From a virus (lineage: Duplodnaviria; Caudoviricetes), in the IMG/VR virus record IMGVR_UViG_3300048606_000052, positions 4,848 through 68,847 of that record: a stretch of DNA of 64,000 bases. One strand, written 5' to 3'. Numbering within the stretch: position 1 is the first letter of the stretch; every line of letters begins with the position of its first letter. A model generated the notes under the pieces. It ran no database searches. It was not told the origin of the DNA and worked only from the letters and a program-made list of their open reading frames with translations. Below are positions 1-64,000 of the stretch, piece by piece. A program made the position numbers and the translations under genes.

Positions 1-106
1 TGAGTGACCATCGGTGCTCGGCGAACCGGGCGTCGCCGGCGTCGATGATGGCGTGCGCCCGGATGCTGCCATCGCGCCGGCAAAGCGGAATGAGGACGTC
101 GGTCAC
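1..106 (-). CDS. HNH(-AP2) homing endonuclease, N-terminal part (runs off left edge)
   Basis: Hand translation from GTG at 106 (GTGA overlap with stop at 103): MTDVLIPLCRRDGSIRAHAIIDAGDARFAEHRWSL; 24/32 identical to the N-terminus of the HNH-AP2 protein at 37282-37755. Confidence 0.75.
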   Translation of the reverse strand, partial: MTDVLIPLCRRDGSIRAHAIIDAGDARFAEHRWSL

Positions 107-552
107 GACTTCACCCGGTCGGCGGGGTTCCAGCGTGGCGCGGGGTTCGCCTCGAGCCACTCGCGGGTCCGGGGCGGTGTCCGCACGTGCTCGGGCGCGG
201 TGGCCTCGCGCAACGCCTTGCGTGCCAGGTTGTGCGCGTTGGCGACCTGCGAGCGGCGCACGAGCTCGACCGTCCAGCCGCGGGAGGGCTTGCCCTGCGC
301 GAAGGCGCGCGCGACGGCGTCGCAGTCAGTCCGGAACGTGAGGTCTCGCACGTCCCACTCCTTCGCGATCGACCACGCGAAGCGCATCGCCGCGATCTCG
401 GCGTCGCCGCTCGAGCGGGCGTGCGCGTAGGTCCGGTGATTGCCGAGCGCGCCGGCGACGCCGAGGCCTGCGATGCCAGACCCGCCGCCGCTGCCGGCGT
501 GCCGAAACGACGCGTCCACGCAGACGACCCGATCGTCATCGGGCTCGGTCAT
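103..552 (-). CDS. RNase H-like (type I / RVT_3-like) protein
   Basis: Motifs VCVDAS, DAEIAA, FRTDCDAV, NAHNLAR match the RNase HI D-E-D core with an AHxLA variant; ATGA overlap with upstream gene. Confidence 0.7.
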   Translation of the reverse strand: MTEPDDDRVVCVDASFRHAGSGGGSGIAGLGVAGALGNHRTYAHARSSGDAEIAAMRFAWSIAKEWDVRDLTFRTDCDAVARAFAQGKPSRGWTVELVRRSQVANAHNLARKALREATAPEHVRTPPRTREWLEANPAPRWNPADRVKS

Positions 553-788
553 CGCACGAGGCGGCGGCCGCGGGGCTCGACGACGTCGGGCCCCAGGTTC
601 GTGCGGGTGCAGCCCGGCGAGTGCCCGCCGCCCGTCGCGTCGGGCTGCTGCAGACACTCTGAGCAGCTCGTGAGGATCGCCGGCCGCCGCGGGCGGTGGC
701 GAAGGATCCGCCGCTTGCAGTCGCAGCCCGGGAAGCCGCAGCCGGCGTTGCCGTGCCAGTCATCGGAGTGCACGCAGCAGCCGATCAT
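549..788 (-). CDS. Small Cys/His-rich putative Zn-binding protein
   Basis: CCxH..H..CxxxxCxC and CxxC..H..C; coupled by ATGA overlaps at both ends. Confidence 0.55.
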   Translation of the reverse strand: MIGCCVHSDDWHGNAGCGFPGCDCKRRILRHRPRRPAILTSCSECLQQPDATGGGHSPGCTRTNLGPDVVEPRGRRLVR

Positions 789-913
789 CGGTACAGCGGC
801 TGGCCGGTCAGCTTGCGCCAGCCGAGCACGACGAAGCCGAGGGTGACGACCGCGCCGGGGATGGTGAGGACCGCGCCGATGGCCTCGGCGGCGTCCAGCA
901 GAGAGGTCGCCAT
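785..913 (-). CDS. Small single-pass membrane protein (42 aa)
   Basis: MATSLLDAAEAIGAVLTIPGAVVTLGFVVLGWRK; hydrophobic span, ATGA overlap downstream. Confidence 0.55.
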   Translation of the reverse strand: MATSLLDAAEAIGAVLTIPGAVVTLGFVVLGWRKLTGQPLYR

Positions 914-915
914 GC

Positions 916-1245
916 TCAGCGCCGCAGGAGCCTGGCGAGCTCGTCGCGCTGACGATCGGACAGGCCGCCCATCGTCTTGCTCGGCGAGATCCGGCATTGC
1001 GTGAGGATCTTGTTGACCTTCACGCGGCCGTATTTCGGCACGGCCAAGAGCAGGTCGAAGACCTTCGCGGTCTCGATGTACGCGGGCGGGCTGGCGAGCA
1101 GGTCGTGGATGCTGACGCGGCCACCCTTCATGTCGCGCTTGAGCTGCGCGCGACGTGTGCGGATGACGTTGGCGCGCTCGAGCGCGTCTAGGCGCTGCAT
1201 GAGCGACCGCTCGGGCGCGGTCGAATGCTGCGAAGCGGTAGGCAT
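916..1245 (-). CDS. mihF: Actinobacterial integration host factor (mIHF/sIHF, H2TH fold)
   Basis: QRLDALERANVIRTRRAQLKRDMKGG...AKVFDLLLAVPKYGRVKVNKILTQCRISPSKTMGGLSDRQR is the characteristic mIHF signature; GGAGG SD upstream. Confidence 0.93.
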   Translation of the reverse strand: MPTASQHSTAPERSLMQRLDALERANVIRTRRAQLKRDMKGGRVSIHDLLASPPAYIETAKVFDLLLAVPKYGRVKVNKILTQCRISPSKTMGGLSDRQRDELARLLRR

Positions 1246-1270
1246 GGCTGACGGCCTCCGGGATTCGTAG

Positions 1271-1293
1271 GGGGTTGCGCCTCACACTGTAGC
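1271..1293 (-). promoter_or_regulatory. Recurrent promoter motif copy (GCTACAGTGTGAGGCGCAACCCC) upstream of mihF
   Basis: TACAGT -10-like hexamer followed by GCAACCCC and SD; same layout at several other loci. Confidence 0.65.
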
Positions 1294-1398
1294 GGACGGG
1301 TGCCGCTCTATGCGACCTTTCGGCGCTTGCCGGCCATCGCCCCACCTCGACGCCGGTACAGCTCGACGCTCACGAGGCCGAGGCGGGCGGAGGGGATG

Positions 1399-1512
1399 TC
1401 AGCAGAGCGGCGAGCGCGTGAACGCGTGGCAGGCGAGATCGAAGAGGCTGCCGATGCCGTGGAAAAAGAGGGCGCCCGCCTTCAACGCGAACGCCAGCCC
1501 GGTGTCTCTCAT
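1399..1512 (-). CDS. Small hydrophobic protein (37 aa)
   Basis: Hand translation MRDTGLAFALKAGALFFHGIGSLFDLACHAFTRSPLC; ATGA overlap with stop of 1509-1718. Confidence 0.4.
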   Translation of the reverse strand: MRDTGLAFALKAGALFFHGIGSLFDLACHAFTRSPLC

Positions 1513-1718
1513 GCCGGCTTGACGAGCAGCTTGAAGCCGAACGTCGCGCCGAGGGTCATCGCGACGTTCGCGATCTTCGACACCTTCGTTGGCACCTTGA
1601 CGCCGATGACCGGCAAGAGGTACAGCAGCGTGCCGACGAGCGACAGCGCCACCGAGCCGATCGCGGCCGGGTTGCGAGTCAGGGCATTCACGGCTTGCTC
1701 GGGTACGGGCTTGGCCAT
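1509..1718 (-). CDS. Two-TM membrane protein, holin-like
   Basis: 69 aa with two hydrophobic spans and short basic C-terminus. Confidence 0.6.
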   Translation of the reverse strand: MAKPVPEQAVNALTRNPAAIGSVALSLVGTLLYLLPVIGVKVPTKVSKIANVAMTLGATFGFKLLVKPA

Positions 1719-1798
1719 CGTGGGCTCCTATCGACGGTTGGGTGCGGCCACACTCACACTATCGGCGGTCCGTCGCCGCGCGGCCATCCGAGAAGCGG

Positions 1799-1826
1799 CG
1801 AAGCCGCCTTGATCGGGGCGGCTTCG
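1799..1826. terminator. Stem-loop (10-bp stem CGAAGCCGCC/GGCGGCTTCG)
   Basis: Perfect inverted repeat in intergenic DNA; no U-tract. Confidence 0.4.
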
Positions 1827-1909
1827 CGGTACGTCGGGGAGGTGATCCGTTCGGAGGTTCGCCGGGGGGGAGGGGCGGCGGGCTCCGGGCGCGGAGTCTG
1901 ACAGACGAC

Positions 1910-1942
1910 GGCCCCGCCTGCCTATGCCGTACAGGCGGGGCC
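1910..1942 (-). terminator. Stem-loop (11-bp stem) just downstream of Rpf-like gene
   Basis: GGCCCCGCCTG / CAGGCGGGGCC, 17 nt after the stop at 1960. Confidence 0.5.
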
Positions 1943-1959
1943 GCGCGCGATCCTACGCG

Positions 1960-2448
1960 CTACGGGCAGTTGGGCCAGGGGTCGCCGCCGTGGATCGCGT
2001 CCCAGCGGACAGCTCGCGCGTCCTGCTCAAGCCTCGACGGGTGCCAGCTCCAGGCGCCGACCGGGCGGCCGTCGCGCATCCTGCCGCCGGCGCCGGCCCA
2101 CGCCCGCGGCTCGAATTGGTGGGCGTAGTAGAACCCATTCCCGGTCGTGTCGAGGCGGTAGCCGCCGTCGTGGCCCGACTCGCATTGCATCCGGGCTCGC
2201 AGGCGGGCGGGCCCGTAGCGTCGCACCGCGGCGCGCCAATGGTGGCGCACCTCCTTTCGGGCGACGCGGGTCCGGCAGCGCTTGGTGTCGCACGCCGGGC
2301 GGGCGGGCGCCCGCTCGAGCTGCGGCGGGCGTGGGGGCTGCTGAGGTGACGCGGCGGGCGTGTCCTGGCCCGCGGCGGCCGCCGGGATGAGCGCGGCGGC
2401 GGGGATGGCGACGGCCAGCAGCGACCGTCTTGTCGTGGGGGTGAGCAT
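1960..2448 (-). CDS. Secreted resuscitation-promoting-factor (Rpf)-like lytic transglycosylase
   Basis: Signal peptide (TRRSLL, possibly Tat); MQCESG...TGNGFYYAHQFEPRAWAGAGG...SRLEQ...WPNC aligns with the Rpf CESG/NGYYGGLQF/W..YGG/EQ/WPxC pattern. Confidence 0.8.
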   Translation of the reverse strand: MLTPTTRRSLLAVAIPAAALIPAAAAGQDTPAASPQQPPRPPQLERAPARPACDTKRCRTRVARKEVRHHWRAAVRRYGPARLRARMQCESGHDGGYRLDTTGNGFYYAHQFEPRAWAGAGGRMRDGRPVGAWSWHPSRLEQDARAVRWDAIHGGDPWPNCP

Positions 2449-2505
2449 GAGCAGCCTCGCCCCGCAGAGCTCGTCGCGGCGGGTGATCCGCCGCCGAGGC
2501 CTCGC

Positions 2506-2530
2506 GTTCCTATGGTCTGACCATAGGAAC
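2506..2530. promoter_or_regulatory. 25-bp palindrome GTTCCTATGGTC-T-GACCATAGGAAC upstream of Rpf-like gene
   Basis: Perfect 12-bp inverted repeat with 1-nt spacer; each arm contains TATGGT (TAnnnT). Confidence 0.6.
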
Positions 2531-2574
2531 CGCAGGCCGCGCCGCGGGCCGGTGGCGGCCTCCTTCCGGTCGTG

Positions 2575-2745
2575 TTACCGGACGCGCAGCGATGCGCTCC
2601 GCTGGTTGAGGTTGCGGCGCCGTCGGGGCACCGCGCGGACAAGAGCTCGAAGGGCCGCCGGCAGCGGGCGGCGTGGTGCGTCGTTGATCGCGCCTGAGCG
2701 CTCGAGCACGTCGCGGATCGCGGTCGTCGTCGTCATGCGCCTCAT
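2575..2745 (-). CDS. Small basic hypothetical protein
   Basis: GGAG SD before ATG at 2745; fills gap in operon. Confidence 0.45.
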   Translation of the reverse strand: MRRMTTTTAIRDVLERSGAINDAPRRPLPAALRALVRAVPRRRRNLNQRSASLRVR

Positions 2746-2749
2746 GGTC

Positions 2750-3295
2750 CTACTCCCCGGTGTGTGGCCGGGCATCGGGCCCGGCGGTTGGCTCCCCCAG
2801 CTCCCCTCGCGCCTCGGCGGCCTCCTGGCGATCGATGGCGTCCGGGAAGATCGCGGCGAGCTTGCGGCGGACCTTCGCGGCATAGCCGCCGCCAGCGTCG
2901 GCGTCGAGCATCGCGAGGACCGTGTGCAGCAGCTCGGCGACGGCGTCGCGTTGGCCCTCGAGCGTGGCGCGGCGCTGCTCGACGTCGCAGACCTGCCGGC
3001 GTAGCGCCGCGACCTGCGCGGCGATGGCCGCGCGTTCGCTGGCGGGCATCGTGTCCTCGGCGAGCTGGCGGGCCTGCAGCGCTTCCTTCGCGGCGCGGAC
3101 GAACGCGAGCGCCTCGACGCCAGCGCGGCCCGGCCCGGGGCCTGGCGGCGTGAGTCTGTACGCGGCGCTCAGCGCCAGCCGGGCGTAGGTCAGCAGCTCG
3201 GCCGGGAAGTCCGGCAGCTCGGGCGGCCGGTCGTCGTCGTGCGGCGGGATCTCCGACTCGTCGCGGCGCAACGCGGGATCGGGCGGCACGGTCAT
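2750..3295 (-). CDS. Hypothetical protein, coiled-coil central region
   Basis: Ala/Glu/Arg-rich helical ORF; ATGA coupled. Confidence 0.65.
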   Translation of the reverse strand: MTVPPDPALRRDESEIPPHDDDRPPELPDFPAELLTYARLALSAAYRLTPPGPGPGRAGVEALAFVRAAKEALQARQLAEDTMPASERAAIAAQVAALRRQVCDVEQRRATLEGQRDAVAELLHTVLAMLDADAGGGYAAKVRRKLAAIFPDAIDRQEAAEARGELGEPTAGPDARPHTGE

Positions 3296-3477
3296 CTCGC
3301 GTCGCCGCCGTTGTAGATCGTGACCGTCGTCTGCTCGACCTGCACGTGGTGCCCCGTCGCCCTGGCGTGCTGCGCGGCCGTCCCGGCGGCGTTGCGCGCC
3401 TCAGACTCCCAGCCGCACGTCACGCAATGCGCGAGGACGCCCAGCAGCCCGGAGCGCTTCGAGGGCGGCGCTTTCAT
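3292..3477 (-). CDS. Small C2H2-type Zn-finger protein
   Basis: HCVTCGW...AAQHARATGH. Confidence 0.65.
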   Translation of the reverse strand: MKAPPSKRSGLLGVLAHCVTCGWESEARNAAGTAAQHARATGHHVQVEQTTVTIYNGGDAR

Positions 3478-3698
3478 GGCGTGCCCCACGGGTCGGTTCC
3501 GGGCGCGCGGACGTGCTCGATGTAGAGCGCGCCGTGCACGCCGCCGAGTTCGTCGCGGACCTCCCAGTAGCCGCTGCCGCCGTTGCTCACGACTTGCCCC
3601 AGGTTCCACTCTGAGCGCGCTGGATAGCGCCACTCGCACGGGTCGCCGGCCTTGAGCGCTTCGGTGGCGCGCAGGGCGTCGATGTCGCCGAGGCTCAT
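3474..3698 (-). CDS. Small hypothetical protein (SH3/KOW-like beta pattern)
   Basis: ATGA overlaps both ends; GDPCEW...GQVV...WEV. Confidence 0.55.
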   Translation of the reverse strand: MSLGDIDALRATEALKAGDPCEWRYPARSEWNLGQVVSNGGSGYWEVRDELGGVHGALYIEHVRAPGTDPWGTP

Positions 3699-4090
3699 CG
3701 CGCGAGGTGCGGCAGCGTCAGGGACAGGACGTGCACCGTGGCGCCGGCGAAGCCGAGGCCGAAGACCGGCCGGATGACCTCCCACGCCAGCGTTGGGCGC
3801 GCGGCGCGGCGGCGGCGCGTCAGCGGCCGGCGGCGAGGTCGACGCTTCGGCGCGGGCTTGCGCTTCGGCGGCTTCGGTGGCGCGGCGGCCTTCGGCTTCG
3901 CTGGCGTCGCGGGCTTCGGCTTGACGGTCACGGCGCCCGGCGGCTCCCACGTGTGCCGGACGTAGTCGGTCGCGCAGACGTGCGGCGGTGGGTGCCCAGC
4001 CGGGAGCGTGCACTTGATGTGGCCGCTCGGCTCGCCGTGCGCGTTGGGCATCGGCTGTCCACACGTTCGCTTGCGGCGCCGCGCGCTCAT
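3695..4090 (-). CDS. Hypothetical protein: Cys/His knuckle, Lys/Pro/Arg-rich linker, C-terminal TM
   Basis: CxxxxxxxH...CxLxxGHxxxHxC, KPKPATPAKPK repeat, hydrophobic tail. Confidence 0.55.
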   Translation of the reverse strand: MSARRRKRTCGQPMPNAHGEPSGHIKCTLPAGHPPPHVCATDYVRHTWEPPGAVTVKPKPATPAKPKAAAPPKPPKRKPAPKRRPRRRPLTRRRRAARPTLAWEVIRPVFGLGFAGATVHVLSLTLPHLAR

Positions 4091-4509
4091 CGGATCTTCT
4101 TGCCCTTCGGCATCCCGCCGGAGCGCTTGCCGCCGGACCGGCCGCCGCCGCGTGAGCTCAGCGGCGACTTGCCGGGCGCGAGGATGCCGCCGCCGCGGCT
4201 GCTCGACGACTTGCGGGCGCTGCTGCCGGCCTGGCGGGACTTGCGCGCCGGCGCACGCGTCGAGCGCTTCGGCGCCTTCGTGCGCTGGCTGCTCGGTTGC
4301 GTCCACGGCGCAATCGCGCGGCGTGCCTGGCGCTTCTCGCGACGCGTCGGCGGCTTCGGCGGGTTCATCACCCTGCGATGCGCCTCGCGCGACGCCGGCG
4401 AATCGCCGAAAAGGTGGCGCTTGCCCTCTTCGTGTTTCGTGCCCGCGAGCGGGTTGCGGACCGGGTCGGGGTCCTGCTCGGGCGGCTTCCTCCCGAAGCC
4501 CCACATCAC
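4087..4509 (-). CDS. Highly basic low-complexity protein
   Basis: R/K/S/G-rich; GTGA and ATGA coupling at both ends. Confidence 0.5.
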   Translation of the reverse strand: MMWGFGRKPPEQDPDPVRNPLAGTKHEEGKRHLFGDSPASREAHRRVMNPPKPPTRREKRQARRAIAPWTQPSSQRTKAPKRSTRAPARKSRQAGSSARKSSSSRGGGILAPGKSPLSSRGGGRSGGKRSGGMPKGKKIR

Positions 4510-4841
4510 GACCCGCCCTCTACCGGTTCGGCCGCGGCCATGAGAACGGCGTAGAGGCGCAGCCCGGCGATCATGCCGAGCTTGAGGTCTGGCAGGTCGT
4601 CGGGGTACGGAAACGGCGGCTCCGGTGACGACTCAGCGCGGTCAAGCGGCGCGTTCGTGCAGATTCGCTGAGCCTTGTAGGGCTCGTCCTGCTCGATGTA
4701 GTGCGCCACGCGGCCGATTACCCGCAGGGCGTCTTCGGTCGGCACGTTCCACCCCTTGAGCAGACGATAGGCAGCGGTCAGGCGATGCTCGGGGACCGGC
4801 TGGCCCAGTGCGTCATACAGGCCTGTGCTGTCGGCGCTCAT
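4506..4841 (-). CDS. Hypothetical protein
   Basis: Normal composition ORF, ATGA coupled. Confidence 0.6.
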   Translation of the reverse strand: MSADSTGLYDALGQPVPEHRLTAAYRLLKGWNVPTEDALRVIGRVAHYIEQDEPYKAQRICTNAPLDRAESSPEPPFPYPDDLPDLKLGMIAGLRLYAVLMAAAEPVEGGS

Positions 4842-5308
4842 GCGACCGTGGCGGTAGCGGCGGCCGTGACCTGGCGCGCTTTGCGCGCGGCGATCGACGC
4901 GACGTTGGAGCGCAGCGCGTTGAGGTAGGCGGGGCTGCACGTGTCGAGCTGCTCGAGGCCGTGCAGGTAGCCGCGGGTCGCGGGGTCAGGCTCGGCGTTG
5001 GCGAGCGTCTGTAGGTGCTCGCGCGCTTCGGCGACGCGGTCGGCTTCGGTCATCGCGTCGGGGTGCTGCGGCGCAGTGCCGGCGCGGCGGCGCTCGAGCA
5101 GCTCGCGGGCGGGCGCGGCCCACACGAGGTGCTTGGCGGCCTCGGCGACGTGCTCGCGCGCGATCTCGTCGAGGTCCTCGTCTGTGCGTGCGGCGCAGAA
5201 GCCCGGGTAGACGGCGCCCCCGAGGCCTTCGGCGCGGATGCTCTGCGCGGCCGTCGCGGCGATGGCGATATGCGGAACGGTCGGCTCGATCGTGGCGTTG
5301 TGGGGCAT
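4838..5308 (-). CDS. Hypothetical early protein
   Basis: First gene after promoter motif at 5327-5354; GAAGGA SD. Confidence 0.65.
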   Translation of the reverse strand: MPHNATIEPTVPHIAIAATAAQSIRAEGLGGAVYPGFCAARTDEDLDEIAREHVAEAAKHLVWAAPARELLERRRAGTAPQHPDAMTEADRVAEAREHLQTLANAEPDPATRGYLHGLEQLDTCSPAYLNALRSNVASIAARKARQVTAAATATVA

Positions 5309-5326
5309 GGTGCGGGTCCTTCCGGC

Positions 5327-5354
5327 GGGGTTGCTCTGTGCTACAGAGTGTAGC
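5327..5354 (-). promoter_or_regulatory. Recurrent promoter/operator with full palindrome GCTACA-GAG-TGTAGC (5340-5354) plus GCAACCCC
   Basis: Near-identical to copies at 11719-11745 and 13063-13090. Confidence 0.75.
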
Positions 5355-5427
5355 GCATGGCCGCAGTTAGCGCGAGTCCCCATTCGAGCGCCCGACGGCA
5401 AGGCCGCCGGGCGCTGGGACGAGGGGG

Positions 5428-5733
5428 TCAGGCGGACGTGCACCCGACGAACGCGGAGCCGAAGTACTGCGGCGGGTCCTCGTTCGACACGGTGACGCGC
5501 ATGTAGCACGTCTGCGCCCCCGGATGCTGGACGCTATCGCGGGAGAACACGAACGACCGCGAATACGCGTTCGGGTCAGACGCGGCGACCTGGCAGCCCG
5601 TGTAGAACGACGCGCACTCTTCCTGCGCGACGGCGGCTTGCACGTCATAGCTCGAGGCCGACGCCGCGGCGGCCGGCAGGACGAACGCGGCGGCTGCCGC
5701 GATCGGGACGACGATGAGAGTAAGACGCTTCAT
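5428..5733 (-). CDS. Small secreted protein with 4 Cys
   Basis: Sec signal MKRLTLIVVPIAAAAAFVLPAAAASA; AGGAG SD. Confidence 0.7.
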   Translation of the reverse strand: MKRLTLIVVPIAAAAAFVLPAAAASASSYDVQAAVAQEECASFYTGCQVAASDPNAYSRSFVFSRDSVQHPGAQTCYMRVTVSNEDPPQYFGSAFVGCTSA

Positions 5734-5889
5734 CTAGCTCCTTCGGTTGGTTTGCGGGTGAGGCCGCACCGGCCGGTCAGCCGGTGCACGGAGGCGAGCG
5801 CGGAGCGCCATGAGGCGCATGAGCTCGGCGCGGATACAGGCGCGCTCGACGAGGCGCGCGCGCGTTCGTTCGCTGCTGGCGGTGATCAT
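5734..5889 (-). CDS. Small hypothetical protein (51 aa)
   Basis: Hand translation MITASSERTRARLVERACIRAELMRLMALRARL...; GGGAGG SD and ATGA overlap. Confidence 0.45.
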   Translation of the reverse strand: MITASSERTRARLVERACIRAELMRLMALRARLRAPADRPVRPHPQTNRRS

Positions 5890-6299
5890 GGGTCCTCCCG
5901 GATGGTTGGGGTGCCTTTAGGGGTTGCGTCGAGAAGTTGGGAGGCGTCGGCGAGCAGGCTGCTCAGCGCGGCGCGGCGTGCACCGCGGGCAAGCCGGCCG
6001 GGCCAGACGACGACGAGGGCGTCGGCGACGCTGCCGGGCAACTCGACGGCGAAGACGAGCGCGGCCAGGCGATCGTTGAGGGCGTCGCCGATCGACACGC
6101 CGACCGCGATCTCGCATTCCTCGAAGCCGATCCATACCTTCGGCAGCGGCAGCTCATAGTTGGCGAACTCGGCCCACGCCGTGAAGCGCCCACGCGTCCA
6201 ACGGCCCGCCCACGCGTAGCGACGGAAGCGATCCCAGCGGCCGCCGTCGAAGAGCGTCACGAGCCCGATCCGATCGTGTTGAAACCGCAGTGCGGGCAC
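5886..6299 (-). CDS. Hypothetical protein
   Basis: ORF in operon, Trp-rich N-terminus. Confidence 0.55.
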   Translation of the reverse strand: MPALRFQHDRIGLVTLFDGGRWDRFRRYAWAGRWTRGRFTAWAEFANYELPLPKVWIGFEECEIAVGVSIGDALNDRLAALVFAVELPGSVADALVVVWPGRLARGARRAALSSLLADASQLLDATPKGTPTIREDP

Positions 6300-6502
6300 G
6301 GGAGACCGTCACGGTCCTCGTGCGTGCCGGCCGCACGACACGCGTCGAGGCGCCGCTGGTTCTCGGCGATCCGCCGCCGCAGCGCGGGCGTGTCCGCGGC
6401 GTAGCGCTCGGCCAGCGCTCGTGAGTAGCCGAGGCCCATCCACTCTTCGGTAGTGACCGGCACGTCGAGCTCGCGACCGTCCCACACGAGCCGCTCGGTC
6501 AT
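6257..6502 (-). CDS. Small protein with C-terminal CPxCG zinc ribbon
   Basis: DAC...H...CPHCG; ATGA overlap. Confidence 0.55.
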   Translation of the reverse strand: MTERLVWDGRELDVPVTTEEWMGLGYSRALAERYAADTPALRRRIAENQRRLDACRAAGTHEDRDGLPCPHCGFNTIGSGS

Positions 6503-7305
6503 GCGGCCACCGGCACGAGCGGCCAGTCTTCGCGGACGCGGTCGGCGTCGGCGTGCTTGCCCTGCTGGCGGAAGTGGACGGCGAGGCCTCGCGCCTGAAA
6601 GCCGTACCAGCGGACCTGCGCGGCGTGCAGCGCGGCCGGGTCGCACCGAATGCGGTCCCACTCGGCCTGCAGCGGGTTGCGTTCGTAGTCGTCGCGGCGG
6701 ATGACGAGCGCGTCGCGGCAGATTCGGCGCGCCAGGAAAGCGGCCAGGCGGGCGTCATAGTCGGCGTCGTGGCCGTCTGCGCCGGTCGTCACGCGGTACC
6801 ACTCGGCCATCGGCCCGAGCTTGCGCGAGCCCGGGCGGTAGCGGTGGATGTGTTTGTCGATGGTGAGCGGGTCGATGGCGAGCAGCGGCCCGCGGTCCTG
6901 TAGCGGCGTGACGCCGCAGCGGCGCGCCTCCCGGTCGAGGACGGTCAGGTCGTAGGGGGCGTTGAATACGACGATCGGGCAGCCGTCGGGGCGGGCGGCG
7001 AGCGTGTCGATGATCGCGGGGACAGCGTCGCCGGCGAGCTCGCCGACCTCGCGCGCCTGCTCGGTCGTGATGCCGTGCACCGCGGTTGCGCCGGCGGGGA
7101 TCTCGACGTCGGGGTCGACGATCCACGAACGCGACACGGTCGGGCGGCGCCCGCCGATCTCGAGCACCGAAGCGGTCACGATCCTGGCGCGCGTCGGCTC
7201 CGGATCAGTCGTCTCGAGGTCGAGGCTGACGAACCGGCAGTCGAACCACGGGGTGCCCGTGAAGGGCTGCGGCTCGGGCTCGACGAGGTCGCGGATGCTC
7301 GTCAC
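6499..7305 (-). CDS. DEDDh 3'-5' exonuclease (DnaQ / Pol III epsilon-like)
   Basis: SLDLETT (ExoI), VHGIT, VFNAPYDLTVL (ExoII), HDADYDA (ExoIII). Confidence 0.9.
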   Translation of the reverse strand: MTSIRDLVEPEPQPFTGTPWFDCRFVSLDLETTDPEPTRARIVTASVLEIGGRRPTVSRSWIVDPDVEIPAGATAVHGITTEQAREVGELAGDAVPAIIDTLAARPDGCPIVVFNAPYDLTVLDREARRCGVTPLQDRGPLLAIDPLTIDKHIHRYRPGSRKLGPMAEWYRVTTGADGHDADYDARLAAFLARRICRDALVIRRDDYERNPLQAEWDRIRCDPAALHAAQVRWYGFQARGLAVHFRQQGKHADADRVREDWPLVPVAA

Positions 7306-7484
7306 GACATCCGCCGATCGACGACCCGCACGACGTCGGGCCGGAACGCGGTCCAGACCGCGCGCCACGCGCGCGCATCCTTCTCGGTTCGCGCTTCGAT
7401 CATCCCGAACGTGAACAGGAGGGCGAGCAGCTCAAGGGCGACACGCTGACGTAGGCGCGGCAGGAAGCGGCGAATGCTCGTCAT
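7302..7484 (-). CDS. Small hypothetical protein
   Basis: ATGA/GTGA coupled. Confidence 0.5.
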   Translation of the reverse strand: MTSIRRFLPRLRQRVALELLALLFTFGMIEARTEKDARAWRAVWTAFRPDVVRVVDRRMS

Positions 7485-7744
7485 GCGCAGCCGCCCTCGT
7501 GGCCGAGCGGCTTGGTGCACGTGAGCCAGCCGTGGCCGCGCAGCTCGAGCCCTCTGCCGCATAGGCGCTCCGGTGCCGCGTCCGTGATGAGCGCTTCGGC
7601 GCAGGGCGCGCAGACGAGCGTGACGCTGTCCCCGTCCTCGACGGCGAGTTGCGCGCGGCCGTGGCAGCGATCGCACGGCGGGGCGTTCGGCGGCGGCGTG
7701 CCGAGCGTGATGTCACCCGAGGCGGTGAGAACGCGCAGGCTCAT
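7481..7744 (-). CDS. Small Zn-finger protein
   Basis: CDRC...CAPC and C...CTKPLGHEGGC. Confidence 0.6.
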   Translation of the reverse strand: MSLRVLTASGDITLGTPPPNAPPCDRCHGRAQLAVEDGDSVTLVCAPCAEALITDAAPERLCGRGLELRGHGWLTCTKPLGHEGGCA

Positions 7745-8004
7745 CGATCGACCATCCGGCCTCGCACGGCGGCGGCGAGGTCGACGTCGGTAGCAGTCGG
7801 CGCGGTCCCCGCGCCTCGGCGGGCCAGCGGGATGACGGTGCGCGGCCTCGACTCAGCGGACCGGATGACGTAGGCGCCCTGCGTGCGGATGCGTTCCACG
7901 CCCGAGCGCACCTCGGCCATCGTTCGGCGGTTGCGCGCCATGCTGCGCAGCGTCCATGCGTTGAGCGCGAGCGACACGAGCAGCAGCGCGAGCGTGACGG
8001 TCAT
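7741..8004 (-). CDS. N-terminally anchored membrane protein
   Basis: MTVTLALLLVSLALNAWTL then coiled coil. Confidence 0.6.
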   Translation of the reverse strand: MTVTLALLLVSLALNAWTLRSMARNRRTMAEVRSGVERIRTQGAYVIRSAESRPRTVIPLARRGAGTAPTATDVDLAAAVRGRMVDR

Positions 8005-8471
8005 CGCGGCAGCCCACGCTGGAGGACGTCGGCCTGGATGACGCGCGCCGCGGCGCGGTCGAGCACGTCGTCGGGCACGCCCTCGTCGCGCAGCGCGACG
8101 CGCAGCCGTCCGAGCAGCGCCGCGAGTTGCGCGTTCGGGCCGGGGGTCGTGACGTTGCCCATGCGCTCGAGCAGCTCCAGCCGGGTGCGCCAGAGCTCGC
8201 GCCACGTGCGGACTGCGGCGACGCGGGCGCCCTGCCCGGAGCTCGTCTGCGATGCCAGCAGCGTCAGGCGTTCCATTTGCGCGTCGAGCTGCTCGAGCGC
8301 GTCGCGTTGCAGCGCCGGCGACGAGGGCAGCTCGGCGGGTCGGCTGGCGCGGTGGTCGGCGATCATCGCGAGGACCTGCTCGAGGTCGAGGGCGAACTGC
8401 TCGGCGATCGTCGCCGGCGCCAGGCCGAGCGCCCACGCGGCGACGACGTCTGCGGGGCCGCTGCCGGCCAT
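8001..8471 (-). CDS. Hypothetical protein with N-terminal HTH-like segment
   Basis: VVAAWALGLAPATIAEQFALDLEQV resembles an HTH; remainder helical. Confidence 0.5.
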   Translation of the reverse strand: MAGSGPADVVAAWALGLAPATIAEQFALDLEQVLAMIADHRASRPAELPSSPALQRDALEQLDAQMERLTLLASQTSSGQGARVAAVRTWRELWRTRLELLERMGNVTTPGPNAQLAALLGRLRVALRDEGVPDDVLDRAAARVIQADVLQRGLPR

Positions 8472-8472
8472 C

Positions 8473-8613
8473 TCAGCCGACCGTGGCCTTGAGCGTCGCT
8501 TCGACGTCGGCGAACGTCCAGCCGTGCTCTTCGATGAGCGCCCGGGCGGCGTCGATCATCTCGCACTGCAGCGTCGCCTGCGCCTCGTCTGTGTCCTGCT
8601 CGTCGTCGTCCAT
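8473..8613 (-). CDS. Small acidic protein
   Basis: GAGGGAGG SD before ATG 8613. Confidence 0.55.
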   Translation of the reverse strand: MDDDEQDTDEAQATLQCEMIDAARALIEEHGWTFADVEATLKATVG

Positions 8614-8630
8614 TGGTCCTCCCTCGGTGG

Positions 8631-8921
8631 TCATCGTGTGCGGTCCCACGGCTGCCACTCGCCGCTGCTGGCCCACTCGCCGGGTCCGAACTCGGCCCAG
8701 TCGGCGAGCTCGAGCAGCGCGCGGGCGATGCGCCGCGCCTCGTCGGGCGTGAACTGGTCATCGGCGAGGACGACGACGCCATGCGGGCGCTTGCCAGGGT
8801 CAGCGAAGAGGACGCCCGTCGGGCAGTCGTCGGACGGGTGCAGGATGCCGGCGCGGTTGCCGTGCGTCGCGGCATCGTCGAGTTCGGCGCGCTGCTCAGC
8901 AGTCAGGGGCGCACGGTGCAT
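8631..8921 (-). CDS. Hypothetical protein
   Basis: C-terminal FTPDEARRIARALLELAD motif typical of actinophage small proteins. Confidence 0.55.
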   Translation of the reverse strand: MHRAPLTAEQRAELDDAATHGNRAGILHPSDDCPTGVLFADPGKRPHGVVVLADDQFTPDEARRIARALLELADWAEFGPGEWASSGEWQPWDRTR

Positions 8922-8922
8922 C

Positions 8923-9354
8923 TCAGCGCGCCGCCTGCACGAGCGTCCAGCGCTCCTGGTGGGGCGCGACCGTGGTGCTCGGCTGCGGCCGTCCCAGGCG
9001 CGCGTAGGCAGGCGAGTAGCCACGCGGCATCCGCCGGCACCGCTCGCCGATCGGCGCCGCGCACTTCGGGCACGCGACCCGCTCGTGACAGGTCGCGATC
9101 CGCTCGTTGGCCTCGGCGGCGGCTGCCAGCAGCGCGGCCTCGACGTCGCCACGCTCGCGCTCGTCGAGCATCTCGAGCAGGTCAGCGATGCACGCGGCGT
9201 AGCCCTCTTCGTAGTCGAGGGGAGCGTCGCCGCCGAACGGCGTCGCGGTCGCTGCCCACTCGCGGACGACCGTGACCGGGATCGTCGCCGGCGCGGCGGC
9301 GCGATCGTCGCCGACCGGCGGGCCATCGTCGAGGAACTCGACCGGGTCGCTCAT
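8923..9354 (-). CDS. Protein with C-terminal CPxC-C-H Zn finger
   Basis: VACPKCAAPIGERC...H.ER. Confidence 0.65.
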   Translation of the reverse strand: MSDPVEFLDDGPPVGDDRAAAPATIPVTVVREWAATATPFGGDAPLDYEEGYAACIADLLEMLDERERGDVEAALLAAAAEANERIATCHERVACPKCAAPIGERCRRMPRGYSPAYARLGRPQPSTTVAPHQERWTLVQAAR

Positions 9355-9536
9355 CGCCGGTTCCCGCGACGCGCGCGGCGTGCGGCCTTCCGCTTGCGCT
9401 TGCGCTCGGCGCGCTGCACGTCGTCGATGGTCGAGGCGCCGCCATCGGCATCGGCGGCGCTGGGATACGGCGCCGGCGTGCTGGCGGCCACGCGCGCGAG
9501 GATGCGCGCTTGCCCTGCGACGTCTCGCAGCTTCAT
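9351..9536 (-). CDS. Small protein with basic C-terminal tail
   Basis: AAGGAG SD; RAERKRKRKAARRARR tail. Confidence 0.5.
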   Translation of the reverse strand: MKLRDVAGQARILARVAASTPAPYPSAADADGGASTIDDVQRAERKRKRKAARRARRGNRR

Positions 9537-9895
9537 CGGGGGCTCCTTGCTGGTAGCGGTTCGGCGTGGAACGTGAGGCGCCACACGTGCTCGCGGGGCT
9601 GCCAGTAGCCGTTGATCTTCGTCCACGTGTGCATGAAGTCGCGGACGTCGCCGCAGCCCTCGGCGACCGCGTCGTCGTGCGTGATGTGCCCGAGCTGGAC
9701 CTTGTCGACCGCGTCGATGACGAGCAGGGCGATGGCCGCCTCGCCGCGTCCGGGCTGCACGGCGTAGCTACCGCCGACCTTGTAGGCGCAGGCCTCGCGC
9801 CACCACGGCGACCGCTCTTTGTCTGACAGACGCCGGCACGTCTGCGTCTTGACGCCAGCGACGACGAGGTCGGCGAGATCGGCGCGGAAGATCAT
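9533..9895 (-). CDS. ASCH-domain protein
   Basis: GVKTQTCRR (G-K-T-R signature) and ITHDDAVAEG. Confidence 0.8.
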   Translation of the reverse strand: MIFRADLADLVVAGVKTQTCRRLSDKERSPWWREACAYKVGGSYAVQPGRGEAAIALLVIDAVDKVQLGHITHDDAVAEGCGDVRDFMHTWTKINGYWQPREHVWRLTFHAEPLPARSPR

Positions 9896-10200
9896 CGGTC
9901 GGGCAGCTTCCGGGCTCGCGCGAACGGCGCGAGGTTGGGGCCGGCGTAGCGGGCGGTCACGCGCCAGCGCTCGTGCGCGCCGATCCGGACGGCGCACACG
10001 CGGGCGCGCTTGCCGGCCGGCGTGCACGGCGCGATCGTGACGCGCTGGCCGTTGGCGCCGGTGTACGCCGCGAAGAAGTCGCGGGCGGCCTGCCGGGCGT
10101 CTGGGCGGGTGATCCGCGGCACCTCGACGACGATCGCTTGCGCGGGCCCGGCGAGCGCGAGGACGCCGACGGCCGTGGCGGTGAGCGCGGCGCGCTTCAT
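9892..10200 (-). CDS. Small secreted protein (2 Cys)
   Basis: Signal peptide MKRAALTATAVGVLALAGPAQA. Confidence 0.7.
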   Translation of the reverse strand: MKRAALTATAVGVLALAGPAQAIVVEVPRITRPDARQAARDFFAAYTGANGQRVTIAPCTPAGKRARVCAVRIGAHERWRVTARYAGPNLAPFARARKLPDR

Positions 10201-10517
10201 CCCGCCCACCCCGCGGTTGGCGCCGGCATTGGCGGGCGGGTGAGCGCGGCGAGGCCGTCCTCGACGGACACGATCGGCGCGCCGCCGGGCACGCTGTGCG
10301 ACAGCGCGATCCCGAGCTGCGCGATGGCCTCGCAGGCGGCGCGGAACGCTTCGGCGGGCACCCGGTCGAGGCTGACGAGCGGCTCGTCGGCGGCCTGCAC
10401 GCGCGGGCGCATCGTGCCGTCGGGCTGCGGTAGCCCGACGACGGTCACGAGCTCGCCGATGGCGACCATGACGGCGGCGTCGAAGCGCTCTGCGTCGGTG
10501 CGCTCGTCGCCGGTCAT
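10197..10517 (-). CDS. Hypothetical protein
   Basis: ATGA coupled ORF. Confidence 0.55.
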   Translation of the reverse strand: MTGDERTDAERFDAAVMVAIGELVTVVGLPQPDGTMRPRVQAADEPLVSLDRVPAEAFRAACEAIAQLGIALSHSVPGGAPIVSVEDGLAALTRPPMPAPTAGWAG

Positions 10518-10723
10518 TGGACGACGCGCCAGTTGACGACGGCGCCGAGGTAGTCGGCGCGGACGCGGAGCGGCTCGGCGTTGAGGCGCACGAACGGGAC
10601 GGCGCGCGCGTGGTCTGCGGCGCGGTCCTCGTGCGCGGCCTGCTCGGCGTCGGCTTCGTCCTGCGCCTCGAGCGCGTAGCCGTCGGGCATCTCGGAAAAC
10701 GGCCAGCCGTTGCCGTAGGTCAT
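10514..10723 (-). CDS. Small early hypothetical protein
   Basis: GAAGGAG SD; first gene after motif at 10748. Confidence 0.6.
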   Translation of the reverse strand: MTYGNGWPFSEMPDGYALEAQDEADAEQAAHEDRAADHARAVPFVRLNAEPLRVRADYLGAVVNWRVVQ

Positions 10724-10747
10724 ATGGGTGCTGCTCCTTCCGGGGGC

Positions 10748-10775
10748 GGGGTTGCCTTGCGCCTCAGACTGTAGC
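10748..10775 (-). promoter_or_regulatory. Recurrent promoter motif copy (GCTACAGTCTGAGGCGCAAGGCAACCCC)
   Basis: TACAGT plus GCAACCCC upstream of a gene start. Confidence 0.65.
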
Positions 10776-10813
10776 GCGGGGCGGGGGCGGGGTTGGCAGG
10801 ACCTTCGGGCAGG

Positions 10814-10996
10814 TCAGTCGGGGCGCCGGACGGCTTTGACGACTGCGGCCGCCTCGATCTCGTCGTCGGCGAGGACGCTGCCGAGCGCGGCGGTCAGACC
10901 GGGGACCTCTTCGTCGTCGGCGTGCGCCGCGTAGGCGAGCATGAGGTCGACCGCGCCGCGGCCGGTGAGGTGCGGCTCGGCGAGGCGCAGCGCCAT
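10814..10996 (-). CDS. Small hypothetical protein
   Basis: Fills operon gap, normal composition. Confidence 0.45.
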   Translation of the reverse strand: MALRLAEPHLTGRGAVDLMLAYAAHADDEEVPGLTAALGSVLADDEIEAAAVVKAVRRPD

Positions 10997-11000
10997 GACG

Positions 11001-11696
11001 TCAGGCCCCGTCCACGGCCGGATCGTAGGGCCGCTCAGGGTCGGGCACGTCGAAGTCGTCCTCTTGCGCGGCGCGGCGCGCAGCGTCGGCGCAGGCCTCG
11101 GGGGAAGGCACCGGCACGTCATGGGCGGCGATCATCTCGCGGAAGTCCACGCCAGCGGCCTGCGCCTCTTCCATGCGGGCGGTCGCGTCAGCGAACGTCG
11201 CGGCGGCGCGGATGTACGCGTGCCACTCGGCGGGGGTGCCGGGCACGCGGACGGTGTCGCCCTCGTCGGCGAGTTCGGCAGGGTCGGCGGGCGTGAGCGC
11301 CTTGACCTTGCCGTCGGCGTAGACGGTGACGAGCGCGATCTGCTGGCCGTCGGCGTCGAAGACCTCGAAGTCGCCAGCGCCGTGGCTGCCGCGCGGCGTG
11401 AAGTGCACCGAGCCCGTGTCGGGGTGCTGCTCAACGATGCGCGCGACGTCGTCGCGGATCTCGGCGACGGGCAGGTCGCCAGTGCCGCTGCCGTTGTAGG
11501 CGAGCACGGCGTTGATGACCGTGTTCGGGGCCCACTCGCCGTTGACGTTGACGACGACGGCGCAGCGCTCGAGCTCCCACGCCAGGCCGTGCGCGTCGAG
11601 GTTGAGGCCGCGGGCCAGTGCGATGGTGTCGGCCTTACCGCCGACGCGGCGCAGCTCGCCGAGGATGACGTCGGGGAAGTTGGCGGTGTGGGTCAT
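11001..11696 (-). CDS. Early hypothetical protein, possible N-terminal winged HTH
   Basis: ILGELRRVGGKADTIALARGLNL...; GAAGGA SD after promoter motif. Confidence 0.6.
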   Translation of the reverse strand: MTHTANFPDVILGELRRVGGKADTIALARGLNLDAHGLAWELERCAVVVNVNGEWAPNTVINAVLAYNGSGTGDLPVAEIRDDVARIVEQHPDTGSVHFTPRGSHGAGDFEVFDADGQQIALVTVYADGKVKALTPADPAELADEGDTVRVPGTPAEWHAYIRAAATFADATARMEEAQAAGVDFREMIAAHDVPVPSPEACADAARRAAQEDDFDVPDPERPYDPAVDGA

Positions 11697-11718
11697 GGCG
11701 GGGCGTTCCTTCCGAGCG

Positions 11719-11767
11719 GGGGTTGCTTGTGCTACAGAGTGTAGCGCCCCGCGGGGTCTCGGGTCAA
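11719..11767 (-). promoter_or_regulatory. Sigma70-type promoter TTGACC-N18-TACACT overlapped by palindrome GCTACA-N3-TGTAGC
   Basis: -35 at 11767-11762, -10 at 11743-11738, palindrome 11731-11745. Confidence 0.75.
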
Positions 11768-13020
11768 CCCGTTGAGACGGCTTTCTCGCCGCGTGCCGCC
11801 GCCTTCTGTCGTCGGCGCGGCCGCTTCGCTCGGTTGCCGGTCAGTCGCTCCCAGCGCAGAATTGCGGCGTCGCACCATGCGGGGTCTGAGTCGGCGGCGA
11901 ACGCGACGCGTTCGGTCTGCTCGGCGGCGACGAGGATCGTGCCCGAGCCGGCGAAGAGGTCGAGCACGCGCTCGCCGGGCACGGTCGAGTTCTCGAGCGC
12001 GCGGGTGAACAGCTCGACGGGCTTCTGGGCGTTGTGGATCCGCTCTTCGCCGGACGGGACGCGCGCGATGCGCCAGACGTTCGTGTCGAGGACCGGGCGC
12101 TGGCCGGGGTTGTCGACCGTCATGCGGGTGCGGCGCGGGATCGCGGCGGCGTAGAAGAGCAGCTCGTGCGTGTTCGCGTAGTTGTTGCCGAGGCCCGACC
12201 CGCCCTTGTCCCAGACGATCATGTTTTTGGGTGCCAGGCCGGTGCCCTTGCAGACCTCCCACCATGACGACCATGACCGCCAGTCGCAGCAGACGTACAG
12301 GTGCCCGAACGGGATGAGCGCGCGGGCGGCGGACTTCAGCGCGGCGCGGAAGAACGGGCGGACCATCTTGTCGTCGGCGACCTCGGCGGCGAGGCCGGTC
12401 GAGCTGCCGTAGATGGCGTAGGGCGGGTCGGTGACGACGAGATCGACGCGGCCGTTGGACAGCAGGCGATCGATGACGGCGGGCTCGGTCGAGTCGCCGC
12501 AGATGAGGCGGTGCGCGCCGAGTTCGACGAGGTCCCCGGGCTGGGTGATCGGGTCGTCGGGCAACTCGGCGAGCTCGTCGGACCCGACCGCGGACCCGCG
12601 CTCGCGCTTGCCCGGCTTCACGAGGCGATCGACGTCGTCGAGCGTGAAGCCCATGAGCGCCAGGCGGTCGGGCTGACGCTCGTCGCCGAGCAGCTCGCCG
12701 AGCGCGTCGCCGACCCAGTCGCCGGCGTGGTTGTTATCCCGCGCGGCCCACTCGACCCGCTGCTCAAGGGTGAGGTCGGCGAAGTACGCGAAGCAGGTCA
12801 TGCGGCCGATGCGCCGGCGAGCTCGCCACCGCTGCTCGCCGGCGATGATGAGCCCGTCGGGCTGGGCGATGACTGGCCGGGCTCGCATGAAGTCGTCGTC
12901 GGCGACCTGGCGCTCGAGGATCGCCATGCGCCGCGCGGTGATCTTCCGGGGGTTCGCGGGGTCGGGGTGCAGCTCGTCGAGGACGACTTCGACGAGCTCA
13001 AGAAGTGGCCGGTCGGTCAT
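11764..13020 (-). CDS. ParB-like domain fused to N6A/N4C DNA methyltransferase (beta class)
   Basis: N-terminal HPDPANPRKI...IIAGEQRWRA; HRLICGDS, TDPPY, HNAQKPVEL, DLFAGSGT. Confidence 0.9.
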   Translation of the reverse strand: MTDRPLLELVEVVLDELHPDPANPRKITARRMAILERQVADDDFMRARPVIAQPDGLIIAGEQRWRARRRIGRMTCFAYFADLTLEQRVEWAARDNNHAGDWVGDALGELLGDERQPDRLALMGFTLDDVDRLVKPGKRERGSAVGSDELAELPDDPITQPGDLVELGAHRLICGDSTEPAVIDRLLSNGRVDLVVTDPPYAIYGSSTGLAAEVADDKMVRPFFRAALKSAARALIPFGHLYVCCDWRSWSSWWEVCKGTGLAPKNMIVWDKGGSGLGNNYANTHELLFYAAAIPRRTRMTVDNPGQRPVLDTNVWRIARVPSGEERIHNAQKPVELFTRALENSTVPGERVLDLFAGSGTILVAAEQTERVAFAADSDPAWCDAAILRWERLTGNRAKRPRRRQKAAARGEKAVSTG

Positions 13021-13041
13021 GCGAATCTCCCTGCAAAACGC

Positions 13042-13090
13042 TTGTGCGGAGACTCCCGATGCGCTACACTCTGTAGCACAGAGCAACCCC
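13042..13090 (+). promoter_or_regulatory. Promoter TTGTGC-N17-TACACT with palindrome GCTACA-CTC-TGTAGC and GCAACCCC, driving the plus-strand island
   Basis: Reverse-orientation copy of the motif, between divergent genes. Confidence 0.75.
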
Positions 13091-13107
13091 CCGCCGGAAG
13101 GAACAGC

Positions 13108-13308
13108 ATGACCGCCCAGACCGCCCAGCCCAGCATCGCCCAGCCCGCCGCGCACCGCACGATCGCCGTCGTCACCGATAACGGCTCCCAGGCCCGCAAG
13201 CCGCCGCGCGCCGTCCGGAACCTCGGCCGCCGCAGCGCCCCGCAGCCCCGCCGGAACTGGCTCGACAAGGTCGAGACCATCGTGCACCTCGCGATCTGGA
13301 CCTCCTGA
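13108..13308 (+). CDS. Small early hypothetical protein
   Basis: GAAGGA SD; in frame within track ORF 12301-13308. Confidence 0.5.
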   Translation: MTAQTAQPSIAQPAAHRTIAVVTDNGSQARKPPRAVRNLGRRSAPQPRRNWLDKVETIVHLAIWTS

Positions 13309-13310
13309 CG

Positions 13311-13769
13311 ATGACCGCCACCGCCCCGCTCAACTACCTCGCCCCGTCCGTCGAGTCCACCAACGCGCTGCGCCGCCGCATCACGAAGATGGGCAGCAAG
13401 GCGACGACGACGAAGCTCGCGCAGCGCCTCGGCGTCGAGCGCGCCGAGCTCGAGCAGCGCCTCGCCGGCGACCCGGTGTTCGCGAAGACCCGCAGCGTCT
13501 GGCGCGTCGCGACCTACCCGCCCGTCGGCAGCGTCGTGCGCTGCGCCTACTGGGGGTTCGTCTTCCGCGTCGTGTCGCAGCAGCCCGGCCCGCTCGGGTC
13601 CGACGAGATCACGGTCGAGATGCTCGACCATCCGCGCACCGAGAACGCCTACCGGCCGGGTCATCCCGCGTGCACGCGGCCGAATCACGTCATCGGGTCC
13701 GTCTGGTCGCACGGCACCGCGCTCGGCGACCGCGACGAGATCCTCGAGCTGCCGGCCGCGGAGCGCTGA
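13311..13769 (+). CDS. Hypothetical protein with N-terminal HTH-like segment
   Basis: KATTTKLAQRLGVERAELEQRL. Confidence 0.6.
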   Translation: MTATAPLNYLAPSVESTNALRRRITKMGSKATTTKLAQRLGVERAELEQRLAGDPVFAKTRSVWRVATYPPVGSVVRCAYWGFVFRVVSQQPGPLGSDEITVEMLDHPRTENAYRPGHPACTRPNHVIGSVWSHGTALGDRDEILELPAAER

Positions 13770-13771
13770 CG

Positions 13772-13933
13772 ATGTCCAACGTCCTCGACTCCCGCGAGAT
13801 CGTCATCGACGTCGAGTCCGTCCCGGGCGCCGTAGCTATCGGCCTTCCCTCGGGCGACGTCGTGCTCGTTAGCCATGCCGATTGGCGCGCCGTCGCCGAC
13901 CGGCTCCCCGCGCCCGCCGTCACGCGCGGATAG
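13772..13933 (+). CDS. Small hypothetical protein
   Basis: MSNVLDSREIVIDVES...; operon position. Confidence 0.5.
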   Translation: MSNVLDSREIVIDVESVPGAVAIGLPSGDVVLVSHADWRAVADRLPAPAVTRG

Positions 13934-13975
13934 CGCACCCCCCGTCCCGACCCCGACCCTCGGAGGCCCTCGATC

Positions 13976-14701
13976 ATGCCGACCACCATCGCCCGCGGCG
14001 ACTCACTCGCCTACTTCCGCTCCATGCCGGCCGAAGAGCAGGACATGCTCGGGTGGCGCGTCGCCCGCGGCAACCTTCTGCCCGCGCCCTTCTGGCCCGG
14101 CGGACAGCTCATGCGCAAGCCGCTCGACGGCGACGACGGCGCCGTCGTGTTCTACAAGGTGGGCGCCCGCGGCACGCTCGGCGAGCCCGAGTCCGACGAG
14201 CCGCCGGCGGTCCTGCCGACCGGGGAGCTGCACGCCCGCGCCGACGCCTACCTGCGCACGCTCTGCGCCGGCTACCGCGTAGACCCGCCGTCCGTCGAGG
14301 ACGTCATGGCGTGGGCGTCCGTCGCGTTCGACGTCACCGAGGACCCGATCGACCCGCAGGAGTGGCTCGACGACTTCATCGACGCCCGCGAGACGGTCGC
14401 CGGCGAGCGCTGCCAGGCCATCTTCGGGCACCTCGACCGGTATGCCCGCCTCGACGACGCGACGGCGCAGGCCGTCGCCGACACCTCCGAGGACGCCCGC
14501 TTCGCGTCGCCGTGCGACCCGCGGGTGCTCGTCATGGTCACGGCGGAGGGCGGCGCGATCGTCGCCGACCTCGCCGGCCGCCACGCCGACGAACACGGCC
14601 CGCTGCTCAGCCGCCGCGAGCGCCGCCGCAAGCGCCGCCTCGAGCGCCGCACCTACTGCCGGGACCGCCGGCTGCACCGCGACGCCAGCCGCATCGCGTG
14701 A
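13976..14701 (+). CDS. Hypothetical protein, acidic core with basic C-terminal tail
   Basis: GGAGG SD; 241 aa. Confidence 0.65.
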   Translation: MPTTIARGDSLAYFRSMPAEEQDMLGWRVARGNLLPAPFWPGGQLMRKPLDGDDGAVVFYKVGARGTLGEPESDEPPAVLPTGELHARADAYLRTLCAGYRVDPPSVEDVMAWASVAFDVTEDPIDPQEWLDDFIDARETVAGERCQAIFGHLDRYARLDDATAQAVADTSEDARFASPCDPRVLVMVTAEGGAIVADLAGRHADEHGPLLSRRERRRKRRLERRTYCRDRRLHRDASRIA

Positions 14702-15231
14702 GCGACTACGCCCGCGCCGCGCTGCTCGCCGTCGTTGAGCACTGGCCCGGCCGCCTCGACGACCTCGCGCTGCGCGCCCAGCAGGAGGTCAACCCGACGC
14801 TCGGGCCCGGCATCGCCGGCGTGAGCGTGTGGCGCGCTCACGGCGAGGGGCTGCTGCTGCGGTTCCCGCATCGCACACTGGGCAGCGACCACCCGACGCT
14901 GGCGTTCACCGTGCAGCGCGCCTACCGGCGCTGGCACGCCGAGCCGCCCGAGCCGGACCCGACGCCGGATCACACGCGCGCCGCGCTGCGCGTCCTCGTC
15001 ACGCACTGGCCGGGCGTCCTCAACGGCGTCACGCTGACCGGCGCGCTTATGCGCTCCGCCGCCGCCGGCGTGCTCGTGCAGCAGGACGGCCGCACCCTGC
15101 AGGTCGGCTTCACCCGCGACGAGCTCGAGCACGCCGCCGACCCGGCCACCGCCGCGAACGTCGTAATGGCGTACCGGGCGTGGATGCTCGCGCGGGCGCA
15201 GCCCGAACCCCCGAACCCGCCCTACGCGTGA
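14698..15231 (+). CDS. Hypothetical protein made of two tandem ~85-aa homologous repeats
   Basis: DYARAALLAVVEHWPGRL...AYRRW..EPPEP vs DHTRAALRVLVTHWPGVL...AYRAW..QPEPP; GTGA overlap. Confidence 0.65.
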   Translation: MSDYARAALLAVVEHWPGRLDDLALRAQQEVNPTLGPGIAGVSVWRAHGEGLLLRFPHRTLGSDHPTLAFTVQRAYRRWHAEPPEPDPTPDHTRAALRVLVTHWPGVLNGVTLTGALMRSAAAGVLVQQDGRTLQVGFTRDELEHAADPATAANVVMAYRAWMLARAQPEPPNPPYA

Positions 15232-15374
15232 TCCCCGCCCGGATCATCGCCGCGCGCGACCTCGCCCACGCGCTGCTCGCCGGCTGGTTCGGCCGGGGAC
15301 CGCAGGCGGCCGCGATCATCGCCGCGACACTCGTCGTGCTGACCGCCGCCGTCCTGCTCAACGTCATCGGCTGA
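15228..15374 (+). CDS. Small membrane protein
   Basis: C-terminal AAAIIAATLVVLTAAVLLNVIG; GTGA overlap. Confidence 0.55.
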   Translation: MIPARIIAARDLAHALLAGWFGRGPQAAAIIAATLVVLTAAVLLNVIG

Positions 15375-15452
15375 GCCCCACCCGGCCACGGGCACCCGCC
15401 CGGGAGCCGGGCACCCACCGGCATCACCGTTATGTGATCGCCCGCACGCACG

Positions 15453-15477
15453 GCTACTCTCTGAGGCACAAGCCAAC
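15453..15477 (+). promoter_or_regulatory. Degenerate copy of promoter motif upstream of the translocase/nuclease cluster
   Basis: GCTACTCTCTGAGGCACAAGCCAAC, 21/25 identical to the 10775 copy. Confidence 0.5.
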
Positions 15478-15540
15478 GCGAGGCGGCGCCGCGCCCTACC
15501 CCGGGACACGACGCCGCCCGCCCATAGGAGGCCGTCTCCC

Positions 15541-15807
15541 ATGCCCCACACACCCTCGCAGACCCCCCCGACGCTGATCGCCGGGAAGACCGGCAGCGGC
15601 AAGGGATCTGTGCTCTGGCACCCCCTGCTCTGGCCTTGCCGGACGCGCGGCAGGCCGCCACTTTCGTGGCGCGGTCGCACGATGCGGCGGCGCCACCGGC
15701 TAGGCTCAGGGCTTCGCCTGCCTAGCCGCCGCCGATCGCGGACGGAGGTTGAGCCGCTCGAGCAGCAGGTGGGTTGGGTCGAGGGGGGTGGTGTCGATGC
15801 GGAGTAG
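15541..15807 (+). CDS. Short ORF carrying an isolated TraB/FtsK-type Walker A segment (possible remnant)
   Basis: LIAGKTGSGKGSVLW; strong AGGAGG SD; remainder has no ATPase motifs. Confidence 0.4.
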   Translation: MPHTPSQTPPTLIAGKTGSGKGSVLWHPLLWPCRTRGRPPLSWRGRTMRRRHRLGSGLRLPSRRRSRTEVEPLEQQVGWVEGGGVDAE

Positions 15808-16174
15808 CGCGCGTCGTGGTCGCGAGGTTGTGCCCGTTCGTGGTCAGGTGGTTGAGCCGGTGCGGGTGCCGGGTGCCGAGCTTGATATTGAGGCGTGGGC
15901 GCGTCCGATTGGGCATCCGGTGCCCTACGGTGGCGGGCCGCCGCAGACGGTGCGGATTGAGGTTGTGCAGGTGCCGGCGGCGCCGGTTGCGCCTCCTGTT
16001 GACGTGGGGGTGCGGACGGGTCCGTCGTGGTTGACGGCGGCGGGGTTCATGGCCGTTGTGTGTGTGCTGCTGGCGATCGGTGTTGGGCTCTGGCTGGGTG
16101 GGGCCGCGCCGTGGCAGACGGACGCGCAGCAGCAGCGGCATTCGACGCCGGCGCATCATCGGGCGGTGCGGTGA
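15797..16174 (+). CDS. Pro/Val-rich single-pass membrane protein
   Basis: TM WLTAAGFMAVVCVLLAIGVGLWLGG; atypical T-ending codons. Confidence 0.6.
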   Translation: MRSSARRGREVVPVRGQVVEPVRVPGAELDIEAWARPIGHPVPYGGGPPQTVRIEVVQVPAAPVAPPVDVGVRTGPSWLTAAGFMAVVCVLLAIGVGLWLGGAAPWQTDAQQQRHSTPAHHRAVR

Positions 16175-16272
16175 TGCGCTGCGATGAGGGCGGCTGCGGG
16201 ATGTTCGTGTTGGTCGTCGTGCTGGCCGCGTTGGCGGTCAGCGGGCGGCACCTTCGAGCTGGGAGGTCGTGA
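16171..16272 (+). CDS. Very small membrane peptide
   Basis: CGMFVLVVVLAALAVSG; GTGA overlaps both ends. Confidence 0.45.
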   Translation: MMRCDEGGCGMFVLVVVLAALAVSGRHLRAGRS

Positions 16273-16586
16273 TGCCGGATCTGTTTCGTCGTCTGATTGC
16301 GTTGGTGGTGCTGCTCGTCGGGCTGCACAGTCCCGCGCCGGCGAAGTCGCCGCTGGCACCGATGTACGTCCCGGGGCCGCTGAACAGGTTCGTGCCGAAG
16401 CCGTCGTGCGCGACGATCGTGGACCCGAAGGACAAGCGGGCGCCGTGGCGGTACCTGGCCGCATGCGCGACGACACACGGCCTCGTCGTGAAGGGGCCGT
16501 TCCCGACACGCAAGGCGGCGACGGGCGCGGCGGACGCGGTCTATGACGCCGAGGTCGCGGCGCAGGGCGGGGAGCTGAGGCCCTGA
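16269..16586 (+). CDS. Secreted or anchored protein (2 Cys)
   Basis: FRRLIALVVLLVGLHSPAPA signal-like; GGGAGG SD. Confidence 0.6.
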   Translation: MMPDLFRRLIALVVLLVGLHSPAPAKSPLAPMYVPGPLNRFVPKPSCATIVDPKDKRAPWRYLAACATTHGLVVKGPFPTRKAATGAADAVYDAEVAAQGGELRP

Positions 16587-17107
16587 TGGGACCGAAGGGT
16601 CGCCTGGTCGTGCTCGTGCTCGTCGGCGTGTTCGCGTGGTCTGTGCGGTGGGCCGAGACGAACAGTCCCGCGGTGCTCGAGCGTCAGGCGCGCGCGGCGC
16701 AGGCGGGCGACTGCCGGCACGACGCGATGGGGCGCGTCGTGCCGATCCGGGTGAGCGTGTCGAAGTACCCGGAGAACTGGCGGCATATCGTGGACGCCAG
16801 GGCCGGGCGGAACACCGGGCCCGACGGCGTGAGCGTCGTCAACGACGGGCTGAAGTGGCCGACGGTGCTGCGAAAGAACGATGTCGGCGAAGAGGCCCGA
16901 CGGCGCGCCGGCGAGAAGATGAGCGGCCTACCGTCGAAGCCCGGCAAGGCGCGCGATGAGTACCCGCCGGCGGAAGGCCGCGCGACGGACGCCGCGGACT
17001 TCCGGTACGTCGATCGCGACACGAACTCGCGGCAGGGCGCGAGCATGGGCGGGCAGCTCCGCCGCTACTGCAAGGGCCAGCTCTACCAGCTCGTCGCAGT
17101 CCCGTAG
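16586..17107 (+). CDS. Membrane-anchored NucA/NucB-family deoxyribonuclease
   Basis: N-terminal TM; SKYPENWRHIVDA...RRR...LPSKPGKARDEYPPA...FRYVDRDTNSRQGASMGGQL..Y matches Bacillus NucA/NucB (PTKPGFDRDEWPMA...VRYVSSSDNRGAGSWVGN). Confidence 0.85.
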   Translation: MGPKGRLVVLVLVGVFAWSVRWAETNSPAVLERQARAAQAGDCRHDAMGRVVPIRVSVSKYPENWRHIVDARAGRNTGPDGVSVVNDGLKWPTVLRKNDVGEEARRRAGEKMSGLPSKPGKARDEYPPAEGRATDAADFRYVDRDTNSRQGASMGGQLRRYCKGQLYQLVAVP

Positions 17108-17110
17108 ATC

Positions 17111-17539
17111 GTGCCCGCTGCGACGTCGCCGAAGGCGGAGCGTGCGCGCGGCCGGGCGGCGGAGCGGCGCGCGCACGACGCTGCGCAGGACGCGCACGCG
17201 CTCGCGCTGAGCATCGCGCCCGACCGGGACGTTGAGGGCGCGGTCGCGCAGTCCGCGGGGGAGGCGAACAACGCGTGGCACGAGTGCCGCCAGAACGTGC
17301 GCAAGTGCGACGAGGCGGCCAGCGTCCCCAGCTACGCCGACCGCTACGAAAAGAAGGACGCGGCCGAGGACGCCAGGACCTACGCGCGGCTGGCCGAGCG
17401 CGCCGCTGACTCCGCCGAAGAGCACCTCCAGAGCGCGCAGGCCGCCGCGGACCGAATCGAAGCGCAGGACCGCGAGCTCGCCGCGGCGGGCATGGACTTC
17501 CGCTCGACGCTCGCCGGGTGGACTAGGCGGTCGCGGTGA
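17111..17539 (+). CDS. Coiled-coil Ala/Glu-rich protein
   Basis: Helical composition; GTGA coupled to translocase. Confidence 0.6.
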   Translation: MPAATSPKAERARGRAAERRAHDAAQDAHALALSIAPDRDVEGAVAQSAGEANNAWHECRQNVRKCDEAASVPSYADRYEKKDAAEDARTYARLAERAADSAEEHLQSAQAAADRIEAQDRELAAAGMDFRSTLAGWTRRSR

Positions 17540-19122
17540 ACATCGGCGACTGGGTCGTCGTCCCGATCGTCTGGCTAGTCCAGACGATCGTGATCCTCGT
17601 CTTGTGGGCGTGCTGGCATCCGCTGCGGGTCCTGGCGTTCGCGGCGCTCGTCGCGGTCTGGCAGGTCCTCGAGCTGCTCGGCTTCGAGGTGAGCCTGTAC
17701 GACACGGTCGGGCTCGTGCTCGACTTCGTCGTCTTCGCGTGCGTGTGGTGGGCGGCCGCCGGCGTCGCGGGATGGTTCCGCCGGCCGAAGCGCAAGTGGG
17801 CGCAGAAGGTCGTCATCGCCGCCGGCGCGTGGGAGCTCGTCATCGGTTCGTGGTGGCGGCCCTTCTGGCGCGCCCGCTACGTCTACGGCCGCAACTGGCA
17901 GGAGTCAATGGAGCAGGCGTTTCTCACGATCCCGCGGCCGCGGCGCATCGACAAGGTGCCGCGCATCCGCAAGGTCGTCGTCGGACCGTTCGGCGACACG
18001 GTCTGGGTCAAGATGCTCAAGGGCCAGACCGTCGAGCAGTATGAGCGCAAGGCCGAGGCGTTCGCCGGCGACTTCGGGATGCAGAGCGTCCGGGTGTACC
18101 CGCGCTACACCGAGCCCGGGCGGTGGCCGCTGCCGGGGATGGTGACGGTCACAGACGAGGACGGCACCGAGCGCCGGCGGCCGGGCATCGGCAAGCGCAA
18201 GGGCGGCGTGCGGGTGCCCGGGCAGCTCGTGCTCGAGTGCAGCACAAAGGACGTCCTCACAGAGCCGCTGAAGCCGATCCCGATCCCGGCCAGCGTCGCC
18301 GACGTGGACTTCGGCGCGGTGCCGGTCGGCAAGACCGAGGCCGGCGAGACATGGACGCTGAAGGTCCACGGCAACCACATTTTGTGCGCCGGCGTCACGG
18401 GCTCGGGCAAGGGGTCGATTATGTGGTCGGTCCTCAAGGGGCTGGCGCCGGCGATCGAGGCCGGGCTCGTGCAGGTCTGGGCGATCGACCCGAAGGGCGG
18501 CATGGAGCTCTTCCGCGGCCGTCCGCTGTACGCGCGCTATTGCGACACGACGCCGGCGGCGATGAACGCGATGCTCGGCGAGCTCGTCGTGAAGGTCGAC
18601 AAGCGCACCCAGAAGTACAAGCCGCAGCAGCGCGAGCACGTCCCGACCGTCGAGGACCCGCTGATTCTGTGCGTCATCGACGAGTGCTCGAAGCTCTTCG
18701 TCCCGCTGTCGGCGCTCAAGGCCGACAAGGACGTCGCGAATGAGGCGAAGGCCCGCGTCACGCTGCTCGTCAACCAGGGCCGCGCGGTCGGCGTGTCGAT
18801 GCTGATGCTGCTGCAGAACCCGCGCAAAGAAGTCATCGATATGCGCGACGAGATCCCGGACCGGATCGCGCTGCGGCTGCTGTCGGCGCAGTACGGCGAC
18901 ATGATGTTTTGGCAGGGCGCCGCGGCGTCCGGCATCCGCTGCGACCGGATCCTACGCTCGCAGCCGGGCCGTGGTTTCGCTTGGAATGACAAGCGGCGCG
19001 CCATCATCGCGGTGCGCGCGGCCTACGTTTCGGACGACGAGATCGCCGAACTCGTCGAGGGGTACGCGCCCGGGCCGCGCGGCGAGGACCTACTCGACGA
19101 GATCGAAGCCAGCGCCACCTAG
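17536..19122 (+). CDS. FtsK/SpoIIIE-family DNA translocase, actinomycete TraB/AICE type
   Basis: N-terminal TM block; HILCAGVTGSGKGS (Walker A), IDPKGGMEL, VIDE (Walker B), QGRAVGV, LQNPRKE, VRAAYVSDDEI. Confidence 0.92.
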   Translation: MNIGDWVVVPIVWLVQTIVILVLWACWHPLRVLAFAALVAVWQVLELLGFEVSLYDTVGLVLDFVVFACVWWAAAGVAGWFRRPKRKWAQKVVIAAGAWELVIGSWWRPFWRARYVYGRNWQESMEQAFLTIPRPRRIDKVPRIRKVVVGPFGDTVWVKMLKGQTVEQYERKAEAFAGDFGMQSVRVYPRYTEPGRWPLPGMVTVTDEDGTERRRPGIGKRKGGVRVPGQLVLECSTKDVLTEPLKPIPIPASVADVDFGAVPVGKTEAGETWTLKVHGNHILCAGVTGSGKGSIMWSVLKGLAPAIEAGLVQVWAIDPKGGMELFRGRPLYARYCDTTPAAMNAMLGELVVKVDKRTQKYKPQQREHVPTVEDPLILCVIDECSKLFVPLSALKADKDVANEAKARVTLLVNQGRAVGVSMLMLLQNPRKEVIDMRDEIPDRIALRLLSAQYGDMMFWQGAAASGIRCDRILRSQPGRGFAWNDKRRAIIAVRAAYVSDDEIAELVEGYAPGPRGEDLLDEIEASAT

Positions 19123-19215
19123 CGTCGGCGGCGACCCGAGGGGGGCCCAGCCGCCGAGCGACTGTGCCCCCCGCTGACCCGTTCGGCTGCCGACGGGACC
19201 TAGGCGCCAGCGATG

Positions 19216-19383
19216 CTAGCCGCGCCACCAACGGCCCGGCAAGCCGGTGAGCCACGCCCACAAGCGCCGCAGCGGTCCCGGCGGGTGAAGGCGCTCCTGC
19301 TCGTGCCGCGCGGCCGTGCGCTCGGCTTCGTCGGCGATCCTCCAGCCGCGCTCGAAACGCTCGTGCTCGCCAGGCTCACCCAT
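19216..19383 (-). CDS. Small protein with Trp/Arg amphipathic C-terminus
   Basis: MGEPGEHERFERGW...LRRLWAWLTG. Confidence 0.45.
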   Translation of the reverse strand: MGEPGEHERFERGWRIADEAERTAARHEQERLHPPGPLRRLWAWLTGLPGRWWRG

Positions 19384-19503
19384 CGCGCTGCGGACTCTAG
19401 CCCCGCTGAGCCTTGCGCGCCGCCTTCGCGGCCTTCCGCCGGCGAGTGCGGCGCTCTGAGCTCGTCGTCGCACGAGTCGCGGGCGAATAAAACGCGCGAA
19501 TAA

Positions 19504-20097
19504 TCACGCGGTCGCCGGCGCGGGCTCATCCCACGTCAGGCGAACCTCGGTGCGCCGGCGGCCGCCGAGGACCTCGAGCCAGGTCAGCAGGTGCCGGTCG
19601 TTGTCCTCGTCGAGCCACCCCGCGGTGTAGGTGCGGTGGTCGTAGTCGATCGCGCGGTCAGGGTCCGGGCGGCCGGTGAGGGCGTCGCCGAGCGACTTGA
19701 CCGCGAGCCAGAGGTTCGGGCTGTCGGCGCGCTTGCCGCCTGGCGTGGTCACGAGGACGTGCGCGAAGACTGGCTCGAGTTCGCCGGCGCCGTCCACGCT
19801 GCGGATCGGGCGGTCAAGGTCGAGCGCGTCGAGCGCCCGCGCGAAGCGGCCCTGCCATTCCGTCTTGACGGCGTGCGCGTCCTTCCAATGCGACCGCAGC
19901 TCGTTGGTGTTCATCGTCGGCGGCGCGTCGTCGATCGTGAACCGCGCGCGCCGGCAGACGGTGCCCGGCGGTGGCGGCAGCACGCCGAGGTCGCGCAGCA
20001 GACGGCGCGACAGGTCGCCGAGCGATCCGGGCGTCTCAGCCAGGCGTGCCTCGACGTCGGCGATCGATACGAACGGGCCGTGGCCGATGACTCTCAT
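19504..20097 (-). CDS. rusA: RusA-like Holliday junction resolvase
   Basis: PPTMN...HW, KRADSPNLWLAVKSLGDAL, GWLDEDND. Confidence 0.7.
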   Translation of the reverse strand: MRVIGHGPFVSIADVEARLAETPGSLGDLSRRLLRDLGVLPPPPGTVCRRARFTIDDAPPTMNTNELRSHWKDAHAVKTEWQGRFARALDALDLDRPIRSVDGAGELEPVFAHVLVTTPGGKRADSPNLWLAVKSLGDALTGRPDPDRAIDYDHRTYTAGWLDEDNDRHLLTWLEVLGGRRRTEVRLTWDEPAPATA

Positions 20098-20315
20098 GGC
20101 CTGCGGCGGCGGCGCTGTACCCGCGGGCCGCTGAGCCGATCGGCCTCACGCCAGAGCTGCTCGACGCGCTGCCGGCGCTCAACCCACCGCACCCACCCGG
20201 CAGCGGCGAGCGCGACGCCGACGAGCAGCAGCGCGCCGAACCATCCCTGGCCATGCACGACCGCGGCCGCGTAGGCGACCAAGACGAGCGCCAGCAGGAT
20301 GCGCACGGTCCTCAC
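20094..20315 (-). CDS. Two-TM membrane protein
   Basis: Two hydrophobic spans, basic tail. Confidence 0.6.
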   Translation of the reverse strand: MRTVRILLALVLVAYAAAVVHGQGWFGALLLVGVALAAAGWVRWVERRQRVEQLWREADRLSGPRVQRRRRRP

Positions 20316-20608
20316 GCGACGGCCTCGACGGGGTGTTCGCCGGCGCGGCGGGTGCGCGGCTCGAGGTCCTCGACGTCGGCGTCAGGGTCGAGGAAGTGAA
20401 AGAGCGCCAGCGCGGCATCGGTCGGGCTGCCGGCGATACCCTGCACGCGCTCGGGCCCGCGCCAGGCGATCCAGGCCCACTCGGGCTCCCAGCCGGCGGC
20501 CGGCCCCTCGGGCGGCCACGCGACGATGTCGATCCAGCCGCCGTGGTGCATGGTGCCCCACGCTGCGCAGTAGTCGCGGCGGCGGCGCAGCTTCGGCTTG
20601 CGGGTCAT
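20312..20608 (-). CDS. Trp-rich hypothetical protein
   Basis: ATGA coupled. Confidence 0.55.
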   Translation of the reverse strand: MTRKPKLRRRRDYCAAWGTMHHGGWIDIVAWPPEGPAAGWEPEWAWIAWRGPERVQGIAGSPTDAALALFHFLDPDADVEDLEPRTRRAGEHPVEAVA

Positions 20609-21396
20609 CCTGCCAGGGCGGCGCGCGCGAGGTGGTACGCGGCCTCGCAGGCGGTCCAGACGGCCGCGTGGTAGTGCGCGGCGACGCTGGCGGCGATGAC
20701 GCGCGGGCACCATTTGCGGATCGTCGCTTCGTCTTCGTCGTTGAGCCAGGGCTCCTGGCCGCGGCGGGCGCGGTGCCTGGCGACGATCTTCGGCACGACG
20801 TGCAGCCGGCGCTTGCACCACGGACCGGCCATCGGCGACCCGAGCTCTGTCCAGCCGTCGAAGTAGGAGTGCAGCGCCACGCCGACGAACACGCCGAGCG
20901 CGGCGAACGCGCCGACCCACGTGGCGTAGGTCCATGCCTCGGCGGGCATCGTGGCGGCGTGATCGGGGGCGACGCCCTGCAGCAGCAGCAGCCCGAGCGT
21001 GAGCACGCCGACGAGCGCGCCGGCGGCCGCGGCGCCGGTGAGGACGGCCAGCGCCACGCCCGTCGAGCCGATGTAGTGCGTCCAGCGGCGGTGCACTTGC
21101 AGGCGGCGCAGCAGCCGGTCGAGCTTGACGAGTCCGCGGTCACGGCGTGCGCGCCAGCCCGTCGCTGGCGTCCCGCTGAGCCGCGCCGCGGCGAGCCTCA
21201 CGCCGGCGCGCAGTTCCCACGGCCGCACGCGGCGCCAGAGGGCGCGCGGGACCTTCTCGAGCTTGTCCGGCCAGGCGCCCGCCCGGGTCGCCGCGGCGAT
21301 CGGCACAAGCCACCACGCGATCGGCAGGCCGATGACGGCGCAGGTCACGGCCGCGCCGGCGCCGCCGATCGGGCGGTGCGTCTTATTGCTCGGCAT
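20605..21396 (-). CDS. YdjM-like membrane metal-dependent hydrolase
   Basis: KTH, WPDKLE, HRRWTH, GVALHSYFDGWTELG with several TM segments. Confidence 0.75.
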   Translation of the reverse strand: MPSNKTHRPIGGAGAAVTCAVIGLPIAWWLVPIAAATRAGAWPDKLEKVPRALWRRVRPWELRAGVRLAAARLSGTPATGWRARRDRGLVKLDRLLRRLQVHRRWTHYIGSTGVALAVLTGAAAAGALVGVLTLGLLLLQGVAPDHAATMPAEAWTYATWVGAFAALGVFVGVALHSYFDGWTELGSPMAGPWCKRRLHVVPKIVARHRARRGQEPWLNDEDEATIRKWCPRVIAASVAAHYHAAVWTACEAAYHLARAALAG

Positions 21397-21712
21397 CGCC
21401 GGCCGTGCCCGCGGCGAGGTTGCCGGCGGCGAGGTCGTCAAGGATCCGCGCGCAGTCGCGCAGCGCCTCGGCGGCATCCGCGACGCCGACGGCCTCGGCG
21501 CAGCGCACGAGCGTTTGCCCGAGCACGGTCAGCAGGCCGTCGCAGGTGTCGGCGTAGCTGACGCGCGCGGCGTCCGCGAGCGACGGGTCCGTAGTGATGA
21601 TCGGCGGCTGCAGCCATCCGCGGGCGGCCTCGGCGAGCGCGTAGGCGGTGTCGGCGAGGTCGGGGAGCTGCTCGGCGAGGATCGTCGCCGTCTCGGGCGT
21701 CAGCTTCATCAT
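21383..21712 (-). CDS. Helical hypothetical protein
   Basis: ATGA coupled. Confidence 0.55.
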   Translation of the reverse strand: MMKLTPETATILAEQLPDLADTAYALAEAARGWLQPPIITTDPSLADAARVSYADTCDGLLTVLGQTLVRCAEAVGVADAAEALRDCARILDDLAAGNLAAGTAGDAEQ

Positions 21713-21909
21713 CGCCCCTCGCAGCGGCGCGACGCGTTGATCTGACCGCACCGGGCCTTGTCGAGCACGGCGACGTAGTGCAGCAGTAGCACGAGCGCCT
21801 CGCCGAGCAGCCGCAGCCGCCGGAAGAGGCGCCACGGCGCGGTGAGCTGGTAGTCGGTGTAGACCCGCTCGAAGTCCTCGGCGGTGTCCTCGACCTCGGC
21901 GTGCGTCAT
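21709..21909 (-). CDS. Small hypothetical protein
   Basis: ATGA coupled. Confidence 0.5.
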   Translation of the reverse strand: MTHAEVEDTAEDFERVYTDYQLTAPWRLFRRLRLLGEALVLLLHYVAVLDKARCGQINASRRCEGR

Positions 21910-22262
21910 CGGCTGGCGTCTCCTCGTTTCGTGGGGCAGGTCGCGGCGTGCTCGTCTGAGGTGCCGGGGCGGTCCATGAACGGCATCCCGCCGCAACACC
22001 ACAAGTGCTCGGGCACGGGCTCGGCGCCGAGCACGATGCGCCAGCGCGCCGGTAGCTCGTCGAAGGGGCCGAGCACGACGACGTCGCCGAGCGTGTGCAC
22101 CTCGTGATCGGTCTCGTCGAGAAACAGGTGCGCGGCCTCGGTGACGGCCTCGGCCTCGTCAGCCGCCAGCACGAACGCGGCGTGCGAGCACGACGAGGGG
22201 CCGAGGCCGGGGTCGGCGGTCGTCACGAGCCAGCGCCGATCGTTGGGGCTCGCCTCCGTCAC
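21906..22262 (-). CDS. Hypothetical protein, C-terminal CC..H..C
   Basis: GTGA coupled. Confidence 0.55.
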   Translation of the reverse strand: MTEASPNDRRWLVTTADPGLGPSSCSHAAFVLAADEAEAVTEAAHLFLDETDHEVHTLGDVVVLGPFDELPARWRIVLGAEPVPEHLWCCGGMPFMDRPGTSDEHAATCPTKRGDASR

Positions 22263-22441
22263 GCTGCCTCGCTTTCGTCGGCGCCGGGCGGCGCGGGGTC
22301 GCCGCTCATGTAGTTGCGCATCGCCTGCGCCATGTCGAAGAGGTACAGCAGGTTCGGGTGCATCCCGCCGAGGCGCGTCGGCACGACGAGATCGACTGCG
22401 CGCAGCAGCGCCTCAACCTGGCGACGGTCCTGGGGCGTCAC
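22259..22441 (-). CDS. Small hypothetical protein
   Basis: VTPQDRRQVEALL...; GTGA coupled. Confidence 0.5.
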   Translation of the reverse strand: MTPQDRRQVEALLRAVDLVVPTRLGGMHPNLLYLFDMAQAMRNYMSGDPAPPGADESEAA

Positions 22442-23013
22442 GCGGCCGACCCGGCGGTCAGTGCGGCGCGGAAACCGGCGTACTGCTCGCCACGGCGCGT
22501 GATGCCGTAGCGATCCACGGCGCGCAGCGCTTCGAGCCCGAGAGCGATCGACCGCACGTTGTGCTGCCAGAGCTCGCAGGCGTCGGTGGCGTAGATGAGG
22601 CGGTTGCTCGGGTCCGTCGCGGCCTGTAGGGCTACGAAGTCCTCGTGACTGCCGCCGATGTCCGGGTGGCAGCGCTTGAGCGCTGTCGTCGCGTCCCCTC
22701 CGAAGCGTCTGAGGATCGCGCGGCCGCGCCGCACGAGCGGGTCGAGCTGTGCCACCGCGCCAGAGTTGAAGCTGACCTCGACGCCGGGATGCACGGGGTG
22801 CGGAGCGTCGCCGCGCGGCCATCCGTCCAGCCGAATGTGCCGCGGCTGCAGGTTGACGCCGATGATGACCTCGGAGGCCTCGAGCAGCCGCAGCTCGCGG
22901 TCGAGCAGCTCGAGCGTCGCTGCCCATCCGGCCTTGAAGGTGTACCTGCTGCGGCGGTCGAAGGTGTCGCCGTGCGGCCACGTCGCGAGCGGCGTGAAGC
23001 GGACGTCGATCAC
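22438..23013 (-). CDS. Actinophage 'DnaJ-like' family protein with internal HPD mini J-domain
   Basis: TFKAGWAATLELL, IRLDGWPR, PGVEVSF, YATD..WQHNVRSIALGLEALRAVDRYG..GEQY; HPDIGG in the middle. Confidence 0.75.
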   Translation of the reverse strand: MIDVRFTPLATWPHGDTFDRRSRYTFKAGWAATLELLDRELRLLEASEVIIGVNLQPRHIRLDGWPRGDAPHPVHPGVEVSFNSGAVAQLDPLVRRGRAILRRFGGDATTALKRCHPDIGGSHEDFVALQAATDPSNRLIYATDACELWQHNVRSIALGLEALRAVDRYGITRRGEQYAGFRAALTAGSAA

Positions 23014-23867
23014 GGCCGCACCCGGGACGCGGGGCGCAGCGCGGCGGCCGTGTAGGTGCCATCGCTGGCGCAGGTCAACTGCTCGCGCTCGACGTGGTGC
23101 GCGACGGCCTCGACGACGTCCTCTTCGACGGCTTCGAGCTGGCGCGCGAGGTCGGCGATGGTGAGCTGCCCGGGCTTCGAGCGGACGGCCCGCATGACCT
23201 TCTCGCGCAGCCCGATCTTCTGCACGGCGTCGGTCAGCTTCTCGGCGTTGCGCTTGACGCCCGCCTTGACCTTCGCCGCCTGCTCGGACTGCTCGGCCGG
23301 CTGCGCCGCGGTGTACCGGCGCGACACGGTCGCGCCAGTAGCCGTCACCCGCTCAGCAGCGACGAGGCGCCGCAGCGGTTTGGTGAGCTGCGCCACGGTC
23401 AGGCCGGTCAAGTCGGCGATCTGCGCCCGGCTCAGCGGCTGGTTGTGCGAGATGAGCGCGTTGAGGATCTTCGCCTCGTGATCGCGGTCCGCCGGCCGCG
23501 GCGGCGGGGTGCCGGCGGACCGGACCTGCGCCCTGGCCGGCGCGACCTCGTCGGCGTCCTCGGGCTCGTCGGGCGCCGGCGCCGCCGGCTCCGGCTCGGG
23601 TTCCGGGACGGCCTCGCCGGCGTCGAGCCAGGCGGCCATCTCGCGCTGCCCGGGTGCGAGTTCGGGCTCGGGCTCAGGCGGCGCGAGTTCGCGCGCTGGC
23701 GGCTCAGGCGCCGGCGGCGGCACGAGCGATGCCGCGCCGTTCGCCCGGCCGAAGAGCGCGATGCCCTGCTCGAGCCAGTCGGCGACCTCTGCCAGATAGC
23801 CCTGCGTCGCGCGGACGTGGTCGAGTTGCTCGGCGAGCTCGTCGGCGTTTGGTAGTAGCGACTTCAC
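23010..23867 (-). CDS. DNA-binding protein with two C-terminal winged-HTH domains and a Pro/Glu linker
   Basis: KILNAL..HNQPLSRAQIADLTGLTVAQLTKPLRRLV and KVMRAV..KPGQLTIADLARQL. Confidence 0.7.
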   Translation of the reverse strand: MKSLLPNADELAEQLDHVRATQGYLAEVADWLEQGIALFGRANGAASLVPPPAPEPPARELAPPEPEPELAPGQREMAAWLDAGEAVPEPEPEPAAPAPDEPEDADEVAPARAQVRSAGTPPPRPADRDHEAKILNALISHNQPLSRAQIADLTGLTVAQLTKPLRRLVAAERVTATGATVSRRYTAAQPAEQSEQAAKVKAGVKRNAEKLTDAVQKIGLREKVMRAVRSKPGQLTIADLARQLEAVEEDVVEAVAHHVEREQLTCASDGTYTAAALRPASRVRP

Positions 23868-24199
23868 GACGTCACTCCGCTCTCGCGGCCGCGCGCGATG
23901 CGTGCCTCGAGCATCCGCATATCGGCGACCGCGGCGGCGACGATCTTCGGCGTGTTCGCGATGACCAACTGCGCCGCGGCGAGGTCGCCGGGGAAGTCGG
24001 CGACGTCGGCGCCCTCGGCGCGCAGGTCGCGCACGACCTGCAGCAGCTCGCCGATCACGTCCACGAGCGCGAGGCCCGCGGCGGTGAGGTTCTCCTGCCG
24101 CTCGCCGGCGTCGTCGCCGAACTCGACGGCCTCGCACGCGCCCTCGGCGTCCTCCAGCTTCACGCGGGCGGCTTCGATGAGCTTCGCGATGCCGGTCAT
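23864..24199 (-). CDS. Helical hypothetical protein
   Basis: ATGA/GTGA coupled. Confidence 0.55.
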   Translation of the reverse strand: MTGIAKLIEAARVKLEDAEGACEAVEFGDDAGERQENLTAAGLALVDVIGELLQVVRDLRAEGADVADFPGDLAAAQLVIANTPKIVAAAVADMRMLEARIARGRESGVTS

Positions 24200-24450
24200 G
24201 GCTTCACCGGCTCGCCGGGCGCGACGGCGTAGCGCCAGTCGGTGTGTGTCAGCGACGTGCCGTCGGGCGCGTGCTCGTCGCGCACGAGTTGCGCGCGGTA
24301 GACGCCGGCGTCGAGGTGCCGGCGCGCCGACGTCGGACTGACGTCGAGTTGCTCGGCGACCTGCGCGACGGACGCCACGCCGCCGAGCTCGACGACGGCA
24401 GCGATCGTCTGCTCGACGGTCGTGCGGACGTGCGGCTTGCGGGGGGCCAT
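24196..24450 (-). CDS. Winged-HTH DNA-binding protein
   Basis: ASVAQVAEQLDVSPTSARRHL; AGGAGG SD before ATG 24450. Confidence 0.75.
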   Translation of the reverse strand: MAPRKPHVRTTVEQTIAAVVELGGVASVAQVAEQLDVSPTSARRHLDAGVYRAQLVRDEHAPDGTSLTHTDWRYAVAPGEPVKP

Positions 24451-24536
24451 CGTGTCGCCTCCTGTTAGGAACGTGTCGCGGCTGACCGGCTCGCGTCGCC
24501 GCGGCAGCTCGGTGACCGTCGGGGTGTTCATGGCGC

Positions 24537-25655
24537 TCACCGAACGGGGTCGAGCTCGAGCAGCTCGTTGCCGAATCCGTCGAGTTCCGGGCCACCGTCA
24601 GCGCCGCCCGTGGCCCACTCGCGCAGGCCGTAGCAGCCCGGCGCGACCTTCACGAACTCGCCGGTCTCCTTGTTGCTCGTCGCGAGTTGCGCGGCCATCG
24701 TCGCCGAGGGCGTCAAGCCCTTGTAGACCTTGTCGCCGCCGTTGGCGAGGACCCACTCGGCGATCTTCGCCGTGTGCATCGGCTGCTCGTGATGCTCGAG
24801 CGCCTTGCGCATGAGTTGCGGGCCCGTGGGCCCACGGTCAGCGCGCGGCTGACGGGCGCGACGCGCCGGCTTGCTCGCGACGGCCGCGCGCATCGACGTC
24901 GCGGACGCGACGAGGAACGTCACGGCCTCGCCGATCGTCACGGGCTGCTCGGCCCACGCCTGCACGTCCTGATCGGTCGAGGCGCGGGCGTACCCGAGGA
25001 TGGCCTGGCGCGCCTCTTCGGCCTCTCGTGCGACGGCCTTGAGCTCGAGCAGCTCGTCGGCCTGCTCGCCGTTGGCGTGCTCGAGCGCGCGCAGTGACCG
25101 GGTGCGGCTGAGTTCGTCGCGGGTTGCCTTCGCGAGCGCGAGGACGTCGCGGCGGTCAGCGGCGGGCCAATCGCCGATGACGTCGTCGCCGAGCGCGAGC
25201 GCGAGGACGGCGGCGGCGTCACGTGTGACACGCGACGGTGTCTCATGCGACACGGCCGGCGCGGCGCCGCGGCGCGTGAGCTCGTCGGACTTCGCTTCGA
25301 TCTTCGCGACCGCTGCGGCGACGACGTCGGCGTAGGCGTCGGGGTCGTCGGGCACGGTCGGCAGGTCGTCGGCGTAGGGCCGCGGGTAGCTGTGCGGCCA
25401 CGCGCCCGGGCTCGCCGCGACGCCGAGCAGCGCATAGGCGTAGCGGCCGTTGCCGCCGAGCTTGACGGCGGACGTCAGGACGTAGCCGTAGCGGGTGAGG
25501 TCTGAGATGCGCTGGTGGAACGCCTGCACGCCCGGGACCTGCCCGAGCTCGACGTTCGTACGGATGCGGTCGGGATCGGCCATGAACGCGTTGAGTACGC
25601 GCTCCCAGCCGGGCACGCGCCGCGTGTCAGCGGGGCGGTCTGTCGGGGTCTCCAT
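24537..25655 (-). CDS. Protein with N-terminal wHTH and C-terminal HARE-HTH domain
   Basis: KALEHHEQPMHTAKIAEWV...GLTPSATMAAQL...GEFVKVAPGCYGLREW matches HARE-HTH; N-terminal FHQRISDLTRYGY. Confidence 0.75.
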   Translation of the reverse strand: METPTDRPADTRRVPGWERVLNAFMADPDRIRTNVELGQVPGVQAFHQRISDLTRYGYVLTSAVKLGGNGRYAYALLGVAASPGAWPHSYPRPYADDLPTVPDDPDAYADVVAAAVAKIEAKSDELTRRGAAPAVSHETPSRVTRDAAAVLALALGDDVIGDWPAADRRDVLALAKATRDELSRTRSLRALEHANGEQADELLELKAVAREAEEARQAILGYARASTDQDVQAWAEQPVTIGEAVTFLVASATSMRAAVASKPARRARQPRADRGPTGPQLMRKALEHHEQPMHTAKIAEWVLANGGDKVYKGLTPSATMAAQLATSNKETGEFVKVAPGCYGLREWATGGADGGPELDGFGNELLELDPVR

Positions 25656-25682
25656 GATGCGCGAGCCTCCTAGGGCTTCGTC

Positions 25683-25705
25683 GGGGTTGCGCCTCACAGT
25701 GTAGC
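25683..25705 (-). promoter_or_regulatory. Recurrent promoter motif copy (TGCTACACTGTGAGGCGCAACCCC), extended -10
   Basis: TG-C-TACACT then GCAACCCC then AGGAGG SD. Confidence 0.7.
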
Positions 25706-25731
25706 ATGACTGCTGGAGGTCTCGACTGCGG

Positions 25732-26679
25732 CTACGGCGTGAGGACCCCCGCGAGTGGCGGCATCTCGTCGTGCGCGCGGCCGTCGAGCACCCGGCCGTG
25801 CGACGTCGAGCGCTTGCCTCCCCACTGCTTGAAAAGGAACGCTGTGCGGGGCCCGTCGCTCACGGGTCCGCTGTCGCAGTGACCGCACGGGCGGGACGCG
25901 CCGCAGCACGTGAGTTGCCCGGGCTCGTAGGCGGTCGCCTTGCACGCATCGCGGATCGCGCGGACCCACTCCAGCTTGTGCGGGATCGGGGTGCCGTCCT
26001 CGTCAACGAGGCGCCGGCCCGGGCGTCCGCCGGACTCGCCGCCGACGATGACCCAGTCGATGTCCGTCAGGTCGAGCTGCGGCGCCAGCGGATCGCCGGT
26101 CGCCCAGCACGGCACGCAGCGGGTCGCCATCTCCGGGCCGGTCTGCCCCCGCGAGTCATAGCGCAGCGGGCCCAGCAGCGGCTCGCAGCTCAGGAACCGG
26201 ACGGCGGCGGGCACGGCGCGCAGCAGGTCGGCGCGGTGCACGAACTTGCGGGTGCCGATCGTGACGCCCATCCAGACGTTTGGCCAGCCGTCGCCCCAGT
26301 CCGCGGGGAGGTGCTCGAGGATGCGCTCGGGCCGGCTCGTGAGGACCTGAAAAACGGAGTCCGGGCAGCGGCGGATGACGTCCCACGCCTCGTCGCGCCA
26401 CGGGTCGGCGTCCTCGTGAAACCAGTCCGACCATGAGCACGTGAACACGAGGTGCCGGCCGTGGTCGGCGATGCACTCGGCGCGCTTGGTCGCCCACTTG
26501 CGCGACAGCGGCGCGTTGAACGTCTGCGGCGTGCATCGCACAACGACGGATGGGTCGCGGCCGTAGCGGCGCTGCTCGGTGAACATGTAGCAGTCGGCGC
26601 ACGTCGGGTCGACCTTCGTGCACCCCCGCCAGGGATTCCACGTGCTGTCCGTCCATTCGATCGCTGACGCCTCACCCAT
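25732..26679 (-). CDS. DUF5131 / phage Gp37-Gp68 family (radical-SAM-like)
   Basis: IEWTDSTWNPWRGCTKVDPTCADCY, FQVLTSRPER, RFLSCEPLLGPL, IDWVIVGGESG, FKQWGG. Confidence 0.92.
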   Translation of the reverse strand: MGEASAIEWTDSTWNPWRGCTKVDPTCADCYMFTEQRRYGRDPSVVVRCTPQTFNAPLSRKWATKRAECIADHGRHLVFTCSWSDWFHEDADPWRDEAWDVIRRCPDSVFQVLTSRPERILEHLPADWGDGWPNVWMGVTIGTRKFVHRADLLRAVPAAVRFLSCEPLLGPLRYDSRGQTGPEMATRCVPCWATGDPLAPQLDLTDIDWVIVGGESGGRPGRRLVDEDGTPIPHKLEWVRAIRDACKATAYEPGQLTCCGASRPCGHCDSGPVSDGPRTAFLFKQWGGKRSTSHGRVLDGRAHDEMPPLAGVLTP

Positions 26680-27340
26680 GAGCGAAGCCCTCCCCCGCCG
26701 CCGCGGTGTCATCGGGTGGCCGCCATGAGCAGCGATAGCACGCGACGATCGTTTCGACGCTCGCGTGCTCGGCGAGGCTGTAGAGCTCGTCTTCGCCGCA
26801 GCCGGGGCACAACGGCCAGCCGTCCGCGCGGTACGCGACGTAGGGGGTCTTCCTCTCGGCCAGCGCGACGCCGGCCTGCTCGTCGGCGACGTTTAGCGTG
26901 GCGGTCGCCGAGGCGATGAGCGCGAGCAGCTCTTCGCGTTCGGCGGCGCCGACGCGTGCGGCGACGGCACCGATGCCGGCGGTCAGGGTGCGCAGCGCGT
27001 CGTTTTGTGCGCGTGCGATCGTCGCGACCGCTTCGCTGCGACGGCACGCCTCGAGCGCTTCCTCGAGCGCTTCACGAAGGGCTTCGGTCTGGCATCGCTC
27101 GTCGGGGTACGGTCCGGCCCAGTCGCGGACGATGAGCCTCGTGGTGGGAACTGCGACGCCCTCGTCGCTGACCATGCGGTCCGGGCCAACCGTGCCGTGA
27201 AGGCGCACGACGACCTCGGCGCCGTCCGGGAAGACGGGGCCGTCGATGACGGCGCGGTGGATGGTGTAGCGGACGCACTGCGGGTCATCCTGCTCGGTCT
27301 GCGCGGCCTCAACTTCGCCGGGGGTCGGTGCGTCAGCCAT
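26672..27340 (-). CDS. Protein with coiled coil and C-terminal zinc ribbon
   Basis: CPGCGED...CYRCSW. Confidence 0.65.
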   Translation of the reverse strand: MADAPTPGEVEAAQTEQDDPQCVRYTIHRAVIDGPVFPDGAEVVVRLHGTVGPDRMVSDEGVAVPTTRLIVRDWAGPYPDERCQTEALREALEEALEACRRSEAVATIARAQNDALRTLTAGIGAVAARVGAAEREELLALIASATATLNVADEQAGVALAERKTPYVAYRADGWPLCPGCGEDELYSLAEHASVETIVACYRCSWRPPDDTAAAGEGFAHG

Positions 27341-29255
27341 GCGGGTCTACCTCCGAGCTCGCGAGTAGGTCGAGCTGTCCGGCGTGCGCGAGGTCGCGCC
27401 GGCGCTCGGTGGCTTCGTCGGCTGCGCGACGTCGCGCGACCTCCTGCGCGAGAACGCGCGCGACCGGGGTGCCGACCGGGAAGCCGGCCCAGAAGGCGAT
27501 GCGGGCCCGGGCGACGGCGGCGTGCGCGTCGTCCTGCTCTATGCCGACGAAGCGCATGCCGGCCAGGACCGCGGCGCAGCCCGTCGAGCCCGAGCCGGCG
27601 AACGGGTCGAGCACGACGCCGCCGGGCTGCGTGACGAGGCGGACAAGCCAGCCCATGAGATCGATCGGCTTGACCGTCGGGTGGCGGTTGCGGACCTCCC
27701 GCGGCTGCCAGTTCTCCCGGGGGCAGGCTCGGTCCAGCTTCGGCGTTTGCATCCCGACCCACTGCGCGTCGTCGGTACGTCCGGCGATCGGCAACCCGTC
27801 GAGGCCTGCCTCGCGCTCGAGCGGGCTGGCCTTTCCTGAGTAAAAGAAGCGAGACGCGCCGCCGGCGTCGGCGTAGAAGGGGCTGGCGCGGCCTTCGCGC
27901 CCGGCGCTGGCACCGTAGGCATTGGCGCTCGAGCCATCCTGCAGGGCGGGTTCGGTGCCCATGACCTGCGCCGACGCGCCAGCGTCGCCGCTGAGGTCGT
28001 CGAGCAGCGCGACGGGGCAGCCGATCTCGCACCGCCACGCTTCGATCGTTTCGAGGCCGTCGGCCTCGGCATAGGTGAAGTCCTCGCCGCGCTGGGAGGC
28101 CTTGTTGAATATCCCGCCGTCGCGGGCGCCCTCGGGAATGTTGCGGCGCACGCTGACGCCGGTCGGGACGCGCCGCTGCCCGACGAGCTCGCAGCCCGGG
28201 GCGTGCACGAGCGCGACGTTCGCCGGCCAGCGGCCCATGCGGTTCGCGCGTTCGATGCTCTCGGCCTGCGCCGCGGCGTTGCGCTCGGCGTCGCCGTTGG
28301 CTTGCAGCTCGGCGCCGACGATGCCGCGCCGGCGCGCGGGGTCTGAGCCGTCGTGCTTGAGCTGCTCGCCGCCTGTCTTGATGCGGCACGCGTCGATGTT
28401 CAGCGCGCCGGTGCCGGTCGCTAGGACCTGCGCCTCTACGGTGCCACGGAACGGCTTGCGGGCGACAGCGATCGGCTCGTGCGCGGGCTTGAGCGCCGTG
28501 CCCCAGCCCTCCCATTGCTCGGCCTCGGTCGTCGCGGGTGCGGTGATCGGCGTCGGGCCTTCCCGCGGTTCCCAGGCGTCGTCGTTCATCCGACCCAGCG
28601 CGCCCGGATGCGCTCGGCCGTAGCCGACGACTTCGCGTTCGGCGCCGGCGGCCGCGTCGATCGCCTTGCCGATGTTGCGCGACTTCGGCCAGCCCGAGCC
28701 GTAGACCCAGTCGACCTCGGCGCCGACGTCGCCGTTGAGCGTCAGGACGCGGTCGCGGATCTCGAAGCCGGCGTCCTCGACGCCGCACGCCAGGCGGTGA
28801 TAGGTGCGGGTGCCGCCGAACGCGAGCAGGAACCCGCCGGGCTTGAGGACGCGCAGGCACGCGCGCGCCCACCGCTCAACGGAGGCCTGGAATGCCCGCG
28901 ATTCGCCCAGCGATGAGCGAACGCCGCTGCCCGGCAGGTATCCCCATTCGGTGCCGGTCGGCTTATCCCAGCCGGTGTTCATGAAGCTGATCCCGTAGGG
29001 CGGGTCCGTTACGACAGCGTCGATCGACTCCGCAGGCATCCGCTCAAGGACCTCGACGCAATCGCCGCACTCGACGTGCCACCGCTCGACGTCGCCGGGG
29101 TCGAGCGGCGGTGGCAGGTCGGGCAGGGCGCGGGGGCTGCGAACGATCGCGCCGCATGGGCACGAGCGGAGCACGAGCAGCGGCGGTTCTGTGTGCGTGA
29201 CGGCGTGCGCGTGCTCGCACCCGGGGTCGCCGCCTTCCCACGGGCCGGCGCTCAC
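27333..29255 (-). CDS. N6A/N4C DNA methyltransferase (beta class, long variable insert)
   Basis: GDCVEVL, VTDPPYG, LRVLKPGG, HPTVKPIDLM, LDPFAGSGST. Confidence 0.92.
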   Translation of the reverse strand: MSAGPWEGGDPGCEHAHAVTHTEPPLLVLRSCPCGAIVRSPRALPDLPPPLDPGDVERWHVECGDCVEVLERMPAESIDAVVTDPPYGISFMNTGWDKPTGTEWGYLPGSGVRSSLGESRAFQASVERWARACLRVLKPGGFLLAFGGTRTYHRLACGVEDAGFEIRDRVLTLNGDVGAEVDWVYGSGWPKSRNIGKAIDAAAGAEREVVGYGRAHPGALGRMNDDAWEPREGPTPITAPATTEAEQWEGWGTALKPAHEPIAVARKPFRGTVEAQVLATGTGALNIDACRIKTGGEQLKHDGSDPARRRGIVGAELQANGDAERNAAAQAESIERANRMGRWPANVALVHAPGCELVGQRRVPTGVSVRRNIPEGARDGGIFNKASQRGEDFTYAEADGLETIEAWRCEIGCPVALLDDLSGDAGASAQVMGTEPALQDGSSANAYGASAGREGRASPFYADAGGASRFFYSGKASPLEREAGLDGLPIAGRTDDAQWVGMQTPKLDRACPRENWQPREVRNRHPTVKPIDLMGWLVRLVTQPGGVVLDPFAGSGSTGCAAVLAGMRFVGIEQDDAHAAVARARIAFWAGFPVGTPVARVLAQEVARRRAADEATERRRDLAHAGQLDLLASSEVDPHG

Positions 29256-29503
29256 GTGGGCTCCGACTCGAAGATGGCGCCCTCTTCGGTGGTGTAGGCG
29301 GCGAGGACGTGCACGAGCGCCTCGGGCGGCACAGACGCCAAGCAACGCGGCCCGTCGGGCGTGCTGACGAGCAGCGTCAGCGCGCCGCCGTCGTACTCGA
29401 CGATCACGTCGGCGGGCTCGAAGGTCCAATCCTGGCCGGGCTCGCCGGCGCCGGGCGGCCACCATCCGCACTCGGCACTAGCAGGTTGTGTCACGGAGCT
29501 CAC
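29252..29503 (-). CDS. Small hypothetical protein
   Basis: AGGAG SD before GTG 29503. Confidence 0.55.
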   Translation of the reverse strand: MSSVTQPASAECGWWPPGAGEPGQDWTFEPADVIVEYDGGALTLLVSTPDGPRCLASVPPEALVHVLAAYTTEEGAIFESEPT

Positions 29504-29826
29504 GAGTCGCCTCCTAGGGCACAGGGTCGCTTTTCTCGTCCACCTTCGCAGCGCCCGTGGTAGCAGCCGCAGAAGTCGCAGAGGTAGACGCGGTGGCCGG
29601 CGTAGACGAGTTCGTCGCGGCAGCGTTCGTACAGCGCGCAGTTGTTGCGCGGGTGGCTGCTGCCGCCGCCGCCGCCGCGGACCACGGGGCGCTGGCCGGG
29701 CAGGGGCCGCAGCTCGCCCCAGTCCACGAGAGGGCGGCCCGTGACCCACGTGTACTTCCCGGCCGCCGGCGTGACGACGTGCCCGTCCAGCGGCCCGCCG
29801 ACGCATGGGAGGGGCCCTCTAGACAA
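29500..29826 (-). CDS. Small Cys-rich protein
   Basis: GGPLDG N-terminal motif; CDFCGCYH..C...C. Confidence 0.55.
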   Translation of the reverse strand: MSRGPLPCVGGPLDGHVVTPAAGKYTWVTGRPLVDWGELRPLPGQRPVVRGGGGGSSHPRNNCALYERCRDELVYAGHRVYLCDFCGCYHGRCEGGREKRPCALGGDS

Positions 29827-29953
29827 CGCGAGTCACTTCCCAGCGCTCGGAGCCGCAGTAGGGGCAGGCGCGGTGCGCGCGGTGCGCTTCGCTGGTTGCC
29901 GACCACGGCAGGCGGCACGCCCAGCAGCGCACCGCCAGCATGATGAGGCGCAT
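29819..29953 (-). CDS. Zinc-ribbon peptide (44 aa)
   Basis: Hand translation ..RCWAC...ACPYCGSERW. Confidence 0.55.
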   Translation of the reverse strand: MRLIMLAVRCWACRLPWSATSEAHRAHRACPYCGSERWEVTRVV

Positions 29954-29962
29954 GGCCCGGGG

Positions 29963-30976
29963 CTAGGCGAGGATCGTCTGAGCGAGGTCGGCGAGCCGAT
30001 CGTCTACGTCGGCGCCTCCCTCGGTCAGCACGCGCGTGATCGCCGTGCGCTGCTCGACGAGCCGCGGCCAGCGTGCCTCGGCCCACTCGACGAGTCCGTC
30101 GGCTCGTGGCGTGTGGCCGTCGCGGCGCTCGGCGCGCTCGGCTTCGCGAATGTCGGCGGCGAGCATGAGGACGCGCACGGGGTCATCGAAGACGCCCTCC
30201 TGCGCGCGGCGCGCGATCTCGCCGAGCAGTTCGGGTAGCTCGTCGCGGGCGGTCTCGAGCGTGTCGCCGGGTCCGGAATGCGCGCGGATGATGCGGCGGG
30301 CGGCCTCGACTGAGCGCTCGTCGACCTCTTCGACGGTCGTTGGCTCGAGCACGCGCTCGTCGGGCGCGCGGACCTCGGCGGCGAACGCGACGCCGTTGAG
30401 GACGAGGATCCACTTGCCGGGTGAGTCCTCGCGGGCACGGATGACGCCGAGGCGTTGGCGCTTGCGCACCGTGAACTTGACGAGCATCGCGCGCTTCTCG
30501 TGGCGCATGGCTTCGATGATCGTCCGCAGCGACTTCGCGAAGCCGGGGTCGGGCTGGATGTAGAAGAAGCCGCTGAGGCGGTCGGTGGGGACGCGCCGGT
30601 AGTCGATGAACTCGAGCAACTCGACGGCTTCGAGGTGCGTCACGGCCTCGGCGTATTCGATCTCGGACGGTGGGACGACGCGGAAGTCATCGCCGACGCG
30701 GACGCCCTTTACGGCCTCGTGGACGACCTCGGGCACCGCGACGGGGGCGAGGGCGTCGAACGGGACCGTCGCGGGCACCTCGCCGGTCGCGTCAGGCTGC
30801 GGGAGCTGGTACAGCGTGCGCTCACGCTCCGCGTGAACGTACTGCTGCACGCGTGGCGTGCCGTCGGGGAAGGCGGTGTCGAAGCGGACATCTCGCGAGC
30901 CGGTCGCGGGCACGATGCCCACCGGGATCTTGAGCAAGTCGCCGAGCTCGAGCGTGGTCCTGGCTACTGCGCGCAT
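29963..30976 (-). CDS. ku: Ku-like DNA end-binding protein
   Basis: MRAVARTTLELGDLLKIPVGIVPAT..DVRF; FFYIQPD; AMLVKFTVRKRQRLGVIR; LVLNGVAFAAEVR follow the prokaryotic Ku core. Confidence 0.85.
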   Translation of the reverse strand: MRAVARTTLELGDLLKIPVGIVPATGSRDVRFDTAFPDGTPRVQQYVHAERERTLYQLPQPDATGEVPATVPFDALAPVAVPEVVHEAVKGVRVGDDFRVVPPSEIEYAEAVTHLEAVELLEFIDYRRVPTDRLSGFFYIQPDPGFAKSLRTIIEAMRHEKRAMLVKFTVRKRQRLGVIRAREDSPGKWILVLNGVAFAAEVRAPDERVLEPTTVEEVDERSVEAARRIIRAHSGPGDTLETARDELPELLGEIARRAQEGVFDDPVRVLMLAADIREAERAERRDGHTPRADGLVEWAEARWPRLVEQRTAITRVLTEGGADVDDRLADLAQTILA

Positions 30977-30995
30977 TGACGGCCTCCGAAGCGTA

Positions 30996-31018
30996 GGGGT
31001 TGCGCCGCAGACTGTAGC
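30996..31018 (-). promoter_or_regulatory. Recurrent promoter motif copy upstream of ku
   Basis: GCTACAGTCTGCGGCGCAACCCCTACG...GGAGGCCGTCA, nearly the same leader as mihF. Confidence 0.7.
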
Positions 31019-31054
31019 CGATAGGGGGGCCGGCGGGGTGAACTCGCGGGCGGT

Positions 31055-31786
31055 TTACGGCGGCGGGAGCGGGACTATCACCGCCGGCGGCGGCTGGCAG
31101 GCGTAGCCGAGCGTCGGGTCCTGAAGCGCGCACGGGACCTGCGGCGCAGGGGCACCATCGGCGCCCGGCAGTCCGGCCGGTCCCGTGGGGCCTGCGGGGC
31201 CCGTCGGGCCGACCTCGCCGGGGGCGCCATCCTTGCCCGGTTCGCCCTTGTCGCCCTTGTCGCCCTGCGAGCCGCGGTCGCCCTGCTCGCCCTTGTCGCC
31301 CTTCGCGCCGGGCTCACCCTGCGGCCCCGTCGGACCGATCGGACCGGTCGCCCCCGGTGGCCCCGTCTCACCCTGCGGCCCGGGCTCACCCTGCGGCCCC
31401 GTGTCGCCCTGCGGGCCGGTGCCCCCGCGGCGGCCTACCTGCCGCACGACCTCGCGATGCACTTCGACGCGGGTGCGGTGCAGCACGATCGAGCGCGTTC
31501 TCATGCCTTCCGCTTTCGCGACGCGCTTCGCCGCGGCCTTCGCCTTCGGGACCGCCTTGATAGCCGTGTCGAGCTTCGTCGCGTTGGTCTTCGAGCGCTC
31601 CTCGTTTTGCACGACGACGTCGCCGACGCCGCCCGTGACGATCGCGCTGACGGCGCTCACGAGTGAGCAGACCACGCACAGCACGAGCACCGCCGCGTAC
31701 CACTCCGGGCTGAGGTAGTGGCGGCCGCGCGCTTCCGGCGGGCGGTCGGTCCAGTCGGTGCGAGGGGGACGGCGTCGGCTGCTCAT
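31055..31786 (-). CDS. Membrane-anchored collagen-like protein
   Basis: TM at aa ~30-52 then 31 consecutive Gly-X-Y triplets. Confidence 0.85.
31148..31426 (-). repeat. Collagen Gly-X-Y coding repeat
   Basis: [12 protein letters not shown] ... GAD GAP. Confidence 0.9.
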
Positions 31787-31992
31787 GGCGTGTCCTTACG
31801 TGCCGCCAGGAGCTGTCCGAAGACCTCGAGCCCCTCCCGGCCGAGGATGAACCCGATGACTGCGAACGCCGGCTTGTTGAGCGTCGTCGCCGGGTCGATC
31901 AGGGCACGGTCTACGAATATGCCGCCGATCCACGCGGCCGCCCACACGGTGATGACCACGCCGACGACGACGAGCTGCAGCGTCTTTACCAC
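31783..31992 (-). CDS. Two-TM membrane protein (holin-like)
   Basis: [27 protein letters not shown]...FAVIGFILG. Confidence 0.6.
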
Positions 31993-32165
31993 AGGCGCCT
32001 GTTCGTCGCGATACCGATCAGAAAGCCGGTCGCAAGCAGCCAGAGATTCGACGGGTCCCAGAGCTCGTCCACGTTGCCCGTGACAACCGCCGCGAGCACG
32101 AGCACCAAGGCGACGAGTAGCGACCCGATGCCGATACGCCGCGCCGCCAGCCGTTCCGGCGACAA
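31986..32165 (-). CDS. Two-TM membrane protein (holin-like), absent from ORF track
   Basis: Hand translation [59 protein letters not shown]. Confidence 0.55.
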   Translation of the reverse strand: MSPERLAARRIGIGSLLVALVLVLAAVVTGNVDELWDPSNLWLLATGFLIGIATNRRLW

Positions 32166-32168
32166 GGG

Positions 32169-32537
32169 TCAAAACCCCAGCAGCGCGCACAGTGAGAACC
32201 CCGCCGCACCGAACAGGACCCCGAACACGACGGCACGGCCCCGTGTGCGAAAGAGCTTGTCGCTCAGCAGCCGGTCCAGGCGGCGCTTCTCGATGGCGGC
32301 CTCTGCGGCGAGTGTCGAGCGGGCCGTTTCCGTCTCGCCGGCGAGCCCTACGCGCGTGGCCTCAGTCACGTCGGCGAGCTCGGCGCGAGTCGCCTCGGTC
32401 TCGACGCGGGTCGCCTCGGTCTGCTCTTCGGTGGCGGTCATCGCCGTGCGCAGGTCGCGGACCTCGCCGTTGAGCGCCTCGGCGTGTTCCTCAATCGCGT
32501 CGAGGCGCGCGAGGATCTTGGCGTTGGAGTCGGGCAC
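32169..32537 (-). CDS. Coiled-coil protein with C-terminal TM
   Basis: TEATR repeats; AVVFGVLFGAAGFSLCALLGF. Confidence 0.7.
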   Translation of the reverse strand: MPDSNAKILARLDAIEEHAEALNGEVRDLRTAMTATEEQTEATRVETEATRAELADVTEATRVGLAGETETARSTLAAEAAIEKRRLDRLLSDKLFRTRGRAVVFGVLFGAAGFSLCALLGF

Positions 32538-32620
32538 CGGCTGCTCCCCCTACATCGTGTGGACCCCCACGATGGTATGCGCGCCCAGCCGGGCCAGGTC
32601 CAGCCTACGGCCGGGTGGGG

Positions 32621-32941
32621 CTAGACGTCCGCGGCGGCGGGCTGGCGCTCGACGGCGGCGCGTTGCGCCTTGAAGGCCTCGAGCGAGTCGCGGGTCCAGA
32701 GCGTCCACGTGCCGGCGTCGCCGAGATCCTGAAACGGCGTGGGCATCGTGCCCTCGCGCTTCCACCGGCTGACGGTCGTGCGGTTGACGCCGAGGAACTC
32801 GGCGGCCTGCGCGGGCCCGAAGAGGTCGCCTGGTCGCAGGAGCTGCGCGCCGGCGTTGACGAGGTCGACCGCTTCGCGCCAGGTGGCGTCCTCGGCGCCG
32901 TCGGCGTTGCATAGTGCGTTCATGAGTTCGTCGGACGTCAT
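32621..32941 (-). CDS. Excisionase/AlpA-like HTH protein
   Basis: LFGPAQAAEFLGVNRTTVSRWKREGTMPTP...W. Confidence 0.8.
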   Translation of the reverse strand: MTSDELMNALCNADGAEDATWREAVDLVNAGAQLLRPGDLFGPAQAAEFLGVNRTTVSRWKREGTMPTPFQDLGDAGTWTLWTRDSLEAFKAQRAAVERQPAAADV

Positions 32942-33081
32942 CGCGTCACGTATCCCTTCCGTCGTTGGGCGCGCCGGCGCGCGCGGAGCGTGGTGTAGGT
33001 GACGCGCATCGCATAGGCCGCGAACCACAGGCCGAGACCGGCGATGGTCAGGATGGCGAGGGCAGCAGCAGCGTCGATCAT
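32938..33081 (-). CDS. Small single-pass membrane protein
   Basis: AAALAILTIAGLGLWFAAYAM then basic tail. Confidence 0.6.
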   Translation of the reverse strand: MIDAAAALAILTIAGLGLWFAAYAMRVTYTTLRARRRAQRRKGYVTR

Positions 33082-33091
33082 GCCGCACAGG

Positions 33092-33739
33092 TTAGCGCAG
33101 GCGGCGGTCTCTTGACCATCGGATCGCGGCGCACGTGGCGACACCGATCGCGTCGGCCTCGTCGTGCGCGCGGCTGGCCTGCTCGCACTTCTTGCCCTCA
33201 CCGTGGCACTTCGGGCAGTCCCCGGGGTAATCGATCACGGCCCGGGCCCACGCGAGGATCGCCGGCTTCTTCGCGAAGCCCTTGCCCTCGCCGAGCGCGT
33301 CACGTTTCCAGCTCGTCGGCTCGACGACGTCGACCCGGGCGTCGGCGAACGCCTGTCCGAGCAGCGCGAGCGTGACGCCGACGACGTAGTAGCTCTGCGG
33401 GTGCGGCCGCGCGTCGCCCTGGCCGTAAGGCTGCTCGACGAGGACCGCGGCGGGCGGCGCGACAGAGCCGAGGCGCTGAAGGAACGGCGGCAGGGTCTCG
33501 AGCATCCGGGCGAGGCGGCGGGCCGGATCCTTGCCGAACTGCTCGACCTCGTGCGAAAACCAGCCGACCTCGGGCTCGGTGTTCGCGGCGACGCCCTGGA
33601 TGACGCCGACGGCGATCCTGCGTGTGGACACGTCGAGGCCCCACACGTTCTCGGTCAGGCGGCAGGCGCGCGGCGGGAAGTGCCACGCCGGCGAGTACGC
33701 CGGGACGTCAACGCCGGGCAGCGTCAGCGGCGTCGTCAC
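33092..33739 (-). CDS. ruvC: RuvC-like Holliday junction resolvase with inserted Cys3-His motif
   Basis: WGLDVS, VLVEQP, PTSWK..LG.G..K, DEADAIGVA. Confidence 0.8.
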   Translation of the reverse strand: MTTPLTLPGVDVPAYSPAWHFPPRACRLTENVWGLDVSTRRIAVGVIQGVAANTEPEVGWFSHEVEQFGKDPARRLARMLETLPPFLQRLGSVAPPAAVLVEQPYGQGDARPHPQSYYVVGVTLALLGQAFADARVDVVEPTSWKRDALGEGKGFAKKPAILAWARAVIDYPGDCPKCHGEGKKCEQASRAHDEADAIGVATCAAIRWSRDRRLR

Positions 33740-34005
33740 GGAGCTCTGCCGACGCGCTCGACGAGCAGGTCGTAAGCGCGGGCCAAGACCGCGATGACGA
33801 ACGGCTCCTGCCCTTCGCCCATGATGCCGCCGAGCTTGCGCATGAACTGCAGCGCCAGCGTGACGGCAGTCCGCTGGTCTATCCGGACGCCGCCGGCGAG
33901 GTCGGCCACGAGCTTGTCAAGGTCGGTGCTCACGGGCGACGGTCCGAGCCATCCCTCGCTCTGCGCCGTTCCGAACACGGCCGCTGCAACTGTCGCCTCG
34001 TGCAT
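33736..34005 (-). CDS. Hypothetical protein (start uncertain, may be GTG 33933)
   Basis: Helical ORF, GTGA coupled to ruvC-like gene. Confidence 0.45.
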   Translation of the reverse strand: MHEATVAAAVFGTAQSEGWLGPSPVSTDLDKLVADLAGGVRIDQRTAVTLALQFMRKLGGIMGEGQEPFVIAVLARAYDLLVERVGRAP

Positions 34006-34052
34006 CTGCGACGACGTCGGCCCCGGACCCCGGGGGTGGCGCCGCACGGCCA

Positions 34053-34271
34053 CTAGAACGGCCACGCCTCGGTCTGTGCGGCCGGCTCGAGCTGCGGCGC
34101 TGGTGCCGGGCCGGCCGCGAGTTCGTGCGCTACGCCCGACAGCTCCAGACAGCGATCGCACTGCGCCTCGACGGGCACACGTGGGCCGGCATCCTCGACG
34201 AGTCGCAGCAGGCCGCCGCAGGGGCAGCGTGCGACCGCGCGCGCCGCGGGCTCGAAGAATTGAATCGCCAC
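34053..34271 (-). CDS. Small zinc-ribbon protein
   Basis: RCPCGG...QCDRC. Confidence 0.6.
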   Translation of the reverse strand: MAIQFFEPAARAVARCPCGGLLRLVEDAGPRVPVEAQCDRCLELSGVAHELAAGPAPAPQLEPAAQTEAWPF

Positions 34272-34274
34272 GGG

Positions 34275-35006
34275 TTAGCTCGCTTGCGGTAGCGCTGCGA
34301 GGTAGTCCGGGCGCCCGAGCTCGCGGCGCGTGGTGCGGTCGTCTTCGGCGCGGGCTTGCTGGAGCCGGCGCATGGACGAGGGTGCGTCAAGCGCGGCAAT
34401 GGCGCGCGACTCAACGGCGCGGCGCGCGAACGCCTGCCACTTGTCGCGCATCTGCGCTTCGAGGGTCGTGTCGCCGCCGGCGCCGAGGTCTTCGAGCTCG
34501 CCCCACGTCACGAACCCGTCGCGGACGAACTCGAGCACGAGCGGGTGCAGCAGCTCGTGATAGGCGCGCTTCGCCAGGCGCGCCGGCCGGCACTCGCAAT
34601 CGGTGACGGTGTTCGGCAGTTCGGATGTCGAGATGTCCACGAACCCCGAGCCGTCGCAGCGACCGGCGGGGCAGTCCCACTCGAAGTCGCGCTCCCGGCC
34701 GGCGACGACCTCACGCTGCCGTGCGACGACCTGCCGCTTGACGTCGCCCCAGTCCGGCGCGTCGAGTTGCAGCCGCGCGACCTCGTGACAGACCGCGCCG
34801 GCGGTCGGCGCGAACTCGCGGCCCGGCTGGCGCTTGATGACCTCGACGGCCGCGGCCGCCTCGGCGGGGTCGAGGTGCGCGACGTCAGCGGCGTAGGCCT
34901 TCCGGTGCTCGTCGGTGAAGCGCGCCGACGGGAAGCTCTGCTCGACGAGCGCGACGAGCTCAAGCGCTGCGGCGAGGCGCTCACGGCGTGCGGCCTCGTT
35001 GCTCAC
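34275..35006 (-). CDS. Putative helicase loader/inhibitor (SPP1 G39P-like) with Zn-binding insert
   Basis: Directly after initiator; ..AYAADVAHLDPAEAAAAV...FAPTAGAV pattern; CPAGRCDGSGF...CEC. Confidence 0.55.
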   Translation of the reverse strand: MSNEAARRERLAAALELVALVEQSFPSARFTDEHRKAYAADVAHLDPAEAAAAVEVIKRQPGREFAPTAGAVCHEVARLQLDAPDWGDVKRQVVARQREVVAGRERDFEWDCPAGRCDGSGFVDISTSELPNTVTDCECRPARLAKRAYHELLHPLVLEFVRDGFVTWGELEDLGAGGDTTLEAQMRDKWQAFARRAVESRAIAALDAPSSMRRLQQARAEDDRTTRRELGRPDYLAALPQAS

Positions 35007-35854
35007 GGTGCCCCTTCCTCGGCTCGCCGTAGGTCGGCGGCCTCTTGTCGTAGTCGCTCGGCCATGTCCCGCATTCTGGCCGGTCCGGTGGACGGGTCTG
35101 CCGCAGAGTGTCGCCCGTTGCTCGGTAGCGGCGGGCCGGGCGGCGGGTCGGCGTTCTCGAGGAACGATCGGTAGCGGGCGACGATGTCCGCGCACGACTT
35201 TGTGCGGCCCTTGCCGTGCAGGAGCCAGCCCTCGACGTCGCGGGCGACCTTCACGTGGTCGCGGTCGGGGTACGTCAGCACGGCGTGCCCGACGGCGGCG
35301 CGTGTGACCTCCCTCGTCTGGCGGCGCTCCCGCGCGGTGCGCTTGAGAATCTTCCCGGCGGCGATGGCGGCGTCGTGCAGCTCGACGGGCAGGTCGTCGG
35401 GGAAAGCGTCCTCGCGCGCCCTGCCTTCATGCCTTGAAGCGTGGTCGTTCTCAGAGGCGGTCGTTCTTGAGGGGTCGTTTCGTGCCGGGTGGTCCTGTCG
35501 ATCCGTGCCGGTTGGATCATGCGGCAAATCGTGCCGGATGGCCGTTTCTCCGTCCGGCCATTCGGTGATCCACGGTGCCAGCAGGAGGAACTCGTCGCCT
35601 CGTCGGCTGCCGTCGATGCGGCGTTGCGCTCGCCGTGCGATGACGCCCGCGTCCTCGAGCGCCCGCAAGTGCCCGCGCACCGCGCGCTCGCCGGCCTCGA
35701 CGCCATCGGCGAGCGTCTCCTGTTTCGCCTCGCAACGCCCCGTCGCGCTGTCGGCCATCATCGCCAGCATCGACAGCACCGCCTTGCGGACGGAGTTGCC
35801 GACCTTCAGCGAGAACGCCCAGCGCTGAAACGCCCAGGGGTCGGGGGAGGTCAT
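35003..35854 (-). CDS. Phage replication initiator (N-terminal HTH_36 type)
   Basis: RKAVLSMLAMMAD...CEAKQETLADGVEAGERAVRGHLRALEDAGVIAR. Confidence 0.8.
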   Translation of the reverse strand: MTSPDPWAFQRWAFSLKVGNSVRKAVLSMLAMMADSATGRCEAKQETLADGVEAGERAVRGHLRALEDAGVIARRAQRRIDGSRRGDEFLLLAPWITEWPDGETAIRHDLPHDPTGTDRQDHPARNDPSRTTASENDHASRHEGRAREDAFPDDLPVELHDAAIAAGKILKRTARERRQTREVTRAAVGHAVLTYPDRDHVKVARDVEGWLLHGKGRTKSCADIVARYRSFLENADPPPGPPLPSNGRHSAADPSTGPARMRDMAERLRQEAADLRRAEEGAP

Positions 35855-36048
35855 GCCGGCACGGGGCGCTTCATGCGCCGCAGCGGCATGCGGCGAGTCA
35901 CCTCCAGCCAGGGCTCGTCGCAGGCGGGCGAGTCGCGGAGGTGAGCGCCGGCGAGCTCGTCGGCGAGCACGGGGAGATCGACGGCACGTGGCGGGTCGAG
36001 CGTGGCGCGCCATCCGCATTCGCAGACGACGGCGTGGGTCTCGGGCAT
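35851..36048 (-). CDS. Small Zn-binding protein
   Basis: VCECGW...H...C. Confidence 0.55.
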   Translation of the reverse strand: MPETHAVVCECGWRATLDPPRAVDLPVLADELAGAHLRDSPACDEPWLEVTRRMPLRRMKRPVPA

Positions 36049-36117
36049 CCGGTCCTACCTTTCCGCCCGGGCTACCGGCTACAGTGCCTCGGGCGCTGAC
36101 GGTTAATGGAAGTTCCC

Positions 36118-36147
36118 GACGGGCCGCCCCTCACACGGCGGCCCGTC
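36118..36147 (-). terminator. Stem-loop, 11-bp stem GACGGGCCGCC/GGCGGCCCGTC
   Basis: 12 nt downstream of stop at 36160. Confidence 0.55.
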
Positions 36148-36159
36148 CTCGTTGGTGCG

Positions 36160-36639
36160 TCAGGCGCTGACGCCGAGCGCCGACTCGACGCGGCCCTTGA
36201 GGCGGTCCAGTAGCGCGGCCGCGCGGTTCTCGTCGGCTCGCAGCAGGTCGGCGAACTGCGCCTCGATGACGCCCTCTTCGCCCTTGACGCGCTCGACGTA
36301 GATCGGCACGAGCTTTTGCTTGACGTCCCAGGCGGTGATCCGCTTGCCGGTGAGCCGGTCGCCCTCACGGTCGGGCACCGGGATCGGGTAGGCGACCTCG
36401 CACGTCACGAGCAGCGTGTGCTCCTTGCGAATGTCCAGCATCCCGCCGGACATCGGCACCTTCGACGTGCCGTTCATCGACACCGAGTGCGTGACCTTGT
36501 CGCCGGGCTGGATCATCGTCTGCAGCGTCGCCTCGTCGCCCTCGATCGTCCCCATCGGGAAGAGCTCAGCCGCCGCGGCTTGCTGCGTGTCGCCTTCCGC
36601 CATTTCGCGGATGCTCTGCGGTTTCTCGTCGTCTGGCAT
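36160..36639 (-). CDS. Hypothetical protein (beta-rich core, helical C-terminus)
   Basis: AGGAGG SD before ATG 36639. Confidence 0.7.
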   Translation of the reverse strand: MPDDEKPQSIREMAEGDTQQAAAAELFPMGTIEGDEATLQTMIQPGDKVTHSVSMNGTSKVPMSGGMLDIRKEHTLLVTCEVAYPIPVPDREGDRLTGKRITAWDVKQKLVPIYVERVKGEEGVIEAQFADLLRADENRAAALLDRLKGRVESALGVSA

Positions 36640-36772
36640 TACGGCCTCCTGTCCGGGGATCGGGGTTGAGGTCGCAGCCGACGTCCCCGGGCGCCGGCCT
36701 GCGGGTCCTAGCACACGCCACGCGGCCCGTCCGGGACGTGCCCGCGTCGTGCGGCAAGTTCAGCGCTGCTCG

Positions 36773-37285
36773 TCATCCCACCGGCGGGAAGACGTCGTCG
36801 TCCTCGAGCACCCACCGCGCGTTGACCTCGTCGGCGAACTCGAAGGCCTTAGCGGGCAGCAGCCGGCGCGGGATGCGCTGCACGGCGTCGTCGTGACGGA
36901 AGTGGTGATAGCGGCAGACGGGCAGCCCGTTGCGAAGGTCCCACTTGAGGTGCCGCAGGCCCCAGGAGATCAGGCGGTCCTTCGCGATGATGTGCGCGCC
37001 GTCGATCTTCGCGAGGTCCGCGCGGCGCTCGCGCGCGGTCTGCTCGTCGACCGGGCAGTCCTCGCACACCACGCACGGCTGACGCTCGAAATGCTGGCCC
37101 CAGAGCCGCCGGCCGTCGGGGTCCTCTTCGACGCTGCGCGGTGAGCCCTGCCCACCGGCCGCGCGACGCTCGTCACGGGCGACGTCCTCTGGACGCGCGC
37201 CATCCTGCCGGCGACGCTCTTCGCGGCGTCTGCGGCGCTCAGCGGCTCGCGCCGGGTCGTGCCTCAGACCCTTGCCGCGGTTCAT
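36773..37285 (-). CDS. HNH endonuclease-like protein
   Basis: CVVC...DGAHIIAK...WDLRNGLPVCRYHH. Confidence 0.75.
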   Translation of the reverse strand: MNRGKGLRHDPARAAERRRRREERRRQDGARPEDVARDERRAAGGQGSPRSVEEDPDGRRLWGQHFERQPCVVCEDCPVDEQTARERRADLAKIDGAHIIAKDRLISWGLRHLKWDLRNGLPVCRYHHFRHDDAVQRIPRRLLPAKAFEFADEVNARWVLEDDDVFPPVG

Positions 37286-37755
37286 GCCGCCCGCGCTTCG
37301 TTCGTGAAGGGCATGTGCGCGAGGCGGTAGACGCGGGCGGCCTCGGCTGCTGCGGCCTCGTCGGCGAAGAGCCCGAGGTAGACGAGGCGCCCCTGGATGC
37401 GAACCTGCGCGCTCCACTTGCCCGTCGCCTTGTGCCACGCAACGCCGCGGTGACGTGACGACCCGCCCGCGGCGCGCTGGTTCTGTGTGTTCTGCGCGTT
37501 CGTCGCGACCCGCAGATTGGACCGGCGGCAGTCGAGCGGATTCCCGTCGATGTGGTCGCCCTGCAGCCCGTCGCCTGGCGTCAGGCCGAGGATCACGCGG
37601 TGCAAGAGCAGGTCGCGCCGACCGTCCGAGTAGTCGCTGCGCCGCACGTAGCCGTTGCTCAGGTGCCAACGGTGTTCGGCGAGGTGCGCGTCCTGCTCGT
37701 CGATGGTCGCGTGCGCCCGAATGCTGCCGTCGCGGGCTCGGAGCGGGATCAGCAC
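37282..37755 (-). CDS. HNH-AP2 homing endonuclease
   Basis: LHRVIL...DHIDGNPLDCRRSNLR and SSRHRGVAW...KWSAQV...YLGLF..EAAAA. Confidence 0.92.
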   Translation of the reverse strand: MLIPLRARDGSIRAHATIDEQDAHLAEHRWHLSNGYVRRSDYSDGRRDLLLHRVILGLTPGDGLQGDHIDGNPLDCRRSNLRVATNAQNTQNQRAAGGSSRHRGVAWHKATGKWSAQVRIQGRLVYLGLFADEAAAAEAARVYRLAHMPFTNEARAA

Positions 37756-37757
37756 GG

Positions 37758-39134
37758 CTAAGACCTCCGCCGCTTCCGCTCGGCGAGCTCGGCCGCCCGC
37801 TCAAACATCGCCACAGTGTCCTCTTCGCTGAGTCCGCGGGTGACGTCGGCGTCGGGCGCGTAGTGCGTGAAGCGGGTGTGCGTGCGCCGGCGGAAGAGCG
37901 TGGTCGGGTCTCTGCCGGCGAGCATTGCCGCCTTGACCTGCGCCAGCGTCGGGCGCTCGACGCGTTCGCGCACGACGTGCCCCCAGAAGTGGTCGCGTTT
38001 GGCGTCGCGGACGCGGGTCGGGCCCTCGTGCTCGGTCCACGTTTTCATGCTCGGCTCGATGAGCTTCTGCACGGCCTTCGCGCGCAGCAGGATCCCGCCG
38101 TACATCTGCGCCTCTTCGGGCGTGCCGATCATGCCGCCCGTCTTCGCCTCGGGCGGCACGGGGCAGTCCATGCGCCCCGGGCAGTTGAAACAGTGCGCGC
38201 CCGGGCTCGGTTCGCCCCACTGCGCCGGCGTCGCCAGCACACGCCGGCGCACGCGGTTGCGGCGCGTGCGGATCGCGGCTTCGTAGCAGCGGTCGAAGCG
38301 CTCCGCCGTCGCGCTGAGGTAGGACAGGATCTCGGGGAGCTGGTGACGCCAGAGCGTCGCCTCGCGTTCCTTCGACCACGGCAGGTAGGCCTCGCGCAGC
38401 GTGCAGCTCTGCACGGCCCGGAACTCGGGCCGCAGGAAGATGAGGCTGGAGTAGAACCGCTGCTGAAAGTAGGCCCGCGCGCTGAGCTTGTCATCGCCGC
38501 GGTCGTCGTCGAGGTCGTCGGGATCGTCCTCCCGGGCGCCTGGTAGCGCCCAGGTGTGTTTCCAATCTGGCACCGTGGCGTGCGTGCCGCTCGGGTCGAT
38601 GAGCAGCGCGTCGAGCTGCCCGGTGATGTAGCGCTCGACGAGGCCGCCGCTGCCGTCGGGGTAGTGGATCGGCACGGCGAGGCGAACCTCGACGCCGTAG
38701 ACCTCGGCGATGGTCAGCCAGGTGTCCTCGGCCCACTTGCGCAGGACGCGGCGGGTGAAGGCGTCCTCGTGGGCGGGCAGCGTGAACGTCTCGCCGACGG
38801 GCACGGTGGCCTGGCGCAACTCGTCTTCGTAGAAGCCGATGACGAGCCCGGGGTCGATGCGCTCCTGTTTGCGCTCCGCCATATGCCGCAGCGATCGGGC
38901 GATCGTTGAGTGCGCCAGGCGCCCGGCGGCCTGGCGGTGCGTCGTGTAGCCGCTCGTGTGCAGGACCTGCGACCCGGGCTTCGGGATCGCGCCTCGCAGT
39001 TCGTAGCCGGTGTAGAGCTGGCAGTCCGCGAAGCCGGCGAGCATCGATTGGCGCAGCGCCGGGTGGTGCAGCATGGCGGTGGGATAGGGGACGCCAGCCG
39101 TCGCCGGTGGCGCGACAGGGGCAGGGGTTGCCAT
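37758..39134 (-). CDS. PD-(D/E)XK exonuclease (RecE/RecB-like)
   Basis: GRLAHSTI, EVRL, GQLDALL, DWK, QQRFY, HCFNCP..DCP; adjacent to RecT-like gene. Confidence 0.8.
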   Translation of the reverse strand: MATPAPVAPPATAGVPYPTAMLHHPALRQSMLAGFADCQLYTGYELRGAIPKPGSQVLHTSGYTTHRQAAGRLAHSTIARSLRHMAERKQERIDPGLVIGFYEDELRQATVPVGETFTLPAHEDAFTRRVLRKWAEDTWLTIAEVYGVEVRLAVPIHYPDGSGGLVERYITGQLDALLIDPSGTHATVPDWKHTWALPGAREDDPDDLDDDRGDDKLSARAYFQQRFYSSLIFLRPEFRAVQSCTLREAYLPWSKEREATLWRHQLPEILSYLSATAERFDRCYEAAIRTRRNRVRRRVLATPAQWGEPSPGAHCFNCPGRMDCPVPPEAKTGGMIGTPEEAQMYGGILLRAKAVQKLIEPSMKTWTEHEGPTRVRDAKRDHFWGHVVRERVERPTLAQVKAAMLAGRDPTTLFRRRTHTRFTHYAPDADVTRGLSEEDTVAMFERAAELAERKRRRS

Positions 39135-39148
39135 CGGAACCGTGCAGG

Positions 39149-40333
39149 CTACGCCGTTGCCGACTCAGGCTCGAGGCCCGCCGCGCGCGCGGCCGCCTCG
39201 ACTGCCGCAAGTTCCGTCGTGAACTCGCGCAGGTCCTCGGCGTCGAGGGTGCCCGGATTGAACGCGCGGAGCTCGTCGAGGCGCCGGCGCAGCGCGACCG
39301 GGTCGCGCTTGCGCGCGATCGTCTCCTGCACGTCACGTTCGATCTCGTCGGCGAGGTCGCCGCGCAGCCGGTCATAGGTCGCGGGGTCCGCGTCGCCCTC
39401 GTTGGCTGCGGCCTTCGCGCTCGCGAGGTGAGCTCGCACCTTCGCCGGCGGCCAGAGCAGCGCGTCGAGCGTCTGCGCCTGCCGGTAGGCGTCCAAGATG
39501 CGAGCGTCGAACGCGTCCACAGGGCCCTCCTCGAAGATCGGCGGAGCGGCCGCCACGGGTAGGTCAGGGCGCCGCGTGACCTCGTCGGCGCCAACGACGT
39601 CGTTGAGGTTCGTCGCCTTGCGCAGCGCGTTGGACATCGCGGCCGCGATCATGCACAGCTCCGGGTGCCGGCGCACGATGTCGTCCTCGGCGAGCTGCGC
39701 GCGTTCGGCCTCGGTGCCGATGTACGGGCCGGCCTTGAGCACGCGGACGGTCGGCTCCTGGCCTGCCATATCGACGACGCACCATCCGCCGACGACGTCG
39801 CCGCGCTGGTCTGGCATCCCGGTCTCGTGCGTGATGCCGACGCGCTCGGCGAGCGTCCGCGCGGACGGGTCAGGCTTGCCGCGCTTGAAGGTGTCCTTCG
39901 CGCAGATGGCGTCCTCGGCGGTGCCCCGGAACGCCTCGAAGCTGCTGGCGTAGCGCAGCAGCGTGTCGCGCCTGGCGGTCACGGTGTAGCTCGAGCCCAT
40001 GCCCTCCCGGGCGGCGTCACGGCCGAGCCAAACGTCGCCGCGCAGCAGGTCGGCCTTGAGGCGCCGGCCCTCGAGCAGCAGTCGCAGCACGTCGCCGGCG
40101 GTCGCGTCCTCGGGCACGTGCTCGTGCACGATGAGGTCGACCATCGCCTGCCCGCCGAAGTAGTCGATGAGGTCGGCGGGGATCGGCGGGTCCTGCCGCG
40201 CCTGGCCCGCCCGCGAGCGGTTCACGGCGGGCGGCACGGCGGCGCTCTGCTTGCGCGGCGCCCTGCGCGCGGGCTTCTTCGGGGCGGCCGCGCGCTGCTT
40301 GCGTGGCCGCGACGCGGGGGGCTTTTCGGTCAT
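39149..40333 (-). CDS. RecT/Bet-like single-strand annealing protein (alternative GTG start ~40417)
   Basis: RGDVVGGWCVV, HPELCMIAAAMSNALRKA...GADEV; basic N-terminal extension. Confidence 0.7.
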   Translation of the reverse strand: MTEKPPASRPRKQRAAAPKKPARRAPRKQSAAVPPAVNRSRAGQARQDPPIPADLIDYFGGQAMVDLIVHEHVPEDATAGDVLRLLLEGRRLKADLLRGDVWLGRDAAREGMGSSYTVTARRDTLLRYASSFEAFRGTAEDAICAKDTFKRGKPDPSARTLAERVGITHETGMPDQRGDVVGGWCVVDMAGQEPTVRVLKAGPYIGTEAERAQLAEDDIVRRHPELCMIAAAMSNALRKATNLNDVVGADEVTRRPDLPVAAAPPIFEEGPVDAFDARILDAYRQAQTLDALLWPPAKVRAHLASAKAAANEGDADPATYDRLRGDLADEIERDVQETIARKRDPVALRRRLDELRAFNPGTLDAEDLREFTTELAAVEAAARAAGLEPESATA

Positions 40334-40350
40334 GCGGTCCTCCGATGGTG

Positions 40351-40375
40351 GGGGGTTGCCGCTGGCAACCGTAGC
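40351..40375 (-). promoter_or_regulatory. Variant promoter motif GCTACGGTTGCCAGCGGCAACCCC upstream of recT-like gene
   Basis: TACGGT plus GCAACCCC; contains inverted repeat GGTTGCC-AGC-GGCAACC. Confidence 0.5.
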
Positions 40376-40611
40376 GTGCGGAGGGGCGGCGCGCCCAGCC
40401 CCGACCTCCAGCCTCACGCGACCTCCTAGGCTCACCGGGGCGAGGTGTCGGAGTCGTGGAGGCGGGAGGGTGGGCGGCCGTAGTGCGGCGCGGGCGACGG
40501 CACCGTATCCCGAAAGCAACCCCTTGCATCCGGAGGACGACTCGGCCCCAACGGCGCCGTCTGCCTAGTTTGCAGCGTACCCGATCCGCCAGCGTTGCTA
40601 AGCGACCGGCG

Positions 40612-40890
40612 TCACAGACCGGGGTCGAGGTCGCCGCCGGCGTCGTCGGGATCAACGTCGCCGTCATCGCCGCGTCGGCCGTCCTCGCCGTTGCTGACGT
40701 CGTCGTCGTCGATCTCGGCGAGCACCGCATCGGCCGCCGCCGCGTTGAGCTTCTCATCGACGATGTCCGGCAGCGCCATGACGTCGATCGCGCCAGAGCG
40801 CGCGTGCGGGTGGCGGACGTGCTCGAGCGCGATCGGATCGGCGGCGAGCAGGGCGTCCGACGGGGTCCAGAGGTCCTCGGGTCCTCGCAT
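40612..40890 (-). CDS. Small acidic protein after endolysin
   Basis: AAGGAG SD; Asp-rich C-terminus. Confidence 0.6.
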   Translation of the reverse strand: MRGPEDLWTPSDALLAADPIALEHVRHPHARSGAIDVMALPDIVDEKLNAAAADAVLAEIDDDDVSNGEDGRRGDDGDVDPDDAGGDLDPGL

Positions 40891-40902
40891 TGGGCAGGCT
40901 CC

Positions 40903-41727
40903 TTAGCCGTTTGGGTAGTCCATTGTCGCCACGCCGTGAATCTCGCGCGGTGAGCGCACGCGGGTGGCGATGCACCCGCCGTTGCTCTGCGATCCGGTGG
41001 CCCCGAATGAGGTGTTGCCCTCGACGGTTCGCGCGGACTCGTCGGCGAGCGCCTCGACGAGCATCCCGACGTGCACGCCAGCGCCGCCGATGACGACGAA
41101 CGCGCCGGGCGGCGCACCGCGCACGCTGCTCTGCCAGCGGCCGTAGGGGCGATGGCCCGCGCGGGCATGCCGCTCGATCGCCGACACGCTCGCGACGTCA
41201 GACGCCAGGTCCACGCCGCCGAAGCGCTCGGCGTGGTAGCCGCAGGCGATCCCGCACCACGGCACCCGCCCGAACCCCCAGTAGGTCTCCATGACCGTGA
41301 TGATGCCGCCGCTATTGGACCCGGGCGGCGTCTCGCGCGTGCCGACCTTCGCCAGGAACGCCTGCACAGCTCGCATGCGCGACGACGCCGCTTCGTGGTG
41401 GCGCTTCCGGAGCGCAGCCATCCGACTCATCCGCCGGCGGCCACGCGCGAGCTGCTGCTCGGTGCGCCGGCCAGGGCTGCGGATCATGCGCTGCACGCCG
41501 ACGGGCACCGCGTCGCCGCGGGTGATCCCGTCGTATGTCGCCGGCGCGGCTCCGAGCGCCCACGCCGCCTTGCGCACGGCCACGAGCGTGTGGTCGCCGA
41601 GCCCGCCGTCCTCGGCAGTCACCCAGGCGTCGAGGCCGCGGCCGCGTAGCCGCCGGTTGGTCGCGGACTGCAGCGCGCGGACAGCGTCGCCGCGCGCGCC
41701 CTTGTGTAGTGCTGCCATCGCCATCAT
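40903..41727 (-). CDS. Endolysin: PG-binding domain plus CHAP peptidase/amidase
   Basis: LHKGARGDAVRALQ; PWCGIAC, HVGML, TVEGNT. Confidence 0.88.
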   Translation of the reverse strand: MMAMAALHKGARGDAVRALQSATNRRLRGRGLDAWVTAEDGGLGDHTLVAVRKAAWALGAAPATYDGITRGDAVPVGVQRMIRSPGRRTEQQLARGRRRMSRMAALRKRHHEAASSRMRAVQAFLAKVGTRETPPGSNSGGIITVMETYWGFGRVPWCGIACGYHAERFGGVDLASDVASVSAIERHARAGHRPYGRWQSSVRGAPPGAFVVIGGAGVHVGMLVEALADESARTVEGNTSFGATGSQSNGGCIATRVRSPREIHGVATMDYPNG

Positions 41728-41753
41728 CGGCGGGGTCCTCTCCGGTCGGGGGG

Positions 41754-42695
41754 CTATCCGAGGCACAGCGGCCGCACGACGAGCCATCCCGAGGCTCGCG
41801 TCAGGTCTGTGTCGATGTTCACCTTGCTCGCAAGCGTGAGCTGCGTCGTCGCGGCGAGGCCGAGCTCCGTCGACCTCTGGTGAAAGTTCGCGTAGTACGA
41901 GCCGCCCAGCCCGACGGTCGCGACCTTAGTTGCGCTAGACGTCGGAAGGGTCGCGCCGACCTTGACTCCGAGCGAAACGGTGCCGCCGCCCATCGACTCG
42001 ATGCTCGCGCCGAAGTCGATCGCATAGTCGCCAGTGACGGGCACCGCCACGGTCGGCGCCGTGACCGTCCACGTCGCCCAAGCGTCGGTCACGAACGTCT
42101 GCGTGATCGGCGTCGCGAAGTCGTCATCGCGCATGTCGCCGCCGCCGACGAACTCCCACTTGTGGGTGCCCGACGCTGCGGCGTGATAGCGAAGGTGCCA
42201 GCGAACAGGCGCGATCTGGACGGCCGTGACCCGCAAAACGCATTCCTGCTGATCGACGGGGCTCGCCGGCAGCGCCGTAACAGTCGGCGCGTAGGCGTCC
42301 GTGAGGACCCACGCCCCGGCGATGACCCGCCACGTCATCGGCCCCTTGTCTGACGCGACGAACGTCGTGCCCTCGACCGGGACTGAGCCGGCCTGGCCGT
42401 TGAGTCCGCCGGGCCGGTTGACGTAGGTGTTCACGATCGGCGCTGACGGGACCGGCGCCCAGCCGGTCCCGTAGTCGAAGGCGAGATCACCATCGGTGGC
42501 GTAGTACAGGCGCCCGCTTTTGCCGGGGCTGCCGGGTGTCGAGGTCGGCCGCGCCGCAGCGGTGCCCTTGTCGGCGGTCGCGATGATGGCGTCGAGGTCT
42601 CCAGCGAGTGCCAGGAACCCAGCGTCGATGTCGCTTACATTGCTGCCGCCCGTCAGGGCACGCAGCCCGTATTTCGTAGTCGTCACGTAAGGCAC
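41754..42695 (-). CDS. Tail fibre / minor tail protein
   Basis: Last gene of baseplate block; GRLYYATD, beta-rich C-terminus. Confidence 0.7.
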   Translation of the reverse strand: MPYVTTTKYGLRALTGGSNVSDIDAGFLALAGDLDAIIATADKGTAAARPTSTPGSPGKSGRLYYATDGDLAFDYGTGWAPVPSAPIVNTYVNRPGGLNGQAGSVPVEGTTFVASDKGPMTWRVIAGAWVLTDAYAPTVTALPASPVDQQECVLRVTAVQIAPVRWHLRYHAAASGTHKWEFVGGGDMRDDDFATPITQTFVTDAWATWTVTAPTVAVPVTGDYAIDFGASIESMGGGTVSLGVKVGATLPTSSATKVATVGLGGSYYANFHQRSTELGLAATTQLTLASKVNIDTDLTRASGWLVVRPLCLG

Positions 42696-42708
42696 GCCGG
42701 ACCCCTCT

Positions 42709-43290
42709 TTAGGTGATGTTCGCGACGGTCGCGGTGTCGATCGTTCCGGCTGCGGCGTCGATCGTCCGTGTTCCCTCGTCGATGATCGGAGCGTCGGAGA
42801 CGATGTGCGTGAGCACGTCGCCGCCGACCTTCTGACGCATGAGCGCCGCGAGCGTCGCCGCCGGGTCCGGGGTCTCTGAGGTCCGCGTGATGACCGTCAG
42901 CGTCCACGCGCTCGTGACGCGCTCGAGGATGCGAACGCTCTGGGTGCCCGTCAGCGTTGGCTCAGCCTCAAGGCGCATGCTCGCCGGCCGGCAACGTGCC
43001 TGCCCCGATCGGCGTCGGACCTCGTCGCGCTGCACGACAGCGGTCGCGCCGTGCGTGAGCTTGACGCCTGGTATCTGCGCCAGGAAGGGCAGCGCGTTGT
43101 CGGGTGTCGTCTCGACGTCAACGAGGACCGCCCAGCCGGGGCGCCCGTCGCGGTCCTCTGAGAGGTCGGCGACGGCCTGCCACATAGCGCCGATCGACTC
43201 GCAGAGCGCTGCCAGCGCCCAGTCGTTGAGCTCGTCGGCGTAGGCCAGCGGCTCGTTGGCTTCGTAGAGCTCGACGCCGACGCTTCCCAT
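42709..43290 (-). CDS. Baseplate wedge protein (P2 gpI-like)
   Basis: TPDNALPFLAQIPGV; follows baseplate J. Confidence 0.75.
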   Translation of the reverse strand: MGSVGVELYEANEPLAYADELNDWALAALCESIGAMWQAVADLSEDRDGRPGWAVLVDVETTPDNALPFLAQIPGVKLTHGATAVVQRDEVRRRSGQARCRPASMRLEAEPTLTGTQSVRILERVTSAWTLTVITRTSETPDPAATLAALMRQKVGGDVLTHIVSDAPIIDEGTRTIDAAAGTIDTATVANIT

Positions 43291-43307
43291 CGCGAACGGT
43301 GCCGGCG

Positions 43308-44705
43308 TCACGGCGCGACTCCGGTGGCGACAATCGAGCCCGGTCTCGTCAGCGGCGCAGGACCTGCCAGCGGTACGTCCACGGCTCGCAGGCTGCGGAT
43401 CGTTCCGGCGCTCATGTCTGTCGTGAAGTTCACGGCCGCGCCGCCGGCCGTCGCCGCGACCTTGAAGGTGTTCGTCGTGATGTCCCGCGCGAAGTACGTC
43501 GTGCCGGCCGTCAGGCCCGCCCCGCCGGTGAGGCCGGCGAACACGACCGGATGGTCGAGCAGCAGGCCGTGCGCGGTCGCGGTCAGGACGTCCGTCGAGG
43601 CGACGCCGGTGACGAGCTGCGTGCGCCCGAGCGTCAGGGCGGTGATCTCGTCGAGCCCCTCGACGCGGTCGATGACGGCGGCGACCTCGAGATAGCGGAC
43701 GTAGGTCTTGACGACCCAGCTCTGCTCGTCGGCACCGAACGGCGTGCCGAACGTCGCGGGCGACAGGTAGGCGGCGACGGCGGCCTCGACCGCTGTTTCG
43801 ACGCCCGCGACGTCGAAGCCTGGATAGGTGACGAACGCGGCGGCAACATCGATTGTGGTGTAGCTCGGGTCGATGACCGGCGCCACAGAGTTGAGCAGCC
43901 GCCGGGATTCGAGCAGGACCTGCGCGGCCGTCTTGACGGCGCCGGCGACTGGCTCGCCGCTGAGGTCGGCGACCGCTGTCGTGACGTACTTCTCGTTGAG
44001 GTAGGTACCGGCTACGGGGTCGTAGCCGTCGAGCGCGAGCGCGCGGCCGATCTCGGGCACGAGCGCGAGCAGCAGCGCCGCAGAGTCCGCGGCTCGCGTC
44101 GGTGACGTGTGCGCGAGCTCGCGCAGGCGAACCCATCGCAGGATGAACGCGTCGTCGGTCTCGGCGTCACGGCCGCCCGTCGTGACCGCGGTCAGCGTGG
44201 TGGTGTCGATCCATGCGAGCGACTCGACGGGCTCAACGGGCGAGTCGGCGGGCAGCCCACTGCCGGCCGCGCCGGCGACCTCGGCGACGAGCACGACCTC
44301 GCCCGCAACCGTCGAGGTTGAGTCGGTTGGGATCGCGACCGCGCCGACGGTCGCGAAGACCTGCCCGCTGTCGCCGCCCGTGCGGATGAGAAAGCGCGTG
44401 CCGTCCTTGAGCATGTAGCCGTCGGCGTCCAGTGCGGTGACGGTCGCCGTCGTCTGCGCGAACGTCGCTTCGATCGGTGCGACGTTGTCCACCCACTGCG
44501 CGAGGTAGCGCAGGATCGAGCGCGACACGTCGGAGGCGGTCTCGCGGCCCTCGGCGATCATCTGCGCACACGACGCGAGGACCTGCGACGCCTGGTCGCC
44601 CCGCGCCCGGTTCCACCCCGGCACAAGCGACTCCATCTTGTCGAAGCCGATCGCGGCGATCTCGGCGGGGTCCGTCTCAATCGGGACGGCGATCGGCTCA
44701 GCCAT
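43308..44705 (-). CDS. Baseplate J-like protein
   Basis: VLVAEVAGAAG, GGRDAETDDAFILR, IDPSYTTIDV. Confidence 0.9.
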   Translation of the reverse strand: MAEPIAVPIETDPAEIAAIGFDKMESLVPGWNRARGDQASQVLASCAQMIAEGRETASDVSRSILRYLAQWVDNVAPIEATFAQTTATVTALDADGYMLKDGTRFLIRTGGDSGQVFATVGAVAIPTDSTSTVAGEVVLVAEVAGAAGSGLPADSPVEPVESLAWIDTTTLTAVTTGGRDAETDDAFILRWVRLRELAHTSPTRAADSAALLLALVPEIGRALALDGYDPVAGTYLNEKYVTTAVADLSGEPVAGAVKTAAQVLLESRRLLNSVAPVIDPSYTTIDVAAAFVTYPGFDVAGVETAVEAAVAAYLSPATFGTPFGADEQSWVVKTYVRYLEVAAVIDRVEGLDEITALTLGRTQLVTGVASTDVLTATAHGLLLDHPVVFAGLTGGAGLTAGTTYFARDITTNTFKVAATAGGAAVNFTTDMSAGTIRSLRAVDVPLAGPAPLTRPGSIVATGVAP

Positions 44706-44928
44706 CGAGCGCTGCCCGTAGCCGTAGGCGCAGGTGCGCGATCTCGCCCTCGAGCCGCTTGACCTCGGCCTCGTAATCGACCTCGAGCACCGCCGTGTGG
44801 ATCTGCGCCTGCGCGGGCCCGTCGGCCGGCGGTGCGTCGTCGAGCGGGGCGTCGCGCGCGGGGTAGCCGCCGGGCGCTTGAATCACGACGATGTAGCGGC
44901 GCGGCGGCGGCCGCTCGGGGTCGGGCAT
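44698..44928 (-). CDS. Small hypothetical protein inserted in baseplate operon
   Basis: Coiled-coil C-terminus; abuts gp25 stop. Confidence 0.5.
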   Translation of the reverse strand: MPDPERPPPRRYIVVIQAPGGYPARDAPLDDAPPADGPAQAQIHTAVLEVDYEAEVKRLEGEIAHLRLRLRAALDG

Positions 44929-45270
44929 CTACTCGCCGCCCTCGACGGCGACGCGTATGTCATCGCGTGAGCCTGGCAGCCGGAACCCTGGCGGCTCGGG
45001 CTGCTCAGCGGTCGGGCGACGCAGCGCGATCGGGATCTCTGGCTCGGAGCGCCCGATCGCGGCCGCCAGGGCGTCGAGGTCGGCGCGGTTGACGCGCAGC
45101 AGCTCGGGGGGAATACCGAACGTCGGGTCGTCGAGGCGGTCGCCGAGCATCGTGCGGCACGTGACGTGGACGCGATCCTCGAGGTGGTCGGACGAGTCCT
45201 GCTCAACGACGACGGCGACCCCGTCCACGAAGCGCAGCGGGAAGGCGAGATGCGAGATCGGGTCGGGCAC
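44929..45270 (-). CDS. Baseplate wedge gp25/GPW-like protein
   Basis: LAFPLRF, RTMLGDRLDDPTFG, SEP. Confidence 0.85.
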   Translation of the reverse strand: MPDPISHLAFPLRFVDGVAVVVEQDSSDHLEDRVHVTCRTMLGDRLDDPTFGIPPELLRVNRADLDALAAAIGRSEPEIPIALRRPTAEQPEPPGFRLPGSRDDIRVAVEGGE

Positions 45271-45325
45271 GTGCCTTAGATCATCCGTGGTCCGCTCGAG
45301 CGTGAGCCCATCGGCGCCCGTGAGG

Positions 45326-45556
45326 TCAGGGCGTCACGACGGCATCCGCGATCACTACGGACGCCCGGACCGTGATTTCCGCCCCTCTGCTCGCCGCTTC
45401 GGTCTGCATCCTGTCCAGTCGCCGCGCGGCCGCCGGGCCGAGGTCCGAAAACGTCCCCTGAACGCTGTATTTCGGACCGACCTCGACGGTGATGATCGCG
45501 GTCGATCCTTGCGAAACGAACCACTCGGCCAGCGTGTTGGCTTGCGTTTTCGTCAT
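45326..45556 (-). CDS. Small hypothetical protein
   Basis: Between spike and gp25; GAGGGG SD. Confidence 0.5.
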   Translation of the reverse strand: MTKTQANTLAEWFVSQGSTAIITVEVGPKYSVQGTFSDLGPAAARRLDRMQTEAASRGAEITVRASVVIADAVVTP

Positions 45557-45572
45557 TCGTGCGCGGCCCCCT

Positions 45573-46814
45573 CTACGTCTTGATGATCCAATGCAGGCCG
45601 ATGTACGGCGGCATGTTGTTATGCGCGCCGCCGCCGCCGGTCGCGGTCGCCGCCGTCGCGAACGCCCCGGTCCCCAGCCCCGAATACGACCACGTAGTGC
45701 CGGCCGGCTCGTTGAACGGGTACGTCTCGAGGTCGCGGTTCAGCGCGTGGCCGTGGCTTGGCATTTCGGCGGTTGACAGCGTGTGCGTTTTGGCGCCGCC
45801 GGTCGCCGCGCGCGCGATCGTTGCGGAGACGCCTACGGCCATGCGGTCGCGCAGGTCAGGCAGGTTGAACGTCGTGGACCCGTCGCCGACCCCGAACGTT
45901 GTAGAGACCACCGTGAACAGCGCGGCGTAGGTCGTTCGGTTGACCGCCGAGCCGTCACAGATGAGGTAGCCGGTGGGGGCCACGCTGCCGGCGAACGGAT
46001 GAAGCGAGCCGGTCGGGAGGCTCGGACCGGTCGCGCCGGTGTCGCCTTTCGCGGCGACGACCGCCCAGTTCGTGGCGTCAGCGTCGGGGGTCGTCGCTGT
46101 CGTCCCCGCGACGAGGCGACGGTAGCTCGCCCCGGAGTAGGACACACCGTCGTTGACGGCGTACGCGGTGCCGGCCGCCCACGCGCCACGCCAGAGGATG
46201 CCCACCGGCCCCGTTGGGCCCGCCGGCCCCGTGCTGCCCGCCGGGCCCGTGCTACCCGCCGGCCCCGTGCTGCCCGCCGGGCCCGTGCTACCCGTCGAGC
46301 CCGTCGCACCGGTCGCGCCGACGTCGCCCTTGCTTGCGAGCAGTTCCCAGTTCGTGGCGTCGCTCTCCGGAGCCGTCGCGGTCGTCCCAGCGATCAAGCG
46401 CCGGTAGGCCGACCCGAGCCGTGTCACGGCGTCATCGACCGCATACGCGGTGCCGGCCGCCCACGCGCCACGCCAGGTCAGACCGCGCGCACCCGTCGTA
46501 CCGGTCGGGCCCGTCGGGCCCGTCGGGCCGATGGGACCTGGCGGGCCCGTCGGGCCGGTCGGACCGGTGAGTGCCGCCGGCTCAGATGGCAACGCCCAGA
46601 CGTTGCCCTTGTCGTCGATGAGCACGAGCACGACGTCGCCGCGGTTCGGTGTCTGCCCGGCCGCGACCCAGACCGCTGGCGGCCATTCGTGCGTGTCGCC
46701 GTAGGCGTCGATCGTCACGCCGACGGTGCCGTCTGGGTGAACACGGGCGATCTTCCCGGCGTAGACGACGCCGGGCGGTGTCGGCGGCGCCGGCATGAGC
46801 GCGTAGCTGTTCAC
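45573..46814 (-). CDS. Baseplate spike-type OB fold fused to collagen, two CBM-like repeats and a phage tail-collar domain
   Basis: GKIARVH..GTVGV...PNRGDVVLVLID; GPT repeats; 2x WRGAWAAGTAYAVxD.V; PTGSLHPFAG...GYLICDG...FNLPDLR; HNNMPPY. Confidence 0.8.
   Translation of the reverse strand: MNSYALMPAPPTPPGVVYAGKIARVHPDGTVGVTIDAYGDTHEWPPAVWVAAGQTPNRGDVVLVLIDDKGNVWALPSEPAALTGPTGPTGPPGPIGPTGPTGPTGTTGARGLTWRGAWAAGTAYAVDDAVTRLGSAYRRLIAGTTATAPESDATNWELLASKGDVGATGATGSTGSTGPAGSTGPAGSTGPAGSTGPAGPTGPVGILWRGAWAAGTAYAVNDGVSYSGASYRRLVAGTTATTPDADATNWAVVAAKGDTGATGPSLPTGSLHPFAGSVAPTGYLICDGSAVNRTTYAALFTVVSTTFGVGDGSTTFNLPDLRDRMAVGVSATIARAATGGAKTHTLSTAEMPSHGHALNRDLETYPFNEPAGTTWSYSGLGTGAFATAATATGGGGAHNNMPPYIGLHWIIKT
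46222..46293. repeat. 4 x 18-bp tandem repeat (GSTGPA coding)
   Basis: GCCGGCCCCGTGCTGCCC / GCCGGGCCCGTGCTACCC alternating twice. Confidence 0.9.
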
Positions 46815-47131
46815 GCCGTCGCGCCCGGGTCGAGGTTCATGCACGAGTCGGCGGGGATCTGGCCGTCCTCGGGATCGGGGACCGCCCATTTCGCGGTGAC
46901 GACGCCCTCGCAGACGTCAACGGCGACGAGGCCTGCCCAGCCGGGCGCCGGCGTGCCGTCGTCGGCGACGAGCGAGCGGCGCGCGTCGTCTTCCGTCTCA
47001 CCGGGCTGAATCTGGACGGCGGTGCGCGTGAGGTCGAGCTCTTCGATGAGCGCTCCGCACCATCCGCAGCGTTGGCGGATGACGTCGCCGGCGCGGATCG
47101 GCGGGGCGGCGAGATGCACGAGCGCGGTCAT
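46811..47131 (-). CDS. Hypothetical protein with CxxC inserted between hub and spike
   Basis: H...RCGWCG...C; overlaps at both ends. Confidence 0.55.
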   Translation of the reverse strand: MTALVHLAAPPIRAGDVIRQRCGWCGALIEELDLTRTAVQIQPGETEDDARRSLVADDGTPAPGWAGLVAVDVCEGVVTAKWAVPDPEDGQIPADSCMNLDPGATA

Positions 47132-49002
47132 CCGCCGCCCTTGACGCGGCGGGCGGTGAAGCCCGTCCGCTCGCGCACGCCCTTGCGCAGCCGCGGCCCG
47201 GACTCCTGATTGTCATCGCCGCTGCGCGAGCTCGTGTCGAACCGGTAGCCCTCGTGCGTGCCGTGAAAGAGGATCCACACGTGGCTCGAGTTTGCCTCGA
47301 CGGTGAAATACGTGCCCTCGCCGGCCTCGCCGTAGGACGCCGCGAGCTCGCCCGACGTCACGGCGCGCGTGCCGGGGAACACGCCGGCGCGCTTGAGCGC
47401 GAGGCACACGCTCGACGAGCAGTCCAGCGGGTCGTTGCCGGCGATGTCTTTCAGCAACGGGCCGTGCCCGCCGCCGTAAAGGTAGGCGCGGTTTTCGTCG
47501 CTGACGGCCTTGCACGCGTCGAAGACCGATCCGGCGGCGCCGGCGCCGGCGCCCTCAGTCGTCGCCTGCGGCTTGAGCAGCTCCGTGCCGCGGCGCAGCT
47601 CGACGGTGGCCTTCTGCGAGTCGCGGGTGCGGCGAAATGACGCGACGAGCCAGCGGCCGTCCGCGACGCCCTCGCCCTTGATAATCACGGCCGCGCCAGG
47701 CGGGACCGCCCATAGGCTCGCGCGGCACGTCACGGTCGCGGTGTTCACCCGCTTGCGTGGCGAGACCTCCCAGTCGATCCAGTCCACCGCCGGGTCCTGC
47801 TCGCTGAGCACGGCACGCGCCCGCGACTTGACGAGGTCCTGCTCGCGGGCGTAGTAGACGCGGCCGCGGAGCGCGAAGGCCCGCCAGCCCTTCGCCTCCC
47901 CGATGCGCCCCAGCGCCGTCCACGAGTCCTCGTCGGGATTGTCGGCGGTGCCGCGCTGCACGAGCTCGCCGGCGCGCGAGGCGCCGCTCGAGCCGCCGAT
48001 CGCGTCGAGGCCTCCGTAGGCGTCGATGATCGCGACGCCCTCCTTGCGCCACTTGTCGTAGCGGTCGGGGAACGCGGAGCCCTGCACGGCCTGCGCGATC
48101 TCGCCGGCTGACCAATCGGGGTGCGCTGCGGCGAGGGCGATAGCGCCGCCGCGGCCGCTGAATCCCGTCGTCATAAACAGGGTGCAGGACCGCGACACTG
48201 AGCGGGCGACGGCCTGGCCGTGCAGGCTGACGCGGACCTGCAGGATGCCTTCGCTGTCGGCGTCACCCGATCGAAGGTTCATGAATCGCGACTCGACGAT
48301 GCACGCGAGGTTGAGCGCGAGCGTCGCCTTCTGGCCGCCACCGGCCGCGGTCGCGACGCCCATCACGACCTCCATATTGCGGACCTGCTCGGGCGTGGCC
48401 TTCGCGCCCTGCACGGTCAGCTCGTCGGCCGTAATCGTGTCGGCGGGCGTCGTCGCCGGCGCGAGGAAGCCCGTGCCAAACGGACCGCCGCCCGTCAGCC
48501 CGGTGGGGTTCGCGACCGGGATCCCCTTCTCGCGGCGATCGTCGGCGTCGGCGCGCTGGCGCTTCTCGTCAAGCGCGCTGCCCGACTTCACGACGGCGAC
48601 ACCGGTCGGCGTGACGAACTCGACGCCGACGCGTCGCACGAGCATCCGCGCGAACGCGACATGGTCGGCCGGGCCCTTCGGCTTCAGCGGCCCGCGCGCG
48701 GATTGCAGTTGCGCAACGACGCGGTCCACGAACCCGAGCGCGAACGTGTCGCCGGTCTTACGGGCACTCGCGAGGCGGTAGCGCACCCCGTCGATCGTTG
48801 CCTCGATCGACGCGTCGAGCTTGCCGTTGTGGTCGCGGTCGAGGATGCCCGACCTGCGGAGCTGGCGGCGTTGGTCGTGAACGGTCAGCGTCAGCGCGAG
48901 CGTGTTCTCGATCGATAGGTCGTAGGCCGCTTCTGTGACGCCGGCGTCAAGGCGCACGTCGACCTCGCGGCCGTCGAGCACCAACGCGAAAGACTCAGAC
49001 AC
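47128..49002 (-). CDS. Baseplate hub with inserted lytic transglycosylase and C-terminal NlpC/P60 domain
   Basis: Hub-like N and middle parts; ACIVESRFMNLRSGDADSEGILQ...AQAVQGSAFPDRY; YLYGGGHG..DCSSSV...HVW. Confidence 0.82.
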   Translation of the reverse strand: MSESFALVLDGREVDVRLDAGVTEAAYDLSIENTLALTLTVHDQRRQLRRSGILDRDHNGKLDASIEATIDGVRYRLASARKTGDTFALGFVDRVVAQLQSARGPLKPKGPADHVAFARMLVRRVGVEFVTPTGVAVVKSGSALDEKRQRADADDRREKGIPVANPTGLTGGGPFGTGFLAPATTPADTITADELTVQGAKATPEQVRNMEVVMGVATAAGGGQKATLALNLACIVESRFMNLRSGDADSEGILQVRVSLHGQAVARSVSRSCTLFMTTGFSGRGGAIALAAAHPDWSAGEIAQAVQGSAFPDRYDKWRKEGVAIIDAYGGLDAIGGSSGASRAGELVQRGTADNPDEDSWTALGRIGEAKGWRAFALRGRVYYAREQDLVKSRARAVLSEQDPAVDWIDWEVSPRKRVNTATVTCRASLWAVPPGAAVIIKGEGVADGRWLVASFRRTRDSQKATVELRRGTELLKPQATTEGAGAGAAGSVFDACKAVSDENRAYLYGGGHGPLLKDIAGNDPLDCSSSVCLALKRAGVFPGTRAVTSGELAASYGEAGEGTYFTVEANSSHVWILFHGTHEGYRFDTSSRSGDDNQESGPRLRKGVRERTGFTARRVKGGG

Positions 49003-49010
49003 GGCGCCCC

Positions 49011-49754
49011 CTACCTCGGGACCTTCAGCCGCATCCCTGGCCGGATGGCCTTCGCGTCGCGCAGCCCGTTGAGCGCCTTCAGCTTGCGGACAGCAGCAGC
49101 GACCGCCGAAGCCGACGACGCGCCCATCTCGTCGCGCGCGATCGACCCGAGCGACTCGCCGCCGCGCACCACGTGCGTCTTCGTCGCCGGCGTAGCACCG
49201 GCCTTCTTCGCCGTCACCTTGACGAGATCCAGCGTCACGAGTTGCGTGAGCGTGACCGTCACGTAGAGGCGGATGCGCCGCCGGCCATCCCAGACGGCCT
49301 CGCCCTCTTCGAGCCCGGTCAGCACCCAGTCGATGTCGCCGTGCGGGACCATCCCGCCGACGCGGATCGTGGGCGGCGGCGTGCCGCGCGGCGTGCCCAG
49401 CGGCGGGCGTCCCATCGCGTAGAGCGTCGCGATGCCGGTCTCTATGGAGTCGCGGCCAGCGAGCCCGTCGAAGAGCAGCGGGATGGTCAGCACGAGCGCC
49501 GGCAGGCCGGTCCACTCGACGCCGTTGATACGCCCGGGCCGCGGTACGTCGTCCCAGCCGCCCACGCCGCCCTTGAGCGTCGCCGAGCTCGCGCCCAGCT
49601 TGCACACGAGCGTCAGCGCCGGCGACGCGGTCACGAAGACGCATTGGCCGGGCCCGACCTTTGGGACGATGCCGCCGCTTGGGCGCTGCACGCCGGGGGC
49701 CGGGGTCACGCCCTTCAGGCCGCCGCCGGTGAACGTCGCGGTGACGGGGCTCAC
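49011..49754 (-). CDS. Tail tube initiator-type protein with C-terminal LysM
   Basis: HVVRGGESLGSIA...LNGLRDAKAIRPGMRLKVP. Confidence 0.82.
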   Translation of the reverse strand: MSPVTATFTGGGLKGVTPAPGVQRPSGGIVPKVGPGQCVFVTASPALTLVCKLGASSATLKGGVGGWDDVPRPGRINGVEWTGLPALVLTIPLLFDGLAGRDSIETGIATLYAMGRPPLGTPRGTPPPTIRVGGMVPHGDIDWVLTGLEEGEAVWDGRRRIRLYVTVTLTQLVTLDLVKVTAKKAGATPATKTHVVRGGESLGSIARDEMGASSASAVAAAVRKLKALNGLRDAKAIRPGMRLKVPR

Positions 49755-51586
49755 GCGAACGCCGCCTCGTCGGCGAGCTGCACGGCGTTGGCGCGCGCGA
49801 TCTCGCGACCATCGACCTGCACGACGACCGGCCGGGACGCGAGCCGGTGGACTGCCGCGACGAGCGCCGCCAGGTCGCCGCCCGCAGCTCGCGAGGACCT
49901 CGCGTCGTGAACGGCCGCGCCGCTCGGGAGATCCACAACTTCGACGCCCTGTTCGCCGACGGTGAACGCGCCGCCCCGCACGACAGACCCGCCGCCCGCG
50001 AGCCCCCTCGGCAGCGCCAGCGGCGTGAGCGCACCGCGGCGAAACGGTGGCGCTGCCCGACGGCGCACGACCGTCGTCGGCTTGCCGTCGCCGCCGCCCT
50101 TGCCGCTGACGTCTTCCCCGAAGCCTTGCATCGCGGCCCTGGCCCGGTCGATCGCGTCGGCGGCGTCTTTCGCCCAGCCCATGCCGGGGACGTGCGCGAG
50201 CAGGTGCAGCATCGTCGAGTAGCCGCCCATGAGAAACGCGATGGCGTCGATGACGGCGTTGAGGCCCCAGAGCAGCGAATCCTTGAGCGCGTTGCCGACC
50301 GCGTAGACGATGTCTCGAAAGGTGGCGGAGCTGCGCCACGCGTAGACGAGGCCGGCGGTAAGCGCCGCGACGCCGAGCACGATGAGCCCGACCGGGTTGG
50401 CGACCATCGCGGCGTTGAGCGCCCAGAACGCCGTGACCCATCCGCCGGTGACAAAGGACGAGACGGCGGTCCATACCGCGTAGGCCTTCATCCCGGCGAC
50501 GTAGACGCCGACGCCTGCGGCTGCGGACACGAGCAGGTCGTCATGGCGCACAAGCCACCGGTAGACGCTCGCGATGCCGTCGGCGACCGGCTTGATGTAC
50601 GGCGGCAGCGCCGCCATGAGGTCGGCGAGCCCGGTGAACACCCGCGTCGCGATCGGCTCGAGCTTGAGCATCGCCTGGTTCTTGAAGAGAACCCATGCCT
50701 CCTTGAAGTCGCTCGTGTCGCGTGTCGCGGCCTGGATCGTGTCGCCGTGCCCGAGCGCGGTGACGAGGGCGTCGAGCTCGAAGCGGCCCTGGCGGATCGC
50801 CTCGACCATGTCCGCGCCGGCGCGCTGCCCGAAGATTTTTAGGGCTTCCTTCGTGTTAATGGACCCATCCTTGATGCCGCGGAACGTTTCGATGAGCGCC
50901 TTCGCGGGGTCTTTGCCGGCGGTGTAGAACGACTTCAGCGCGAACTTCAGGCCGGGCATCATCGTCTGCGTGTTCACGCCGGCTTCCTCGAACATCGCGA
51001 ACATCGCGATGGCCTGCTGGAGGCTGAAACCGACCTGGCGCAGCGGCGCGCCGAACGCGACGACCTGCGCCGCCAGGTCGCCGACGCTCGACCCGCTCGC
51101 CTGCGCCGCCCGGAAGAATTGATTGAGGGTGTCCTTCTGGTCGCGCGCCGCGACGTCCCAATCGCCGAAGGCTCGCGTGACCGTCTGGACGTTCGTCGCG
51201 ACGTCGGTCTTCGTGATCCGCGACAGGTTGAGAAAGTCGGCGGCGAGGTCGCGCAGCGGCGGACCGGTCAGCTCGAGGCGCGCATTGATGCCCGAGACTG
51301 CGATGCCGATGTCGCCGAGGTCTGACGGGACGACCTTCGCGATGGCGCGGACGTCGTCTTTGAGGCCAGCGAACGCGGCGCCCGTCGCGCCCGTTCCGAC
51401 GCGGACGGTGTCGTAGGCGTTATCGAAGGCCTGCCCGATCTCATACAGCGCCTTGCCGGCGCCGACGCCGGCGGCGACGATCGCCGCGAAGCTCTGCACG
51501 CCGATCCGTGACGTGCTCTGCAGCCCGGCCTGCACGCCCTGCTGGCCCTGGAGGCGCAGCCGCAGAAGGATGTCATTGAGCGCCAC
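49751..51586 (-). CDS. Tape measure protein (611 aa)
   Basis: Ala/Gly-rich helical with hydrophobic segments; follows tail chaperones. Confidence 0.9.
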   Translation of the reverse strand: MALNDILLRLRLQGQQGVQAGLQSTSRIGVQSFAAIVAAGVGAGKALYEIGQAFDNAYDTVRVGTGATGAAFAGLKDDVRAIAKVVPSDLGDIGIAVSGINARLELTGPPLRDLAADFLNLSRITKTDVATNVQTVTRAFGDWDVAARDQKDTLNQFFRAAQASGSSVGDLAAQVVAFGAPLRQVGFSLQQAIAMFAMFEEAGVNTQTMMPGLKFALKSFYTAGKDPAKALIETFRGIKDGSINTKEALKIFGQRAGADMVEAIRQGRFELDALVTALGHGDTIQAATRDTSDFKEAWVLFKNQAMLKLEPIATRVFTGLADLMAALPPYIKPVADGIASVYRWLVRHDDLLVSAAAGVGVYVAGMKAYAVWTAVSSFVTGGWVTAFWALNAAMVANPVGLIVLGVAALTAGLVYAWRSSATFRDIVYAVGNALKDSLLWGLNAVIDAIAFLMGGYSTMLHLLAHVPGMGWAKDAADAIDRARAAMQGFGEDVSGKGGGDGKPTTVVRRRAAPPFRRGALTPLALPRGLAGGGSVVRGGAFTVGEQGVEVVDLPSGAAVHDARSSRAAGGDLAALVAAVHRLASRPVVVQVDGREIARANAVQLADEAAFA

Positions 51587-51589
51587 GGC

Positions 51590-51757
51590 TCAGCCCTTCG
51601 GCGGCGGCTCGAGGATCGCGACCGTTTCGCGCAGGACCGCCGACCACATCGCCCGCTCGACCTCGTCCCCGCATAGCAGCCGCTCCGCGAGCCCGTAGAG
51701 GCCGAGGCCGCACGCTACGGCCGCGTTTCTGCGCTCACCATCGCCGAGGCTTTTCCC
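51590..51757 (-). CDS. Frameshift extension of tail assembly chaperone (gpT-like)
   Basis: -1 frame open from slippery site: KSLGDGERRNAAVACGLGL...PPPKG. Confidence 0.75.
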   Translation of the reverse strand, partial: GKSLGDGERRNAAVACGLGLYGLAERLLCGDEVERAMWSAVLRETVAILEPPPKG

Positions 51758-52269
51758 ACGACCGCGGCCGCTGTCGTGCGGCCGGACACGAGAGCGCCGC
51801 AGACGCGCGTCACGACTGCCATGAGCCGCAGCGTGTCGAGCTGCGGCGGGCCGCCCTCGACGACGGGGGAGGTAAACGCGGTGAGCACCGCGCCGCGTGG
51901 CGTCTGGATCTCCGGGACGCCGATCACCTCGCCGAAGTCGGCGCCGAAGCGCAGCGGCGCCCCCGCGTCGGTGAGCATCGGCTCGAGCCCGTCGCCGTTG
52001 CGGTAGTGCAGGCTCACGGTGACGGCGGCAAGGATGTCCGCGAGCTCTTCGGCGGAGATGTCGAGTTCCTCGCCGATCGTCGGATTGACAATCGCGCCCA
52101 TCATCCGCATGACGCCGCGGGCGGCGGCCTCGTCCTCGGTGCGGGCGATCTTCGCGACGAGGTCGCCGTCCTCCCACACGTCCACGAAGCGGTCAGGGTC
52201 CGCCTGCTGGCGGGCCTGGTAGCTGGCGCGCAGGCGTGCGAGCGGGCTATCCGGTGCCGGCGCGGTCAC
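51715..52269 (-). CDS. Tail assembly chaperone (gpG-like)
   Basis: Between tube and tape measure genes; slippery site. Confidence 0.8.
   Translation of the reverse strand: MTAPAPDSPLARLRASYQARQQADPDRFVDVWEDGDLVAKIARTEDEAAARGVMRMMGAIVNPTIGEELDISAEELADILAAVTVSLHYRNGDGLEPMLTDAGAPLRFGADFGEVIGVPEIQTPRGAVLTAFTSPVVEGGPPQLDTLRLMAVVTRVCGALVSGRTTAAAVVGKASAMVSAETRP
51751..51757 (-). promoter_or_regulatory. Programmed -1 frameshift slippery heptamer G GGA AAA
   Basis: X XXY YYZ in correct phase near chaperone 3' end. Confidence 0.8.
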
Positions 52270-52685
52270 GACGGCACGCCGTGGGGCAGCAGCGTCAGCT
52301 CGAGGCGCGAGACGGCCGTGCCGTTGCTGTCGTGCTTCGGCGTCGCGACGCCGGTCAGGATGCCGCGGACGGTCAGCAGCCCGCCGACGACCGGTGACTT
52401 GTCGGGGTTGAGCGCCTGCCGGCCGCCGACCATCGGGCGGTTGAGCTTCGTCAGAAGCCAGCGCTCGAGCGGGGCGTCGCGTTCGCCGCGGTAGCCGCGG
52501 CTGACCTTGATCTCGGCTGTCTTGACCGGGCCGGGCAACGCTTCGGAGTCGGCCATCCCGCCGGCGTTGTACGTGTCGCTGCCCGTGGTGACTTCGCCGC
52601 CGTCCCAGCCGTCGAAGAGGCCCGGCAGGGGCGCGCCGTCAACCGAGACCGCCACGGCGAACATCTGCTCCTGCACGAGTGCCAT
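52266..52685 (-). CDS. Tail tube protein
   Basis: FDGWDGGEV...YNAGG...EIKVSRGY; directly after sheath. Confidence 0.85.
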   Translation of the reverse strand: MALVQEQMFAVAVSVDGAPLPGLFDGWDGGEVTTGSDTYNAGGMADSEALPGPVKTAEIKVSRGYRGERDAPLERWLLTKLNRPMVGGRQALNPDKSPVVGGLLTVRGILTGVATPKHDSNGTAVSRLELTLLPHGVPS

Positions 52686-52697
52686 TGCGGAGACCTC

Positions 52698-54140
52698 CTA
52701 GATCGTGTCGCCGGCGGCGACCTTCGTGATGAGCAGAGAAATGGTCGCCGCGAACGGCGACGTGCGCAGCTCGAGCTGCGCGGCGACGTGGCGAAGCGCG
52801 AGCTGGGCGGCCGGGTTCACGCCGGCGCTGACGGCGTCCACGCTGAAGGCCTCGGGCGGCGTCGCGCCGTACAGCGCATCCCGCGCAAACCAGCCCTGGC
52901 AGATGCCGACGAGGTCCTTTTCGATCGCGGCGAGCAGGTGGCGGTTGCCGTCGATGATGTGCGCGACGTAGTGCCCGAGGACGTCGAGGCACTCGCCGTA
53001 GATCGCCAGCAGGACGCGCATTCCGGGCGCCTCGGCGTACTGCGGGTAGACGGCCGGGTCGGCCCACGAGAGGGCGTCGTAGGGCTGCACGCGGCCGCGG
53101 ATGTTGCGGATGACGGTCACGCCCGCTTCGCTGAGCGTGTCGCGCTCGGCGAGCGTCCACGCCTGCGTGACGTCCACCACGCGGGTGAACACCCCGAACT
53201 CGGCGGCGGCGGGCTGCCCGGGCCCGGCGGTGTTCTCGCCGTCGGCGCGCGCCATGCGTCCGGCGACGGCGCCCGACGGCGGGACGGTGACGGTACCGAC
53301 GAGATAGGGCACGGTGATCCACGGCGCCAGGAGCTGCCCGACCGCGACGGGTGCGGTGAGCGCCCGCAGCGTCGCGGCCGGCGCGGTCAGCGACGCGACG
53401 GTCGCGGTGTCGATCGCGTCGCACAGCGGCCAGCGCTTGTGACTCCAGAAGTGGCGGCCGAGCGCCTCGTGCGCCGCCGGCGTCGTGATGCCCGGCAGCG
53501 ATACCGAGCCGACGCCGAGGTCGGTGTCGAAGATGTCCAGCACGGTCGTCCAGCCGCCGACCGTCGTCGGGATCGTCGCGCGGTCATCGGCGCCCGCCGA
53601 CAGCGCGGTCTCGGCGGCGACGGCGATCGGCCAGACGCCGGCGCCGAGCGGGGCGGTCACGAGCCCCGTCGCGACGAACGCCGCCTGCAGAGCTGCGGCC
53701 GTGGTGAACGTCGCGGAGAACAGGACGGCGCCGTTGTCCTTGAACGTCACGACGCGATCGGAGCCGGTGCCGGCGGCCACGGTGACGGTCAGCCCGGCTG
53801 ACCAATCGCCGGCGCTGATAGCGGTGACGGTCATCACGGTGGCCGCCGCGGCCGTCTGCAGCGCCAGGACGCCCTTCGTCGCGGACGAGCCGACGATGCG
53901 CGAGATGACCATCCGCGAGCCGCCCTGCCGGAAGTACTGCTCGGCGGCGCGGATGAGATAGGAGTAGGCGACGACGTCGCCATAGGCCGCCTTGACCTGC
54001 GACAGCGACGTGCACTCGACGACCGTGCCGACCGGGCCGCGGGCTGCGAGCCCGGCGACAAACCAGCCGCCGACGTCGCCGGGCCGCGGGGTCGCGGGGC
54101 CGCGGTCGCCGATCGTGATCTCGATGCTGGGCGCGGGCAT
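52698..54140 (-). CDS. Contractile tail sheath protein
   Basis: FVAGLAARGP, YFRQGGSRMVISRI, VPPSGAVAG, SPFAATISLLI. Confidence 0.92.
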   Translation of the reverse strand: MPAPSIEITIGDRGPATPRPGDVGGWFVAGLAARGPVGTVVECTSLSQVKAAYGDVVAYSYLIRAAEQYFRQGGSRMVISRIVGSSATKGVLALQTAAAATVMTVTAISAGDWSAGLTVTVAAGTGSDRVVTFKDNGAVLFSATFTTAAALQAAFVATGLVTAPLGAGVWPIAVAAETALSAGADDRATIPTTVGGWTTVLDIFDTDLGVGSVSLPGITTPAAHEALGRHFWSHKRWPLCDAIDTATVASLTAPAATLRALTAPVAVGQLLAPWITVPYLVGTVTVPPSGAVAGRMARADGENTAGPGQPAAAEFGVFTRVVDVTQAWTLAERDTLSEAGVTVIRNIRGRVQPYDALSWADPAVYPQYAEAPGMRVLLAIYGECLDVLGHYVAHIIDGNRHLLAAIEKDLVGICQGWFARDALYGATPPEAFSVDAVSAGVNPAAQLALRHVAAQLELRTSPFAATISLLITKVAAGDTI

Positions 54141-54143
54141 CGC

Positions 54144-54335
54144 CTATTCCTCCCCGCCAGCCGCTGCGGTGCGGGACCGCCTCGGCGTGGACTCGTCGAG
54201 CTCCAGTAGGTGTCCGGCGTCCAGCAGCGCGCGAGTGTGCTGGGTGTCCTCGGCCTGGCCGGTCTGGCCGTGCTCAAGGATGCCGACGCCCTCGACGACC
54301 TGCGGGCCCTGCCCAACGTTCTTGACATGGATCAC
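54144..54335 (-). CDS. Small virion-associated protein preceding sheath
   Basis: Position and size typical of pre-sheath genes. Confidence 0.55.
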   Translation of the reverse strand: MIHVKNVGQGPQVVEGVGILEHGQTGQAEDTQHTRALLDAGHLLELDESTPRRSRTAAAGGEE

Positions 54336-54637
54336 GAGCCCACCACCGATCCGTCAGGCCAGGTGAATTCGCCCACTGGCCGGTGCATCCGGCACGCACA
54401 GCAGTAGGTCGCTCCGTAGAAGCTCGGACACCGCGCGTAGGTCGCGGCGATCTCGTGCCCCATCGTCGTGGTCGTCCCACACGTCGTGTGGCGGTAGCTG
54501 TCGCGAAACGGGCGGGTGTAGCCCTTCGCGCGTTCCTCGTCGCTGAGCACGAGATACGCCTGCTGCTGCGGACGAGGGTCCGTATCGACACCGTGCCCAA
54601 GCCGCGGGTCGGCGGGGTCGTTCGTAATGCTCGGCAT
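54332..54637 (-). CDS. Conserved-looking Zn-binding phage protein
   Basis: YLVLSDEERAKG, HTTCG, TYCCACRMH. Confidence 0.65.
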   Translation of the reverse strand: MPSITNDPADPRLGHGVDTDPRPQQQAYLVLSDEERAKGYTRPFRDSYRHTTCGTTTTMGHEIAATYARCPSFYGATYCCACRMHRPVGEFTWPDGSVVGS

Positions 54638-55288
54638 CTACGTCTCCTCGACGGGGGTCGCGGTCACGCTCACAGTGTCCACCGTGGCTAGGGGGTCAAG
54701 GTCCACTGCCGGTTCGCCGATCGGCGGGTCTTCGATGTCCCAGTCGGCCAGCACGCCGGCGAGGTCGCAGAGCACGTCGCCGACGGTGACGAGGACGCCG
54801 CGCCCGAAGATGCAGCGCGATCGTTGGTCGGGGGACACGTCGATGTCGTCTGTCGCCTCGCCGGCCCAGCGGGCAGCGATCACCCGCGAATCGACGCGGG
54901 GCAGCGTCTGCACGAGCACCGCCGACGCCGCGCAGCAGAGGTCCGACGCGAGCTGGCGGCCGAGGTCGGCGTCGGTGGTCTGCGTGACCGCGAAGACGGT
55001 CATCGCCCACGTCGCGGTGTAGAGGCCTTCGCCGTCGCGCTCGGGGTCAGCGATCGTGCCGGGGCACACGATGACGAGCGCGGGAAGCTGCTCGTCAGAA
55101 AACCGGCGTGCCTTCTCGCGAACCGCGACCGTGCGCGGGCGCTCCGATCGCACGCTCGCGCCCGTCTGCCGCACGACGTCGTCGAGGTACAGGCCGATGA
55201 GGTTGCGGTCTGGCATCAGAAGGTCGCGCGCCACGCGTTCAAGGCTCCAGCTTGAGATGAGCGGCCCGAGGATCGTCGTCGCCGGCAC
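54638..55288 (-). CDS. Tail terminator / tail completion protein
   Basis: QLPALVIVCPG...; position before sheath; GTG overlapping upstream TAG. Confidence 0.65.
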   Translation of the reverse strand: MPATTILGPLISSWSLERVARDLLMPDRNLIGLYLDDVVRQTGASVRSERPRTVAVREKARRFSDEQLPALVIVCPGTIADPERDGEGLYTATWAMTVFAVTQTTDADLGRQLASDLCCAASAVLVQTLPRVDSRVIAARWAGEATDDIDVSPDQRSRCIFGRGVLVTVGDVLCDLAGVLADWDIEDPPIGEPAVDLDPLATVDTVSVTATPVEET

Positions 55289-55752
55289 TAGAAGATGCCC
55301 CCGAGGATGCCGCCGCGTGACGCATCTCCGTCCACGATCCAGCGCTGCACGATCTTGACCCAGTCGCGGCGCTCGGCCTCCGTTGGCGATACGAGCGGGT
55401 TGGGTTGCCAGCGGGCGTAGCGGATCGCGGTGTCGAAGGTCACGCCGTCGCGGCGGGCAATGGCGATGTTCGCGCCGCCCGGCGTGGTCAGTGAGTCGCG
55501 CAGGTCCTGCGTGGCGTGTTCGATGCGGGGGTCGAGGCCGAGGCGGGCCTTGCGCTCGACGGTGCTCGGTGCGCTGGCCTGCCACGGCACGCCGCCGGAC
55601 GCGCCCTGCGAGTCGAACAGGCGCCGCTCCGATTCGTAGAGGCCGTCGATGATGCCTTGCATGGCACCGGAGGCGTCGCCGGTGCGGTCGGCCATCGCCA
55701 GGAGCTGACGCGCGACGATGTCCTGCCCGAGCGCTTCTACGCGTAGACGCAC
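55288..55752 (-). CDS. Virion morphogenesis protein (Mu gpG / Phage_tail_S-like)
   Basis: RLFDSQG..GVPWQ..APSTVERK...L.DSLT. Confidence 0.8.
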   Translation of the reverse strand: MRLRVEALGQDIVARQLLAMADRTGDASGAMQGIIDGLYESERRLFDSQGASGGVPWQASAPSTVERKARLGLDPRIEHATQDLRDSLTTPGGANIAIARRDGVTFDTAIRYARWQPNPLVSPTEAERRDWVKIVQRWIVDGDASRGGILGGIF

Positions 55753-55764
55753 CGGCTCAGGTCC

Positions 55765-56514
55765 TCACCATCGGGTGCCCCAGCCGATCGGGACGTAGAG
55801 CGGCACGCGGCCGAGCGGGTCGCCTCCGAGGCCGCCGCCCGGCGTGATCGGGCACTGCTCGTTGACGGCCAGCGCGACGGTCCTGCTTGCCTGCCCCCAC
55901 ATTTGGTCGAGGGCCCTGAAGGCGCTCTGCTCGGCGTTTGTCTGCTCTGGGTAGTAGCTGACCTCCACGAGCTGCGCGGTCCGGTACGCGGCAGCAGAGG
56001 CCGCGGAAAGCGTCAATTCCGTCGTGCAGGGGGTGCGGCCTTGCATCATGCCGGCGAGCTCGCCGCACGCGATGGCGATGAGCTCGAGCACCTCGTTGGC
56101 TGTCGGCCGCGTCGTCGCCGTGAAAACGCCTTGCTCGCCGGCGATCGTCGCGTCGCGTGACGCGGGCCCGCGCGTCCGGGCTCGCAGGATCGCGGCGACT
56201 GTCAGCAGCGACGGGGCCCACGGCCACATGCCGTCCGTCGCGATGACCGTGCGTTGGTCGACGACGATGTCAGCGCCGATGACGACACCGGCGACGAGGT
56301 ACTCGAGGATGACCGGCAGGCTGGCGGGCGCCTGCCACGTCGAAACGTAGGCCGGGAGCACATCGCCGTCAGCGTCGAGTGCCGGGGTCACAACGACGCT
56401 GGTCGACAGGATCTCGTCGCCATCCCGCAGCCGAGCGGTAACAACCAGGCCCGACGTCAGCCCGACGCCGGCGAGGCGATCCGTCGTCGTGAACCCTGGC
56501 AGCGTTGGGATCAT
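55765..56514 (-). CDS. Head-to-tail adaptor-like protein with N-terminal extra domain
   Basis: FTATTRPTANEVLELIA...AAAYRTAQLVEVSYYPEQ. Confidence 0.7.
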   Translation of the reverse strand: MIPTLPGFTTTDRLAGVGLTSGLVVTARLRDGDEILSTSVVVTPALDADGDVLPAYVSTWQAPASLPVILEYLVAGVVIGADIVVDQRTVIATDGMWPWAPSLLTVAAILRARTRGPASRDATIAGEQGVFTATTRPTANEVLELIAIACGELAGMMQGRTPCTTELTLSAASAAAYRTAQLVEVSYYPEQTNAEQSAFRALDQMWGQASRTVALAVNEQCPITPGGGLGGDPLGRVPLYVPIGWGTRW

Positions 56515-56570
56515 GCCCAGTACATCACGATCACGATCGGGGCACCGTCGAGGTGCTTCGTGCGGATCAC
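56511..56570 (-). CDS. 19-aa coupling mini-ORF
   Basis: GTG overlaps deacetylase stop and its TGA overlaps adaptor ATG: [19 protein letters not shown]. Confidence 0.4.
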   Translation of the reverse strand: MIRTKHLDGAPIVIVMYWA

Positions 56571-57271
56571 GAGCCGAGCACTTCACCGATGGTGCGAACT
56601 GGGATACCAGCCGTCGCGATGTAGTCGCAGAGCGTCTGGAAGTTCGCGGTCGAAAACTCGAGCGTGCTTGTCGCGGTCGTGATGACATCGTGGAAACAGA
56701 GGATGAGCCAGCCGCCATGCGTGCCGACCATGTCCACGTACCACTCCAGCGTCCCGAGCGTGCTGTTCGGTGTCAGCGCGGTCGTATTGCCGCACTGAAT
56801 CGCGCGCAACCGGTGCAGGTCCGATGGCGGGATTGTCTCAATGCCACGGCTGACTGTCGTGCGCGCAGACAAAAACCGCTTCTTGACCTCCGCGAGCGTC
56901 GTCAGGTCGAACTTGCCCTGCGGGTAGGCGTAGTGACCGAGCCCCCGCGTCCTGCCGAGTGCCTGAAGTGCCTGCTGCTGCGCCGTCCAGTCCAATCGCA
57001 GGACGTCGGGGGTGCCCGAGTAGGAGACGTTGCCGTTCGCGGCGTTATGCACCGTGCTGCTGTAGGCGTGCAGACTCATCTCCCAGTCGCAGAGGTCGGC
57101 GAGAACGGCGAGTTGCGCGGTCGTCCAAAACCCCGCCGTGTCGAGGCGGTCCTGAATGACATAGGCCGTCGCGGCCCAGCCCTTCGCGGCGAGTATCGGC
57201 CGTGCGTTCGTGTACTGCGACGCGTAGACGTCATCGAACGTGAACGAGATGCACGAGCCGGTGACAGTCAT
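56567..57271 (-). CDS. Polysaccharide deacetylase (CE4/NodB)
   Basis: SFTFDD, EMSLH, YAYPQG, LILCFH. Confidence 0.88.
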
Positions 57272-58725
57272 ACCGCCGCCGGAGCTATCTGGTCGATGAA
57301 CTCAAGCCCGCCGAAGTAGACGATGGCGGGCGACCCGGCCCCGCCGGCACGGTCTTCGACGCGGAAGCGGAAGTCCTGGATCGCGGTCCAGTCGATCGTG
57401 CCCGTCACCGCCGCGCACCCGGCCGGACCGAGCGTGTAGGACACCCACTCGCCGGCCTTCGCGTAGGACCCGATCTCAAGGTTTCCGGTCGTGTAGTCGA
57501 GTATGTATTGGTTGATCTGGTTGAGGAACGCCGAGGCGCCGGACCCGTAGTACAGGCCGATCCGAAATAGCGTTGCGGCGCTCGCGGCGTCGATCTTGAA
57601 CCACCAGCGGGGAATCTTGCCTGTGAGGTTCACGGCCGTGATCCGCGTGAGGCTCGCCCACGCGCCGGTCGATCCGGCCCCGCCCGTCTGAAGCTTTATG
57701 CAGCGATCGGAGAGAACGCTATCGCTCGTGTAGTTCGAATTGCTGTTGACGGCATCCAGCGAGCCGCCGCCGAGTGCCCAGCCGTGTCCGGACGCGAGCA
57801 CACTGTTACCACCCGACAACAGCGTCCTGCGGCGCGGCAACACCACGCGCGCGGGAAGCGCGGCGCCGAGCGACACGTTGACCGCCTGTAGGTCAAGCGC
57901 CGTCTGCTGTGCCGTCGAGACCGGCTTCGCCGCGTCAGACGTGTTGTCCGCAGACCCGAGCCCGACCTGCGCCTTCGTTACGGCGTGCGGGTTCGCCGTG
58001 TCTGCCGCGTGCGTCGCGAGCGCGGAGCCCTGAGCGGCCTGCGTCGCTCCGGATCCGAGGGTACGGAGTGACCCCGTCGCGGTCGACGCATCGACCGCTA
58101 AAGCATCCGTGCCGCCCGGTGCATGATCGGCTGCGTGCAGCTTCGGGGACTGCACGACACGGCTGCTGACACTCAACGACGCGACGCCGGACGCTGCGGC
58201 CTTCTCCGCCGCGTTTAGCTTGAGGTCGAGCGCTGCCTGCTGCGCCGTCGAGACCGGTTTCGCCGTGTCGCTCGTGTTCGTGACCTGATCTAGCCCAAGT
58301 GTTGCCCGCGCCGTCGCGGCGTCCGTGTCGTCGAGCAGCGTCCTTGCATACGCGGTGAGGTCCGCGAGCGCGGCGGCACCCGAACCCGTGAAATACGGCA
58401 GCTTGTTCGCCGCGCTAACAAGCCCAGCGAGCGCCGTCAGCTCGGCGTCAGCGCCCTGCTTGCCCGCAACCGCCGTCGTCAACGCGGCGACTGCGCTCTC
58501 ATCCGTGGCGAGCTGCGTCGCTATCTCCCCCAACGTATCGAGCAGTCCGGGGGCGGCGTTGACAAGCGCGTTGACGGCTGCCGTGATCGCAGCCGACTGA
58601 GCCGATGACACCGGCAGCGCCGCGAGCGTGGCCTTGACGGTTGCGCCCGCCTGCACGACCGGGATGACCTCCGTCCCGTTGAGCGCGCTCGCGGCCGGTA
58701 GGGCGCTGATCGTCTTGTTCGCCAT
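57268..58725 (-). CDS. Fibre-like virion appendage (head or neck fibre) with C-terminal carbohydrate-binding-like domain
   Basis: [39 protein letters not shown]; 2x [19 protein letters not shown]. Confidence 0.75.
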
Positions 58726-58726
58726 G

Positions 58727-59188
58727 TCAGACCTCCAGGAGCAGCAGGTCGCCGCCCTCAGTTGCGAGGAAGTCGCCCGCCTCAGTCGTCACGCCTGTAG
58801 TCACGCCCGGCAGCCATACCGGGACGCCATTCACGTAGTTCAGCCAAGCGCCCTCCTCGTATCCCGCCCAGATGTGCCCTGATTCCAGCGCCACGATCCG
58901 AGCGACATAAGCGGTCAGCATCGCTCCCAGCGCGTCCACCGCGCTTTGCACACCGACGAGCTCAACATCGGTGGCTGCGGTCGCGGCGTCTTGCTTGCCG
59001 CCGAGCGTGGCCGTCAGCGTTGCAACTGCGGCGGCGAGGTCGGCGTCGGTGGCGGCTACGGCGGCGAGGTTGGCCAGCGCTGCGGTCAGCGCGGCGTCGG
59101 CGGTGCCGCGCGTCGTCGCCTCTCCCGCGACTGCTGCCAGCGCGACCGGGTCTGTCTCGCCAACCACGGGAGCGACGAACGTCGTCAC
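58727..59188 (-). CDS. Ala-rich fibre-associated protein
   Basis: Coiled-coil; C-terminal [18 protein letters not shown]. Confidence 0.6.
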
Positions 59189-59199
59189 GAGGGGGCCCC

Positions 59200-59787
59200 C
59201 TACGTCTTCGTCGCCGCGACCACGTCGGCCGCCACCGGCGCGCTGTAGATGACGGTCATGCGGGTGCGCCCGGCCGTGCCCGCCCCGACAGACGTCACCA
59301 CGCCGATGACAGACCGGGCCGCCGCGGCATAGCGCGGCGAGACCTGCGAGTTGGCGATGTACGCGCCCGCCTTGCCGCCGGCCAGCGCGAAGGACAACGA
59401 CTCGCCGGCGAGCAGGTCCGTCGCCTTGAGATTCGTCGTCACGTAGTAGCCGTCGGGGTCGGCGCCATCGCCGACGATGAGCGCCGCCGACGTCACGGCA
59501 TCCCAGAGCACGACGCCGTTGACGATGACGTCCAGCAGCGTCGCGCCGGCGGGCAGCGCCACGGTGGCGGTGTACGTCCCAGCGCCCGCCTCGGTGAAGG
59601 AGCGCTCGGCGGTGTAGACCGGCGAGGCGCCCTCGAGCAGCACGATCGGCCGCGCGAGGCTGTCGCGCTTGAGCCCCCGCGTCAGGCTGTCGCGCGAGTC
59701 GGCGCCGGCGACCGCTGCCGGGTTGACGTTGAGGCGTACCGCGCCGCTCGCCGACCGGCCGATGCCTCGCAGCAGGTCACTTGGCAT
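59200..59787 (-). CDS. Capsid decoration / head-spike-base-like protein
   Basis: LPAGATLLDVIV...LIVGDGADPDGY jelly-roll pattern; after MCP. Confidence 0.55.
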   Translation of the reverse strand: MPSDLLRGIGRSASGAVRLNVNPAAVAGADSRDSLTRGLKRDSLARPIVLLEGASPVYTAERSFTEAGAGTYTATVALPAGATLLDVIVNGVVLWDAVTSAALIVGDGADPDGYYVTTNLKATDLLAGESLSFALAGGKAGAYIANSQVSPRYAAAARSVIGVVTSVGAGTAGRTRMTVIYSAPVAADVVAATKT

Positions 59788-60265
59788 CGCTGCCACCGCC
59801 GCCCGTGTCCGGCATGTCCGCCGGCTCGGCTGGGACAGAGCTCGCCGGGCCGCCCGGCTCCGCGGCCTCGGGGTTCGCCAGGGGCGCCGTCGCCGCGACG
59901 TGCGGGTTGATGGTCGCCGCGACGATCTGGTCGCCGGCCTCGGGGTTCGCCAGGGCGGCCTGGATCATCCCGAGGATCTCAGGGCGTGTGCGCGCCCCAG
60001 TCAGCCGGATACGGCGGTCGTCTGCCCACTGGCGCAGCTCTGGGATCGTCAGCTTCGAGAGGTCGAAGACGCCGCCCATCGGCTGCTCTTCCTCGGCGTC
60101 ATCGGCGACGCCCTGCTCGACGATCTCGGCCGTGCCGTTCGCGACGAGGACGCGGGCGTCCTCTTCGGACAGGTGCACCCGGTCGCCGTGCTGCTTGGGG
60201 CGCACCATGTCGTCGCCCTCGGGCTTGACAAGTGCGCCTACCGCGATGATCTCGACGAGTGGCAT
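59777..60265 (-). CDS. Head-associated protein with Rho-N/HeH-like helical motif
   Basis: LSKLTIPELRQWADDRRIRLTGARTRPEIL. Confidence 0.65.
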   Translation of the reverse strand: MPLVEIIAVGALVKPEGDDMVRPKQHGDRVHLSEEDARVLVANGTAEIVEQGVADDAEEEQPMGGVFDLSKLTIPELRQWADDRRIRLTGARTRPEILGMIQAALANPEAGDQIVAATINPHVAATAPLANPEAAEPGGPASSVPAEPADMPDTGGGGSDAK

Positions 60266-60269
60266 GCGA

Positions 60270-61232
60270 TCACGCCGCTAGGTCTGCGGTTGCGGTGCCC
60301 GTGAGCTGCAGCAGCCCGAACGGGTTGTCCACGAAGTACGCGGCCGAGCCGACGCATTGCACGACGTCGCGGCGGCGCCGGCGCTCGGGCACGACCTCAG
60401 TCGCGATCGGCTCTTCCCATGCGGTGCCGCCGACGTTGCCCTGCGAGAACAGGATCGGCATCCCGCGCGGCACGTCGCCGGTGTTGTCTGAGATGACCTC
60501 GTTGAGGCCGAGCGCCCGCGAGATCCCCTGCAACTGCGAGAGCTGCAGCGTGATGTTGTTGTTGAGGCCCGTCAGCCCGAGGTAGATCGTCCCGAGCCGC
60601 CAGATGTCGAGCGGGTGCGCGATCATCGCGTCATAGACCCAGGGGATGCGCGCCTGCTGCTGCTGGGCGTTGATGAGCGCGAACGTCGAGTGTGGCCATT
60701 CCGCGACCGGTGAGGGGTTGGCCCCCATCGTCACGAGCGCCGACCAATCCGTCGCCGCTTGCGTCCGGCTGGCCGCAGCGATCGCAGCCGTGACGGCGAG
60801 CACCGCCCGAGCATTGAACTTGTCGGCGATCGAATGCGACAGCGCGAGCTCCTTGCGGTCGACCACGAACCGCTGGTTGCGCAGCCGCTCGGTGTCGCTG
60901 ACGGTGTAGCCGAGGCCGTCCGCCGATGCGCGCGCCGCCTTGAGGTCGCCCTCGAAGTGCCCGGCGAGCGGGACCTCGGCGTCCGGCGCGAGCTCTTCGG
61001 CCTTGCGCGTCATGAGCGCGTAGCGCGGATCCCACTCCTGGTAGATGACGACGCCGCCGCCCGGCGCCCCGACGTTCGGGAGGATGCGGTCCCCGAAGTA
61101 GCGAAAGTTGGTCGCCTCACCCACTCGCCGGTCGATGACTCGCGGGTTGTTGAGCAGGTAGCTGACGGTGATGTCAGCCCCTGAAACGGTGGCGCCGTGC
61201 CCGACGGGCAGGCCGCCGACTTCGGTTGGCAT
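60270..61232 (-). CDS. Major capsid protein
   Basis: ITVSYLLNNP, EELAPDAEVPL, GLGYTVSD, DNPFGLLQLTG; after decoration gene. Confidence 0.88.
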   Translation of the reverse strand: MPTEVGGLPVGHGATVSGADITVSYLLNNPRVIDRRVGEATNFRYFGDRILPNVGAPGGGVVIYQEWDPRYALMTRKAEELAPDAEVPLAGHFEGDLKAARASADGLGYTVSDTERLRNQRFVVDRKELALSHSIADKFNARAVLAVTAAIAAASRTQAATDWSALVTMGANPSPVAEWPHSTFALINAQQQQARIPWVYDAMIAHPLDIWRLGTIYLGLTGLNNNITLQLSQLQGISRALGLNEVISDNTGDVPRGMPILFSQGNVGGTAWEEPIATEVVPERRRRRDVVQCVGSAAYFVDNPFGLLQLTGTATADLAA

Positions 61233-61248
61233 GGTGGCCCAGCCCCTT

Positions 61249-61629
61249 TCAGACCTGGAGGATGATCTTCGGGAACGTGCCGGCCGCTCCCGTTTCGAGT
61301 GCGAGCCCGCAGCGCGTGCCGGACGCGAGGTCTTGGATGACGCCGGTCGCCATGACCTCGACGGCCTTGCCGAACGTCACGCCGGTGCCGCCGGCCAGCA
61401 CCGGACAGGCGAATCCGTTCTTGTAGACGGCGACGGTGTCGTTTTGCGCCGTGTCGTCGGCGATAGCGCCGAGCGGCTGGTCCGTTGCGCCGCAGTGCTT
61501 GATCGGCGTCGGTTCGCCGTCTGGCTTGGTGGCGGCCTGGGTCGCGATCCGGCAGCCGGTGACGGCCGCGCCGGTCGCGCGGCCAGTGATGGCGTGCGCC
61601 GGGTCATAGATCGGGGTGCAGAGGGGCAT
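61249..61629 (-). CDS. Capsid decoration/cement protein (DUF2190-like)
   Basis: PLGAIADD...VAV...PVLAGG..GKAVEV..G..GLALE. Confidence 0.75.
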   Translation of the reverse strand: MPLCTPIYDPAHAITGRATGAAVTGCRIATQAATKPDGEPTPIKHCGATDQPLGAIADDTAQNDTVAVYKNGFACPVLAGGTGVTFGKAVEVMATGVIQDLASGTRCGLALETGAAGTFPKIILQV

Positions 61630-61642
61630 GGTCGAAGGCCTC

Positions 61643-63346
61643 CTATGCGCCCGAGCGCGCGGCCAACTCGCGCTGCTGGGCGTGGGTCAGCAGGGACACG
61701 TTGGGCGGCAACGGATCGCTAGCCGCGCCGAACTGCGCGGCCTCCTGGTCGGGTGCCTGCGACCGCGGGTCAAGCGGCAGCCGTCCGGCCGGCAGCGCGG
61801 CGAGCGCGGCCTGCGCCGCCTGCGCCCTGGCGAGCGACGCGGCGTCGGGGTTATCGCCCGGGTCGATCTCTGCCCGCCACGCTTCGCGGACTGACGGCGC
61901 GATCCGTCCGTCGTGCACGGCCGCCAGCGCCGCGGCGTCGAGGTCGCGGCTCTCGTTCGCTCGGCGCTCCTGGCGACTGAGTGCGACCTCGCGCTGCATC
62001 TCTTCCCACTGCGCGCGATCGACGGTCTGAGTCAGCGCCGACGGCGGCGCGGCTGCCGCAGACGCGGGAGCCGGCACGGCCGGCGGTGCCGCAGGCGGTG
62101 CGTCACCGGGCAGCGGCTCGGCCGGCGGCGCGCCAGGCGGCGTTGGCGGCGCGGGTGCGGGCGGCTGGTTCGGCGGCGGCTGCGTGCCCGGCACCGGCGC
62201 GGGCTCCGTACCCGGCGGGGTGCCCGGCGGCTGCTCGGGCGCTTCGGCGAGGACCTGCGCTGCCGCTATCTGCTCTTCCGTCGCCGTCGCGGGGTCGATC
62301 CCCCTGCTGGCGAGGACGTCTCGGACGGCGTCGTCCATTGTGACCCCTTCGGGTTCGGGCCGCTCGGTGGCGGCGGTTGATCCTGCTGCTGCTGCTGTCG
62401 GCGCACGGCCGAGTTCGCGTGGCCGCGAGAAGGTCGCCACGATCGCCGCGGCCGCCGGCTCCGGCGTCGCCGGCGGGTACTGCGGCGGGTTGCGCGGCAC
62501 CGGCTCACCGAACGTCACGACGTTGTTGCCGTCCGTTGAGAACGGCACGAACCAGAGGTGCCCGTCGTCGTCGTCGGCGAGGATCACGGCGGGCCAGTTG
62601 CCGCCGGCTTCCTCGGGCGTCGGGTCAAGACGGATGTCTCGCGCCCACCACCACGTGGTGTTCTGCGCGGAGTCGTTCTCGCGCACCCAGCCGAATTGGA
62701 ACTGCTCCCAGACGGTGTCGGTGGACACGCTGAGCGCTGCCGGCGCTGCGTGGGCGGCTGCTGCTGGCGCTGGCACGGCGGGCTCCTTTGCGGCGGCGAC
62801 GGCTTCGGGGCCGCTCGTGATGAGCGTCTCGAGGTCCTCGAGGTCGGCTATAGCTGGGATGTAGACGCCGAGCAGAGCAACGGCGGTCACCACCATTGAA
62901 TAGCGCTTGCCGCCGGGCGTTTGTACATCGAAGTCCACCGCCGCGACCTGCCACGTGGCCTCGCTCGAGCGGTTCGGATAGGTCGCCGGCGCCGACGCGG
63001 CCAGCCAGGTCAGGATGTTGTTCGCATCGCCGACGAGGGTCGCCCCGTCGTTCGTCGAGGCGAGGTTGTGGAACTGCCCGAAGGCGGGCTGGGCGTCGCC
63101 GATCGCCGCGAACGGGTCGAAGTCCGGATGGTCGCCGTTGACCGCCGACGTGTGCCCGAGCTTGATCCGCGGGACCTGAATGTGCGGGTCATCGTTGGCG
63201 GCGACGATCGCGTCGGCGATGTGCTCGAGCGTGATCGTGACGGGGCCGCCGATCACCGCCGGCCACTTCATGCCAGCGCTCAGCAGCTCGACGCCGCGCA
63301 GGTAGTCCGGGACGGCGTCGCCCGACAAGAACACCGGGTCAGGCAC
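61643..63346 (-). CDS. Mu I-type prohead protease fused to scaffold
   Basis: GVELLSAG, PRIKLGH, YPNRSSE, AVALLGVYIPAI; Pro-rich linker; AVHDGRI. Confidence 0.85.
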   Translation of the reverse strand: MPDPVFLSGDAVPDYLRGVELLSAGMKWPAVIGGPVTITLEHIADAIVAANDDPHIQVPRIKLGHTSAVNGDHPDFDPFAAIGDAQPAFGQFHNLASTNDGATLVGDANNILTWLAASAPATYPNRSSEATWQVAAVDFDVQTPGGKRYSMVVTAVALLGVYIPAIADLEDLETLITSGPEAVAAAKEPAVPAPAAAAHAAPAALSVSTDTVWEQFQFGWVRENDSAQNTTWWWARDIRLDPTPEEAGGNWPAVILADDDDGHLWFVPFSTDGNNVVTFGEPVPRNPPQYPPATPEPAAAAIVATFSRPRELGRAPTAAAAGSTAATERPEPEGVTMDDAVRDVLASRGIDPATATEEQIAAAQVLAEAPEQPPGTPPGTEPAPVPGTQPPPNQPPAPAPPTPPGAPPAEPLPGDAPPAAPPAVPAPASAAAAPPSALTQTVDRAQWEEMQREVALSRQERRANESRDLDAAALAAVHDGRIAPSVREAWRAEIDPGDNPDAASLARAQAAQAALAALPAGRLPLDPRSQAPDQEAAQFGAASDPLPPNVSLLTHAQQRELAARSGA

Positions 63347-63548
63347 CGGTGCCCCCCTCGTGCCTAGATGTCCCGGACGGCATCACCGAGCGTTGCGTAG
63401 GCGCGGCCTGCGCGTCGGCGGCGATGTACTCGAGCGCGGCGCGCAGCGGGGCCGGGACCTCTGAACGGCCAGGCGCGATGGGTACGGGCCCGGTTGGCTT
63501 CGTATGCGACACGGTCGGCGAGCGGCCGCCGGCTCGGTCGGTCATCAC
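63339..63548 (-). CDS. Small hypothetical protein
   Basis: GTGA overlap with gpF-like stop. Confidence 0.4.
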   Translation of the reverse strand: MMTDRAGGRSPTVSHTKPTGPVPIAPGRSEVPAPLRAALEYIAADAQAAPTQRSVMPSGTSRHEGGTGA

Positions 63549-64000
63549 GCGTTCCCCTCGAAGGTCGCGACGAGCGTCCCGCGGCAGCGTTCCATGCCCT
63601 CGCAGCCGACGTACCCGCCGCCGGGATAGTCGCCGAGCGCCTCGGCCATCGAGGCGTATTCGGTGCCGTCGACCTCCTGGCACGGGCCGCACGTCGCGTC
63701 GTCGAGCAGCTCCGAGGCGTAGATCGCCGACGTCGGCGCGGCGGACAGCGCGGCGGCCCGCCCGGAGTTCGTCGCGCGTGACGTCGCGCCCGTCGAGGCC
63801 TGCGCCGCGCGCGCCGGCGTCAGCGACGCTAGGTGCGCCTCGACGGTGCCGGCGTCCTCAGCGGCGAAGCGTGACTGTCGCAGCCGGCCGAGCAGCCCGC
63901 CGGGTCGCGTCGCCACGCGCGTCCTGGCCGCCGCGGCGGCGCTTTCTGTGACCTGCGCGGCCATGCCCCGCAGCAGCTCGCGCGCCTCGGCCTCGGCGCG
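63545..64000 (-). CDS. Mu gpF-like minor capsid protein, C-terminal part (starts beyond right edge)
   Basis: YASELLDDATCGPCQEVDG...CEGMERCRGTLV. Confidence 0.8.
   Translation of the reverse strand, partial: RAEAEARELLRGMAAQVTESAAAAARTRVATRPGGLLGRLRQSRFAAEDAGTVEAHLASLTPARAAQASTGATSRATNSGRAAALSAAPTSAIYASELLDDATCGPCQEVDGTEYASMAEALGDYPGGGYVGCEGMERCRGTLVATFEGNA

Follow-up and report, generated by a model that had tools for sequence, protein, structure and literature searches.

In an uncultured soil phage whose tail is contractile, one operon combines a NucA/NucB-fold DNase with a membrane-anchored DNA motor of the kind found in actinomycete integrative conjugative elements (AICEs). We analysed a window of 64,000 nucleotides (positions 4848–68847 of a 68,847-bp IMG/VR record) and found on its plus strand, at 15453–19122, an operon whose products are an FtsK/SpoIIIE ATPase of 528 aa, a NucB-fold DNase, a protein folded as a three-helix bundle, and small proteins that are membrane-bound or exported. 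We read it as a conserved, separately promoted unit of an uncultured myophage lineage.

Operon layout and phage context

The myophage identity of the window follows from its structural genes, and a Ku-like gene is also present:

43308–44705 (−), baseplate wedge
49751–51586 (−), tape measure
52698–54140 (−), tail sheath
61643–63346 (−), prohead protease
29963–30976, Ku-like gene

GC3 frame analysis of the window placed the operon in a plus-strand island (13311–19122) with minus-strand genes around it. The first-pass annotation had described this as the only plus-strand island; the island was recovered, and a few short plus-strand calls elsewhere (e.g. 45559–45930) are doubtful. Its account of one coupled plus-strand operon with a membrane-anchored nuclease and an FtsK-type ATPase in a myophage was confirmed by gene calls and family matches. 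The Streptomyces frame in which it had placed the operon was not supported, as the host signal points to Solirubrobacterales, which is probably the host lineage. These are probably non-mycelial rods, and hyphal or mycelial spread is therefore a poor model. The features of the operon are:

15453–15467 (+), promoter/operator-like motif GCTACTCTCTGAGGC, heading the operon and read directly
15541–15807 (+), operon leader with an 88-codon "Walker-A-like" mini-ORF of doubtful coding status
15698–15727 (+), 30-nt palindrome GGCTAGGC-N14-GCCTAGCC, in the leader
15797–16174 (+), small membrane protein, ~125 aa, one C-terminal TM helix
16171–16272 (+), doubtful 33-codon hydrophobic ORF (hydrophobic residues 4–30), a gap filler
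16269–16586 (+), small exported or anchored protein, 105 aa, with a signal-peptide-like N-terminus, a Pro/Ala-rich linker and a ~60-aa domain with two Cys
16586–17107 (+), NucA/NucB-fold DNase with an N-terminal TM or signal helix, 173 aa
17111–17539 (+), 142-aa three-helix bundle, cytoplasmic; its gene is translationally coupled to that of the ATPase
17536–19122 (+), AICE-type FtsK/SpoIIIE dsDNA translocase, 528 aa (TM region 1–80, linker, ATPase 236–512, 16-aa tail)
19140–19172 (no strand assigned), GC-rich hairpin and possible terminator, GGGGGGC ... GCCCCCC stem a short way past the ATPase stop codon

Read in reverse orientation, the heading motif GCTACTCTCTGAGGC is GCCTCAnAnTGTAGC, a sequence found ahead of minus-strand genes at 1279, 10761 and 25691. 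The palindromic form has 8 matches in the window versus 0.8 expected. A Shine-Dalgarno sequence (AGGAGG) lies at ~15527. The mini-ORF, with its TGSGKGS, recurs at the related loci L006, L013 and L014, yet comparison with L006 and L014 revealed no third-position substitution excess (14/13/12 and 13/14/15 by codon position), and its Walker-A block is not conserved in L004, L005 and L012, so that this stretch is, as judged from the alignments, probably a non-coding leader. The palindrome within it is unique in the window (0 matches in 100 shuffles) and has a single copy, always upstream of the cassette and in the same orientation, in each of L004, L005, L006, L012, L013 and L014, which covers every relative having the leader region; it was absent from the other 115 loci searched. 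The seven sequences are identical except at three loop or inner-stem positions, their flanks diverge, and the fold has an energy of −33.5 kcal/mol (z = −1.74). A role as an operator or RNA control site seems likelier for it than one as a transfer origin. At the other end, a 78-nt region containing the hairpin folds at −43.9 kcal/mol (z = −1.96), and a terminator scan did not call it because it lacks a T run.

The product of 15797–16174, whose start ATG was picked from the L006 alignment, is 64% identical to that of L006 9104–9475 (E = 2e-46), and its TM segment (residues 90–122 in a 141-aa reading) is also found in L006 and L012. The ORF at 16171–16272 had no counterpart called in L006, where the flanking genes overlap. 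The layout of the 16269–16586 product is shared with positional homologues in L006, L012, L013 and L014; a search of 1.84 billion representatives found only 8 clusters for it, and it gave no match in Pfam, PHROG, NCBIfam or PADLOC. Its gene overlaps the nuclease gene by 1 nt, and the bundle-protein gene overlaps the ATPase gene by 4 nt. Annotated earlier as a coiled-coil protein, the 17111–17539 product was modelled as a helical bundle rather than a long coiled coil (pLDDT 87.8; helices 7–34, 44–70, 78–125 and 130–141), with no TM segment predicted. Its homologues (n = 10) have in common a C-D-x-A motif and a basic C-terminal tail, and neither fold nor family searches gave an informative match. 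The small proteins of the cassette showed no similarity to AICE small proteins, the set with which they were compared.

The DNase, the motor and their linkage

As a single sequence the DNase scored 19.5 bits against Pfam NucA_NucB, under the 23.8-bit cut-off. A profile of 31 homologues nevertheless matched NucB (5OMT; E = 6.7e-15), and 30 of these 31 family members matched PF14040. The structural model (pLDDT 92.8) has a helix at residues 3–26 followed by a globular domain, and Foldseek matched the model to NucB structures only (TM 0.81–0.87, target-normalised; rmsd 1.9–2.7 Å). The residues aligned with NucB H53, D93, E94 and N117, found to be essential in a mutagenesis study (PMC5758888), are H67, D124, E125 and N147, all of them invariant; C43 and C162 are nearly so. 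The earlier assignment to NucA/NucB is thus upheld, and sequence and model together give good support to a real NucA/NucB-fold enzyme that, by family, would be a NucB-type Mg/Mn DNase. Basic residues precede its N-terminal helix. Cellular homologues in Solirubrobacterales also have its two Cys, together with signal peptides of the lipobox or Sec type. The charges on either side of the helix are not decisive for topology, and an outward-facing catalytic domain is a well-supported prediction. No homologue of the DNase was found among 50,697 phage records.

The ATPase matched Pfam FtsK_SpoIIIE (30.9 bits; cut-off 24) and phrog_1358 (2e-26). The Walker A (G289–S294) and Walker B (D382, E383) residues do not vary among the 27 phage and AICE relatives compared, nor do R416, Q427, R430 and K431, and the signature motifs quoted in the first-pass annotation (IDPKGGMEL, QGRA, LQxPRKE, VRAAYVSD) are present. 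The nearest cellular relatives (35–42% identity over ~80% of the length) adjoin RepSA, Xis and Int in AICEs, and the ATPase forms one clade with these RepSA-linked Tra proteins of the pMR2 type (SH-aLRT 99), apart from chromosomal FtsK, EccC and the FtsK-like protein of Mycobacterium phage Pound. The description "TraB-type" therefore stands in the sense of a conjugative TraB/Tra type in the tree; it does not stand in the sense of an equivalog of plasmid TraB (NCBIfam plasmid_TraB, 19.7 bits versus a cut-off of 800), and the protein has no room for a C-terminal winged helix such as the one reportedly employed by pSVH1 TraB. The features of the sequence argue well for a membrane-anchored, catalytically intact dsDNA translocase of the AICE conjugation-motor group.

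The DNase and motor genes were adjacent in all nine sequenced loci of the phage clade, including two complete genomes with direct terminal repeats. The two genes stay side by side in L004, where the flanks have nothing in common with the window, and in L011 despite a changed gene order. Two further contigs, for which gene sizes alone were available, had the same gene sizes, and at least 16 of 19 motor clusters had a DNase cluster on a contig of equal length. Neither gene was found alone within the clade, in which the cassette is conserved down to 43–47% identity. Cellular DNase homologues, in contrast, lacked a nearby FtsK-like gene at 66 of 67 loci, and no NucB-like gene was seen in the AICE loci inspected, indicating that the pairing is specific to the phage clade. 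A third-position substitution excess, and thus purifying selection, was seen in the nuclease (23/24/50 by codon position), the ATPase (34/25/85; 91% identical in L006) and 15797–16174 (21/21/42). Consistent with the annotated absence of an AICE integrase, family searches of this record and two complete relatives detected neither tyrosine integrases nor large serine recombinases; RepSA was not matched in these genomes either, the controls of that search being likewise silent. The annotation had named three outcomes that would speak against it, namely an ATPase grouping with EssC or chromosomal FtsK, a nuclease not co-occurring with it, and a decayed AICE remnant; the tree, the constant linkage and the intact genes showed none of these.

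Related systems

The closest known proteins, the pMR2-type AICE Tra proteins, resemble the phage motor in having 2–4 N-terminal TM segments, a linker, a single ATPase domain and a short tail. Their genes are followed by RepSA, Xis and Int, whereas the phage gene lies in an integrase-less myophage and is preceded by a DNase and small proteins unlike those of AICEs. The TraB/clt/Spd system of pSVH1 likewise combines a membrane hexameric dsDNA pump with small membrane proteins, and TraB is the sister group in the tree (SH-aLRT 92). TraB, however, is 772 aa long, and its C-terminal region of 118 aa holds a winged helix, the reader of 8-bp repeats, whereas the phage motor ends 16 residues past its ATPase domain. 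Bacillus NucA/NucB has the same fold and the same four essential residues as the phage DNase; NucA is bound to the membrane, and the DNA on which it acts is at the cell surface. Just as nin follows nucA, the phage nuclease gene is followed by a small gene, but its product is the three-helix bundle, and Nin (4MQD) was not among the fold matches listed. Identity to NucA/NucB is 27–28%, and the phage DNase differs in an extra N-terminal helix pair, a different Cys pair and its linkage to a DNA motor.

The idea is less novel than first stated, since FtsK-like genes are routinely noted in actinophages and a "DNA translocation operon", laboratory-dispensable, was published in 2012 for the Bacillus phages 0305phi8-36 and SPO1 (Pathria et al. 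2012; PMC3357382). That operon also belongs to lytic myophages and is conjugation-like in its make-up, with membrane anchors, a translocase ATPase and an enzyme of nuclease type. It differs in its relaxase-like enzyme and its VirD4/TraG-like AAA_10 ATPase without TM helices, an ssDNA-type logic, whereas the motor of the window cassette is of the FtsK/TraB dsDNA type and has TM helices, and the DNase beside it is non-specific and exported. TdtA-NurA of ICEth1, which serves transjugation in Thermus thermophilus, similarly has a membrane hexameric FtsK/HerA-superfamily ATPase that exports donor dsDNA and is encoded directly after a nuclease gene, but the nuclease is a 377-aa NurA-family protein, the ATPase is HerA-like and the element is an integrating island rather than a phage (PMC5365140). 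Mycobacterium phages such as Pound (Omegavirus) have an annotated "FtsK-like DNA translocase" gene near a Ku-like gene, as the window also has a Ku-like gene; the Pound protein, in contrast, is 26% identical over 38% of the length, has no TM segment and groups with chromosomal FtsK rather than Tra. To our knowledge, the NurA-family nuclease of ICEth1 has no export signal.

A proposed export coupled to cutting, and its alternatives

Every relative of the motor that has been characterised transfers dsDNA from cell to cell, and reviews name the Tra protein as the main transfer function (PMC4447253, PMC2440964). A conjugation-like spread, in which the motor would send phage dsDNA into a touching neighbour without virion or receptor, is accordingly one alternative, if an unlikely one. 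The motor's closeness to AICE Tra proteins speaks for it, the co-transcribed small membrane proteins would be Spd-like, and the unique, invariant palindrome that accompanies the cassette in every relative having the region would be a clt-like cis site, clt sites of Streptomyces plasmids containing inverted repeats. Yet a non-specific DNase that faces outward from the donor, and that invariably accompanies the motor, is hard to square with a hand-over of DNA. The motor lacks a winged-helix DNA reader, no 8-bp repeat array as in TraB/clt systems was found, the small proteins are unrelated to those of AICEs, and a palindrome between promoter and first gene is more simply an operator. The host lineage is also probably non-mycelial, and AICE-type motors are rare in it, with 1–2 in the 151 genomes searched.

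We consider it similarly doubtful that the two enzymes share a promoter and do no joint work, the DNase clearing or scavenging extracellular DNA (matrix, nucleotides, virion release) and the motor having a task of its own, such as the handling of phage DNA that is replicating or concatemeric at the membrane. Secreted DNases are known from streptococcal prophages, soil is rich in extracellular DNA, and many actinophages carry FtsK-like genes without a DNase; NucB itself degrades biofilm DNA (PMC5758888). Against such independence stand the tightly coupled start and stop codons, an adjacency that outlasts full flank turnover and local rearrangement, and the failure to find either gene without the other in the clade. 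Protein secretion, with the ATPase powering export of a nuclease toxin against neighbouring cells and the helical protein as chaperone or immunity protein (compare EssC for EsaD, EsaE and EsaG in type VII secretion), appears improbable. The make-up of the cassette, in which an FtsK-type ATPase and a nuclease stand with a small helical protein and small membrane proteins, does recall T7SSb loci, and NCBIfam EssC/EccC models gave weak matches (E ~4e-6), but at ~25 bits versus cut-offs of 350–780; moreover, the protein has one ATPase domain rather than three and lies far from EccC in the tree, and the DNase has an N-terminal export or anchor helix of its own, which makes a special secretion system unnecessary. 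A functionless, decaying AICE remnant in a phage or prophage would fit the grouping with AICE motors and the GC3 of the island genes (0.89–0.97, slightly above most phage genes). This reading is close to refuted, as the cassette sits in complete, integrase-less, terminally redundant phage genomes, no att-like ends were found, all catalytic motifs are intact, and both purifying selection and conservation across the clade are evident.

We tentatively favour a different role, in which the operon would expel and destroy DNA that competes with the phage. Several points weigh against it. We know of no described machine of this kind, of no characterised motor relative that serves destruction instead of transfer, and of no means by which a membrane ring motor gains access to injected phage DNA. 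Exporting host DNA would waste nucleotides that phages normally recycle, membrane topology is predicted from sequence features only, and synteny can last by descent or co-regulation alone. The comparable 0305phi8-36 operon could be deleted with no laboratory phenotype (PMC3357382).

In the proposed mechanism, a hexameric motor on the cytoplasmic face of the infected cell's membrane would push dsDNA outward, as is thought for SpoIIIE and TraB, and the tethered DNase would cut the exported DNA at the outer face. The operon further encodes the cytoplasmic bundle protein, whose gene is coupled to that of the motor, and between one and three small proteins that are membrane-bound or exported. FtsK-family motors such as SpoIIIE move DNA out of the cell that houses them, and accounts of TraB (PMC4447253) and TdtA (PMC5365140) give the same direction. 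Such export and cutting may act on the host chromosome or on foreign linear DNA, superinfecting DNA included. The promoter/operator motif is common to the operon and to genes of the replication/modification region, which fits early expression, and the exclusion genes of other lytic phages are expressed early.

Layout and parts of the plus-strand operon

We found that the 68,847-bp IMG/VR virus record, of which the window covers bases 4848-68847 at 72% G+C, belongs to a contractile-tailed phage (PHROG matches to tail sheath, tape measure, baseplate wedge and prohead protease). By GC3 frame analysis the minus strand holds almost every gene; a plus-strand island (13311-19122) is the chief exception, and its last part, 15453-19122, forms a single operon. 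Start and stop codons within the operon overlap or almost touch. The operon that a first-pass annotation had picked out there from the sequence is confirmed. Tblastx between loci was uninformative at 72% GC, with all frames matching; comparisons were made with GC3-based gene calls and blastp.

Parts of the operon at 15453-19122 (window coordinates)
Operon head, plus orientation: copy of a promoter/operator motif that also lies ahead of several minus-strand genes (8 matches versus 0.8 expected)
About 340 nt, plus: leader between the motif and the first gene
About 15797-16174, plus: small protein with a C-terminal transmembrane (TM) helix
Between the TM protein and the exported small protein, plus: doubtful hydrophobic ORF of 33 codons
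16269-16586, plus: small exported protein
16586-17107, plus: nuclease, 173 aa
17111-17539, plus: helical (bundle) protein, 142 aa
17536-19122, plus: ATPase, 528 aa
Operon end, after the ATPase gene: GC-rich hairpin

That the operon shares its promoter motif with genes of the replication and modification region is well supported; a sigma-70 scan found no promoter. [quoted passage not shown] The structure model of the bundle protein is a confidently predicted three-helix bundle with a short basic C-terminal helix, for which we found no significant fold match in PDB or BFVD (Nin, 4MQD, was not among the structural matches listed), no informative family match, no Atlas match and only 6 word-seeded homologues. 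PADLOC returned generic ATPase-level matches to SspH and mad8 only.

Elsewhere in the island, the first gene (13311-13769, plus) has a weak AbiEi-like HTH match (E 0.003) and lies behind a perfect operator-palindrome copy (13063-13077); its product may regulate the island. A 177-aa soluble protein (14698-15231, plus) contains an internal duplication, with a 65-nt repeat (14708-14772 and 14972-15036, 77% identical), and is conserved in the related locus L006 with no family match. On the minus strand lie two large DNA methyltransferases (11764-13287 and 27333-29471), one with a fused ParB-like N-terminal domain; in relatives, DUF5131 and HARE-HTH proteins are encoded close by. Heavy modification of the phage DNA is probable. 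Rough GC3-based gene calls showed no ORF as large as a terminase or portal gene either past the prohead protease (63346-64000) or in record bases 1-4847, and relatives measure 73-86 kb, so that the 68.8-kb record may be truncated despite its 97% completeness estimate.

Identity of the nuclease and the ATPase

The 173-aa nuclease alone scored 19.5 bits against Pfam PF14040, below the gathering cut-off of 23.8. Its family counts 37 metagenomic proteins; of 31 members, 30 matched PF14040 at E up to 0.1 (best E 1.6e-5). A profile of the family recovered B. licheniformis NucB at E 6.7e-15, covering nearly the whole mature enzyme. The structure model (pLDDT 92.8) consists of a long N-terminal helix pair followed by a globular domain, and Foldseek against the PDB returned NucB entries only (9FJ7, 5OMT and 6EJS; E about 3e-7, TM 0.81-0.87, rmsd 1.9-2.7 A); the NucB fold is a beta-beta-alpha metal finger within a small pyramid-like domain. 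All 31 sequences share residues H67, D124, E125 and N147, which line up with H53, D93, E94 and N117 of B. licheniformis NucB, whose mutation abolishes activity (PMC5758888). The NucA/NucB nuclease proposed earlier is thus upheld by fold, profile and four invariant catalytic residues, and the prediction of a catalytically intact NucB-type DNase is well supported. Cellular homologues (27-43% identity) come nearly all from Solirubrobacterales and other Thermoleophilia MAGs; the ones examined have a lipobox or Sec signal peptide and share two Cys with the phage nuclease, which indicates a domain built for the outside of the membrane; from the predicted topology, the DNase would face outward.

The ATPase matched Pfam PF01580 (FtsK_SpoIIIE) at 30.9 bits, above the cut-off of 24, and is a member of that superfamily. 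Its Walker A (G289-S294) and Walker B (D382/E383) residues, R416 and Q427 are invariant in 27 phage and AICE relatives. Isolated phages offered merely 24-27% identity across about 40% of its length; the best plasmid matches (Nonomuraea, Micromonospora pMR2 and Mycobacterium avium) reached 34-37% identity over 77-78%. In the two annotated records, pMR2 and M. avium, a replication initiator follows the motor gene, with an integrase and excisionase nearby in the former and a recombinase in the latter. A 5.8-billion-protein collection showed a sharp break in identity, with 19 metagenomic proteins at 43-100% above it and, below it, a large family (33-45%) from Nonomuraea, Nocardiopsis, Streptosporangium and others. 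We looked up two of its members: each is followed by the replication initiator RepSA, HTH_17 and Phage_integrase (precomputed Pfam), and these loci are textbook AICEs.

We then built a tree of the ATPase domain (53 rows after exclusion of three with a poor domain match; IQ-TREE LG+G4, quick search, SH-aLRT, no bootstraps), which does not resolve the position of P0056 or the monophyly of each subgroup. Phage and AICE proteins formed one clade (SH-aLRT 99), its sister being pSVH1 TraB with a 525-aa Solirubrobacter protein (support 92); chromosomal FtsK stood apart, grouped with Mycobacterium phage Pound gp190 (support 99), and EccC was the outgroup. The phage protein has hydrophobic segments in residues 1-80 (hydropathy), a linker, an ATPase domain at 236-512 and a 16-residue tail, a pattern shared by most AICE proteins compared. 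In TraB of the pSVH1 type, a C-terminal winged-helix domain reads 8-bp repeats in clt. Whereas pSVH1 TraB has 118 residues after the ATPase domain, the phage protein has 16, too few to hold the winged helix; the plasmid TraB equivalog NF041214 (NCBIfam) gave 19.7 bits against a cut-off of 800. EssC/EccC of type VII secretion have three tandem ATPase domains; the phage protein has one, and EssC/EccC NCBIfam models gave about 25 bits against cut-offs of 346-778. The conjugative type of ATPase read from the sequence motifs is therefore supported, since the protein clades with RepSA-linked AICE Tra and not with FtsK or EccC, but the protein does not qualify as a pSVH1-type Streptomyces plasmid TraB equivalog. 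Tree grouping and architecture assign it to the AICE-type (pMR2-type) Tra translocases.

Conservation of the pairing, the leader and the host

Nuclease and ATPase genes neighbour each other in every one of the nine sequenced clade loci (L004, L005, L006, L008, L011, L012, L013, L014 and the window), and the gene sizes recur on two further contigs without DNA. The order varies: L011 reads bundle protein, nuclease, ATPase, and L013 has an extra 129-aa gene (5177-5566) between the nuclease and the bundle protein, not between the bundle protein and the ATPase. An MT-A70 methyltransferase gene in L013 (7554-8102), on the strand of the translocase gene, overlaps the end of that gene. Near the cassette, L004 has almost nothing else in common with the window. 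Substitutions relative to L006 and L014 concentrate at third codon positions in the nuclease, ATPase and TM protein. An FtsK-like sequence lay within 8 kb at 1 of 67 cellular nuclease loci, and no nuclease homologue occurs in isolated phages (50,697 phage records). Adjacency in every locus, the third-position bias, the rarity of the pairing near cellular nucleases and the lack of isolated-phage homologues together argue that the pairing is a stable invention of this phage lineage.

The cassette is very probably neither a decayed AICE nor a chance neighbourhood. L004 and L005 belong to genomes of 86 and 73 kb that are complete, with direct terminal repeats. Family searches of the record and these two complete relatives found no tyrosine integrase (PF00589) or large serine recombinase (PF07508), in agreement with the absence of an integrase remarked on in the first-pass annotation. 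The RepSA search (PF20199) of the same genomes was also empty, but control genomes gave no match either, which makes it weak alone. The window phage did not show the features of an AICE element (integrase/excisionase, RepSA, att ends), whereas the AICE loci fetched carry RepSA (precomputed Pfam). None of the three outcomes that the annotation had named as refuting its reading was seen: the ATPase groups with neither EccC nor chromosomal FtsK, the nuclease co-occurs with the ATPase in other genomes, and the invariant motifs, the third-position bias and the missing integrase speak against a remnant with decayed genes.

Within the leader, a 30-nt palindrome at 15698-15727, GGCTAGGC-N14-GCCTAGCC, is unique in the window and occurs once, at the corresponding position and orientation, in 6 of 6 relatives that include the region and in no other compared locus. 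It is invariant while its flanks diverge, so that RNAalifold, which found a conserved stem in the leader, reported no covariation for it. Rfam gave no match on 15300-16300, the palindrome pattern matched two known relatives only in IMG/VR and nothing in the JGI metagenome collection, and a repeat search of 13000-20600 found no clt-like 8-bp array. The palindrome may act as a transfer site, an operator or a control hairpin in RNA. The first-pass annotation had separately noted a "Walker-A mini-ORF" at 15541-15807, which is doubtful as a gene: the motif recurs in L006, L013 and L014 and is absent from L004, L005 and L012, substitutions lack codon periodicity and third-position excess, and the second "motif" is the palindrome translated. 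Despite an AGGAGG and an ATG, the segment is probably non-coding leader. We rejected the 18-residue upstream Walker-A match as a second, decayed motor gene (no other motor part, no codon-position signal).

The phage mIHF (916-1245, minus) is 59-80% identical to that of 61 of 61 Solirubrobacterales genomes searched, compared with 29-40% for 101 genomes of the class Actinomycetes (two outliers at 57-60%). The mIHF and the nuclease homologues together suggest a Thermoleophilia host, and the Streptomyces frame of the earlier annotation is not supported. AICE-type motors occur in 1-2 of 151 Solirubrobacterales genomes, the remaining matches being chromosomal FtsK. A few unpublished genomes are counted here (order searches: G041 and G062; class search: G161, G178, G184 and G186); the conclusions do not depend on them. 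Since cultured Solirubrobacterales are rods, not mycelia, the picture of spread across Streptomyces hyphal cross-walls does not carry over.

Possible roles of the motor and DNase

It is well supported that an intact conjugation-type membrane dsDNA motor is strictly linked to an intact NucB-type DNase, which is predicted to face outward. FtsK-family motors would be expected to export DNA from the cell they sit in; the motor might then push DNA out for the DNase to cut outside, making the operon a device that expels and destroys DNA, either rival incoming DNA or the host chromosome. We favour this reading only tentatively. Its main rival, a conjugation-like spread of the phage genome, would suit the motor's ancestry and the uniqueness of the palindrome but must account for the DNase, and we regard it as doubtful. 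We give no greater weight to independent functions of DNase and motor under one promoter, which would agree with the known roles of secreted DNases and sit poorly with an adjacency that persists through rearrangement. Less probable still is a combined scheme in which the phage, integrase-less by our searches, passes its own dsDNA genome into touching cells by the captured motor, with the palindrome as transfer site and the surface DNase destroying other DNA at the junction; if true, the phage would have a second way to infect cells, one that needs no virion. A type VII-like secretion role is unlikely for this FtsK/SpoIIIE-family protein with its single ATPase domain, and so is an AICE remnant, for all the AICE affinity of the motor.

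A literature search found no paper linking NucB and FtsK in a phage, and no described phage of Solirubrobacterales in the literature searched. Streptomyces phage papers routinely list FtsK-like genes and give no function. The dispensable "DNA translocation operon" of Bacillus phage 0305phi8-36 (Pathria et al., 2012; PMC3357382) comprises a relaxase-like enzyme, a VirD4-like ATPase and membrane anchors, and in Thermus the gene for TdtA, which pumps DNA out of donor cells, follows that of a NurA-family nuclease (PMC5365140). The cassette is a real, conserved and undescribed variant of a known theme. Some kb separate a Ku-like end-binding gene (window 29963-30976, minus; L012 8653-9846; L084 1270-2118) from the translocase gene in the window and in L012, and Mycobacterium phage Pound has Ku two genes from its FtsK-like gene; Ku and FtsK-family genes may be recurrently associated in actinophages.

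Even on an ordinary reading, the cassette shows that a phage in which no integrase was found captured an AICE conjugation motor and has long kept it, and it is the mark of a lineage of uncultured myophages whose hosts are probably Solirubrobacterales, a group abundant in soil. If motor and DNase cooperate, the phage would encode a machine for moving DNA through the envelope of the cell it infects, with either destruction of rival DNA or virion-free spread as the outcome, neither of which, to our knowledge, has been shown for any phage. Such cooperation would also provide a first function for the FtsK-like genes annotated in many actinophages.
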